Source of the DNA: Nemertoderma westbladi
Taxonomy: Eukaryota > Animalia > Xenacoelomorpha
DNA: 64,000 bases
Assembly (NCBI GenBank): GCA_032718475.1
Contig: JAUCBJ010007513.1
Coordinates: forward strand, 62,001 to 126,000
Direction of reading: 5' to 3'
Part shown: in pieces, positions 1-64,000 of the stretch
Layout of the letters: every line of letters starts with the position of its first letter
Numbering within the stretch: position 1 is the first letter of the stretch
Program-made: the position numbers and the translations under genes
Notes under the pieces: model-generated
What the model was told of the DNA's origin: nothing
Database searches by the model: none
What the model saw: the letters and a program-made list of their open reading frames with translations, nothing else

Positions 1-2660
1 TGGCTAAGAAGTTTCCTAAGGTGGTTCTGATTGTGTGCTACTCTCCAACTAGTGTTGCCCCTGTAGAGGAGGTGGAAAATTTCTACCACAATCTACAAGC
101 AGCTACTGATGGAGTGGATCAGCATGCATTCTTAACATTCCTGGGAGACTTTAATGCGAGTCTGCATCAATCACCTACATCGCCCTGGGTCTATAGCAAT
201 AGTGTTAACCGAAATTCTGTCCATCTTCAGGATTTTGTCTCTGGAAATGGATTGTTTTCGGCTGGAACCCAGTTCAAGAAGCGAACTGGAAAGCTATGGA
301 CTCATAGTGGACCCAGTGGTCACAAGTCCCAGATAGACCATATTCTGTTTCGTAGGAAATACAGGAGCTCTATACAAGACTTTAATGCATTTACACTTCG
401 ACCCTTCTCCAGTGATCACCGCCTTATTGTGGCCAAGGTAAGACTTAGTCTGCGTGCTAGCAGAACAACGAAATCTGCCTTGCCGCGGCATGACTGGTCC
501 TCTCTGTTGCAACAGCCAAGTGTAAGATCCAGCTTCACACTACAGCTGAGCAACAGGTATGAGGCTCTTGCCTCTGAGGCGGCAGATCACTGTGAGGGCT
601 ATACTGCCTTTACAGAAGCAGTTTAGTTAGCAGCTGCAGAAACAGTTCCTGTATACCCTCGAAACAGGAAAAGGGCCCCCTGGACTGACAAAAAAATTCA
701 GAAGTGCCGAAATGACCTTCATAAGGCGCAGAAAGAGTCCCGACTCAAACAGACTACAGCGGCCAAGAATGCAGTTAAGGCTGCATCTAGGTCCCTGAAC
801 AGGCAGTACTCTGTTAATCTACAGGAGCTAATAAACCAACAGGTTGATGCCATCAATGATGCTGACGACAGCAGGCAATCATCCCAGGCATGGAAATCGA
901 TCAATCTGCTTACTGGGCGGAAAAGCCAACCAACAACCCAGGTTAAGACTGAATCACCAGCCGATCGCCTCAATGGTTGGAAGGCCCACTTCGAAAAGCT
1001 CCTCAATAATGACAGGGTATTGCCTGATAACTTTATAGAAGTAAAAGTGTCTGAGTCTGTACTCCCAGATATTCCCATTGGCGATATCTCCTTTGCAGAA
1101 GTGAAGGCTGCTGCAAAGAGCATTAAGACCAATCGTGCCAGGTGGGGTAGATGGTGTTCCCCCTGAGGTCTTTAAAATACCTGAGTGTTTAAAGCTCATC
1201 TATCCCATCATAGTAGACATGTACCGAACAACAAGAGTCCCACAAGAAATGAAAACAAATAAGTTGGTGCCAGTTCCCAAGAAGGGCAACCTAACACTCT
1301 ATGGTTCTTTTCGGGGAATCTCATTGATCTCGATTGCTGCAAAGCTATACAATAGGATTCTATTAAATCGCATCAGGGATCCCATTGAGAGACTGCTCCG
1401 TGGAAATCATAATGGGTTCCGTAAAGGTCGTGGGACCATGGAGCACATTTTGGCACTTAGAAGGATAATTGAAGAATTATCAAAAAAGAAAGACAGGCAT
1501 CTGGCTGTTATCTTTGTTGACTTCTTCAAGGCCTTTGATTCAGTCTCTCGCTCACGTATGTTCAGCATACTTTCATTATATGGGATTCCTGATGAAATTA
1601 TTGCAGCAATCAGATCAGTATACGATGGTTCGACAACATTTGTGTCTACTGTTGATGGTGACACAGAACCATTTGAAGTGTTATGGGTCGTCCTCCAAGG
1701 AGACACACTTGCACCATTCTTGTTCATTATTGTGGTTGACTATGTTCTACGCATGTCCTTAGATCATCATAATGATGATGGGGTGATGATAACTCCACCT
1801 ACTGGCTCCAGAAGTCGAGGAAATCCTGCCAAGTACCTAACTGATCTAGACTTGGCTGATGACTTAGGAGTACTCTCAGAATCATTAGAGGGAGCCCAAC
1901 GGCTCCTCAGCTCATTAGAACATGCTGCTTCTAGTGTTGGTCTTTTTATTAACTCCAGAAAGACCAAAATTATAACAGTTAACTTTGAAAGTCCTCAGCA
2001 AGTCTCTGATCGGATGAGCATAAGCTCAAAGGATGGTATGCTTGAGCATGTGGACGACTTCTGTTACCTGGGATCATGGATCCGGAAGTCAGGTGAGGAC
2101 CTTCGAATACGTAAGGGAAAGGCATGGGCAGCCTTGAATAGGCTTTCCAGGATTTGGAAGTCACCGAGAATTAATCGGAAACTTAAGGTCCGATTATTTA
2201 GAGCAGCAGTAGTTCCAGTACTTCTCTACGGGAGTCCATGCTGGGCTCTAAATGCTGAGGACACCAAATCTCTGGATGGCACATTCACAAGAATGCTACG
2301 CCGGGTTCATTGTGTCCAGTACAATGCACACATCTCCAACCAGACACTATATAACATTGGAGGTGTCTCATTGGTTCCCCCAAGCTTGACACTAGAACAA
2401 AATCGCCTCCGCTTTGCAGGACATTGCTTTCGCCGTGAGGACCAGCCAGTGCATAATCTTGTACTTTGGCAGCCTCATGGAGTGAATAAGCAAGGTGGAC
2501 AGCCCATGACTTTTTTGAGACGCATCTTAAAGGACACAGGCCTTAAAGATGCGGATGATCTAGCAAATGTCATGGGTGATAGGGAGTTGTGGCGGTGCAA
2601 TTTTGTTGACAAGCCGGCACAGCATTCCTAAAAATGCAGCTGCAATGCAGCATGCCGATC
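1..2660 (+). mobile_element. RTE-like non-LTR retrotransposon (LINE), 5' part outside window, decayed
   Basis: APE motifs GDFNA, IDHIL, SDHR (21-626). RT motifs PVPKKG, FVDFFKAFDS, QGDTLAPFLF, DLDLADD, YLGSW, RLRFAGHC (1135-2631). Confidence 0.92.
21..2631 (+). pseudogene. APE-RT polyprotein, disrupted
   Basis: In-frame TAG at 624-626; the frame reads on to about 1137, then frameshifts into the 1135-2631 RT frame. Confidence 0.85.
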
Positions 2661-3235
2661 CTAGTCTAGAACAGCATCCTTGAGAAGCCGTATGAGGAAG
2701 TATTGGCTATCCACCGTAGCCATAGCAGGTTGCCACAGTACGGTATAAAGGTTTATCCTACAGGCGGAACCCCAATATCCAGCAAACTTCAGGCAGCATC
2801 TCGCAGGAGATGCTGATTCATGAGAATGAGATGATGACATAGTTGTATAACACCTCAATACTAATGTGTGTATCGTTGACAATGTTGTGGACACAGTGCA
2901 GCACCCTGGTATATGTACCATCCTTGTCCCTCAGCAGTTAGAGCACATCAATAAGGTCTGCATTAGGGCAGCAAAGGCTCCACCGCTGCAGGGAAAAGGC
3001 ATACTATTTAAAGAGCATGATATATCACTGCTCTTCCAGGATCTGGATAGCTGGTGGATGGCAGCCCAGGCTATCCCTTTGAGAATTCGGAGTACTTCAC
3101 CAGACTTCCAAAGCCATGATCCAAGACAGCAGAAGTCATTCACATGACTTACCAGTCCATCCAGCGATTGAATGTTGTCATGATTGATATTTTGCTGGTC
3201 TGAGTCCATGTTTACTTTAAGAATTTTCACGATCT
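2661..3235 (-). mobile_element. Degenerate inverted fragment of the same RTE-like LINE family (RT C-terminal region)
   Basis: Translation HVNDFCCLGSWLWKSGEVLRILKGIAWAAIHQLSRSWKS aligns with HVDDFCYLGSWIRKSGEDLRIRKGKAWAALNRLSRIWKS of the upstream LINE. Confidence 0.85.
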
Positions 3236-3249
3236 GGTGTATTATTCTT

Positions 3250-3595
3250 AAAATTACTAAATAAATTAGTAATACTATTTATAATAATGCTATATATATT
3301 ATAAAAAATTCCCAGACCAAATTATAGCATTTATCGAGAATTTCAATCAACCGGATTTCGAATCTGTTAATTTTATAATATTTCGTCGGTGTCTTTTAGA
3401 GTAATTAAATAAATTAAATATTAAATAATATTCATATTATATTAGCTACCTGGCTAATATTTTCAATTGTACTGAAGTCAACTTACCCTACTGCTATTGC
3501 ATTGATATTAGTATCATTCGAACCGCAATTTAGTGAGGGTAGACACCATCAAAACAATGGTCGAGTTATTGCTTCTCGAGATATCGGTCAAAATG
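3250..3595. mobile_element. Left arm of a palindromic non-autonomous DNA transposon (MITE-like) split by BEL element A1
   Basis: 3250-3325 is a near-perfect reverse complement of 21556-21632; 3518-3558 imperfectly mirrors about 21427-21474. Confidence 0.7.
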
Positions 3596-4833
3596 TGTAC
3601 GCGCTTTTGAAGACCTTTAGCAGTTTAACCTGCCAAAATTTATATGTCTTTTGGTTTATAAATAGACTTTAGAAGATGACAAATATTTAATACCAATAAA
3701 CACAACATTAGCAGAAGCCAGCCTAGTGCGCGTCCATTCACCCGCTGGATATACCCGGGAGACTGGATTCTGAGGGCTTAGATTATTATTGCAGTGTAAG
3801 CTTACTGTATTGTATTATTCGATTGATCGTTAATAAATAATTTCTGACTAATATTATTCACTTTCGGGAAATATTAACAGTTCCTTTAGGACGTGGCGCT
3901 CTATCTAAGTAAACAGAGATATGACTTATACTAATCACAACGGTAAGTCGGTAAGGCTTATGATTCACGTATGAGGCGCATTCTTTAGGAAATGCTTAGT
4001 TATCAGTCACAATCATGCACACTACCGGTAACACACAATACTGCTCACTAATTTGCCGACCGTCAATGAATTTTATCATATATAAAGCGAACAGCAACGG
4101 ACTCATGTAGGGCTTATCAAATAGCATTAAATTCACTACAAACCACAATAATATAAGTCGCAATCGCTATATATAACCCGTCTCTCTAACCTGTAGTGTA
4201 TCAAGAAAATTGGGAAATTTGGGTTCTTTATATATGTTCTCCAAATAATATTCAACCAAAACACAACAGTAAACAGCATTAAGACGGTAGGTTAAGATAT
4301 GATATGACAAGATGTGACAAGATAACAGTTATACGCTCTATAATCTTAAGCCTACTAATGTTTCTTCTAAAGTATGAAAACGAATTGACTCTAGAGCCGG
4401 TGTTCCTGGCCTAGATAGCAACAACACAACGGTATCACTAAAAACAGTAAGACTGAACACTCCTAGTATGATCGGCCGAATATCTACACGTCGACAGAAA
4501 AAATCGCTCTGATTGGCTCAAGCCAAACAAAGAACCATGCGTCCAATGGCTGTTTCCATGCCAGCAACCAGCTGCTAGATGTCGCAATCTGAATCATCAA
4601 GGCTAAGCTGTGTAAAGGTATTTGGTGCATTGCAGGTTTTTTGCCTTACCATGTCCGCCAAAACACGTATATAGCAGAATGACTTTTATGTCCGTTAAAA
4701 CACCTATAACGGTACCTTGCGGGCGAGGGGAATATATATATAGTTATAGAGCCTTTTAGAGTATTCCAGCGCCTAGGGGGGAAACTGGATTGCGAAGCAA
4801 AGGCGCCAGTTATATCCCACAGAAGCTTTTACA
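3596..4833 (-). repeat. 3' LTR of A1
   Basis: Direct repeat of 20089-21326 with about five substitutions by eye; preceded in the element sense by PPT-like CTGGGAGCGG (4843-4834). Confidence 0.96.
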
Positions 4834-4911
4834 CCGCTCCCAGAAAATGGGATTTGAGTCTATAAAATATACAAAATCACAGTTTCTAATATACGTAAAT
4901 ACTCTAAACAG

Positions 4912-6328
4912 TTAGTCTTTCTTGCGCGGACGGCGTTTACGCAGTTTCTTAAAGCTAGCCAGAGTCCTTTTCTCTTTGGGGCGAGCCACTTTACAAGGAG
5001 GGCTATAACTCCTGGGTGAAGGGTGCAATATGATTGCATCAGAGGGTGTAGGATTATGGTCGGTGTATCCGCCAGTCGAAGTACCGGGTTGATTGACATC
5101 AACGTCCGGGGAGAGGGGTCTAACGGCTTTGAGAGCTCGTTTCAAGACAGCCGCTCTTACGGGTCCTTTACGAGTGGTCTGAACGAGGGCCGTGGGTGGA
5201 CCATAGGCAGTTAGAAACCTCCGGGGTTTAATGGTCCTTTCCAACTCGCGTTCGCGGGCTCGGTATTCGTAAGGCCGTCGATATACTTCCTGTAACTCGG
5301 GGTGTGAGTTAACAAACAAGTCTCCATAGTCCGGATCCTGACGGATATAATTGATTAAGTTATAGGAATGAAGGTCGCTAGGATTAACACTCCTGAGAAA
5401 TTTGCGTACGAATTTGGTTGAAATACATTCTCCAACGCGCTTCAGTAGCTCGTAACTTGATATGCGTGATTTCTGTTCAACCGAAGCGAATAGATAAGGA
5501 TGGAACGCATAAACTCCTTCGTAAGCGCGTCCGGGATAATAGCGATGGCGCGAATCACAATGTAAATCAGCGTTCGCTTCCCAAGCTCTGATGTAACGTA
5601 GTGTGATCATTTCATCTACGCTTTCCAAATCGTGATTAAAAGGGCAATCGAAACTGGCATGTCCCTTTAGTTGACAATGGTGACATTGAGTCATTAATTG
5701 AGGGCAAACCGCAAAGATATGCAAGTTATTGAGTCTGCAATATGCGCAATAAATTTCCATAGTCGGTTGTTCTTGGAAATAGGAACAGCGGACGTTGGTG
5801 TCCATGGGCGTATCGTGGTCTCTCGATGCGCATAACCGACAACGTTGCCGAGAAACATAGTTGGCATGGCGATAATCATACGCAGTGAGACACTGTGGAC
5901 CTTGATACCATTCTAGGATGTAATCGTTGTCGCTGTTCCGGGCGCGATAGGCTGAATCTCCTCAGATTCTAGGCATATTGGTTCGTCTTCCCAGTCTGTT
6001 ACGAATAGGATTTTCGTAATCTATTCTCGGTTTATCGTTACGACTCCGCTGGGTATGATATTTAAATAGAACCATTTCCCTTTTGGTGTCTATATCGTCC
6101 GTATCATGTAAATCGATAGGATGGCCGGTAGTTAGGAAGTCCATATACGTACGATTACGATGCGTATAGCGAGCGGTGAATTTTCGATAGTCCAATTCAC
6201 GCGTAAGTTGCTCTTGGGACATCGGCGGTTCGATATAACGACTATCGTCCTCCGTAATGGTTGGATCGGCTTCACCGCGTATTAAGCTATCCACAAATAC
6301 CAAGATCATCTTCTATCAACTCCGTCAT
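4912..6328 (-). pseudogene. Remnant of the 3' accessory gene region of A1: N-terminus of the large accessory ORF joined by deletion to a triple zinc-knuckle region with a basic C-terminus
   Basis: 6328-5991 matches the start of the 61700 ORF of A2 apart from a 32-bp deletion. 5961-4912 is open and contains CRLCASRDH..C, CAYCRLNNLHIFAVC and CHHCQLKGHASFDC, ending KKLRKRRPRKKD. Confidence 0.8.
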
Positions 6329-6976
6329 ATCTGCTATCTGAGTTTATTAATATCAAATAAGTTTATATTTAGGCGAGCGGGCGTCGCTGCCTACTTCTCT
6401 TTGCCCCCAGACAGTGGGATTCTCAGCGCCGATGTACCGTCGTCGCGGTGTTTACGCCAACATGTAGCAACAGCACGACAATGATAACCGGCACAAGTCA
6501 CTCCACTGTCCGTCCCAAAGGCTTGGATCCACTTAGGTTCTTTCTATAGGAGAGTTGGGCTACTTTTACAATTGCGACTAGCTACTGTAAACATACTTTA
6601 GCAGTAACATTCACCTATAAACGCACAAATTCCACACAACTGTCACCAACTGCACACATACAGGCCATTTGTCCGTTAGTCAGTGCCTTCCAGAATGTCA
6701 CGTTATTCCTGTGTATCCTTGGATACTAGCAGTGTGCTATGTATTCTCTATGCTATGCAATGGGACAAGCTTTCTATTGTTCTTTTAACTTGCTTCTAAT
6801 TCTAGCGTGGGTGTTGCTATGGTGACATTATGGAAAGCTAGCGGTAGAATTAGGGTAATTCCAATGCATACAGATCTGGAATGCTATTTAATAGTAATTC
6901 TTTAATTGTCAATATCCTCTTTATGTATGATTTTATTAATTTTATCGGCTATTGACTATATGTTGGAGATATCCCA

Positions 6977-7096
6977 CCTTAGAGGTAACCAAGGCGACTT
7001 TGATTCCATCCGGGGTTTCGACTCGCAGATATGCTACTATACCTATTCCCATGTCGCTGGCGTCTCCAAACACATGGAGTTGATAAGAATACGTAG
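6977..7096 (-). pseudogene. Continuation of A1 pol (start of RNase H) beyond the gypsy insertion, ending at a deletion junction
   Basis: TYSYQLHVFGDASDMGIGIVAYLRVETPDGIKVALVTSK is identical to A2 pol; at about 6976 it jumps to sequence matching A2 near 61058. Confidence 0.9.
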
Positions 7097-7350
7097 TGTG
7101 GTGATAATATATGGCTCGCCCCACGGATACCCTGGGACGAGGGGGGGGGGGGGAGACCTACCGGTGTTGGACAGTCAGTATGTCGGTGTTAGTCAGAGCA
7201 CTGCAGTACATATTCTTTTATCTAGGCCACTTGTTACATGCCGTGACCGGTCCCCGGAGGACCCTATTATACATATCTATCTGACAGTATCTGCTATAGA
7301 CAAAGGTTTTATTCGTCTGCTGCCTCGCAGCAATAGTAGATACGCCCACA
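7097..7350 (+). repeat. 5' LTR of Mag-like element
   Basis: TG...CA, 254 bp, repeated at 11896-12148. Confidence 0.96.
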
Positions 7351-7368
7351 TGGCGCAGTGTGTAGGAT
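7351..7368 (+). promoter_or_regulatory. Primer binding site, tRNA-Ser-like
   Basis: TGGCGCAGTGTGTAGGAT directly after the 5' LTR; TGG pairs with tRNA CCA and the rest resembles the complement of a tRNA-Ser 3' end. Confidence 0.75.
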
Positions 7369-7379
7369 AGTTTGGGCCC

Positions 7380-10300
7380 ATGCCGCCTAAATCCAAAGGG
7401 AAGATCACGTCCCCGCCCACGGCGGACAGCAGCGACGGCGACGAAACTCTAGAAGCCCGAGGCGGCAGTCGCGCCCCTATCCGAATGGACGACCTCGTGC
7501 GAATCCTCGCCCAACAGCAGACTGCTATGGCTCAGCTGCTGGCGCAACAGCAGGAGGACGCCAACCGTCGCCAGGAGGCTGCGGATGACCGCCTACTTCA
7601 ACAACAGGCGGCCGCGGACGACCGCATCGCTAAACTCCTCGCAGCTTTACAACCCGGCGTGGCGGCGGCCGCCACACCGGAACTACCGACGACCCAACCC
7701 ACGTACGCGGGGGCCGTCACGAACCCGGTTCCCCGACGCCGGGTAATCGACATCTCGACGATGGAGAAGATCGACGTGGACGTCGAGTTCTCCATGTTCC
7801 GCCGGTGGAGACAGGCGTGGCGGGTCCACGCCCACCGACAACAGGTCGCTACGTTCCCGCGAGCCGAGCAGGTTTAAGCTCTCGTTGCTGCCCTCGGTAG
7901 CGGCCTACAGGAGACCATCCGCGTCACCCTGCACGTGGACATCGACGCGGACGATACAACCACAGAGACGGTCCTCGATGCACTCCAGGGCCACCTCCGC
8001 GCCAAGAGGAGTATCGCGATCGACGCGATCAAGTTCCACGAGCGCCGGCAAGGCGCAACCGAGGGATTCGATTCCTTCCGGGTGGCCCTGGAGGATCTCG
8101 CAGACACTGCGGAGCTCTGTGGGAACTGCCGCGACCGGCAGATCGTTACCCAGATCCTAGTGGGTCTCCGATGTTCAGAGACCCGGACGGAACTCCTCAA
8201 GGTTCTTCCTCAACCGACCCTCGAGGACTGCGTGAGGATTGCGCAGAGCGTGGAAGCCAGCGAACGGAACGACTCGATCCTCGCGAGCGGGAAACCAGTA
8301 AACAAACTCTCCGCGTACAAACGCGAATGCTCGACCTCCCGCAACCCCGCTATCTCCCGCTCCCCGATGGGCACCCGGAACTCATCACCCGACCCCACGT
8401 GGCGGAACCCTAGCGGCCGCAGTTGCGGCAACTGCGGCCGGGAACCCCATGAGGCGGGCTCGGAATGCCCCGCCAAGGGGGTCAAGTGCCACGGCTGTGG
8501 CAGGACGGGGCATATCAAGCGGATGTGCCGGTCCCGATCCGCCACCAAGAAGAGGGTGTCCACAGTGTACCACTGCCAGAGTATTAGCAGCGTTGCCAAC
8601 AATCAGGAAACAGCCTGCAAACTCTCTTATATCGCGGTGGGCCTGACGGACTCCGGGATCGGGAACCTCAAGGGGACGGTTCGTCACTCCCTCCCGGACA
8701 GCGGTGCGGCCGCTAACATCTTCAACCAGGGACTGTTTCTCCGGTTCGGAGGGCGACTCGACGACCTCCTCCCGCTTCGAGATGACGACAAGTTCGAGGC
8801 GGCCAACCGACTCCCCATGGCGGCCGTGGGGAGGTACCCAGTGGAGATCAACTACTGCGGGACGACGGCGACCACCGAGCTGGTCATCTCTCCCGAGTCC
8901 GACGGACTGATCCTCTCGAAGAAGACCATCCAGGACCTGGACATCCTCCCGCGCACCTTCCCGGCTCCCCTACACAGCCGAAGAACCGTCGCTTCTGTCG
9001 CTCCGTCCCCGGCGATCCGCTCCCGGGACAATCTCCTCCGCGAGTTCAGCGACGTGTTTGACAATGACTCCGCGCCTCTTCCGACGATGCATGGCCCGCC
9101 CATGCGTATCCAGCTAAAGGATGGGGCCAAGCCGTTCCACGTCAACGGCGCGCGACCTGTCCCATTCGCCATGCGGGACGAGGTGAAAGAACTCCTCGAC
9201 AAGCTAGAGCGACGGGAAGTCATCGCCCGGGTCGAAGAACCTACGGATTGGGCCCATCCGATGACGGTGGCGCCTAAACCCAACGGAGGACTGCGACTCT
9301 GCGTGGACCTCCGCCACCTAAACTCGCAGGTCCAACGCCCCTATTACCCAACGCCGAATCCACGGACCGCTGTCGCCGGAGTCTCCACGACTGCAAAGAT
9401 TTTCTCCGTGTTCGACGCAGCCAGTGGCTACTGGCAGGTTCCCCTCGACGAGGACTCCCAACTCCTCACCACCTTCGCGACTCCCTGGGGCCGGTACTGT
9501 CACACTCGTAGCGTGATGGGGCTGATCTCGTCCGGCGACGAGTTTAACCGTCGAGGCGACGACGCCATCCAGGGACTTCCTAACCTCATCAAGGTTGTAG
9601 ACGATGTACTCCTCTACAACGATACAATGGAGGAACACATGGAGAACATCGCGAGGTTTATGGAGCGGTGCCGGACCTACGGGATCACGTTACACCCGGG
9701 GAAGGTTCAGTTTGCCCAGACCGAGGTTCGGTTCGCTGGGTACCTCGTCGGCGCCTCCGGGATAAAGGCCGACCCCGAGAAACTGAAGGCGATTGCCGCC
9801 TTCCCCCGCCCTGGGAACATCACCGATCTCCGGAGCTTCCTCGGACTGGTGGAGCAACTCGCTCCGTTCTCAGCAGACATCGCTGCCGCGATGTCCCCGC
9901 TACGTCCCCTCCTAAGCACGAAGGCGACCTTCATCTGGACGGTGGACCACGAACGGGCCTTCGAGGCCACCAAGCTGGCTCTGACGTCACCGCCGGCCCT
10001 CGTCCCGTTCGACACGACCCGGGAGACCCGCCTAGTGACAGATGCGTCCCGGCTGAAGGGCCTCGGCTACGCCCTCCTCCAACTTCACGGGGAGGACTGG
10101 AAGCTGGTCGAGTGCGGCTCGAGGTTCACCACCGAGACCGAGTCCCGGTATGCCATGGTAGAACTCGAGCTGCTCGCCGTCGTATGGGCAGTGCAGAAGT
10201 GCCGTATGTACCTTCTCGGCCTCCCACACTTCAACCTAATCGTTGACCACCAGCCGTTGGTGACGATTATCGACAAGTACACGGTGGACGCGACCGACAA

Positions 10301-11828
10301 CACGCGCCTCCAGCGGCTCAAAACGAAACTGGCTCCCTACCAGTTTACCACCACGTGGACAAAGGGGAAGGACCACGCCATAGCCGACGCGTTGTCCCGC
10401 GCCCCCGTCGACGACCCGACACCGGATGACATCGTGGACGACGGCGAAATGGCGACGTACATCCGGGCCGTCACCCGCCAGACCGCTGCCGACATAACCG
10501 GCTCCGATTCCGCCCACCTTGCGGATCCAGTCCTCAATGAACTCGCCCGACTGGCTCGGAACGATCCGGACTACAAAGCCCTACTCGCGGCTATCGAGGC
10601 TGGGTTTCCGGAATCCACCCGGACGAACCCAGCGGTGAACATCTTCTGGTCTGTCCGGGACCAGTTAACCACGGACGGGGACCTGGCCCTGCTGGGCCAT
10701 CGCATTGTGGTCCCCACAGCGTCGCGGAAATCTACCCTTACGCGCCTCCACGCATCGCACCAGGGGGTGGAGAAGACGCTACGACGTGCCCGGCAGTGTG
10801 TCTACTGGCCGGGCATAACTAACGATATCCGGACGACCGTGGGCGCTTGCAGCGAATGTCTGACCGGCCGATCGAGCCAGACAAAGGAGTCGTTCCAGTC
10901 GGAACCTCCACCCACTCGACCCTTCGAGGACATTTCGGGAGACTTCTTCTCCCTTGGGGCGAAGCACTTCCTGGCCGCCGCCGACCGATATTCCGGATGG
11001 CCGGAAGTGTACTCGTTTTCCGCCCCACCCACTGCCGACCGGACAATCACAGCCCTGCGAGACTGGTTCATCCGGTACGGGGTGCCGACCCGCTTTCGCT
11101 CGGATGGCGGGACCCCATTCACCGCGGCAGCGACGACGAAATTCCTGAAGGAATGGGGGGTCACACCGGTCACGTCGTCACCGGAATACCCCCAGAGTAA
11201 CGGGCACGCCGAGTCGGCAGTAAAGGCCCTGAAGAGCCTTCTGGTAAAGACCGGGGGCTCAACTACGTCCGAAGTGTTCCTGGAGGGGCTCCTGGAACTC
11301 CGCAACAGCCCCAGGGAGAGCGGCTCTTCCCCAGCGGACATTGTCTTCGGACACCCAATGCGCACGCGTGTCCCAGCTCACCACACCGCCTTCGCCCGGA
11401 CTATACAAGAGACCCGGACGGAGCTAGACCGGGTGGCGCCAGCCATCAAATCGGCCCGGACCACCCAGTACAACCGCGGCGCCAAAGATTTGGAACCTCT
11501 CACGGTAGGCGCCCGGGTAAGGGTTCAACACCCGACCACCAAGTGATGGGATCGCGCTGGAACCGTCGTAGAGACTGGTTCCCACCGGAAGTATACAGTC
11601 CGGATGCCGTCCGGACGCACCCTTGTCCGGAACAGACGCTTACTAATCCCGGACACCGCCCACCAGGCGACACCAACGGGCCCTCCGCCACCGGATGCGG
11701 CCCCAACGGGACCCACACCCACCAAGAAACTGCGCTGGCGTGAACCCCTAATGGAAACTCAGACCTTCGATAAACTTTCAGTTTCGAGGTATCCAAAACG
11801 GACGCGTCAGCAACCCGACAGACTGTAG
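7380..11828 (+). pseudogene. Single gag-pol ORF (1483 codons) with two in-frame stops
   Basis: Track ORFs 7380-7877, 7935-11546 and 11604-11828 share one frame (TAA 7875-7877, TGA 11544-11546). Motifs: double zinc knuckle CGNCGREPH..CPAKGVKCHGCGRTGHIKRMC, protease LPDSGA, RT VVDD, RNase H TDAS, integrase HASH..CSEC and SDGG..E. Confidence 0.92.
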
Positions 11829-11895
11829 GACAGAACGGTTGATAGCTCGGCACAGCCTTAGACAGTTAGACGGCTAATCCGAGCTCGTAAGGGGG

Positions 11896-12148
11896 TGTGG
11901 TGATAATATATGGCTCGCCCCACGGATACCCTGGGACGAGGGGGGGGGGGGAGACCTACCGGTGTTGGACAGTCAGTATGTCGGTGTTAGTCAGAGCACT
12001 GCAGTACATATTCTTTTATCTAGGCCACTTGTTACATGCCGTGACCGGTCCCCGGAGGACCCTATTATACATATCTATCTGACAGTATCTGCTATAGACA
12101 AAGGTTTTATTTGTCTGCTGCCTCGCAGCAATAGTAGATACGCCCACA
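11896..12148 (+). repeat. 3' LTR of Mag-like element
   Basis: TG...CA, 253 bp, follows the PPT. Confidence 0.96.
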
Positions 12149-15100
12149 CGTAGGAAGAACATGGCCAAAATATGCACGGGAAATTATAAAGTTCTCGATG
12201 GCAGGTAGAGAATCTTCCCATTTCATCCATTTCTTTAACAATTCTCCCTTAAGCGGATCGTCCCATGAGTGGTTTTCAAGCCACATTTGTTGTACTAAAC
12301 TCCGAGCAATCAATATAGCTGGGCTAATAAATCCCAATGGGTCGAAATAAGTGCTCAGGATACTTAAACAAATCCGTTTGGTCCGAACTGGATTATCTCG
12401 CTGTTTTAACTGAAAAAACAGGATGTCTCTTTCAGTGTCCCACTTCAAGCCTAGCGTCTTGGTTTCAGGAAGATCGTCCTTTATTAAGTCTAGGTCTTTC
12501 GTTCCTCGGTCTTCTACCGGTATGGCTTCCAGAAACTCCCGGGAGTTGCTAGTGAATTTCGTCAGTCGAAATCCACCTCTTTTCAAACACTCTACCGTTC
12601 CTTTCGCGACAGCTATGGCTTCTTCTACTGATGGAAGGGACCTTAAATTGTCGTCCATGTATATATTGCGTTTTATGTTGTCTATCACTTCTTTTGAGAA
12701 GGAGTCTCGGTTGTCATTCGCAGTGGTTCGCACCACGGAGCAGGCGTTGGAAGGGCTTGATATGATTCCAAAAGCCTGGATGGTCATCCAGTACTCTACA
12801 GGTTTCTGATTGAGGTCTCCTTCAGGCCACCACAGAAATCTCAGGCTGTCTCTATCTCTATCCAGCGCCTTGACTTGTAAGAACATTCCTTCTATATCTG
12901 AGGCGAACGCGATGGAATATTGTCTTAATCTTAAAAGTATTCCCAACAAAGATTGGAGTAAGTTGGGTCCTGGTAACAACTCGGAATTGAGGGATTGGCC
13001 CATATATAGGGCGGAGCCATCGAATACGACTCGTACTTCGTGGGGTTTACCGGGTTTGGGAACGTAATGATGTGTTAAGTAATACGTTCTCTCAGTCACT
13101 GGTGTTCCTTCCGGTACTCGCTCCGCGTATCCCTTTGTTATAAATTTCTTCAGCTGAGTTTGGTACATTTCTTTCGCTGAAGCATTAGCTGTAAGGCATC
13201 GATGTAATTGAGCGATTCTTTTCTCTGCCAAGGGTCTGTTATTTATAAATCTAGGTTCTCGTTTTCGAAATGGTAGGCCGATTTCATATCTACCTTGATC
13301 CTTTAAAAAACGTGTAGTTGTTTCCTGGATTTGCTTGGCTCTTTCTTCTTCTATCGATAGAGCCTTATCATATGAATTGGGCTCTACCAGTTCCTGAGTA
13401 AAGAATCGTACGGCTAGTTCGTCCCGAGTTCTAGCGTTGTAGCGCTCTATCTCATCGTTTAGTTCGTCATTGTAAGCGATGGGTTCCGATGGGCGAATCA
13501 GTTGACATAGGTTCACCTGATTTTTCCAAGTGTGGTTTTCTGTAAGTAGGTCGATTGTGTTCTCTTCATCGAAGAGTTGGTAGATGTCGCCATTATCTGA
13601 GGAGTATGGTGTTCCCTCAGTTAGTTCGTCCACCTCACTGCTCTCCACTTCCCAATCGTTTACTTGGTATATTTGTTCTTGTGGCATTCTCTCTTCGAGA
13701 GTCCTGCGGGAAGGGCCAGTAAAGTACCAACCTACTCTAGTTCTTACCGCATAGGTTTGCAGTGGCTGTGGTTGAGCAGGCCGTTTCTCCAATGTTTCGA
13801 GCGCCTCATGCGCGTTTTGGCCGATGAGTATTTGCACTCCAGGATAATCTGTCTGGAATCGAGGTATCTTAAGATGTTGGATGCTCTCATCCTCGTCCCA
13901 ATTATAAAGATCTGCTTGAGTAGTAGCGAAGTTCTTTATAGCCACCATTTTTACCGACCTTATACCTTGTGCTCCTAACTTATCCTGGGGGGTGGACAAC
14001 ACACCTACATAGTAATCTGCCGTTAGGGTAGATTTCCAAACCTGCATAATTCCTGACATATTCAATTTAGTCCGGAATTTGGGTTGTCCAGCAAAGATAT
14101 CTTCGGCTAATTCTTGATCGATGAATGTTCCTGTGCTGCCGGAGTCAAGGAGTGCGTTCACTATGTAACTTTTGTTAGGACCGTGAACTCTTACCTGCAC
14201 TACAGGAAATTCTCTGATTCCTACGTTGGAAGTTGGAGCTTTCCAAGATGGTTGTTTGGCAAAAGTAGTTGGGGGAAACTCATTGTTGGTGTCCTTTTCA
14301 TAAGTAAGTGCTCGATACAATGCGGTATTGATTAGATAACAGGATTCGTTGGCGTCGGAGAATTCGTCAGTATAGAATCCTTCCATCTCAGATTCTTGAT
14401 CAGTGTCGTTTACATCACTGAATTGGACATGTAGTTCGGGCTCACTTACCTGGCTCGGGTTGTCTCGGTCGAACTCACTGTGTAACAAGATGTGATGTTT
14501 CGCGCCACACTTTGCACACTTTACGTCGGAGTAACAGGTTCGCCGTTGGTGTCCTGATCTGAGGCAATTATAGCATAACCGCTTATTCCACAGGACTGTA
14601 CGTCTGTCTACAAGAGATTTCTTTAGAAATTCAGCACACGCACTCAAACGGTGGGGCCAGTCGCACAGCGCACATTTTGGTTTGATGTTACTCACCTTAC
14701 CTTGGGTAACGTTATGCACTCTCATTTTTTCTTCGGGTTTTCTTCGGTGCATTCTGTTAGGAGACTGAGGAGGGGTCTTGGCAGCCTGTTCTCTCCTATC
14801 GTTGTTTCGAGCCTTGTATTTACTTACGTCTTTTGAGGTTTTGTCAACATAGTAAGATCGATCTGTGTCTTTCCCGCTGTCCTCTTCTTGAGAAGCTTGG
14901 CTTTCGCCGTCGTCAGTGTAACACACCGGTGTTACTCTTCTCCTAGAAGCGGGTTTCTCACTTACCTTATTTTCCGATGTTTTCTCTCTGGACTGCTTGA
15001 TGAGTTGTAGTTTTACTTCACCATCTAAGAAGGACATGAGATCAGCCATGGTAGGACTTCGTCGTTGTTGTTCATTCATGTACAACACTTTCTTGTCCCA

Positions 15101-17854
15101 GCGTGTACATACTCCACCCTTTGGTAAAGTAGAGACTACGGCTCCAATAACCATGGAACTCTGATATTCATGCGACTTACCTAACCAGTCCAATTGTCTA
15201 CAGATCTCTTGAATCTCATCGGAAAACTCTATAATCCCGCTACTAAGGAAGTGTCGGGGGGCTACTAATTTTGCATACAAATACTTAGCTATGTTATCTT
15301 TGTTACCATACCTGATGTTTAATGTATCCCATACTTGTCTTAATCTTTCTGGATGTCCAATAAACTTTAACGCCATTAACCTGGGAGGTCCTTCCAAGCA
15401 TTTGATGAGGAACCTAAGTTTCTCTCCGTTAGATAGTACAGAGTTTTGTATGCTATCTTTGTAGTATTCATTGAAAGGTAGCCATTTCATCTCATCTCCA
15501 TTGAATTTGACGATCTCTCCCACTTTAACCGCTTGGCGGGCTTCTGTTCTAGCCATCTGACGCGTAAAGCTTTCTTGGGCCATCGTGTTATTTAATATCG
15601 AATTATCGGTATATAAATTTCTCGGATCATTATCAGGTCTATAGGGAATATCATTAATAACAGGTCTATAATCACCCTTAATAGGGTTTGCTATAGGAGT
15701 TTCTACTTCACTAGCAGTATAGATGCGTGTAGGCTCCACACCTTGCGCATGTAATACTTCAGACCTAACAGGTTGACACAATGTTACAGGGGGTATTGGT
15801 ATGCCTTTTTGTATATTGACTAACTTGTCGCGTTCTAGCGCGATACTTTGCTGCACTTCTTGCAATTCTGCCCTACCTTCCCTTATGGTTCCCTTAAGTT
15901 GGTGGACAGTCTCCTGCATCTGTCCGAGCAGGAGATTCATCCCCCGCCGTCCCTCCTCAACACACTCGACCGCCAAAGCGGGAGTCGCCAACATTGTAGC
16001 GGGCTGACGCGGGACGACGGGAGACAAATCTTTGATTTCTCTCTCTGCTTCCAGGACAGGGATATTCTCATGGACTGTTCTACCGGGTACAGGCAGTGTA
16101 GTACTGTGTAAAGGGAATTTAGAGTTAAGCTCTGGAAGTACAGGGGTCTCTAGCACAGAAGTGACCTTGGGAACGACAGACCCAATTATTTCAGGCTCAT
16201 CAACTATTGTAGGGAGTCTTTTGACCTGAATAATTTGTTCTGTGGGTTCTGTACTGCCTAAGTCTGCGCTAGTTAGTTGTCTTCTAACCGCCGGGGGCAA
16301 ATTAGGCAATTTGTGGCGGTGAGATGTTTTTCTACGCCTGCTTAGACGAGATCTATTTCCTCTGCCTTCAGGATCGGTGGTTTCGCTTTCCTCCGATGAT
16401 GTGTATCCCTGGCGTTTTGGAGTAGATCTTCTCATCATCTGCATTCGACTAGCAGTTAACTGTTTATTTATGTTGTCTTGCGTCTCTTGCAGATTTTCCA
16501 ACTCCAGTTGGGTAGTCTGCTCAGACGCTCTCCGTTCTGCTTCTGCCACTGCCTTTGCCGCCTTTCTTTGTGCTTCTGCTTTTGCCATTGCCACTGCCTC
16601 CTTTCTTTCCGCTTCTGCTTCTGCGATTGCCGCTGCCTCCTTTATTTCCGCTTCTGCTTCTGCGATTGCCGCTGCTTTTCGGTCCTCTATCCGCCTTTTC
16701 TTTACTTCTTCTTCCTGGACTCTAGCGAGGCAAAGTTTTTCATCAAATTCAGCTTGGTTTGCAGCAAACATTTCAGCATCGATTGAGTCCAACACAAGCT
16801 GGGTTCCTTCACTATTAGGGGAAAGTCCAGACAGCCGTCTCCTCAACTCTTCGTCTCCTAGGAATCGCTGATAGTCGGATAGATAAATGTCGATGGCGTC
16901 TCTCGTTCGTGGTCTCTCTGCGGTCTCTTCGCCTTCCACTTGAGAAAGGGTGGCATCGGTTGGTTCTTCATAGGTTAGTCTCTCAGACAGCTGGGATTTC
17001 CACTGGTCCGTTTCTTGTACTTTGAGGCCTACCCACTGGAACCAAGTTTTGACAGCAACCTGCAGCGACGTGTCCTGTCTTCTTTTGGAAGTTTCCTCAA
17101 AAGCTGATAGGATTAGTCGAATGCGTAGGGTTCTTTCGCGTTTTTGATATAGCAGTTCTTCCTGCTCTTGAGGTCCTTGGGGTTGTCGAAACAGTTGTTC
17201 TTCTAATCGCTCTAAGGAGCCGAAGAACCCCTGCACATATCCTGCTGCCGACCTCTTCCAAACAGCTGGATCCATCGTATCTTTAACCACTCCCATCCTG
17301 TGTATATCTTCCCAAGTAGCCTCGGACAGATCTAACGGGAGTCCGGGTCCGGGAAAGTTCCATTGTGACTCGACAATAGACATCAATTCTTCCCTGGCGT
17401 ATCCCGCATAATTATCTTGTGTCGTTCGCTTATTTCTCGCCCAGTCGGCTTGATGTTCCTCCACCGCAATCAATATAGTAGTTAGCACTGCAGCAGGAAG
17501 GGTGAGAAGGGGGTCCGAGTAGGCTTTAGCCGCCATCTGCAATCCGCGTTCGGGGGTCAGCTCGACAGTATCCGAACTACTGGAGCTATCGGATCGCTGG
17601 GAACAAGTTTCTTGACTAGGCTGTTGCTGCTGTGGGACAGCTGCTTCCTGGTTCCGTTTGACTTGGGCCCGAGTGCCGATAATAGACCTACGGTGTTGGA
17701 TTAGCTTAGGGTCTGATACTTCTACTGGAGGGATGACCTTTCTTTCAGTAGGAGGTGAGCTGAACTCCTTTCTTAATCGCTCCACACTCCTATCTGTGTC
17801 ACAGATGGTTGTATCGATTAGACTGTCTGACAGGTTTTGCTGGGTGTCAGACAT
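12149..17854 (-). CDS. BEL/Pao gag-pol of A1 (Gag, zinc knuckles, protease, RT), cut by the gypsy insertion just before RNase H
   Basis: KFNGDEMKWLPF capsid-like region; three knuckles CALCDWPH/CYNCLRSGH/CAKCGAKHH; LLDSGS; RVVFDGS; YMDD; FDPLG. Confidence 0.92.
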
Positions 17855-19189
17855 GTTTAGCTATACAGTTGAATGCTTACTGCTATAGTTACAGTTAAAG
17901 CAAGTCTAGTAATTCAGTATGACCGTTGGCCTAGTACCGGTAATTTATTGCAGTATATTAGAATACCGGTATACACTTATAATATATATAAGTATTGTAA
18001 ACTAGTTTTGTCACAGAGTACCGGTATATAAATTTAGCACAAATATATATAAATATATAATAGGCCTATCGTGAATACCGGTATACAGCTTACACTTATA
18101 GTATATATAAGTATAATTATGAACTAGAATTAATTACAGAATACCGGTATGATTTCAGCTCAAATTTGTAGAAATAAATATAATAAGCCTATGGTAAATA
18201 CCGGTATGTCAATTATTTTAGAATAATTGAATTTCTGAATATTTTAGGGTTACTTGGTTACTTTAACTTACTTTGTTACCGTTATTTAAGCAGTAGTCCA
18301 ACTGATTTTGAGACCTAGTTGTTGTATGGCAGGCCTACTATTTATAAATCGTTTGAGTTGATTTATAATATTTATATACCCGTTTAAAATGGGTTTTGTC
18401 AATATTTGAAATAAATGTTATTATTTCTGGGGGAGTCACTACACAGAAGCTGTGCGCTCTCAGTGAAGTGCTACTTATTTGACACTAAAACAGATAATTC
18501 TAATTTACCTAAGTTACTTAATACTACAAATTACTTACGATACGGATGAGATTAAATCTCTAAGTAAACACAACAAAATATTACGTACGAAATTTTAGGG
18601 TAATTTTACAGGAAGTCTACAAACCAGCCTAACAAAGGGTTAGAATTCTGGTTATTACAACGGACAGGGTACTACGGTATTTGAAATAATAAGTAGTAGT
18701 AAATATATTGCACTGTCCAGAGAGGAAAATACCACCGCCTGACGACCTATAACCGTATCGCTATAGGTACTACGTTATGTATCACGGAGTGTTCCTACCT
18801 AGAAGCTAATTACCGCGGACTACCAGATCCAGCGTGCCTATTAACCACTTTACAACACAAAATATACTGCCTACACACTAATTACCTCGGAAAGCACTGT
18901 ACACTAAACCCTAAATTAGGTACAAGTACTGGTACAACAAATAATCAGTAGTTAAATATACTTGAACAGTTAAAAGAACCACGGCATCTGCTGGAGTGAC
19001 CGAAGCACAAAGTCACCAGTCTTTTCCTACGCCAAGCAGCCCGTGTAGTACCGGGGTTAATTTAACTATAACGGTATGTGTAACAAACACAATTACTGTA
19101 GGAATAAACTTGGGGACATGAATGTTGCGAATAATCGCATAAACTCTGAATAATATATATTACGCTACCCGTACAGAATACTCAAACAA

Positions 19190-19740
19190 AATACAAACCA
19201 AACGCTGGCAGACTACCACCAAGCCTAAATAAACTACAGTATGTGTAGATTCCAAAATGGTTAGTTAGTATGCGTTCTAACATGGTAGTACGACTTATTC
19301 TTTAAGAGGGGATTGACCTTACAGCTATGGCTGCCCCAACTTACTAACTGGCACTCTAACGGACAAACTCTACACACGCAGCAATCTCTTCAGACCTAAT
19401 AATAGCTAGACAACAATCCAGCCTACAAAATATCTGAGTAATAACTATTACGGTACCTGAACAGACCACACAAACAAACACAGGCCAAAACGTTGGCAGA
19501 ATACTGTCAAGCCTAAATAAACTACAGTATGTGCAGATTCCAAAATGGTTAGTTAGTATGCGTTCTAACACGGTAGTACGACTTATTCTTTAAGAGGGGA
19601 TTGACCTTACAGTTATGACTGCCCCAACTTACTAACTGGCACTTTATCAGACAAACTCAACACTCGCCGTAATCTCTCCAAACCCAACAACAATCCGACA
19701 ACAGTCCGGCCTACAATTATCTGAACAATCTGAGCAGACT
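19190..19740. repeat. About 290-bp tandem duplication in the family A 5' leader
   Basis: Block AAGCCTAAATAAACTACAGTATGTG...GCCCCAACTTACTAACTGGCACT occurs twice; also present in A2 at about 50970-51510. Confidence 0.85.
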
Positions 19741-19899
19741 TACACGTCTTCAGCTCAATATTAACTTACATGTAAATAAAACCGACAGAAATAAGTAAAA
19801 TCTCAATAAAAAACCAGGGCTGCAGTCCCTGATTAAATACTAAGACCTACCGGTATACAATAATCAAAATCGAATAATACTAATGTACTTATACTGGAA

Positions 19900-20045
19900 G
19901 TACCGGTTAGGACAGTTGGGCCTACGGACCTACAGAAATACCGGTTCTGACAGTTGGACCTACGGACCTACAGCAGTACCGGTTCTGGCAGTTGGGCCTA
20001 CGGACCTACAGAAGTACCGGTTCAGGTTTACCGGTCGACCGGTAC
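19900..20045. repeat. About 38-bp tandem repeats with ACCGGT cores in the family A leader
   Basis: Unit TACCGGTTCTGRCAGTTGGRCCTACGGACCTACAGMAG repeated 3-4 times; also at about 50655-50800. Confidence 0.85.
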
Positions 20046-20088
20046 TTTCAACTTTATTGCTTACTGCAATAAAGACAATAACTGTTAT

Positions 20089-21326
20089 TGTACGCGCTTT
20101 TGAAGACCTTTAGCAGTTTAACCTGCCAAAATTTATATGTCTTTTGGTTTATAAATAGACTTTAGAAGATGACAAATATTTAATACCAATGAACACAACA
20201 TTAGCAGAAGCCAGCCTAGTGCGCGTCCATTCACCCGCTGGATATACCCGGGAGACTGGATTCTGAGGGCTTAGATTATTATTGCAGTGTAAGCTTACTG
20301 TATTGTATTATTCGATTGATCGTTAATAAATAATTTCTGACTAATATTATTCACTTTCGGGAAATATTAACAGTTCCTTTAGGACGTGGCGCTCTATCTA
20401 AGTAAACAGAGATATGACTTATACTAATCACAACGGTAAGTCGGTAAGGCTTATGATTCACGTATGAGGCGCATTCTTTAGGAAATGCTTAGTTATCAGT
20501 CACAATCATGCACACTACCGGTAACACACAATACTGCTCACTAATTTGCCGACCGTCAATGAATTTTATCATATATAAAGCGAACAGCAACGGACTCATG
20601 TAGGGCTTATCAAATAGCATTAAATTCACTACAAACCACAATAATATAAGTCGCAATCGCTATATATAACCCGTCTCTCTAACCTGTAGTGTATCAAGAA
20701 AATTGGGAAATTTGGGTTCTTTATATATGTTCTCCAAATAATATTCAACCAAAACACAACAGTAAACAGCATTAAGACGGTAGGTTAAGATATGATATGA
20801 CAAGATGTGACAAGATAACAGTTATACGCTCTATAATCTTAAGCCTACTAATGTTTTTTCTAAAGTATGAAAACGAATTGACTCTAGAGCCGGTGTTCCT
20901 GGCCTAGATAGCAACAACACAACGGTATCACTAAAAACAGTAAGACTGAACACTCCTAGTATGATCGGCCGAATATCTACACGTCGACAGAAAAAATCGC
21001 TCTGATTGGCTCAAGCCAAACAAAGAACCATGCGTCCAATGGCTGTTTCCATGCCAGCAACCAGCTGCTAGATGTCGCAATCTGAATCATCAAGGCTAAG
21101 CTGTGTAAAGGTATTTGGTGCATTGCAGGTTTTTTGCCTTACCATGTCCGCCAAAACACGTATATAGCAGAATGACTTTTATGTCCGTTAAAACACCTAT
21201 AACGGTACCTTGCGGGCGAGGGGAATATATATATAGTTATTGAGCCTTTTAGAGTATTCCAGCGCCTAGGGGGGTAACTGGATTGCGAAGCAAAGGGGCC
21301 AGTTATATCCCACAGAAGCTTTTACA
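20089..21326 (-). repeat. 5' LTR of A1
   Basis: 1238 bp, TG...CA, flanked by TSD AAATG. Confidence 0.96.
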
Positions 21327-21331
21327 AAATG

Positions 21332-21700
21332 TGAGCACTGACTCACATAAATGAGCACATAACTTCAGCAATTTAATATCAATATATCATCATATCACTA
21401 AAAATATCAATTTTTTTTATACTAATATTGTTTTGATGGAGTCTACAACTACTAAATCGACCATTGCGGTTCAAATAAGCATATTCCCTAAGTCTGTTAT
21501 TTATGTCGAAGTCTGATTTTTAGTGATATATTGCATTAACTTGCTTACCTTACCTTATAATTTGGTCTGGGAATTTTTTATAATATACATAGCATTATTA
21601 TAAATAGTATTACTAATTTATTTAGTAATTTTAACAAAAAGACACCGGCAAAAGATTTTGAAAATATCATTTTTGGAATCAGGGCGTTGAAGTGCCCCAC
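21332..21700. mobile_element. Right arm of the MITE-like element split by A1
   Basis: Inverted match to 3250-3560; 21635-21710 also resembles the reverse complement of 3328-3400; outer boundary uncertain. Confidence 0.65.
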
Positions 21701-21857
21701 GAAATGAAATCAGTTTGGCCGGGCATTTTTCTTTTATAAAAAGTTGGTTCAGCCCCACCGTGTCCAGCCTGCACAGCGCTCCGTCCCACCCCCCCGTACC
21801 CCCAACAGAGAAAGTATGTCTATTAATTCCCATGTATTTGATTAGAGTAAAGTCTCA

Positions 21858-22076
<219 letters not shown>

Positions 22077-22443
22077 TTAGACGGATTGTATTGAAAGGTC
22101 TAGTTGACCTGCCCATGAAACAAGAAGTCATCACAACTATATATCTAATGAAACTTCTCAAAGACTTTTTTACTGCTGCTAAGGGTTTGGTTATCATCAA
22201 CATAACACATTCCCACGTGCAGTGGGGTGCACTGGGTACATTATGAAACATTTCATTTCCTTAGCAACGCTGCCAATGGACAGTACCCTATATTTTTCCA
22301 GGCCTTCAGTAGTAAATGTATAACTTTTATGAATTTTTACTATTTTAATGATCACAACTGCATTTAATTTTCAGTAATAAAATATAAACCATTGCATAAT
22401 ACGTGTTACATCGAAATAACACTTGTGACGAAAAATTACCAAC

Positions 22444-22563
22444 CTCTTACATCCCCCCATCCTGCAGCATAACAATCGTTAATAACAAATGTCTCATTGT
22501 AATCCGGGATGCATATTGAGCTGGTATGTGCATTGTACTCCGCTTCTCTGTCTAATATCAAAA
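22444..22563 (-). CDS. Trypsin-like serine protease, middle exon (not in the ORF track)
   Basis: 120-bp phase 1-1 exon encoding LILDREAEYNAHTSSICIPDYNETFVINDCYAAGWGDVR; acceptor TATTTAG, donor GTTGGT; joins both neighbouring exons in frame. Confidence 0.9.
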
Positions 22564-22669
22564 CTAAATATAGAAATCATTATGATTAATAATGTTGTAG
22601 AAATGAAAAATAAGGTTAAGGTTATAGAAAATCTCACCAGTCGCCAGCCGGCGAATGTAATACGGGTCT

Positions 22670-22880
22670 CTATATCTATCAATAATCGGCCTGCTGCATT
22701 GCAGCTGCATATTGAGATGCTATACTGAATACTGGCTAACAAATTATGTGTACCACCCGCCACCACCACCATGCAACACTTGGCTTGTTGTGATGCAGCT
22801 TTGAGTAAGAATGTTATGCCGGCTCATCGACAAAATTGCACCGCCACAACTCGCTATCCCTTTATACGCGAGATTATCCG
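22670..22880 (-). mobile_element. 3' tail fragment related to the RTE-like LINE, intronic
   Basis: GATGCGGATAATC..GAGTTGTGGCGGTGCAATTTTGTCGATGAGCCGGCA and ATGCAGCTGCAATGCAGCAGGCCGAT match 2548-2660. Confidence 0.7.
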
Positions 22881-24539
22881 CATCTTTCTCGTGTGCAGCG
22901 TAGCTGGGCTCAGTGACTCAGATCCGGTTCTAGGAAGAGCGCCAATAGGAATCTGTCTTACCGACACATGTTTTAGAACCATATTAATATTTAACATTAG
23001 AATGGTTAGAAATAGAGCGTATCGAGCCCGGGAGATTTCCTATAATTATTGTATACTATGTATTTATTTTCATTGGTACTGTATTAAATAAGAGCATGGC
23101 GATTGGTTGTTACTGTCAGTCAGCGGTTGAGAGGTGTAAATTAGTTAATACGAAATAATACCAATAATTCTTGAATATCAATTTGTTCTAAATTCACCCA
23201 GTTGCACATACAGAGGAACATACAGTCCTCCTTAACAGCCACACTCATGCATTAAAAAGCAATTGGCTTTGGCTGTATAGTTTTGAATTAAAAAGATAAA
23301 TATATAAGGGGAGTGAGGGACTTTCGAGACAATCGAATTGGGAAAATCGACGAAAATAACAGATGATCACCATCAACAATGAAACTGTGACCAGTGATAT
23401 TGACTAACCGTATATTGTTTTGGTTTCAATAACATGTCACTGCAACCTGCTCCTTTTTCTTAATTGATAATAAACATTAGTAAATTGCCGAGACAAGATA
23501 ATAATTCGCGGTGATGTGATTTGTGTCAATTCCAAAATTGAAATAAAGACAGTAACAACAGAATAACACGTTCATAGGGCCTTCGCGCAGGACGAGGCCC
23601 AGTTATGAGATACAAATTAAAATTGCGCGACTGTATCACAAAATCAGTATTTGAGAAATTTAACCATACCGACAATCAATCAAAGAAAGGGGGACAGTAC
23701 GTGTTCAGCCCTTTTAATCTGCCCCCCCCCCCCCCCCCCTTCCTACCAACTAATACATAACCGCGACATCTACCACCCAAGGGGCGGAAGGGTAGCACAA
23801 ACTTATTTCCAATCACACGTTCAATATGCGAAGCCATGCGGTTTGTAGGAAATATCGAGAATTCGAGAAAATCGAGAATACGAGAAACTCGTTTGAAATA
23901 CCTGCTCATCCCAGTATCCGTCCGTAGTCACCGGACAGCTGCGGTTTAATCCCGTAGAACAGTAGAATTCCCGCAGCTTCCGACCCAATTCGACAACGAA
24001 TTCGCCTCACACTTTCGTGTGGCAGAGAATGTAATCTGGTGCGATACACGTCTGCCCGACTTTCAACAATTTCCCCCAGGGATCCGGCTGTCTGGGCCGC
24101 CGCTAAACCCAAATCGCAATCCTCGTCGATTCGTCCAGTCGTCAACGTAAGTCGGAATCTTCCCACCGCACTCCAAGGTGGGTGGCCTGAGTGAGGCATG
24201 AGGAACTTGGCAGTGGCCCGTATTACGATCCGACTAACCGCCGTATTCCCAGTGTAGTAAATAGAATCTTACTGACAAGCAAGCAATTCCGTAGTATTTA
24301 TTCCTCAGTTAATCGCATCTTGATCCCACTCGGCTGCTCGGGTCCAGACACATCGGACTGTTGGAAGCTGTTTAGATGAAGAAGTTGTTTAGATGGCCTT
24401 GCCAACGACCAACGACCTGAAGACGGTACCGGTAACTCTGTACCACTGTAACAGTTAACAGTACCGGTACCGTACTGATGCCAAGCCTAATAATTTTTGG
24501 GTAGATTAATTTAATATAAATGTAAGACAGTTACACAGA

Positions 24540-24760
24540 TGCTGCACGAAGACCCCACGCAAATTCAACTTGGAAAATTTCTAAACTTTTGCCAGACTAC
24601 AGTTTTACAGTTTGGATATATTTTATCGAGATTTGACTGAGTTATTAATGTTTAAAATTGGACACAACAGAACAACAGATCAACAGAACGACAGACACAC
24701 CGATTGAGTTAGTGGTACCTGTATGCTAAGCTCGCTTACTTTCGTCGCTCGCCCCACAAC
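24540..24760 (-). mobile_element. Possible non-autonomous Helentron/DINE-like repeat
   Basis: End TGTGGGGCGAGC..CTTAGC shared with 46869-46886; short CAGA-type repeats. Confidence 0.35.
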
Positions 24761-24932
24761 AAATGAGATAGTTTTATACAACATTGCTACCACGCTTATA
24801 GAATAAATGACCGGAAGAATTTGGTAATAATTTTTATATTTTGTTAAAACTGAACGCATAAAACGCAACCGCGGAACACAGGATTATACTTTCTCGATTT
24901 TATTCTATATTTCAGTAAGTTGCGCAACTCAC

Positions 24933-25152
24933 ACGCAATGTCATTATCGTAGATATTGTAATTAGGATGTATGTAGAAAGTAACGTTGAAGTATTGCTCC
25001 GCAGAATCTTGTTCCAATAGACTATGTTGCCCAAGAATTAGTTGAATATCTATTGGCGAATATCTTTTCAAGCAATGTGCCGCAGTTATTGCCAGTCTGG
25101 GGTGTACCAAACTGGCACCACAAATGTGATGACCATCATATCTGACGTCGCC
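24933..25152 (-). CDS. Trypsin-like serine protease, exon with catalytic His and Asp
   Basis: GDVRYDGHHICGASLVHPRLAITAAHC...HPNYNIYDNDIA; acceptor TTTTAG, donor GTGAGT. Confidence 0.93.
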
Positions 25153-25675
25153 CTAAAATACAGTTAGGTAGTTTTATTCCAGCTATCTATTTTCTTACAC
25201 TAAATTTTAAGGCATTCATTTCGATGTTCTCAGTTTTTTTTTTTGGAAAAAAAATATGTTTTCCCACTGTATGGGAAAAAATGTAGAGCGAAGTAATAGT
25301 AACCATATGACGATTTATATTCGTAATTACATCTCATCCGACTAAGCTCAACCTACCTACCATTTCATTTCATTTCATTGCTTTTAATCAAATAAATTGA
25401 TATATTTTTAATTATTAAAACAGACCACAGTGACACGTTATAACATATTAAAAATCAATTAAAAAGCACTTTGTGCGGTAGAGGGCATTCAGTGCTAAAA
25501 GTTCTATATTTGATATAGATTATTAGACCCTAACCGAGTCCGAATCGAGTCAGTTCTCAAGATAGAAGGGTTGTTACGGCGATCATGCAGCAAACCTGGG
25601 GACCTCTTAGTACCATATCGCGAAGAGAGTTCTAAAGTTCAGTGGTTCATCATCCCGGAGCATATTCGATTTCCT

Positions 25676-28600
25676 TTACACATTAAAATATTCACGTATC
25701 CGATGATGTTTGACGCTAAATGTTGAGTATCTTAGGCTGTAGACGTCCTCCACAAAATTTGCGTTCATAATATCCATCCAATTAGGAACGTTGGTTATTG
25801 AACCACGAATTACATCCTTTGAGTATTCATGGTTAAGTAGGGAAATTGGCTGTGGGACTGGATAACACTGGACGCATTTTGAGTATGCTGAGCCAGCACT
25901 CATAATATGTCGGTTCCTAGAACCATCATTTCCCTTATGCCAGATTAGACTCCGTATAATGTAGTGGAGAGGGATAATAGGGCAGTTTTTAATGCGCATA
26001 ATCAGACCGGCGGCTGCTCTATAACTTTCTGCACTTATAGAATTTGTTTTCACCAGATGGTAGATACATCCATTCGAGACATAGTTTCCAACCATGAATA
26101 AGCCACGTAAAGTTTTCCTATAATAAGCATCAAGTTGAGCAGAGTGTTTGTCACTTAATCCACCAGTCAGGGAGACGAAAGTATATAGTATCGATGGCAG
26201 TGCATATGTATTCCATAGTTTTGAAATTTCTTCAGCATTACACCAGCGCGAGTTCCATCCCAGCTTGTGGAATCTTTCTGACATAATGGTTATGGCTTTC
26301 AGGCATTCTCTGAAGCAGTTGACGGAGGAGCTTGATGCAAATAGCTTATGACCTAGAAAAGTGATAATGTTTTTAGATGTTATCAGGGACCCTAGAATGC
26401 AAAGAAATGTCCGTTTATGTTGTATTCTTCCATTTGATTCTGTTTTCATCCAGTGCATTTTTGAATTTTCTATTCGTAGACCTATGGAGGTTAGACCAGT
26501 TTCGATGGTTCCAACCATGTGTTCTATTGAAGAGGGCATGGTACTCAACAGTAAAATGTCATTGGCAAAGGATATGCACCCTGCCCACATCCCATATACA
26601 GTACAGCCCAACTGTTGTTGCTTTACAGCACAGAATACATCCTTCATATAGTAATTGAATAATAGGGGTGATAACAATGACCCCTGTTCTATACCGTTAG
26701 TCATTATCAATCCATCTATGTCGATTTCTGTCCCGAACTTTAAATACGCAAGACCAATGGAATAGTAGTCCAGCAAGAGTAATGATATGTAGGGATTGAG
26801 CGTATTGGCCAGTTTGCTGATGAGGGTAACATGATTCATATTGTCGAAGGCTCCTTCTATATCCATTTGACAGACATATAATCATGATCCTTGCTGGTGA
26901 TAGTAATCCATTATTTCTAGCACCGTTGCTATTACCATATCAGGCCCTGTTCTTTGCTTATAAGCCAACTGTAGGTCATCACTATCCACATTGCCCATAT
27001 AGTGCTGTACGATGATTGACTCAAAAATCTTCGCAAAAATACATATTGAACTAACAGGTCGGTATGAGGTGGGATCCTTTCTCTGTTTACCCTTACCCTT
27101 ATATATGCTGCTAATTACGGTGTTGCCGAACAATAGTGGTAGGCGGCCCAAGTGAAGAGCTGCTGCTAGCACTTTCTCCATTGATTGACATATCGTGGTT
27201 GGCTGCAAGTGGATGATATGGTCAACTGTCAATGAGTCTAAGTCTGGGCTCTTCCCTAATGGCAGAGATAGGAATGCAGATTTTATCCAACTTTCAGAGA
27301 TCGATGGAGCTGTTGCATTATATTTCCATTCATTGAGCTTTGTTCGTAGGTTATTTCGTTCCTGTCTGTCATTGCCAGAGCTTAACTTTCCTTCCATTTG
27401 TTTTCATATGTCTTCCTGCAAGATTGGGGGGATTGCTTGAGGATACTTCTTGCCAAAAAACTTCCAGAACTTGTATGGCGCCTGATGAGTGTTAGTGGAC
27501 CCGTGAATAAGATTGTTAATCACCTTCTTCGTTGCCAACCAGTTTCTTAATCGTCGCGTAGACCTTTTTGACTGTAGGTAAGACTCATGTATCGGGTCAT
27601 TCATATCTTTGCCTTGGTTACACCAGATGGTATACAAATTCTTTGTTACCTTTGACTTCTCTTTTAGGCTGGAGTCCCTAACTCTAAGATTTCTACATTG
27701 TTTGCGTGGACGTATCATCGGAATATGCCTGTTTGCTGAACCAAAAATAATTTCTTTAATGCAGTCCATGTAACAGTTCATCGTTTCAAAATCCCAAGTT
27801 AAAGGGTTTGCTGTAATTCGCTTATTCAGGTTGTCCAATCTATCTTCAATGCATTTGGCATATTTTTCTAGCTCCTCGGATGCACATTTCTTCCAATTAA
27901 AGCGTAAGTGTCTTTTGCGGCATTTAAAATAGTTTTCCGCTGTGTTATTTTTATTTGGAGTGTTGCTGTGTTTCCTAATTTTTATGGTACCAGTAACAGG
28001 AACGTGGTCCGAGCTGTTAGAGTCAATCTCCTGGCAGCTAACTTTTCCGTCAATAAATGTGGTGCAGCCACTCGTGTTAGTTAAGATATGGTCTATGTAT
28101 GTGTTTCCATGTCCATAGAAGGTTATACATGGGCCATCAAATATATTTGTGGTGTCAATCGCAGTCAAACCTGAGTCTCCCATATAGTTCAATAGTAGCT
28201 TCCCTCTCTTAGTTGGCTTTATACGATCACAGCAATACCTTGGCCCTTGGCCTGCGCCGATGTCTGCATTACTATCCATTAGTATGTATGGGACAGCATT
28301 GGAGTATATTGATTTTAGAGATTCTATTCTGCTCAGAAATTCCGTATACGGTGTGTCTCCCTTACTGCAATCGGGAGCATATCCAGATAAGACGAGTATT
28401 TCCTGATTTGTGTGATTGGGTAGAAGTTTGAATCCAACAATATCATCTCCCGAGTCTATGCGATGCACTTCATTTATGATTGATTTCCTAACAAACATTG
28501 CGACCCCTCCTGAACCCCGTTTCCTATTAGGATTTGACATTCCATTACCAATTAAGTAGTCGCATTGAAATTCTTTGTGAAAGTCCTTTAGGTGTACACG

Positions 28601-28720
28601 AGCCTCTAAGCCATCTAGCCAATGTTCTTGGATGCCCAGTATATCACATGTGTCTAGCAGAGACATTATATACTCCTCATTGTTAATAAATCCTCGGCAG
28701 TTATATGTTGCGAGTTTCAA
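25676..28720 (-). pseudogene. LINE ORF2 (APE + RT), two in-frame stops
   Basis: Three track ORFs share one frame. APE: TYNCRG, IQEHW, IDHIL, SDHVP. RT: SYRPVS, DIEGAFD, QGSLLSP, FANDIL (YADD degenerate). Confidence 0.9.
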
Positions 28721-28880
28721 ATGTACTGATTCACTTATCCTATCCTGGTTATCCTTAATTCCCGAGGTCCCTGGTCCACTACCATGATCTCCAGTGTTAA
28801 ACCCGCTGTTTGTAGTTGTTCCTCATTAGAATTCTACTCGGTCTACTAGAAAACGAGTCAGCGACAACTTTGTTGTCTCT

Positions 28881-30200
28881 CTATCCTTCGCAGATTAGAT
28901 GTTTGGGCCAAAAACCTGGTTGTAGTACTGTATATTTGTCCGCTGGTTTAAGAATAACCTTCATGTTTTTCCCATCTCGCCTGGCATTTATTTTATAGGC
29001 GTGAATCCCTCTTGATGCTAAGTATTCCTCAATATCCTCTTCAAAGTTAGAGAGATGAATTCCTTGTAGAAGCACAACCTCAGATCTAGATGATTCCATA
29101 TACGTAGTATTGTTTGATATATTAATACCTGCATTGTTTGGCTCACTAGCCATTAGGGGGGTGCTGGTATGTGTTATCTTACAATTGTTGGTCTGTGTAG
29201 TCTTCTGAGACGCAAAGGGGACCGATGGGGCTGATATAGTATGGTGATATCGCGGTGAGGCACGTTGTTGTGTGGATTCGTTAGTTGTTGTGTCGTCAGC
29301 ATCAATCAGAATGCTATAGATATTGTTTCTAGTTATCCTACTGTAGGAAGCATCCTCCTTTTTATCATTTGCCTTGCTAGTAGGCCTACTTTTATTGTTG
29401 ATTGTCTTGTTCTTTGAGTGTTGCTTGGAATACTTGTTCATATTCATTGCATTCAAGGTGTTGATGATATTGAAGCCATTCTTCAATTCCACGCAAGGAG
29501 TTTCATGAATGGGCTCTGGTCCAACTGAGTCGATTACTACCATGCTTTCCATATCAATGCTTCTATCCGATCGGATTTCCAATAAATGATCGTTGCTGTT
29601 GTCATTGCTTGCCCTGGTTATAATATTCCCAGACAACTTGTTGGGGATATTGTTGCTGTTTGGATTGCTATGATGACAAGCTTGGTGGCTAAGGGATATG
29701 CTTTTAAGTGTTGTTTTTACTTCTTGCAGTGAGACTTCTGTTACCAGTCGCGCATGTCGTTCGTGTTGTAGATCCTCAGATAGTTTATCGTTATGTTCTT
29801 TTATAATGGCATTCTCATTTTCCATCTTACAGATTCGAGTTTGTAGTAGGGTTACAGCATTGATCATTTCCATTCTAAAAGATTCCAAGGTTACTGGAGT
29901 GTTCACTTTATTATTGTCCTTACGCAGTCTCTTTAGGCAGCTGTCTGTGACCATTCCATTAAATTTAGAATATGCAAGTTCATAAATATCGGTACCCATC
30001 TCAAAGGATGCATTCCTAAGTCTCAGATGGAGAGTTAATACCTGTATGGGTGTTAAGAGTTCTTTAATATCCTCAAATAAACATCTCTGAGTTGCGTCAA
30101 TTGGCCATTATTGTTAGTTGATATCAATTTAATTGCAATTTTCCGAGGATTTTCCATAGCTGCACGAAGATCAAAATCGGTTGTGTTATAGGTTGACATG
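28881..30200 (-). pseudogene. LINE ORF1-like protein with coiled coil, frameshifted near 30075
   Basis: Heptad-rich LQTRICKMENENAIIKEHNDKLSEDLQHER; C-terminal FWPKHLIC; lies directly upstream of ORF2; reading extends 5' of the track start. Confidence 0.65.
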
Positions 30201-31169
30201 TTCCCTGGGTTTGTATATGGACTCGACTCGATTTGGACTTTGTATTGGGACAACTAATTTAATTTCTGACAGACATGCAGTTAGCCATTCCCGCAGTTGA
30301 AAACTATTTTTATGTTCAGGGATAAGATATCTATCCCCCCTTGCTAGTGCCAGTCCATAAAGGCACACAAATGCTCCACAATCCACAGAATCTGGTGGTT
30401 GCCTTGCGAAGGGTCTGAGTGTCTTGGAAATGGACCATGTGCTGTCTTCCCCTTTAATCACTTTGAAGATAAGGTTTAGCAGATCACATATTATGGTTGT
30501 ATTAGGTGTGACTCTTGTAGTCGATAGACTGTCCAATGTGTATACGTTGAGATTTTCTAAGCAAGCAACATGTAGAATAAAGTGTCCACTGCTACACTCC
30601 GGGAATAATATAAGCGGTGTTTTTGTGACGTCACAATGGCAGGTGATATAACTAATAGCACTCGCTATATCAAAGGATGAACTTTGTAGCTTCTCGCAGA
30701 AAGCCGAGTCGATACAGGCCACATTATTATGGTTCCTCTGTAAGATTGATAGGAATGAGTCCACAATTGTAGTACTGAGAAATTTATTGGGTTTGAGAAA
30801 TGTCCAATCATCATCTCCTGGTTTAAGTATAACCAGCCCTTGGTTTTCGTGTGGTCGTGATGTTGCAGCCAATATGACGGATTCCTCGTTAAATCCATTT
30901 GTAATATCTGGGTAGAAAGGTATATTTTCGACAAATCTCACTTCATTATCCATTGAAACTCTTGGCATCCAGGTTCCGTCTTCTTGTAAGTCTTCGATGA
31001 TCACAGAAGAGTTGATATTGGTTATGGGGTCAATCCATTCATTCATCTTATTATCTGTTTGAGCATTAGAGTAATTTAATTCCATAAATGGAGTATTATC
31101 AAATCCTTCATTGTCTAGATCTATTATTTCACAGGTTTTTATTCTCTTTGTGATTGGATCCCGTATCCT
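30186..31169 (-). CDS. Ulp1/SENP-like cysteine protease domain (peptidase C48), N-terminus cut by LTR insertion
   Basis: LKPNKFLSTTIVDSFL, IDSAF, LILFP..SGHFIL (His 30582-30584), YTLDSL (Asp 30531-30533), RQPPDSVDCGAFVC (Cys 30378-30380), QLREWL. The part of the track ORF beyond 31169 is LTR sequence. Confidence 0.82.
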   Translation of the reverse strand, partial: RIRDPITKRIKTCEIIDLDNEGFDNTPFMELNYSNAQTDNKMNEWIDPITNINSSVIIEDLQEDGTWMPRVSMDNEVRFVENIPFYPDITNGFNEESVILAATSRPHENQGLVILKPGDDDWTFLKPNKFLSTTIVDSFLSILQRNHNNVACIDSAFCEKLQSSSFDIASAISYITCHCDVTKTPLILFPECSSGHFILHVACLENLNVYTLDSLSTTRVTPNTTIICDLLNLIFKVIKGEDSTWSISKTLRPFARQPPDSVDCGAFVCLYGLALARGDRYLIPEHKNSFQLREWLTACLSEIKLVVPIQSPNRVESIYKPREHVNL

Positions 31170-31711
31170 TGTGACGGGATCCAGGAGGGATCCCGGTTTA
31201 TCCGGTGTTAGTTCACGCGTCCCCGCCGTGTGTGAAGAGTAAATGAAAATGAGTAAATGAGTTCGCGTCCTTCGTTGTATATAATGATCGGTATAAAGAT
31301 ATAGATATAGGTTGTTGTACACGGAAGGCGGGATACGGTAACTAAAGTCCCGGTCCTTCCCTAGCTAAACTATCTAACCTAAACTGGCACTAATATTGCA
31401 CTGAGATAACTGAACTGATATGATTACTGCCAAGTGGCTATATTGCACGGTTGGCCTTGTTACTCTACCTAATCGATGCCTTTCCCCCCGCTGATTGGTT
31501 GATACCCTTGTTGGCGCCCTTTGGAGTGTTCCCGTTCACTCCACCTGTTCTCTCTGGGTTAGGGGTTTGGCCCCTGACCCTCATTGTGTGCTTCTCCTTC
31601 CCATTCTCATTGGGATGGCACGAGTTGGTTAATTACCCAATCTCGTGGCTCCCAATATTGCTTATCGGCTTATAACTTTATGGGGTGTTAGCGGGATTGA
31701 ATAAGCTAACA
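31170..31711 (-). repeat. 3' LTR of element B
   Basis: 542-bp direct repeat of 43141-43681. Confidence 0.95.
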
Positions 31712-32391
31712 CTCCCCCCCATGCTATCTTCCCGGTAAGAAGATAGCATCAACCAAAAAAGTGCGCTACAATCCCGCTGGATCCCGATCTAGTATCGGGT
31801 GTGGGGTGGAATTCTTTTCTCTCGGAGCCGGCTTTCCAGGCCGCTCCCTATGGGTATGATAACGCTACCCTATATGCCTGGCGTCCCGTGTCGGGCCGAT
31901 CGCGCTCACCTCTCACGCGACTTTTGTTTCCCCAACACTTTCGCCCTATCTCTTCTCCACTCTCACCCTAACTCTCGCATACCCTCGGACCTCCTCGTCC
32001 CTCACTCAGCCTCTTATTCCTCCCCCTCCACACTAGAATTGCATCCGCACTCTCTCCGCGCTTCGCACTATCACTCCGTCCCTCAACCCCACTTTTACTA
32101 TCTCATCCCTTCTGACGAATCTCACCCCCCTCCCATGCCGTCGCACTCAAGAAGTGTGAAATCGTCTGGTGTCTCGTCCATAGTGCCATAGTCAGTTTAC
32201 CCCTCAGTCCCAGTAGCTAATTGAGAAAGGTTGTATGACTATAGTACTTACTCCGAACGTATATATTTGTAGATTACTGATTGCTACGTACGTACATACA
32301 AATTGTACTTATATGATTATTCACATTAATTAAATTTGTACATAGTTCGCACGTCTCACGTGGCGCCTTCCAGGCGCACTACATCAAATCC

Positions 32392-33287
32392 TCAGTCCAT
32401 CCCTCCTTGGCGTCCGTGGTGTCCCCGAAAGTTGCACTTCGGACATCGGTTCTGCAACCGTGGACACGCTCCCATCATGTGGCTCGTCTCGTGGCAGTAG
32501 AGACAGCTGGTCCCTTTCTGGAACCGGTACAAGCAGCTCCTTTCCTGGTGGGTCTGTCTCCCACAGTAGCCGCAACCGAGTACCAATGTCTCCAATGTAC
32601 CAATGTCTCCCGCCCCATGTCGTCTTTCATCCCAAGCGATCTCCGCGGTCTGTGGAGTCGCTGATAGGCGAACTTCTAGACGTTAGCGTCCCTGTCTACG
32701 TCGATCTCCTCGCCCCTCCCGGGCATCGTCTCTCCGAATACTACCCGTGGTGCCGTCCCCGGTTGCTTGCCCAACCTGATAGTGCTCCCCGCGAAATCCA
32801 TCGCCGGCTCCTCGTGCACCCAGGCCCGCTTGCCGGGTTTGTCCCAGAAGGCTCTCGCCCCACTGGCCGTCACCACCCTCCCGCCAACCCAGTCCGTGTC
32901 CGAGTGGCCTATCCTCTCGATGGGCGGCATCTCTCCGAACTCGTCGTCGTCCTCGTCCTCCTCTCGCAGTGGTCCCAACCCCGGTATCCCGGTGGACCCA
33001 CTATGTCCCTTCCCGCCTTGGCTCTCGCCCGTAGCTCTCCATCCCTCTAGCTCCCTTAACTTCCTTTGCGGTTGTTCGCCCTCGGCGCCCGCTGGTATGG
33101 GCATCGCTTGGGTTTCGGTGATCCCACCGTCCACCCCAGTTCTTTCCCTAGAGACTCCCCCGAACTCCCTGACGAAGCCCAACGAAGTTCGTCTAAGGCT
33201 GCTTATTCCTCGAAGCCTTAGCTCTGCGCCCTAGCTTCCTCCTCCCTCTCCTCTGCTTCTCTCCTCTCTCACAAGTTTGCCTGCCAT
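32392..33287 (-). pseudogene. 3' accessory ORF of element B with triple zinc knuckle (reconstructed)
   Basis: One frame after ignoring two TAG stops and a 17-bp tandem duplication (GGAGACATTGGTACATT) near 32580-32610; ends CGYCGRQTHQERSC..CLYCHETSHMMGACPRLQNRCPKCNFRGH. Confidence 0.75.
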
Positions 33288-33719
33288 CTCGAACTCTGCC
33301 CGATCGCTCACCCGTAGGTGGTGCCTTGCCAAGGCGCAAACCTGATGAGTGATGGGTTTAGGTGGTTTAAGAGTTCAGTTCGATGGCCTATCTCTTTCTG
33401 AATTTCTGAGTTATTGCCTATTCTTACTACTGTTACCATAATTTGTTCCCCTTCTTAGCCCTATTCTTATTCTAATTTTTATTTTGATTTAATTTCAATC
33501 CTACTACCTTACTGTTTCCTATTACTTGCTACTGCCTATGGATTATTCTATCTCCTAATCCACATTCTGGCCTACTCTGTGGGCCTGTGCAGTACAGCAG
33601 TATATGTCGCGCGGCCTACACGATCTATCCAACTGTACTCATATGCCCCCCTCTCGCTACTAACTGCTAACTAATATCTATATCTTATATACCCCTTTTA
33701 CCTCTTACTCTCTCTCTTC

Positions 33720-34175
33720 TAACTAACGGTACTACGTACCCTCTAACTCTCCTCTAACTAACGGTACTACGTACCCTCTAACTCTCCTCTAACTAACAGT
33801 ACTACGTACCCTCTAACTCTCTAACTAACTAGCGGTACTATGTACCCTCTAACTAACTCTCTAACTGACTAGCGGTACTACGTACCCTCTAACTAACTCT
33901 CTAACTGACTAGCGGTACTACGTACCCTCTAACTAACTCTCTAACTAACGGTACTACGTACCCTCTAACTTTCTAACTAACGGTACTACGTACCCTCTAA
34001 CTCTCTAACTAACGGTACTACGTACCCTCTAACTAACTCTCTAACTGACTAGCGGTACTACGTACCTTCTAACTCTCTAACTAACTATCGGTACTACGTA
34101 CCTTTTAACTCTCTAACTAACTATCGGTACTACGTACCTCCTAACTAATTAACTAACTAGGTACTACGTACCTCT
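33720..34175. repeat. Tandem array of about 13 GGTAC-TAC-GTACC units with (CTAA)n/CTCT spacers
   Basis: Read directly; period about 32-40 bp; lies between pol and the accessory ORF. Confidence 0.92.
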
Positions 34176-34329
34176 TAACTAACTTCTGCCTACTAACTGC
34201 GTACCTACTATGTACTTATTATTTTGTTTTCTATTTTTTTTATATTTTTATGTGTGGGAAGGGCGTCTCGCCCTCAATCCCACCCCCCTCAGTCCAAATC
34301 TTGGACGACTAAACTCTTCCCTAACTCCA

Positions 34330-37300
34330 CTAAGGTGCTCCTTCTAGCAGACAGCATTTCCCTACAGCTCTCCTGTAGGTTTTTCTGTCCTTCGCACCTA
34401 TCTTACCACCTATCCGCACTTCTACCGATCGGACTCTTCCGTCCTCGTCGGAATAAGTGCCTACAACTCTTGCCAACCGCCACTGGTTGTTGATGATAGT
34501 ATCATCCGTAACGATTACGAGATCTCCTTCTCTTAACTCCCTATTTGGCTTCCTCCACTTACTCCTTTTATGGAGTGTGGGTAGGTATTCCACGACCCAC
34601 CTCCTCCAATACTCTGCGCTTATTGCTTTAGCGACTTTCCAACTCTGGCGGGAGTGTATGTCATCTGGGTCTACACCCCGCATATCGATGGTCGCTGGCC
34701 TTTCCATCAGGAAATGGCTAGGCGTCAGCACGTCTAATGACTCAGGGTCATCATTCTCCGGGTATAGCGGTCTGCTATTAATGATCCCCTCGCACTTCGC
34801 AAGTACTGTCCGTAAGACGTCTTCAGTGACCATGTGGGTGTTCATCAGCTTCGTCATTAGATGCTTTGAACTGCCCACCAGTCTCTCGACGCATCCTAGT
34901 GTATGAGGTGCATACGGCGTCCTTCTCTCCCACTTTACTTGTCGTCGTCTCATGGCCGCCCTGACTTCTTCTCCCTCCAAGATGTCCAAGGCCTCTGCCA
35001 TCTCACTCTCTGCGCCCACAAAGTTGGTGCCGTTGTCGCTGTATATCACCGCGATCGTCCCACCTTTGCGGTCTCTAAACCTTTCTAAGGCATTAATGAA
35101 TGCTGATGCGGTTGCATCTTGGGCGAGTTCTATCCCCACCGCCCGTGTGTTGTTGCATACGAAGATAATGCCGTAGCGTTTCTCCGTGTGTCGCATCACT
35201 TTGATCTTTATCGGCCCGAACATGTCCACACCGCAATGCGTAAATGGCGGGTCGTGCTGTCTTACCCTACTCGCCGGTAGTGGCGCCATCTCCTGTACGG
35301 CTCGCTCCTTCTTCGCTCGTCGGCAGGTCTGGCACTGCCCCACTACCGCTTTTACCTTCTTCCTCAATTGTTTGACCCAATAGGTCCTCCTTATCTCTGT
35401 GAGGGTTCGGTTGGTGCCCCCATGCAATATCGACTTGTGGGAGTCCCAGATAATCTGGTGGACTATTGGCGATCCTGTGGGAATGATGATGGGTTTCGGT
35501 GGTACGACTATGCTGTTGTTGTATCCCACCCTAGAATTCATTACTAGAATCCCGTCGTCATTGAGTTGTGGCGACAGCGTAATCAGCTCGCTGTCCCGTC
35601 GGAGGTGCTGTTGGTTACCGACACGTTCCACCTCGTCGCCATAGTTCTTCCGTTGTTCATAGCGGATGATTGCCTTAGCCGCTCCTTCCAGATCTATGTA
35701 TGTCTTGATCTTCTTGTCCTTGCCAACTCCCGCGAGGAAATTCCCGAAGGCTCTCCAGTACGCCACTAGTTTCTTGGTCTTATACCAACTAGAACTGTAG
35801 CTGAGGAGTTTATCCGTCGGGTTATCGCACAGTTCTCGTCTTGGTTGCACGTCCCTAATCTCCCTCACCATCTGGGAGTATATCTCTTCTCCCTCTGAAT
35901 CTCCCTCTTCTCCCTGTGATACCACTTCTGAGCCCGGATCCACCTTTCTCATCGGCGGCCAGGCCTCCTTATCGCTCAGAAATCGTGGCCCATGCTGCCA
36001 CAATACTTCCTTCTTCAAGAAAGTGTGGCGTTCCACGCCCCTCGACAGCAAGTCCGCTGGGTTCTCGTCTGTTGGGCAGTAGTGCCACCTTCCCAGTTCT
36101 GTGGTCGCCCTTATTTCGTCCACTCTATTTGCGACGAATATCGGGTATCTCGTCCTTTCGTTATGTAGCCAACCAAGCACTACCATGGAGTCCGTCCAAT
36201 AGTGTGTCTCCACTATGTTGGGAATAGTATCCACTAGGTAGGCTGTGGCTCTAACTCCTAGTCTCGCAGCTGTCAATTCTAACTTGGGAACTGATGCTGA
36301 ATCTGGCGGCGTCGACTTTGCTTTGCTAAAGGCTAGTCTGGGCTTTTGAGCCCCCTCTCGTTGTACTAAATAAAGTGCCGCTCCGTACGCCTCCAACGAC
36401 GCATCGGAGAACATGTGTAGGTCCAGATTCGTCATGTTCCCATCCGGGAAATACACTCGTGGCATGTTGTATGTTCCCATCTTCTCCAAGTCTCCTGTCC
36501 ACTTACTCCACTGTTTCTTGATTTCCTCTGGTACCTCTACGTCCCACTCATCTTTCAATTTGTATACTCTCTTGAGTATCTGTTTTCCCGTGACTAATAA
36601 TGGGGATGCTAGGCCTAGGGGATCGTATATCCTTGCTATATACGATACATAGCCCCTCTTCGTGTGGATGTCTGCGCCCTCTTGGCTCAGCTGATACTTC
36701 AGTTCGTCTGTCTCTCTATCCCACACGATTCCCAATGCCTTCTGTTGAGATTCTGTTCTCTTAATCGCCATGTCCTGCCCTTTGGCTGTTGTGGGATTAT
36801 CCATGGTCGATTCTGGCCTCTTGTCCTCTATCGCCTTGATAAATTCTTCCGAACTGGATTGGAATTTGGTCAGGTTAAAGCCGGATCCTTTTAGGATGTC
36901 GCGAACCTCGCGCCCCGTGTCCAGTATCTCCTTAACCGTATTTCCAGACTCCATTCCGTCGTCTACGTAGAAGCCGCGTCGAATCATATCGACGGCCCTA
37001 GTGCTGTATCTATCTTCCTTCCCCTTCACTGTGTCTCTCACTGCCATAGTCGTCGTAAATGAAGACGACTTGGCCCCCATGTTTTGTACTACCATCTTAT
37101 ATGCTGGTATTATCGGCGGTTCTTCCTCGCCGTTATACCATAAGAAGCGCTGACTGTCGCTATCTTCTTCCGTTACACGGACTTGGTTGAACATGCCTTC
37201 TATGTCACACGTGAAGGCGTGTTTCCCATTCCTAAATCTAAGTAGGACCTCTATGCCCGAGTTGTATATGTTTGGGCCTTCTAACAGGTAGTCGTTTAAG

Positions 37301-40300
37301 CATTTTCCGTCGGTCTTTGCCGATGCGTCGACTACCATCCGTAGTTTACCTTTCTTTGGATCTAAAGCCACGTGTAGTGGCAGGTAATATGTCCTGTCCG
37401 TGTTCGGTTCGTCGACCGGTAACTCCACGGCCCATCCTTTCTCGACGTACTTCTTAATCGTTCTGTGGATGTACTCATTCTTCTCGGGGCTCCGTTTTAG
37501 TGTTTGTTTCAGCTTGCGGAGTCTCGTGAGTACCATCCCTCTATTATCGGGCAGCGGTATCTTCGGTAGTTTCCATACCATTCCTATAGTATACCGCCCC
37601 TCATCGCATGTCATCGATTCCTCCACGCTTTGTAAAGCCTGCTTGTCTTCTACCGAGGTCCCGACCCCGGTTTCTTTCAGTCCCTCGAAATCCTGTCTGA
37701 GCAGTCTTTTAAGCTGCTCTTCTGCTCCCTCGTCACCCATTTCCTGCATTGTTCCCGCAAACATGCATCCTGATGTCTCCGACATCCTAAATGGTATCTT
37801 GCTCTTGATTGGACCACTCAGCGTCCACCCGAATGGTGTTAATATGGCCACCGGGTCACTCTGCTTGTCTTCGCCGAAGACCGTTTGCATTCTTTCATGG
37901 GCCGTTGGGCAGTCCATACCTACTATGATGGACACCTTCCTAACGTCCACGTCTGGGATTGAGAAGTCAATGTCGTCCAGGAATTTATACTGCTCGACCT
38001 CGATGTTGGTTGGCCGCCTGGCATTGATATTAATTGACTCTATCACTTGGATGGGGTCGATGGTTGCCCCGTAGTCGCATCCCGGTGCCACTGCTGCAAT
38101 TGCGCACCGTCCTGTTCTCATCTCCAGGATCTCATCTTTGCTAGAGATGGTTGTTACCGCCATTCTGCTTGGCCTCGTTCTCAATCCTATCTCTTCGGCC
38201 ACCCATTCCTCGACTAATGTGAAGGCAGCTCCACTGTCAACCAGCATTAGTGTTGTTACTGATCGATTGCCTTCCCCAATCACTCGTACGGGTACTACTC
38301 CAAGTAACACCGTTCCTCTCTTCTTCGCCCCTACTGTGCTCGTTGCCATCGTTTGGCCTCTCCTCTGACCGAACTTTACCGGCTTCTCTTTGCATTCCCT
38401 AGCTCTATGTCCACTCATCACACACCGTGAGCAGATTTTATTGCTCAACGCGTAATCTATCTGATCTTGCCTAGGTAGCGCCTGCCAGTACCTGCAGTTC
38501 ATGGTTTGATGAAGCGCATTTGCGTGTAGCTGGCATTTGCTCTTTGGGTCGTAGCCCTCCTTATACAGCGCATTGCGTATCGCAGTTGCGTTTGTACCAA
38601 AGTCCCTACTATTCTTATTGTTTGGATTCGGCCTACTGGACGTACTGGGGTTATATTTATTTGTGTTGTTATTGTTCCCCTGTCCGTTCCATGGTGTGAT
38701 CTCATCTTCGGCTAGCTGTGGACTTGCAGTCCCCTGCGTCGCTGCGTATGGCAATGATTGCCTGAGCCTCGGTAATGCGTTTGATGTATTGTGCTCTGGC
38801 TTCGGTCTATGGTAATCCGTCTTCGGTCCCTTTCCCAGGCTATCTTCGCTATAGACTGGGTCAGTTATTAGTTCAGCCTCGTAGTTTAAGAAGCTTGACA
38901 TTTCTTCTAAACCCGGTTCCGCACCCTTCCTATCTCGAGTGGAGAAAGCGATTTTCCTCCACTTGTTGCGCAGCCAGTTCGGTAGTGCCTGCGCTATCGT
39001 TGTGATGTTGTTGGACGCGTTGAGCTCGTATGGCGCGTCTAGCGTCTTCAGCACGATTAGCGCCTTTTCAACTTTGTTAGCAAATGTCTTAATGCTAACG
39101 GGATTATCCTGTAGGCCACCCGATGTTATGCCCCTCAGTGTCTGTCTGATGATCTTGGCCGGGTGCCCGTATTCCCTGTCCAGTGCCCGCCATGCTGTCG
39201 TGAAGCCGCCCTCTATTCCTTGATATTGCCTCACGATATCGTATGCTGGGCCTCCCGTGTATACTTGCAGATACTTTAGGCACTCCGCCTGCGTCAAGTT
39301 CTTTGTTAGTATTTCGTTACTATACATGCGCCGAAACTGTAAATATTCTTCCGGCCTACTCCCATCGAATTTGAATGGTTCCACGGGTGGTAACTCGATC
39401 CTCGTTTTCAACGCATCGATCAACGTGGCCATCCCCATCGCCTGCGCTTCCAATGGATTCGATGGGTGCTGCATAGTTTCTCCTGTCTGGTGCGGTTCGT
39501 CCGTCCTATTTCTTGACTTTCTTTGACTTGGGTATGTCATCGGGGGTAGCGGCCCCCTCCATATTTCTGTGTCACACGACCTATTCTCATCCAAGGGTCT
39601 CGTTGTTCTTGCTCCTATCGGGGTATATTGTTGATATTGTGATGGGGGAATGTCACCCTGTCCCCCCCCCCCCCCCACCGGTATGTTTGGTACTGGGGTT
39701 GATGTTAATATATTGGGGCCCATACACCTATCCGCAATAATTCCCCCCTCCCCTGGGTATATGTTATGTCCCTGCATGCTGTAGTCATACTGCTGTACTG
39801 GTACCGGTATAGGCCTATCAGCTTCTGGCCTACTCGCCGGTATGTATTCCGCGACTTCCGGGTTTAATCCCGTTGTCCACGCTATCCTATCGCCTACATT
39901 GCCTCTCTCAGTATGGCCTATGGTATGTGCAGTAAGGCCTACAGTATGTCCTACAGTCTGCATGTGTCGCTCGGGATCGAAGTTTATTCTTCTCGAATAG
40001 TCCTCCCCGCGGCTACCGTATTCTCGATCGGTAGGTATATTCCGTCGGAAAGTTTCTCTTCGACCCCCCTCTCTACTGTTCTCATCTTCGTACCGGTACA
40101 TCGCGTACCCCTCTCTCGGCGCGTAGTGCGCCTCGCCGGGTCGCATCTCTCCGGGGCGACGGCAATCTCCCGGAGTCCGACCCCACTGACTCTCTGTTCT
40201 CATCTCGACTACCGACGGCTCGCTATCCGTCCTCGCTCTTCTATCGTTCGCGGCGATACTTCTACTACTGTCTTCTCTTCTTCTCCTTTCAGTGGAGTAT

Positions 40301-43034
40301 TCCCGCTCGTGAGATCTCTCGTCGACCTCCCGGTTAAATCCCACTGTTCTTCTTCCCTCTTCTGATCGGGCTCGACGCTTCGTCCGCCCTCTCACGACGT
40401 CAACCTCTCTCTCTCTGCTCGGTCGCACGCCGCTGGGGATACTCGCAATCCCCCTATTACTCTCCGTCGCCGGGTGTTGCGGTTTACCTATTTCGGCCCG
40501 CGCATTATCCGCTGACGGCTGTGGGACACTCTCTGCCCCCCCCCCCCTTTCGCCGCTAACTCGCTGTTGTGGGGCCCCTGTAGCCCCCCCCCACTCGCCA
40601 CATCTAACTTCGCTATCCCTCACCCCGCTACTATATCCCTCTCTAGTCGACACATCAACCCTACCGCGGTCGGGTCTATTCACCCCCGCCTCTCCCTCTG
40701 CTATTGCGTGGCCTACCAGGCCCTCTGCTCCCTGCCTACCAGTTATGTGGCCTACCAGGCCCTCGCTGGGTCTATCCAACCCAGCCACTCCCTGCCTACC
40801 AACTACGTGGCCTACCAGGCCCTCGCCGGGTCTACCTAACCCAGCTACTCCCTGCCTACCAACTATGTGGCCTACCAGGCCCTCGCTGGGTCTATTCAAC
40901 CCAGCCACTCCCTGCCTACCAACTACGTGGCCTACCAGGCCCTCGCTGGGTCTATCCAACCCAGCCACTCCCTGCCTACCAACTACGTGGCCTACCAGGC
41001 CCTCGCCGGGTCTACCTAACCCAGCTACTCCCTGCCTACCAACTACATGGCCTACCAGGCCCTCGTCGGGTCTACCTAACCCAGCCACTTCCGGCCTACT
41101 AACTCTACGACCTACCAGGCCCTCGTCTGTCTGGCCATACACGCCCGACGTGTTTACGTTAATAGCACCCATATCGGAAACGGAATCAATTTGTTCGTTC
41201 GAAACAAAATCATTTGAATTACTTTGCGCGACTACACTATTTGAATTATTTTGTAAATTCGGGCTCGGATCATTATTTAAATTATTTGGATTATTTTGTG
41301 TAATTGCGTTACTTAAATTATTTTGTAGGTTCGAATTTGGGTTATTATTTTGATTATTTGGATTATTTTGTGTAGCTACATTAATATTAGAATTATTTTC
41401 TACATTAATATTAGGATTGTTCTGATTTAAATTTAAATTACTATCACTAGGCAAAGTATTTCCTGCAATAAAGGTTTGATTAGAATTATCCCATACGGTA
41501 CTATTAATATTAACCACGTCTACTGTACCATTATCATTATTACCCCCCCCCCCCCGCCCGTACGGTCACACCAGTTTTGGGTCTGTCGTGCGGTCCCTGT
41601 AAGTGGGGTATTAATAAATGTATCCACGGCCCCTGGCTCCCCTAAAATACTCGAGCCAGTCTCGCTCTCAGACGCCCCCGCCCGCACCAGTTGCAGCTCG
41701 TGCGTGCGTCTAATCCTATGTTCCGCTAGCTCACTTTGGCGTCTCTTTAATTCCTTATGTTCTCGCTCAGCTTCTACCATTCTCCTCTCACACTCCCGCG
41801 CGTCCCGCTCAGCCAACTCTGCTACTCTCCTAGCGCTCTCCCTTCGCCTCGCTTCACGCTCCTTGCGTTCACTTTCCCGTCTCGCCTCACGCTCCTTGCG
41901 TTCCTTTTCCTCTCTCGCCTCACGCTCCCTACACTCCCTTTCCTCTATTTCATCACACTCCCTAAGGCCTCTCAAAGCCCTTTCAGCCCTCTCTCCGGTT
42001 TCTCTAATCAATGTCGCTTCCCTCTCTAGCCGCATTCTCCCCTCCTCTAGCTGTTTATCCATTTCCCTCTGGCCTTGCTTTATCAGGTCGAGACGGCACG
42101 CGGCACCTATCTCTCTCACCAGTCTTTCTTTTACGGAGGATGTAGCAGACTTATCGGTTGTGACGGATTCCCTCCGCCTTCCCGTCCTACTAACTTTCCC
42201 CCGCCTCCCGGAACTTCCTCCGACCGACGAGGCCGAATCCTCGGGGTTAACCTCGGATTCGCCCCCTTCAGGTCCCCTCCAACCCACTAATTTTACTCCC
42301 CGGGCATCGACCAAGTATGGCCCTATGTACACTGACGCTACGCTAGGTTCCATACTCCCACATTCCCATAGTTCAAACAGTTCGCTGGCAACCCCTTTTG
42401 CTCTCTCCTCGGCTAGTTCTCTCTGCCCGAAGCGCATTAGATAATATAAATGTCTGTCCGACTTACCTAGTCCTGACTTTAGTTTTACCTCGTCTATCGT
42501 TTTCCCCTTCCTGGCCTCCTCTAGTAGTCTCCGGGTCGCGTTGTAGGCCCGTCGAAGTCGATCGGAGACCCCGACGTCCTCGTCGCCGACCTCTCCTCCG
42601 TCTCTCCGGGTTCGACGTCGTACCGTCGGCCCCACCGTCGCCGTTCCGGTGGGCCGTCCGTCGCCCTCGGCCTGTGCCTGGCCGGCGACATCGGTATCGA
42701 CATCTCCGTCGTCTCTCCGGGTCCGGCGTCGTACCGTCGGCCCCACCGTCGCCGTCTCGGTGGGCCGTCCGTCGCCCTCGGCCTGTGGCTGGCCCGCGAC
42801 ATCGGTACCGACGTCCGTGTCTCGTGTCGACTCGTCTCCGTCTCCCTCCGTCTCGCTCTCTCCTCCTCTCGGCTCGACCTCAGGTTCCAGGCGGCCCCCC
42901 TCATCCTCAGCTGCCGGATGACCCGTTACCGATGGGTCCGGCGTTGTGGGCCTGTACCGCCTGGTTGCGGCCTCGCGGATCGTTAGTTCTTCGTCCGGGG
43001 TCCGCGTCGGTGTCGTCTCACCTGACCGACTCAT
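34330..43034 (-). CDS. BEL/Pao gag-pol of element B (about 2900 aa), one frameshift at a C13 homopolymer near 41543-41555
   Basis: KFDGSRPEEY, CQLH..C/CSRCVMSGHRAREC, LVDSGA, YVDD, FSDAS, HKSILH..CQTC, GVDMFGP, SDNGTNF, VERLV. Track ORFs 41520-43034 and 34330-41517 join across the homopolymer. Confidence 0.92.
40705..41125. repeat. 60-bp coding tandem repeat (20 aa, GLVGHVVGRQGVAGLxRPxE) in Gag of element B
   Basis: About seven copies visible in register in the 60-column listing. Confidence 0.95.
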
Positions 43035-43140
43035 CTTCTTTACCTCTAGATTGGTGGCTGGTAGTCGCTGTTTATCTAGGGCGGCAGCTGGTTTTAGTTA
43101 CTGTTACAGTTTAACTAGGGCGGCAGCTCGATTTAGTTAC

Positions 43141-43681
43141 TGTGACGGGATCCAGGAGGGATCCCGGTTTATCCGGTGTTAGTTCACGCGTCCCCGCCGT
43201 GTGTGAAGAGTAAATGAAAATGAGTAAATGAGTTCGCTGTCCTTCGTTGTATATAATGATCGGTATAAAGATATAGATATAGGTTGTTGTACACGGAAGG
43301 CGGGATACGGTAACTAAAGTCCCGGTCCTTCCCTAGCTAAACTATCTAACCTAAACTGGCACTAATATTGCACTGAGATAACTGAACTGATATGATTACT
43401 GCCAAGTGGCTATATTGCACGGTTGGCCTTGTTACTCTACCTAATCGATGCCTTTCCCCCCTCTGATTGGTTGATACCCTTGTTGGCGCCCTTTGGAGTG
43501 TTCCCGTTCACTCCACCTGTTCTCTCTGGGTTAGGGGTTTGGCCCCTGACCCTCATTGTGTGCTTCTCCTTCCCATTCTTATTGGGGTGGCACGAGTTGG
43601 TTGATTACCCAATCTCGTGGCCCCCAATATTGCTTATCGGCTTAACTTTATGGGGTGTTAGCGGGATTGAATAAGCTAACA
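43141..43681 (-). repeat. 5' LTR of element B
   Basis: 541 bp, TG...CA. Confidence 0.95.
43383..43472 (-). promoter_or_regulatory. Candidate LTR promoter: CCAAT box, TATA-like box, initiator
   Basis: Element sense CCAATCA (about 43465), AATATAG (about 43413) and TCAGTT with A at 43388, at roughly -80, -27 and +1. Confidence 0.5.
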
Positions 43682-43882
43682 GGGGGTCCTAGTTACAGGT
43701 CCAGATTTGCCCTAGTAAGAGGGTCTATGCAGCTACAGGTGGCACCTCCTTTATGCTGCATGGAGGTGGCAAGTTTTCTTGATCAATGACCTAGAATACC
43801 TGACCTGACCATAAAAATAAGTCATAATCATTAAGTCATAAAAATAAAAGATCATCTCCTGGATCCGATATTCTTAAAACTT

Positions 43883-44281
43883 TTGTTACCTGGTTTTACC
43901 AGACTTTCTGACACTTTTCTACTGAAGCGGTGCATTGCTGGATTTACTCAAAACCAGTCTGAGAGTATAAACTCTCTAGTTTGGAAGAGATTACCAAAAC
44001 ATAGGTTTCATGGGATATCGCGTATAAATTTGGGGGTTTCTAGTGCTATTTTATATTTTAAATCGGGGTCTATAACACGTTCACGCGTTCTAGAACAACT
44101 TGGTGAAGAAGTCTGGCACACCTCAACCTTCAAGTCTCTCCATATTCAAAAAGATAGAAAACGAGTAAGACAGTCACTTCTCAAGGTCAAAGACGCAAAG
44201 CGCAGAAGAGCTTCAAAGATGGCTGAAGCACGACAGACAGGTGAAATTACCTATGGACCAGGAGCATTTGGAACAACATAA
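43883..44281 (+). pseudogene. C-terminal fragment of a Mutator-like/Kolobok-type DDE transposase; element 3' region probably extends to about 45050
   Basis: LLKRCIAGFTQNQSESINSLVWKRLPK..F..AILYF..G and terminal YGPGAF are characteristic of this transposase group. Confidence 0.75.
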
Positions 44282-45959
44282 TTATTTAGTGTTATTCCAC
44301 TTTTGAGGTTTGACCATATTTTTGTGGCAATTGTTCCAAATTAATGTAATGAAACAAGTGATTAATTAACATTTCATATTTTTAAAAAATTTATAATTCT
44401 AAAAAAATTTTTTAATTTAAATTTTTTTACTATTCCGCCTTTTTCAATTGTAATTTCTGTATAAAAATAATAAAAATTACAATTCTAAAAAAAATTTAAA
44501 TTAAAAAAAATTTTAGATTAATAATTTTAAATTCAAAATAAATTTTAAAATTTTAATTTATATAATTCCATATGTAGTGGTAAACTTACATATAAATAAA
44601 ATGCTGTTTTTAGAATGTACTTCTCAGAATTTTTTTTTCACAAAAAAGCCACTACTCGGTCAATTTTTAATGAATTTACTTGAAATTTTCACACAATGTT
44701 CAACAAGCACTACTCTACTCAGTGAAATGTGTGGTCAAATTTTTGATATACTATGCTGTTCGCGTTTTATCGTCTTAGAAGTGATAAAAAATGGTGCAAT
44801 TTTTTAAAATTTATTTTACAATCATTACTTTTCATCCTAATAGCTAAAAATTAAAAAAATTAAAAAATTTGAACACACATTCTTATTTACATTAGTTTAT
44901 GTACCAACATAGTAAGTTTCAGCCGAAAACAGTAATATATGAGGGAGGAGTAGCGTTTTGTAATATTAGTTAATAATTATTAAGACTAATTAGTTAATAT
45001 CTATTACTAATAAAATAAATTTGAAATATTTAATTTGAAAGTGTGGGTAAGCTAAGTAGCAATGTACATGCAAAAAATCAGGTCCAAATAATGAAAATTA
45101 AAGGCTGTAGACCTCAAAATGTAACTGTTAATTTTTTCACCATGTACAATGTACACACAGCTCAAACTATATGGCATTGGAGGAGTCTCATTAGTTGATT
45201 TAGTATTTAATGTGATGATAGACCAGTGGTCCCCGGCCAAGTTTGGCTTTTTACACTATCAATTATTACATTATTTACAAAATTGCACGTAGCGGTAATA
45301 AAACAATAGATGAAATGTGATTCGGATTAATACTAATATAAACACCCAAGTAGTTGGCCCTTTAATTATTTAATTTTTCCTGTCTAGTGTCGCACATTAG
45401 TATATATCTTTAGCTATATAGGCATTATGAGTATTAATGTAATAATTTGTCACTTTATCTGTAAGCATGGTCTTGTGTGCAACTAATAATAATCTAAATA
45501 ATAATAATGAAAGTTAATAATTGGAATACTGCTGAATCATTTTATACTAAAATTCAACCTGTAAATCATTTCAGATTTGACCTTTGATATTGCGCTGTCA
45601 CGGACATGTTTGTATTCTGATAGATTGATGTAAAAACTTATCTTATATAAATGATTAATTTCTATATAGGTAATTACGGGGGGAGGGGGGGGGGGGGGTA
45701 CTGGCTTGGAAATCAATATTTTGAAAATGCTTACTGTACCAAAGAGCGATTAAGTAGAAAAAATAAAAAAATTCATTTTTTACGCCCCTTAGCGGCCAGA
45801 GCCTAAATTCACGTTTTTGACTTCAGCACTACTACCTAGGCGCCAGTGACGTATTTAGAAATCTGCAAGGGGGGGGGGGGGGGGGGGGGGGCACATGAAT
45901 TATTATATTATTATTAAGGATTTACATAGTGATAATAATCGACATACTGTTCATGTACA

Positions 45960-46140
45960 GTGTTACTCAACCAGCACTACCTGGCCCTACTCAACCTGCA
46001 CTACCTGGTAGTGGGGTAACGTTACTCAACCAGCACTACCCGGGCGTGGGGTCACGTTACTCAACGAGCACTACTACCCGGGTGCGGGGTCATGTTACTC
46101 AACATGCACTACAACCCGGGCACGAGGTCACGTTACTTAA
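45960..46140. repeat. Minisatellite, about 33-bp unit GTTACTCAACCAGCACTACCCGG..GGGGTCAC
   Basis: Five to six degenerate copies read directly. Confidence 0.8.
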
Positions 46141-46923
46141 CTTTAAGTACAACCTCAGTACGGGACCACCATAATTACAACATCTTGCGTTCTGCATCTA
46201 CATCACCAACTACACCTTGATGTTTGTTACTTCCTTGTATTCTATACTTTTATATTCTAACTCAAAACTAAAATAAAAAATTATTACATTTGATTGATAC
46301 CAATCTATTCGATTAAAAATGAATGATAATGAATGAAATAACTATTTTGGAATGTATAATATATTGAACTATATATTATAATATATATATTGGAATATAT
46401 TGAAATCTATTGATTCTCCTTATATAAGTCTATTAATAATTTGGTTTTATCACAAGATAAAAAAGTTAATATATTTGATTTGATTTGACGATGTAAAAGG
46501 CAGAAACGATCCGATAACACGAAAATTGCCACAGACTCAATGATAGAAACACCAGATGGAGCTCATGTGGGCCTAGTAAGTAATGCTACTACTATTGAAT
46601 GGATAGGCCCAAACTGCAGGAGAAGTAGATCTATCACTTGCCAAGTTTTAGTAAGGTTGTGTTTATTTATTACTCTCTCACCATATCCTAGACAGTAAGC
46701 AAACATCATGGAGGTTTTCCTCGGAGAAGGAAAGCCCCGGCTTCGCCTCGGCTAGTTCCTACTCCTCGGGTAAAAACAACCAGAAAAACAACAAAACAAC
46801 CGGGAAATAATTCTGTTGTTGAATATTTATTCAGGCAAAACAACACAGTGATAGAAAATCAATGCCAATGTGGGGCGAGCCTTAGCGCACAAAAATAATT
46901 AGTAAATAAGGCAAAATTGCATG

Positions 46924-47160
<237 letters not shown>

Positions 47161-47789
47161 AATGAAAAATTCATTCGTAAACAACTTTGAAGATTTTAAC
47201 CATTTTCAACCAAATTTTGCATGTGCATACTAGAGAAAAATTTAAAATATTTTTTAAATTTATGGGCAAATACCTCTCGAACTTTTGACTCCAGATCAAA
47301 TCAAACTAGTTTCAAACTTGCTCAAGTTCACGTTCTGCGCGACGCCCCAAGAACGTGTTTATTACAAGCTAAATTGTTAGATGCATTAACAGATTCTAAA
47401 GAGGTTAGTTTGGGGGCCCAGTATAGAAATTGGGGCTTGGTTAAACAAATTGGGGGTTGGGGTGGGGGGGGGGGGGGGGGAATCAGCTTGTCACAAGGCG
47501 CCAGAAACCTCGGTACGCCTCTGATTGGACGTGGTCGAAGCTTTCTCACGGGCGAAGTTTGCTGCGTACCGATTTGCGTCCAGTTTCACTCTGTCTGGTT
47601 TAGCTATGAAAGTTCCTTCGTACAAAGTACTGCCATTGCTAAGAGTAATACCACCCATTCTGAGACAGATAGCGGGCACTTTCGTCACAAACAAAGTGTC
47701 AAGCTAGGGCAGACTAATGGAACACCTCCAATGTTGTATAGTCTGATTGGAGATGTGTTTATTGTACTTGACACAATGAACCTAGGCGC

Positions 47790-48050
47790 AGCATTCTTGT
47801 GAATGTGCCATCCAGAGATTTGGTATCATCTGTAGTTAGAGCCCAGTATGGACTCCCATATGAGTACTGGTACTACAACTGCCATAAATAATCGAACCTT
47901 AAGGTACAGTTTTATTCTATGGGACTTCCAAATCCTGGACAGACTATTTAATGCTGCCCATGCCTTCCCCTTACGCATCCGAAGGTCTTCACCTGACTTT
48001 CTGATCCATGATCCTAACCCAAGTAGCAGAAGTCATCCACGTGCTCAGGC
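47790..48050 (-). mobile_element. Degenerate fragment of the RTE-like LINE family
   Basis: Reverse complement matches about 2040-2295 (HVDDFCYLG..KSGEDLRMRKGKAWAALNSL..LDGTFTRML). Confidence 0.85.
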
Positions 48051-49039
48051 AAGCTGTCCTTAGGCCTACCTCAGTACTAACTGGTAAGTGATATCTTCGA
48101 ACTGTCTGAATGATGAATAATGATAGAGAATGACTGTCAAACTATACCGCTATAGCAGCAGTTGGTGTTTAGAGCGTATTTCAGTACAGCAATAGCTCTG
48201 TACCAGGGTACAAGAATTTCAAAAGGATACTTTACTCACTGCTATGTAAGGTGGGAGGCCAGCTGATTGAATTTTAAGCACTGGGCCGTTCAAATGTTTT
48301 ATAGGTTAATAATGACATTTAGGGGCTGGGATTACTCTCTCTCAGACTGTAAGTAAAGCTGGGAAGAGACCCAACTAACTACACTATGTTTGTCTATGGA
48401 CGGCACGTCACTAGGACTGGTAGCCGTTCAAGAGTGAGGGGGAAAAATTGAATAAAAAATTACTAAGGCTAACTAGACTGCTACTGTACTAGGACAATAT
48501 ACTGTACTGTACTGTGCTACTGTACTGTAGTAGGCCTACAAGGACTACAAAGAAAAGACTTAAATTTTATCGGTAAACTGAAAGTATGCAGTTCAAAGGC
48601 CTAGGCCTATGGTACATCGTGTGGGCCTACCTTCATATATACCGTATCTAGTAATTCCTAACCATTTCATTAATGATGACCTTAAAGTCGATTACTGATA
48701 AAAATAAATTAAGCTTGTACAAAAGAGTTCAGAGTTTTGTTAATACACAGTCGGTATAATATCTAATATAACGTAAATATAAATTTTTTTCTAATATAAG
48801 TATATAACGAACAAATAATATATAAATATACAGTATTACAACTCTACGATAAATGTCACCAGTATCTTTCTACTCCTACTCAATATCCCTCACCACTCTA
48901 AACCCCCATCCACCTTACAGTGCAATACCTTCTCCTTTACTCATACTACTGACCCACCTTACATTCACAATATAACTATCGTATACTCTCGATTCCTAAT
49001 TAACTAATTATTGGTAAACTACAGTAATAATGTTTTCAT

Positions 49040-49335
49040 CACATTCCCCCATGATAGACACGACATGGCTATCAATAAAACGATAATACATTCTCCATTT
49101 TAACCACATTCCCCCAAGCAAAATCTTACCTTTCCTCAAGCACAAATCACTCCAAGTCACTTAATCCAGATAAATCAGTTATAGGATTTCCGTATCTTTC
49201 GACAGGATTACGAATTCTCCTGGAACGGCGCGGCACTTCCCTTTCCTCCAGAGCTTCTACAAATCCCGCTTCGTGCGACTCGCCATCGGACAACTGTTCA
49301 ACCAAGAACGAATCTTCCAATTCTGGGGTACCTCC
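49040..49335 (-). mobile_element. 3' end of another LTR retrotransposon, target of A2
   Basis: Open frame 49335-49147 ending EVPRRSRRIRNPVERYGNP..stop, typical of an integrase tail; followed by GGGGGAA-TGTG PPT/LTR-start motifs near 49108 and 49043. Confidence 0.6.
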
Positions 49336-50609
49336 TGTAAAAGCTTCTGTGGGATATAACTGGCCCTTTTGCTTCGCAATCCAGTTTCCCCCCTAGGCGC
49401 TGGAATACTCTAAAAGGCTCTATAACTATATATATATTCCCCTCGCCCGCAAGGTACCGTTATAGGTGTTTTAACGGACATAAAAGTCATTCTGCTATAT
49501 ACGTGTTTTGGCGGACATGGTAAGGCAAAAAACCTGCAATGCACCAAATACCTTTACACAGCTTAGCCTTGATGATTCAGATTACGACATCTAACAGCTG
49601 GTTGCTGACATGGGAACAGCCATTGGACACGTAGTTCTTTGTTTAGCTTAAGCCAATCAGAGCGATTTTTTCTGTCGATGTGGAGATATTCAGCAGATCG
49701 TGCTAGTAGTGTTCAGTCTTACTGTTTTTTCTTGATACTGTTGTGTTGTTGCTATCTAGGCCAGGAACACCGGCTCTAGAGTCAATTCGTTTTCATACTT
49801 TAGAAGAAACATTAGTAGGCTTAAATTATAGAGCGTATAACTGTTATCAATTCATCACATATCTTATCTAATCATATCAACTGATCGCAATTCAGTCTTA
49901 CATTATCGGTTCAATATACATTATTATACTGCTATTTACTATTGTTTGGTTGAATATTATTTGGAGAATATTTATAAAGAACCGAAATTTCCCAATTTTC
50001 TTGATACACTACAGGTTAGAGAGACGGGTTATATATAGCGATTGCGACTTATATTATTGTGGTTTGTAGTGAATTTAATGCTATTTGATAAGCACTACAT
50101 GAATCCGTTGCTGTCTTCTTTATATATGATAAAATTCATTGACGGTCGGCAAATTAGTGAGCAGTATTGTGTGTTACCGGTAGTGTGCATGATTGTGACT
50201 GATAACTAAGCATTTCCTAAAGAATGCGCCTCATACGTGAATCATAAGCCTTACCGACTTACCGTTGTGATTAGTATAAGTCATATCTCTGTTTACCTAG
50301 ATAGAGCGCCACGTCCTAAAGGAACTGTTAATATTTCCCGAAAGTAAATAATATTAGTCAGAAATTATTTATTAACGATCAATCGAATAATACAATACAG
50401 TAAGCTTACACTGCAATAATAATCTAAGCCCTCAGAATCCAGTCTCCCGGGTATATCCAGCGGGTGAATGGACGCGCACTAGGCTGGCTTCTGCTAATGT
50501 TGTGTTTATTGGTATTAAATATTTGTCATCTTCTAAAGTCTATTTATAAACCAAAAGACATATAAATTTTGGCGGGTTAAACTGCTAAAGGTCTTCAAAA
50601 GCGCGTACA
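49336..50609 (+). repeat. 5' LTR of A2
   Basis: 1274 bp, TGTAAAAG...GCGCGTACA; homologous to the A1 LTRs with a divergent patch at about 49848-49945. Confidence 0.95.
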
Positions 50610-52845
50610 ATAACAGTTATTGACTTTATTGCAGTAAGCAATAAAGTTGAAAGTACCGGTCGACCGGTAAACCTGAACCGGTACTTCTGTAGGTCAGTAG
50701 GCCCAACTGCCAGAACCGGTACTGCTGTAGGTCTGTAGGTCCAACTGCCAGAACCGGTACTTCTGTAGGTCCGTAGGCCCAACTGTCCTAACCGGTACTT
50801 CCAGTATAAGTACATTAGTATTATTCGATTTTGATTATTGTATACCGGTAGGTCTCGATATTAAATCGGGGACGCCTGGTTTTTATTGAGATTTTACTTA
50901 GGTCTATTTCTGTCAGTTTTATTTCCTAGTAAGTTAATATTGAGCTGAAGACGTGTAAGTCTGCTCAGATTGTTCGGATAACTGTAGGCCGGACTGTTGT
51001 CGGATTGTTGTTGGGTTTGGAGAGATTACGGCGTGTGTAGAGTTTGTCCGATAGAGTGCCAGTTAGTAAGTTGGGGCAGCCATAGCTGTAAGGTCAATCC
51101 CCTCTTAAAGAATAAGTCGTACTACCGTGTTAGAACGCATACTAACTAACCATTTTGGAATCTGCACATACTGTAGTTTATTTAGGCTTGACAGTATTCT
51201 GCCAGCGTTTTGGTCTGTGTTTGTTTGTGTGGTCTGTTCAGGTACCGTAATAGTTATTACTCAGATATTTTGTAGGCTGGATTGTTGTCTAGCTATTATT
51301 AGGTCTGAAGATATTGCTGCGTGTGTAGAGTTTGTCTGATAAAGTGCCAGTTAGTAAGTTGGGGCAGCCATAGCTGTAAGGTCAATCCCCTCTTAAAGAA
51401 TAAGTCGTACTACCGTGTTAGAACGCATACTAACTAACCATTTTGGAATCTGCACATACAGTAGTTTATTTAGGCTTGGTGGTAGTCTGCCAGCGTTTTG
51501 GTTTGTATTTTGTTTGAGTATTCTGTACGGGTAGCGTAATATTTATTATTCAGAGTTTATGCGATTATTCGCAACATTCATGTCCCCAAGTTTATTCCTA
51601 CAGTAATTGTGTTTGTTATACATACCGTTATAGTTAAATTAACCCCGGTACTACACGGGCTGCTTGGCGTAGGACAAGACTGGTGATTTTGTGCACCGGT
51701 CACTCCAGCAGATGCCGTGGTTCTTTTAACTGTTCAAGTATATTTAACTACTGATTATTTGTTGTACCAGTACTTGTACCTAATTTAGGGTTTAGTGTAC
51801 AGTGCTTTCCGAGGTAATTAGTGTGTAGGCAGTATATTTGTGTTGTAAAGTAGTTAATAGGCACGCTGGATCTGGTAGTCCGCGGTAATTAACTTCTAGG
51901 TAGGAACACTCCGTGATACATAACGTAGTACCTATAGCAATACGGTTATAGGTCGTCAGGCGGTGGTATTTTCCTATCTGGACAGTGCAATATATTTACT
52001 ACTACTTATTATTTCAAATACCGTAGTACCCTGTCCGTTGTAATAACCAGAATTCTAACCCTTTGTTAGGCTGGTTTGTAGACTTCCTGTAAAATTACCC
52101 TAAAATTTCGTACGTTATATTTTTGTTGTGTTTAATTAGAGATTTAATCTCACCCGTATCGTAAGTAATTTGTAGTATTAAGTAACTTAGGTAAATTAGA
52201 ATTATCTGTTTTAGTGTCCCATAGGTAGCACTTCACTGAGATCGCACAGCTTCTGTGTAGTGACTCCCCCAGAAATAATAACATTTATTTCAAATATTGA
52301 CAAAACCCCTTTTAAACGGGTATATATATATTATAAATCAACTCAAACGATTTATAAATAGTAGGCCTGCCATACAACAACTAGGTCTCAATATCAGTTG
52401 GACTACTGCTTAAATAACGGTAATAAAGTAAGTTAAAGTAACTAAGTAACCCTAAAAATATTCAGAAATTCAATTATTCTAAAATAATTGACATACCGGT
52501 ATTTACCATAGGCTTATTATATTTATTTCTATAAATTTGAGCTGAAATCATACCGGTACTCTGTAATTAATTCTAGTCCATAATTATACTTATATATACT
52601 ATCAGTGTAAGCTGTATACCGGTATTCACGATAGGCCTATTATATATTTATATATATTTGTGCTAAAATTATATACCGGTACTCTGTGACAAACCTAGTT
52701 TACAATACTTATATATACTATAAGTGTATACCGGTATTCTAATATACTGCAATAAATTACCGGTACTAGGCCAACGGGCATACTGAATTACTAGACTTGC
52801 TTTAACTGTAACTATAGCAGTAAGCATTCAACTGTATAGCTAAAC

Positions 52846-55800
52846 ATGTCTGACACCCAGCAAAACCTGTCAGACAGTCTAATCGATACAACCATCTGTG
52901 ACACAGATAGGAGTGTGGAGCGATTAAGAAAGGAGTTCAGCTCACCTCCTACTGAAAGAAAGGTCATCCCTCCAGTAGTAGTATCAGACCCTAAGCTAAT
53001 CCAACACCGTAGGTCTATCATCGGCACTCGGGCCCAAGTCAAACGGAACCAGGAAGCAGCTGTCCCACAGCAGCAACAGCCTAGTCAAGAAACTTGTTCC
53101 CAGCGATCCGATAGCTCCAGTAATTCGGATACTGTCGAGCTGACCCCCGAACGCGGATTGCAGATGGCGGCTAAAGCCTACTCGGACCCCCTTCTCACCC
53201 TTCCTGCCGCAGTGCTAACTACTATATTGATTGCGGTGGAGGAACATCAAGCCGATTGGGCGAGAAGTAAACGAGCGACCCAAGATAATTATGCGGGATA
53301 CGCCAGGGAAGAATTGATGTCTATTGTCGAGTCACAATGGAACTTTCCCGGACCCGGACTCCCGTTAGATTTGTCCGAAGCTACTTGGGAAGATATACAC
53401 AGGATGGGAGTGACTAAAGATACAATGGATCCAGCTGTTTGGAAGAGGTCGGCAGCAGGATATGTGCAGGGATTCTTCGGCTCCTTGGAGCGATCAGAAG
53501 AACAACTGTTTCGACAACCCCAAGGACCTCAAGAGCAGGAAGAGCTGCTATATCAAGTACGCGAAAGAACCCTACGCATTAGACTAATCCTATCAGCCTT
53601 TGAGGAAACTTCCAAAAGAAGACAGGACACGTCGCTGCAGGTTGCTGTCAAAACTTGGTTCCAGCGGGTAGGTCTCAAAGTACAAGAAACGGACCAGTGG
53701 AAATCCCAGCTGTCTGAGAGACTAACCTATGAAGAACCAACCGATGCCACCCTTTCTCAAGTGGAAGGCGAAGAGACCGCAGAGAGACCACGAACGAGAG
53801 ACGCCATCGACATATATCTGTCCGACTATCAGCGATTCCTAGGAGACGAAGAGTTGAGGAGACGGCTGTCTGGACTTTCCCCTAATAGTGAAGGAACCCA
53901 GCGTGTGTTAGACTCAATCGATGCTGAAATGTTAGCTGCTAACCAAGCTGAGTTTGATGAAAAACTCCGCCTCACTAGAGTCCAAGAAGAACTAGTAAAG
54001 AAAAGACGGATAGAGGACCGAAAGGCAGCTGAAGTAACAGCGGCAATGGCAGAAGTAGAAGCAGAAAGAAAGGCAGCGGCGGCAGAAGCAGAAGCAGAAA
54101 GAAAGGTAACAGCGGCAATGGCAGAAGTAGAAGCAGAAAGAAAAGTAACAGCGGCAATGGCAGAAGTAGAAGCAGAAAGAAATATTCCCTATTCCCTATA
54201 GACCTGATAATGATCCGAGAAATTTATATACCGATAATTCGATATTAAATAACACGATGGCCCAAGAAAGCTTTTCGCGTCAGATGGCTAGAACAGAAGC
54301 CCGCCAAGCGGTCAAAGTGGGAGAGATCGTCAAATTCAATGGAGATGAGATGAAATGGTTACCTTTCAACGAATATTACAAAGATAGCATACAAAACTCT
54401 GTACTATCTAACGGAGAGAAACTTAGGTTCCTCATCAAGTGCTTGGAAGGACCTCCCAGGTTAATGGCGTTAAAGTTTATTGGACATCCAGAAGGATTAA
54501 GACAAGTATGGGATACATTAAACATCAGGTATGGTAACAAGGATAACATAGCTAAGTATTTGTATGCAAAATTAGTAGCCCCCCGACACTTCCTTAGTAG
54601 CGGGATTATAGAGTTTTCCGATGAAATTCAGGAGATCTGTAGACAATTGGACTGGTTAGGTAAGTCTCATGAATATCAGAATTCAATGGTTATTGGAGCC
54701 GTAGTCTCTACTTTACCAAAGGGTGGAGTATGTACACGCTGGGACAAGAAAGTGTTGTACATGAATGAATAACAACGACGAAGTCCTACCATGGCTGATC
54801 TCATGTCCTTCTTAGATGGTGAAGTAAAACTACAACTCATCAAGCAGTCCAGAGAGAAAACATCGGAAAATAAGGTAAGTGAGAAACCCGCTTCTAGGAG
54901 AAGAGTAACACCGGTGTGTTACACTGATGATGGCGAAAGCCAGGCTTCTCAAGAAGAGGACAGCGGGAAAGACACAGATCGATCTTACTATGTTGACAAA
55001 ACCTCAAAAGATGTAAGTAAATACAAGGCTCGAAACAATGATAGGAGAGAACAGGTTGCCAAGACCCCTCCTCAGTCTCCTAACAGAATGCACCGAAGAA
55101 AACCCGAAGAAAAAACGAGAGTGCATCAAGTTACCCAAGGTAAAGTGAGTAACATAAAACCTAACTGTGCGCTGTGCGACGGGACCCACCGTTTGAGTGC
55201 GTGTGCTGAATTTCTAAAGAAATCCCTTGTAGACAGACGTGCAGTCGTATGGGATAAGCGGTTATGCTATAATTGCCTCAGACCAGGACACCAACGGCGA
55301 ACCTGTTACTCCGACATAAAGTGTGCAAAGTGTGGCGCGAAACATCACATCTTGTTACACAGTGAGTTCGAACGAGACAAACAGAGTCAGGTAAGTGAGC
55401 CCGAACTACATGTCCAATTCAGTGATGTAAATGACACTGACCAGGAGTCTGAGATGGAAGGATTTTATACTGACGAATTCTCCGACGCCAACGAATCCTG
55501 TTATCTAATCAATACCGCAGTGTATCGAGCACTTACTTATGAAAAGGACACTAACAATGAGTTTCCCCCAACTACTTTTGCCAAACAACCATCTTGGAAA
55601 GCTCCAACTTCCAACGTAGGAATCAGAGAATTTCCTGTAGTGCAGGTAAGAGTTCACGGTCCTAACAAAAGTTACATAGTGAACGACTCCTTGACTCCGG
55701 CAGCACAGGAACATTCATCGATCAAGAATTAGCCGAAGATATCTTTGCTGGACAACCCAAATTCCGGACTAAATTGAATATGTCAGGAATTATGCAGGTT

Positions 55801-58800
55801 TGGAAATCTACCCTAACGGCAGATTACTATGTAGGTGTGTTGTCCACCCCCCAGGATAAGTTAGGAGCACAAGGTATAAGGTCGGTAAAAATGGTGGCTA
55901 TAAAGAACTTCGCTACTACTCAAGCAGACCTTTATAATTGGGACGAGGATGAGAGCATCCAACATCTTAAGATACCTCGATTCCAGACAGATTATCCTGG
56001 AGTGCAAATACTCATCGGCCAAAACGCGCATGAGGCGCTCGAAACATTGGAGAAACGGCCTGCTCAACCACAGCCACTGCAAACCTATGCGGTAAGAACT
56101 AGAGTAGGTTGGTACTTTACTGGCCCTTCCCGCAGGACTCTCGAAGAGAGAATGCCACAAGAACAAACATACCAAGTAAACGATTGGGAAGTGGAGAGCA
56201 GTGAGGTGGACGAACTAACTGAGGGAACACCATACTCCTCAGATAATGACGACATCTACCAACTCTTCGATGAAGAGAACACAATCGACCTACTTACAGA
56301 AAACCAAACTTGGAAAAATCAGGTGAACCTATGTCAACTGATTCGCCCATCGGAACCCATCGCTTACAATGACGAACTAAACGATGAGATAGAGCGCTAC
56401 AACGCTAGAACTCGGGACGAACTAGCCGTACGATTCTTTACTCAAGAACTGGTAGAGCCTAATTCATATGATAAGGCCCTATCGATAGAAGAAGAAAGAG
56501 CCAAGCAAATCCAGGAAACAACTACACGTTTTTTAAAGGACCAAGGTAGATATGAAATCGGCCTACCATTTCGAAAACGAGAACCTAGATTTATAAATAA
56601 CAGACCCTTGGCAGAGAAAATAATCGCTCAATTACATCGACGCCTTACGGCTAATGCTTCAGCTAAAGAAATGTACCAAACTCAGCTGAAGAAATTTATA
56701 ACAAAGGGATACGCGGAGCGAGTACCGGAAGGAACACCAGTGACTGAGAGAACGTATTACTTAACACATCATTACGTTCCCAAACCCGGTAAACCCCACG
56801 AAGTACGAGTCGTATTCGATGGCTCCGCCCTATATATGGGCCAATCCCTCAATTCCGAGTTGTTACCAGGACCCAACTTACTCCAATCTTTGTTGGGAAT
56901 ACTTTTAAGATTAAGACAATATTCCATCGCGTTCGCCTCAGATATAGAAGGAATGTTCTTACAAGTCAAGGCGCTGGATAGAGATAGAGACAGCCTGAGA
57001 TTTCTGTGGTGGCCTGAAGGAGACCTCAATCAGAAACCGGTAGAGTACTGGATGACCATCCAGGCTTTTGGAATCATATCAAGCCCTTCCAACGCCTGCT
57101 CCGTGGTGCGAACCACTGCGAATGACAACTGAGACTCCTTCTCAAAAGAAGTGATAGACAACATAAAACGCAATATATACATGGACGACAATTTAAGGTC
57201 CCTTCCATCAGTAGAAGAAGCCATAGCTGTCGCGAAAGGAACGGTAGAGTGTTTGAAAAGAGGTGGATTTCGACTGACGAAATTCACTAGCAACTCCCGT
57301 GAGTTTCTGGAAGCCATACCGGTAGAAGACCGAGGAACGAAAGACCTAGACTTAATAAAGGACGATCTTCCTGAAACCAAGACGCTAGGCTTGAAGTGGG
57401 ACACTGAAAGATACATCCTGTTTTTTCAGTTAAAACAGCGAGATAATCCAGTTCAGACCAAACGGATTTGTTTAAGTATCCTGAGCACTTATTTCGACCC
57501 ATTGGGATTTATTAGCCCAGTTATATTTATTGCTCGGAGTTTAGTACAACAAATGTGGCTTGAAAACCACTCATGGGACGATCCGCTTAAGGGAGAATTG
57601 TTAAAGAAATGGATGAAATGGGAAGATTCTCTACCTGCCATCGAGAACTTTATAATTTCCCGTGCATATTTTGGCCATGTTCTTCCTACGTATTCTTATC
57701 AACTCCATGTGTTTGGAGACGCCAGCGACATGGGAATAGGTATAGTAGCATATCTGCGAGTCGAAACCCCGGATGGAATCAAAGTCGCCTTGGTTACCTC
57801 TAAGGCATTGATTAACAACAAGTTAAAGGTTCCTCGAGCGGAGTTAAAGGCGGCTATATACGCTACAGCCATCGGCCGGAACGTAACGGAACAAATCGAC
57901 TATCCACTGGAGAAAACGGTTTATTGGACCGACGCTTTACTCGTGTTGGAGTATCTAACCAATGAAGTCTGTCAGTTCAGCGTTTTTGTTACTAACAGAG
58001 TAGCTATTATTCTTAGTCGCACAAAGATAGATCAATGGAGACATTGCCCTGGTACGATTAATCCAGCCGATATCGCCTCCAGGGGAGCAACTCCACAGGA
58101 ACTGATAGATACTCCAGATTGGTTGGGTGGACCCGACTTCCTGAGCAAGGAAGAGGATGAATGGCCTCCTCACCTTACTACGGCAGAGATTAGACAAGCC
58201 AAGGGAGTGGAGACAGTCAAACCTAAAACCTGGGCGAGTAAATCGAAGTTATTTAAACCGACTATCGATCTATCTGTATTACACACTTCCGGGAATGATG
58301 CTTCGGATCCACAATCCCTCAACACAAATAAGTCTGTTGTGGAAATTAGAGATAGAGATTGGAAATCTGGAATACCAGACGTCTCGCAAGGAATCTCACC
58401 CATGCTGCAGAGAGCAATGCATCATTACAGTTCCTGGAATCGGCTCTGTAAAGCCGTCACATATTTAAGACGATGTTTTCATCATCACTACTCCAGGACG
58501 AAGACCACTAGTGATAACGCTCCATTGACATCTGCACAAGTTCATGTTATTAAAAATTTACCCAAATATAAGACATCTGACCGTTTTCTAAAGGAGAAAA
58601 TTAGTCACCAGGAGCATGAAGAAACCAATAAGCAGATACTGAGACTCCTGCAATGCTATGAGGATTCCGAAAAGTATTTCCTGTTGTTGAGAAATCCGCA
58701 GATGCGCTTAAGGGATCGATTCTCGAGCACAATGATAGATGGGCTAATACGTGTTGGAGGAAGACTCACCAATGCGCCCTTATCCTTTGACACCAAATTC

Positions 58801-60075
58801 CCCATACTTATTAGAAATCTTGAAGTACAAATCAAGATGATTGTAGATGTTCACAGTAAACTTTATCATGCTGGTAGAGAACGAATTCTTAGCGAAATTC
58901 GAACTCGCTATTATTTTGATAAACCCCGTAGAGCTCTGAACCAAGTTCTTAGGAACTGCATACCCTGTAGGAAAGCATTCAGTAGGCCTTTAACACAGCG
59001 AGAGGCAGAATTACCTAGGGAACGAGTAAGCTTCTATGAACCACCTTTTACTAATACTGGTGTAGATTTATTTGGCCCTATTGAAGTATATCGTGCTAGG
59101 ACTATAGTCAAGAGATGATGTGTCATCTTCGTGTGCATGACTTGTAGAGCCATCCATCTCGATATGGTGAACGATCTATCTACCAACAGCTTCGTCTTAA
59201 GTTTACGACGACAGATCGCTCGCTTCGGGACGAGTAATACCATGAGATCGGATAAGGGAACGAACTTCATTGGTGCCAACAACGAAATACAGGCTTACGT
59301 GAAGGACTGGAACCAAAGACAGGTGGACGACCAGCTAAGGATAACAGCGTCTAGCTGGACCTTCAATGCCGCCGGCGCCCCTTGGTGGGGAGGAAGTTGG
59401 GAGAGATTAATTCGAAGTGTCAAAACCGCATTTCACTTTATAGTGCCATGCCGCGCGTATCTCACCGACGAACTTTTGCGGACATTAATGGAGGAAATCG
59501 CTGCCTATCTCAACGAGAGACCGCTTATGCCAGTCTCATCGAGTCCCGATTCCCTGGAAGCGCTAACACCCGCGCACTTCCTACTGAAGAAACCTGTAGC
59601 CATGCTCCCACGATCGGAGATTGCCGACGGAGACGAATACTGCCGTCGAACTTGGCAACTTATGCAGTTGCTATCCCGTCGTTTCGCTGACCATTTCAAG
59701 AAACATTATCTGCCCACGCTACAACTTCGAACTAAGTGGTTTGCGCAGCAAGAAAACGTCAGCGCCGGAGATATGGTGCTTATTGTAGATCCAGACCTTG
59801 GCATACGGTGATCTGACAAACGGTGGCAGACAGGTCGTATCATCGAGACCCACATCTCGGACGATGGTTTAGTACGCTCGGTAGAACTCATCGTCATGCG
59901 GCGTAACTTCAAGAAGCCAGGCATAATCTTTGAGACGCAACAACTCAATCGCCCAGTTGGTCGTTTATGTTTACTGGAAAGAGACAGAGAACTCTCCGGA
60001 AACTATGGAAGGCAAGACACTCTTCCCACGACCACCTCCCTAATTCCTCAAACATCTAGGGACTCCCCAACGTGA
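52846..60075 (+). pseudogene. BEL/Pao gag-pol of A2 including RNase H and integrase, multiply disrupted
   Basis: About 0.9-kb gag deletion near 54180; stops at 54770, 57130, 59116 and 59809; 1-bp deletion in the protease near 55685. Motifs YMDD, FGDAS, NPADIASRG, HSKLYH..CIPC, GVDLFGP, SDKGTNF, WERLI. Confidence 0.93.
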
Positions 60076-60619
60076 TACGTCTGGAGTGGGTGTATGATTA
60101 CATTATTTTACCTATTTTATTATATTTTTATATGCGAACTTTATTATGTACTTTATTATAATCGTTTTTATTCAATTTTATTTAGTAGAATGTTATTTTA
60201 GTGATTATTTAGTAGATTAGTGCAATATATTAGTGTTTATTACGTACGTAATTACTTATAATATATATTTAGTGCGACGGCGAGAAATAATTTTTCTCTT
60301 TCCTTACTGTCCGTATCACATTATAAATACGTGACTACAGTAAGATGAAATGTCCGTACTTCTTAAAGTACAATAAAGCCACTACTATATTCAAGTGTTA
60401 TTGGTAGGCAGAGTATTAGGAATGCAAAGTTCAGATCCTCGTGTCTCGGCTAAACCAAGCTCTGGGTAGACCTTGGAAACGACTTGCCTCTTCACACTGA
60501 CATTGCTTCGTGCGATATTGCTCTTCTACCTTATATTAAATAATACTTATAGTAGCGTGATGTCCTTCTAACAGTAGCGTAAAACGCAAATAAACCTGTT
60601 AAACCTTTTGACCATCTGT

Positions 60620-60880
60620 AATTCTAGTCGATTAAGATATCGCGGCACCCACCGATATACTTGAAAGACCAATTCTAGAATCAGTGGTTAACGTCCCCAG
60701 ACAAGCTCTGGAATAAATCGGTGCCCATCTTAAATATTAATTTAATATTTATTAAAATCTGTAAAATTCAGATCCGTTAACAATTCTAGTCGATTAAGAT
60801 GTCGTAGCACTTACCGATACTCTTAAAAGACAAATTTCATAGAATTAAGGATCCTATGTCCCCAGACCTGCTCTGGAATC
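60620..60880. repeat. Diverged direct duplication (period about 160 bp) between pol and the accessory ORF
   Basis: AATTCTAGTCGATTAAGAT...GTCCCCAGAC..GCTCTGGAAT occurs twice. Confidence 0.8.
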
Positions 60881-61699
60881 AAATTGTGTCAATTATTAAC
60901 ATCAAATAATAAAATTCACGGGAATAAATTTAAATTCATATTTTAAATGAATTTCATAAATTGTCATTTTGTACAATTTATAACATTCCCAAAATTCCAT
61001 TAATTAATAGATCATGGGAGCGGAGATTCATCTTATTGAGTGTATTAGAGTGCGAGAATCTCCAACATATAGTCAATAGCCGATAAAATTAATAAAATCA
61101 TGCATAAAGAGGATATTGACAATTAAAGAATTATTATTAAATAGCATCCCAGATCTGTATGCATGAGAATTACCCTAATTCTACCCCTAGCATTCCATAA
61201 TGTCACCATAGCAACACCCACGCTAGAATTAGAAGCAAGTTAAAAGAACAATAGAAAGCTTGTCCCATTGCCTAGCATAGAGAATATAGCACACTGCTAG
61301 TATCCAAGGATACACAGTAATAACGTGACATTCTGGAAGGCACTGACTAACGGACAAATGGCCTGTATGTGTGCAGTTGGTGACAGTTGTGTGGAATTTG
61401 TGCGTTTATAGGTGAATGTTACTGCTAAAGTATGTTTACAGTAGCTAGTCGCAATTGTAAAAGTAGCCCAACTCTCCTATAGAAAGAACCTAAGTGGATC
61501 CAAGCCTTTGGGACGGACAGTGGAGTGACTTGTGCCGGTTATCGTTGTCGTGCTGTTGCTACATGTTGGCGTAAACACCGCGACGACGGTACATCGGCGC
61601 TGAGAATCCCACTGTCCGGGGGCAAAGAGAAGTAGGCAGCGACGCCCGCTCGCCTAAAATATAAACTTAGTTGGATATTAATAAACTCAGATAGCAGAT

Positions 61700-64000
61700 A
61701 TGACGGAGTTGATAGAAGATGATCTTGGTATTAGGGAGCGATATACTCTACCTTTACAAGCATTTGTGGATAGCTTAATACGCGGTGAAGCCGATCCAAC
61801 CATTACGGAGGACGATGGTCGTTATATCGAACCGCCGATGTCCCAAGAGCAACTTGCGCGTGAATTGGACTATCGAAAATTCACCACTCGCTATACGAAT
61901 CGTAATGGTACGTATATGGACTTCTTAACGACCGGCCATCCTATCGATTTACATGATACGGACGATGTAGATACAGAGAGGGAAATGGTTCTATTTAAAT
62001 ATCATACCCAGCGGAGTCGTAACGATAAACCGAGAATAGATCACGAAAATTCTATTCGTAATAGACTGGAAAGAGAAAACGTTGAAGAACCGGATAAACG
62101 CATCGACTTCAACGAATACCTAGAATTTTTGAGAGAAACCTATCTCAACATCGCTAGTCAGCAGAACTTAGAGACTCGATATCCTCAAGGTATACATCAC
62201 GACCCTGTGGTAGAACTCAAACGGCTCTATTTCACTATGATGTATCTTACCGCCGATCGTCCACTACCTGTTATCCCGGATAGTTTTGAACAAATGGAAG
62301 AATACTGCAAAACTGGAGAACGATCACCCGCGTTTCCTCTACAGGACGTACGTCTTTGGTATTATTGTGACGAATGCCCTAGACCCAACCAACAAACTGA
62401 AAGACATAAACATCCGCGGAGACGTTGCGCTAAACACAGCTTTACGCGTTACACTTACGGGAGTTTCGAGCGAAACCTGTTCGACATACCACCTACGATC
62501 GCTCGTCTTAAACGATCACTGAATAAACCCATGATCAGAGTTCCGGAATACTCGGTCAGGCCTCCTCATTCCCTAGTGAGACCTCAAACTCTTGATCCTA
62601 ACAGTATCACTGATCCTCCCGAACTATATTCCCTGTTCAAAGACTTAGTGTTACCCGAACAATTAATCGGTGGTGCTCCGGTAGTGGGTTCGTTAGACAT
62701 CCGCCCATCCTACTTAGCCGGATTGGGACGCGGGCAGCTAATATCGCCCTTTGATCCTTACAATCGTCCAGGATTAAACCCGATGCAACCCGCCACGGAA
62801 GTCGAGGAGAGCGTTATAAGAAACGCTTTAGACGCCATTCGACAGAAAATCGGAAAGGGAACACAAGATTGTTTAGAGAAACGTAAATTACAACAACAAG
62901 TCCAATCGGTGAAGGAGTTAGCCTTGCCACAGTTCGATAGAGAAATCCAAAACCTCGAGGAAGACATCGAGCTTGGACGCACGTATTCTCTACAAGAATT
63001 TTTAGATGAACGCTTACAGAGACAAGCGGAAGAAAATCTACTCGAAGAGAAACACACGAAACTGGAAGAGAGAGAGGAAGCCGCTTTAGCCCAACCGGAA
63101 GCTCAAATCCTCATGACGGACCTCTACTCTAAAACCGTTCGTCATCCCTCGATGATTCCACATTTCGGGGACAAGCTCTTCGCGACGATACAACCTCAAC
63201 CGGTTGATATCAGTACAGGATCGCAAAATCTTATCGCTGACGCCCCTATGTTACAGCGTCCGCCGATCGAGGCCGCTCGTGTTGACGGTATACTCGTTGA
63301 ACCTCCGGACAATCGAGCGGATCTTGTCCGTCGTATGGTACACGATGTCAACATACGCGCTAGACCTTTACAGAACTCGTTTTATGGGATTAAAGACCAC
63401 CCTTATTACGTTAATCTGACTCAATATTATATGGTAAAACCAGAAGACCCGACACATAATTTAAAGTTTCTACCACTAATAAATCCTCTAGACATTGTCG
63501 AACTCGAACAATTGCAGAAACATCTGGATCAGTTAGTAAAGGTAAACTCATTCAGAAAACCATATAACATTTCTCGAATCGAGAAAGATATAGAACCTCC
63601 TTATAATCTCGATGGATTTATTAAAACTCGATTAGTCCATTGGAATCTAGATGTATTATTTGAAGAAGAGAAAATACAAAGATATGGAAATGTGGAGACG
63701 TATACCACTCGGCACATGAAGTATAGTGATCTCCCTGACACTAACCAATGCGCCACCTTGTGGCATCCAGTAGGGATGACCCTAGAGAACGCCACCAAGG
63801 AGTGGAATGAAACTCTTAATGTTATTGAGATGTATGGAGTTGTCACCTACGATAATGAAGGTAGCGTTCCGGTCGGAGAACTAGGAACTACGCGCATGAT
63901 TCACATACGCGGATTAGCTGGTTCTACCCACGTGTTTACTCGAGCGTGTTCCGACGTGATTGATTATTCCTTTGAAACTCTCACCGAAACACAAAAGAAT
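61700..64000 (+). CDS. Large accessory ORF of A2, at least 767 aa, open at window end; putative Zn-binding motif, coiled coil and start of a DEDD-like 3'-5' exonuclease
   Basis: Hand translation from ATG 61700 (MTELIEDDLGIRERY...) has no stop to base 64000; it is absent from the track because no stop lies in the window. Confidence 0.88.
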   Translation, partial: MTELIEDDLGIRERYTLPLQAFVDSLIRGEADPTITEDDGRYIEPPMSQEQLARELDYRKFTTRYTNRNGTYMDFLTTGHPIDLHDTDDVDTEREMVLFKYHTQRSRNDKPRIDHENSIRNRLERENVEEPDKRIDFNEYLEFLRETYLNIASQQNLETRYPQGIHHDPVVELKRLYFTMMYLTADRPLPVIPDSFEQMEEYCKTGERSPAFPLQDVRLWYYCDECPRPNQQTERHKHPRRRCAKHSFTRYTYGSFERNLFDIPPTIARLKRSLNKPMIRVPEYSVRPPHSLVRPQTLDPNSITDPPELYSLFKDLVLPEQLIGGAPVVGSLDIRPSYLAGLGRGQLISPFDPYNRPGLNPMQPATEVEESVIRNALDAIRQKIGKGTQDCLEKRKLQQQVQSVKELALPQFDREIQNLEEDIELGRTYSLQEFLDERLQRQAEENLLEEKHTKLEEREEAALAQPEAQILMTDLYSKTVRHPSMIPHFGDKLFATIQPQPVDISTGSQNLIADAPMLQRPPIEAARVDGILVEPPDNRADLVRRMVHDVNIRARPLQNSFYGIKDHPYYVNLTQYYMVKPEDPTHNLKFLPLINPLDIVELEQLQKHLDQLVKVNSFRKPYNISRIEKDIEPPYNLDGFIKTRLVHWNLDVLFEEEKIQRYGNVETYTTRHMKYSDLPDTNQCATLWHPVGMTLENATKEWNETLNVIEMYGVVTYDNEGSVPVGELGTTRMIHIRGLAGSTHVFTRACSDVIDYSFETLTETQKN

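What the first reader, a model, noticed from the sequence alone, without database searches (positions are those of the whole stretch)
63795..64000. Candidate new system: retrotransposon-encoded DEDD 3'-5' exonuclease plus zinc knuckles
Seen: the accessory ORF ends in view with KEWNETLNVIEMYGVVTYDNEGSVPVGELGTTRMIHIRGLAGSTHVF; D718-x-E720 is at 63851-63859. Known: WRN/RNase D-type DEDDy domains (EXD1, Egalitarian, Nibbler/MUT-7) start with a helix, hh-x-h-D-x-E-G, a Gly loop, an LIQI-like strand and a VY/VF strand, and several act in small-RNA or transposon RNA biology. I recall an exonuclease-like domain being noted in a nematode BEL/Pao element, so novelty needs a literature check. Inference: family A carries a nuclease and RNA-binding module that could counter small-RNA silencing, process a non-tRNA primer or proofread cDNA. 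Only Exo I is inside the window.
Basis: partly seen in the sequence, partly recalled or inferred. Interest (0 to 1): 0.85.

Follow-up and report, generated by a model that had tools for sequence, protein, structure and literature searches.

The report
Retrotransposon extra gene, likely RNA-trimming nuclease
A large BEL/Pao jumping gene carries an extra, strongly conserved gene whose last 54 visible residues likely begin a 3'-5' exonuclease, and a second, broken copy ends in zinc knuckles that likely belong to the same protein; the rest of the predicted active site lies just past the window and is untested, and exonuclease genes are already known in rotifer LTR elements.

Summary
The motif is there: D718-N-E720 at 63851-63859, near the open end of a 767-codon accessory ORF of a BEL/Pao element at least 17 kb long. 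The stretch is under strong purifying selection (31 synonymous, 3 non-synonymous variants).

Exonuclease identity is suggested, not shown. A WRN-like DEDDy profile aligns in register at 3-5 bits (0-6 of 1000 shuffles; rank 1-4 of about 250 window loci), but true fragments score 11-29 bits. Pfam, homolog, PDB and structure searches gave no significant match. Exo II and III would lie about 20-310 bases past the window, and no continuation could be fetched. Odds of a DEDDy-type domain: about 0.6.

The knuckles come from a second, internally deleted copy (4912-5961, minus), so their link to the motif is inferred. This family and a second BEL family both lack a tRNA primer site and carry a Tf1-like LTR-complementary leader. 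The second has knuckles but no visible exonuclease, which weakens a required role in priming.

DEDDy third genes are published for rotifer LTR elements. The scan earlier noted Rrp6-like third genes in Gypsy elements and self-priming BEL/Pao on other DNA. Verdict: provisional new variant, not a new system.

The parts
63836..63862 (+). Exo I-like motif GVVTYDNEG; D718 at 63851-63853, E720 at 63857-63859
   Evidence: Sequence. No amino-acid-changing variant at these codons among 34 listed. In register with the WRN-like profile's D-x-E.
63776..64000 (+). Visible N-terminal part of the candidate DEDDy domain (residues 693-767): amphipathic segment, Exo I-like strand, G-x-L-G loop with MIHI strand (63875-63907), THVF strand (63923-63937), start of a putative helix; cut by the window's end 49 residues after D718
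   Evidence: by-eye comparison with WRN as printed. The fold is inferred. Single-sequence AlphaFold models were low confidence and drew the first segment as a strand.
61700..64000 (+). Accessory (third) ORF of BEL/Pao family A, copy 2: 767 codons, open at the 3' end, no transmembrane segment, no homolog found
   Evidence: highest 19-residue hydropathy 1.21.
52840..59811 (+). gag-pol of family A copy 2, broken by stops and frameshifts
   Evidence: ORF pieces; Pfam Peptidase_A17, Integrase_H2C2 and DUF5641.
49336..50609 (+). 5' LTR of family A copy 2 (1274 bp, TG...CA)
   Evidence: Self-BLAST, 93% identical to the copy 1 3' LTR; ends checked.
50610..50620 (+). 11-base leader where a tRNA primer site would be; no TGG; perfectly complementary to LTR positions 502-512
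   Evidence: 2 of 2000 shuffles reach 11 bases. The same pairing is present in copy 1.
49837..49847 (+). LTR-internal complement of the leader (candidate self-primer)
   Evidence: Whether the transcript starts here was not tested.
4912..5961 (-). C-terminal remnant of the accessory region in family A copy 1: three Cys/His knuckles (5841-5785 atypical, 5748-5704, 5685-5644 canonical CCHC), then a basic tail ending about 80 bases before the 3' LTR
   Evidence: Pfam zf-CCHC_3 E 0.029-0.12, below cut-off. ESM Atlas neighbours at 0.79-0.86 are mostly multi-knuckle proteins, a lead only. Same frame as the N-terminal piece across the deletion, with a stop codon at 5962-5964 between them.
5986..6970 (-). 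Copy 1 counterpart of 61058-62074 (spacer and first ~125 codons of the accessory ORF); the internal deletion junction is at 5986|5985
   Evidence: blastn 93.7% over 1019 columns and tblastn; junction printed.
3596..21326 (-). Family A copy 1: LTRs 21326-20089 and 4833-3596 (5 differences in 1238 bases), 5-base target duplication, polypurine tract, two internal deletions, nested Gypsy element at 7096-12148

Best explanation
The element's extra gene is a conserved open reading frame that likely encodes a WRN/EXD-type (DEDDy) 3'-5' exonuclease domain, likely followed in the same protein by the zinc-knuckle array seen in the second copy, and this protein would grip RNA with the knuckles and trim its 3' end. 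Shown: the frame, its strong constraint, the D-x-E motif, the knuckles in copy 1, and the absence of a tRNA primer site with an LTR-complementary leader. Inferred: the fold (about 0.6); one polypeptide from 61700 to the knuckles (about 0.75); catalytic activity; an RNA substrate, by analogy with TbRND. The substrate I think most likely is the element's own RNA inside its particle (the self-primer end or the genomic 3' end); host small RNAs are the next candidate.
For: Purifying selection, 31 synonymous of 34 variants, none changing D718 or E720. A profile of 39 bacterial WRN-like domains aligns D-x-E and the two following strands in register at 3.2-5.0 bits, 0-6 of 1000 shuffles, rank 1-4 of 246-258 window loci. 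By eye against human WRN as printed: 12 identities in 54 residues with one 2-residue gap, including V-V-x-x-D-x-E, G-x-L-G, the I of the second strand, the F of the third and L-x-E of the next helix. Precedent: DEDDy ORF3 in rotifer LTR elements (PMC5408684) and exonuclease plus four CCHC fingers in TbRND (PMC7797062). No transmembrane segment, so not env-like. The two pieces are in the same frame across copy 1's deletion.
Against: True DEDDy fragments cut to the same length score 11-29 bits (medians 16-29) against profiles built without their own subfamily, while the query scores -1.0 to -1.7 there. NrnC, RNase D, Pol I, pooled and DEDDh profiles do no better than shuffles. hhalign scores do not beat shuffles (24-55 of 60 equal or higher; probability under 1%). 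Pfam, NCBIfam and PDB sequence searches give no match. Both AlphaFold models draw a strand where DEDDy domains have a helix, though at mean pLDDT 37 and 49. Tyr before and Asn after the first Asp are not seen in the bacterial rows printed. Most residues of the stretch are invariant, so the constraint does not single out D718 and E720. Family B shows knuckles and self-complementarity without such a domain.
Confidence: 0.45

Rival explanations
1. The resemblance is chance. Residues 693-767 belong to a conserved beta-rich domain of another kind in the accessory protein, and D718/E720 are not an Exo I motif.
For: No significant library, homolog or structure match. Only one of five DEDD subfamily profiles responds, far below true fragments. 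Other window loci score as high. The short pattern also occurs in two unrelated ORFs.
Against: The match runs across three strands and the next helix with one gap. The long pattern is expected 0.057 times per shuffled window. It falls in the place where rotifer elements carry DEDDy genes (PMC5408684).
Confidence: 0.35
2. The domain has a DEDDy fold but is a dead nuclease that only binds RNA, as described for Maelstrom and EXD1, and helps package or transport the element's RNA together with the knuckles.
For: Divergence from all tested active families. PMC5408684 notes that Maelstrom and EXD1 are inactive DEDD derivatives that keep RNA binding. One earlier scan note reports a dead Rrp6-like copy in an LTR element (e1-7470661, unchecked).
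Against: Both Exo I acids are kept and show no amino-acid change among the variants listed.
Confidence: 0.13
3. The domain is an active exonuclease aimed at host small RNAs (piRNA or siRNA 3' ends), that is, an anti-silencing factor. This is a substrate variant of the best explanation and is counted inside its 0.45.
For: Relatives such as MUT-7 act in silencing (PMC5408684). The family is covered in all 30 bins by thousands of contigs in three DNA runs of organism A from two studies, which suggests abundance, though the tool warns that depth is no copy number.
Against: In rotifers DEDDy-bearing families still draw small RNAs and show no clear link to copy number (PMC5408684). No small-RNA data were available here.
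Confidence: 0.15
4. The domain proofreads or trims cDNA during reverse transcription.
For: The best-responding profile is WRN-like. DEDDy enzymes can act on single-stranded DNA (PMC5408684), and Dada transposons are thought to use theirs on DNA ends (PMC3706591).
Against: The domain is in a separate ORF about 1.9 kb after pol, not fused to RT, and the Pol I-type profile does not respond.
Confidence: 0.05

Closest known systems
DEDDy ORF3 of bdelloid rotifer LTR retrotransposons Juno and Vesta, and of Athena/Terminon elements (Rodriguez et al. 2017, PMC5408684; abstract to discussion read, figures not held)
   Same: A separate ORF between pol and the 3' LTR with a DEDDy-type exonuclease, no transmembrane segment, function untested.
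   Different: The host here is BEL/Pao. The ORF is at least 767 codons with about 690 residues of unknown sequence before the motif and a probable knuckle array after it. Only Exo I is seen. Sequence kinship to the rotifer ORFs could not be tested.
TbRND of Trypanosoma brucei (PDB 7C42/7C45; PMC7797062, passages read)
   Same: A DEDD exonuclease followed by several CCHC fingers that bind the RNA substrate; this is the model for the proposed mechanism.
   Different: A cellular mitochondrial enzyme that trims guide RNAs, with four regular fingers. No sequence match to the query was found, and the query's domain and knuckles are not shown to be one chain.
WRN exonuclease / EXD2 / MUT-7 group and their bacterial relatives (Pfam PF01612)
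   Same: Order and spacing of Exo I, Gly loop, second and third strands; 12 of 54 identities to human WRN by eye.
   Different: No Pfam match; profile score 3-5 bits; Exo II and III not seen.
Tf1/sushi-group self-priming LTR retrotransposons (PMC6317226, passages read)
   Same: No tRNA site; the first 11 bases after the 5' LTR pair with a site inside the LTR.
   Different: BEL/Pao instead of Ty3/gypsy; transcript start not mapped. Tf1 cuts its primer with RNase H and needs no extra nuclease (recalled, not from a call).
Dada DNA transposons with a DEDDy domain (PMC3706591, passages read)
   Same: A transposon-borne DEDDy exonuclease and zinc-finger motifs.
   Different: A DNA transposon with the domain inserted in the transposase.

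Membership tests
BEL/Pao LTR retrotransposons | Pao-type gag-pol domains | tested here: met
   Peptidase_A17 E 4e-36, DUF5641 3e-08, DUF1759 3e-12, Integrase_H2C2 3e-07.
BEL/Pao LTR retrotransposons | TG...CA LTRs, target-site duplication, polypurine tract | tested here: met
   Copy 1: 1238-base LTRs with 5 differences, 5-base duplication, purine tract.
DEDDy 3'-5' exonucleases (PF01612) | Exo I D-x-E at the end of a hydrophobic strand | tested here: met
   V-V-T-Y-D718-N-E720; placed on the profile's D-x-E by hmmsearch and by hhalign for three of five profiles.
DEDDy 3'-5' exonucleases (PF01612) | Significant match to a family profile | tested here: inconclusive
   No Pfam hit at E up to 10; 3-5 bits to a WRN-like profile against 11-29 for true fragments. 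Under a third of the domain is in view and no eukaryotic profile could be built.
DEDDy 3'-5' exonucleases (PF01612) | Exo II aspartate | not testable with these tools
   Expected 57-76 residues after D718; the window ends after 49. No genome or extending locus available.
DEDDy 3'-5' exonucleases (PF01612) | Exo III Y-x-x-x-D | not testable with these tools
   Expected 127-152 residues after D718. The copy 1 remnant has its only Y-x-x-x-D after the knuckles, so Exo III would lie in the unseen interval.
DEDDy 3'-5' exonucleases (PF01612) | RNase H-like (DnaQ) fold | tested here: inconclusive
   Single-sequence models at mean pLDDT 37 and 49; best Foldseek E 0.44 and best VIA Z 4.9 (rmsd 4.2, 60 aligned) to unrelated beta-meanders.
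DEDDy 3'-5' exonucleases (PF01612) | Metal-dependent 3'-5' exonuclease activity | not testable with these tools
   Needs an assay.
DEDDh exonucleases (PF00929) | Profile match over Exo I and the following strand | tested here: not met
   Profile of 36 bacterial domains: -0.7 to -0.9 bits, 316-518 of 1000 shuffles as high, out of register.
TbRND-like exonuclease-knuckle architecture | Exonuclease and CCHC array in one polypeptide | tested here: inconclusive
   The pieces come from two copies; same frame across the deletion but a stop codon precedes the remnant.
Tf1-like self-priming elements | Leader complementary to an LTR-internal site, no tRNA site | tested here: met
   11 bases, 2 of 2000 shuffles; the Gypsy control has TGG and no complement, 1605 of 2000.
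Tf1-like self-priming elements | The complementary site is the 5' end of the transcript | not tested
   No stranded RNA reads; all runs laid were contigs.
env-like ORF3 | Signal peptide or transmembrane anchor | tested here: not met
   Highest 19-residue hydropathy 1.21 and 0.83 in the two visible pieces; the unseen middle is untested.

The most novel reading that the evidence does not exclude
A self-priming BEL/Pao lineage of 17 kb or more carries a TbRND-like accessory enzyme (active DEDDy exonuclease plus CCHC array, over 1,200 residues) that matures the 3' end of the element's own RNA primer: a retroelement that has replaced the host tRNA and brought its own primer-trimming nuclease.
Probability: 0.12. 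Interest if true: 0.75.

Novelty: new variant of a known kind. Interest (0 to 1): 0.4.

Why it matters
What exonuclease third genes do for retroelements has been open since the rotifer report, which states that activity is not demonstrated (PMC5408684). A conserved example in BEL/Pao would extend the arrangement to another superfamily. Because this family also has a defined self-priming signature and a sister family without the visible domain, primer trimming, RNA end processing and anti-silencing become separable tests. If the next 400 bases lack Exo II and III, what remains is an unannotated but highly constrained accessory protein of modest interest.

Tried and rejected
Getting past 64000: no whole genome is held. 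No relative in viral contigs or metagenome contigs. Laid contigs run over the end, but the tables show at most 2 further bases. No scan note nearby or by sequence. Self-BLAST and profile scans find no other piece of the missing middle in the window.

Homologs: three word searches, near, longer and shorter lengths; phmmer of residues 480-767 against 1.84 billion proteins, 0 hits; PDB sequences; phages; ESM Atlas, one row at 0.75, recognition below threshold. Libraries: Pfam, NCBIfam none for the motif. PHROGs gave an 'exonuclease' family (phrog_1674) at E 0.13 behind two unnamed families at E 0.012 and 0.059; I could not find its members, so it is not counted as support.

Structure: two single-sequence models and two fold searches were uninformative; no DEDD protein appears among the rows shown. 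I did not fold the query on an alignment of known exonucleases because that would be circular. Changing the entropy weighting did not materially change the WRN-like result. The WRN-like alignment found nothing in viral contigs.

No RNA holder was listed; X5 is only guessed to be RNA, so nothing is claimed on expression. No tRNA gene or Rfam family in the window.

Literature: searches listed no paper on an exonuclease in a BEL/Pao element (I opened the hits of 31 and 63, which were unrelated passages; the others were judged from the listing). One search listed no BEL/Pao self-priming paper among five rows, two of them opened. No supplements were read; the rotifer and Dada alignments (figure and supplement) could bear on how divergent transposon-borne DEDDy domains are.

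Full report
Setting. The window is a nest of animal-type retroelements. Family A is a BEL/Pao element (Pfam Peptidase_A17, DUF1759, DUF5641) present twice. Copy 2 runs on the plus strand from its 5' LTR (49336-50609) through a broken gag-pol (52840-59811), a spacer of about 1.9 kb and an accessory ORF from 61700 that is still open at 64000. Copy 1 runs on the minus strand (21326-3596), has near-identical LTRs (5 differences in 1238), a 5-base target duplication, a nested Gypsy element and two internal deletions. One deletion removes the accessory ORF after about codon 125 and rejoins near a remnant with three Cys/His knuckles (4912-5961). Adding the visible parts gives at least 17,055 bases for the element.

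The observation. The quoted peptide and D718-N-E720 at 63851-63859 are exact. The knuckles are not near the finding: they come from copy 1. The N-terminal piece and the remnant are in the same frame across the deletion, with a stop codon at 5962-5964 between them, so one polypeptide is plausible but not shown.

The frame is real and constrained. Public contigs from four runs of four studies laid on 63790-63975 show 34 variants at 4% or more; 31 are synonymous, and the three others are two Val-Ile changes and one Ser-Tyr change seen in a single contig. The shifted frames give 3 and 2 synonymous of 34. Omega is about 0.04. The start of the ORF looks looser: 5 synonymous and 10 non-synonymous codon differences in 104 codons between the two window copies, though copy 1 is decayed; of the 14 ORF variants among the 40 rows shown (586 not shown), 10 are synonymous. 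The constraint fits an enzyme core but any folded domain would show it.

Is it a DEDD domain? Standard searches say nothing: no Pfam or NCBIfam match, no homolog by three word searches or by phmmer against 1.84 billion proteins, no PDB sequence. I therefore built profiles from fetched bacterial domains. With 71 domains in four DEDDy subgroups, only the WRN-like subgroup responded (2.8 bits, 0 of 300 shuffles). Widened to 39 sequences it gave 3.2-5.0 bits, 0-6 of 1000 shuffles and rank 1-4 among 246-258 loci of the window's six frames, with D718 and E720 on the profile's Exo I. True fragments of equal length score 11-29 bits against profiles lacking their own subgroup, while the query scores below zero there. 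hhalign does not beat shuffles. A DEDDh profile of 36 domains does not respond. By eye against human WRN as printed, the last 54 residues align with one 2-residue gap and 12 identities spread over Exo I, the Gly loop, both following strands and the next helix. I also recall that the Egalitarian/EXD1 group has D-x-E-G and the same spacing; that is memory, not a test. A spaced pattern written after the fact is unique to this site and expected 0.057 times per shuffled window. Because the stretch was chosen for its look, the corrected significance is about 0.05-0.1. With the precedent for such genes at this position I put a DEDDy-type fold at about 0.6. Two single-sequence AlphaFold models were low confidence, drew the segment before Exo I as a strand, and matched nothing specific.

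What is missing. In 21 real domains the Exo II Asp lies 57-76 residues and the Exo III Asp 127-152 residues after the first Asp; the window ends 49 residues after D718. No genome, locus or read table gave the continuation. The copy 1 remnant has no Y-x-x-x-D before its knuckles, so the rest of the active site would fall in the unseen interval.

The primer question. Family A has no TGG after the 5' LTR. Its first 11 leader bases pair perfectly with LTR positions 502-512 in all three LTRs (2 of 2000 shuffles). A second BEL family in the window (B, 43681-31170, minus; 29-37% identical in pol) also lacks TGG and has a 9-base pairing (7 of 2000), while the nested Gypsy has TGG and none (1605 of 2000). 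This is the signature described for Tf1/sushi elements (PMC6317226, passages). I found it before looking at the scan's notes, which report the same in other genomes (unchecked). Family B also has three knuckles before its 3' LTR, two of which align with those of A (E 4e-4 within that region), but no exonuclease-like stretch in the one copy seen, which may itself be deleted. So the knuckle gene goes with both self-complementary families and the exonuclease-like part with only one. A required role in priming is therefore less likely; a helper role remains open.

Mechanism. I commit to a TbRND-like reading: the knuckles hold RNA and a DEDDy domain trims its 3' end, most likely on the element's own RNA in the particle. 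In TbRND a DEDD domain is followed by four CCHC fingers that bind the substrate (PMC7797062, passages). Every step after the motif is inferred. Rivals: chance resemblance (0.35), a dead RNA-binding fold (0.13), cDNA proofreading (0.05), and small-RNA counter-silencing as an alternative substrate (0.15, counted within the best reading).

Comparison and novelty. DEDDy ORF3s occur in rotifer Juno and Vesta LTR elements and in Terminons, with activity undemonstrated (PMC5408684, abstract to discussion; repeated in passages of PMC5718144 and PMC6431247). Dada DNA transposons carry DEDDy domains (PMC3706591, passages). The scan has unchecked notes on Rrp6-like third genes in Gypsy elements of another genome; the RNase D-type profile does not fit this query. 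Seven searches listed no BEL/Pao exonuclease paper, but the library lacks most subscription journals and a nematode case is recalled. The finding is thus at best a new variant: BEL/Pao host, very long ORF, probable knuckle fusion, self-priming context.

Noticed in passing
window 50610-50620 with 49837-49847 (+); 20088-20078 (-): Tf1-like self-priming signature in BEL/Pao family A; the 11-base leader is itself an odd palindrome.
   Followed up: partly
window 43140-43132 with 43318-43310 (-): Second BEL/Pao family (B) also lacks a tRNA site and has a 9-base leader complementary to its LTR (7 of 2000 shuffles).
   Followed up: partly
window 32392-32682 (-): Family B carries a triple zinc-knuckle frame before its 3' LTR, related to that of family A, after a Gly/Arg/Glu-rich stretch and a 36-base tandem array at 33712-34180.
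   Followed up: partly
window 30186-31364 (-), with 28881-30107, 27404-28822 and 25676-26881 (-): Ulp1-type protease frame (Pfam Peptidase_C48, E 3e-05) upstream of what reads as a non-LTR element (coiled-coil ORF, endonuclease-like and RT-like frames, judged by eye); family B sits in its start.
   Followed up: no
window 62360-62446 (+): Cys/His cluster (C-x2-C ... H ... C-x2-H) in the unknown N-terminal part of the accessory ORF; no Pfam match.
   Followed up: partly
window 61640-61705 (+): A TATA-like hexamer about 40 bases before the accessory ATG and acceptor-like CAG trinucleotides just before it; an internal promoter or a spliced message are both possible.
   Followed up: no
window 7096-12148 (+): Gypsy element with an open 1222-codon pol frame and a TGG primer site nested in family A copy 1.
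   Followed up: partly
window 50675-50801 and 51031-51554 (+): 38-base and 288-base tandem repeats in the 2.2-kb leader of family A, present in both copies.
   Followed up: no
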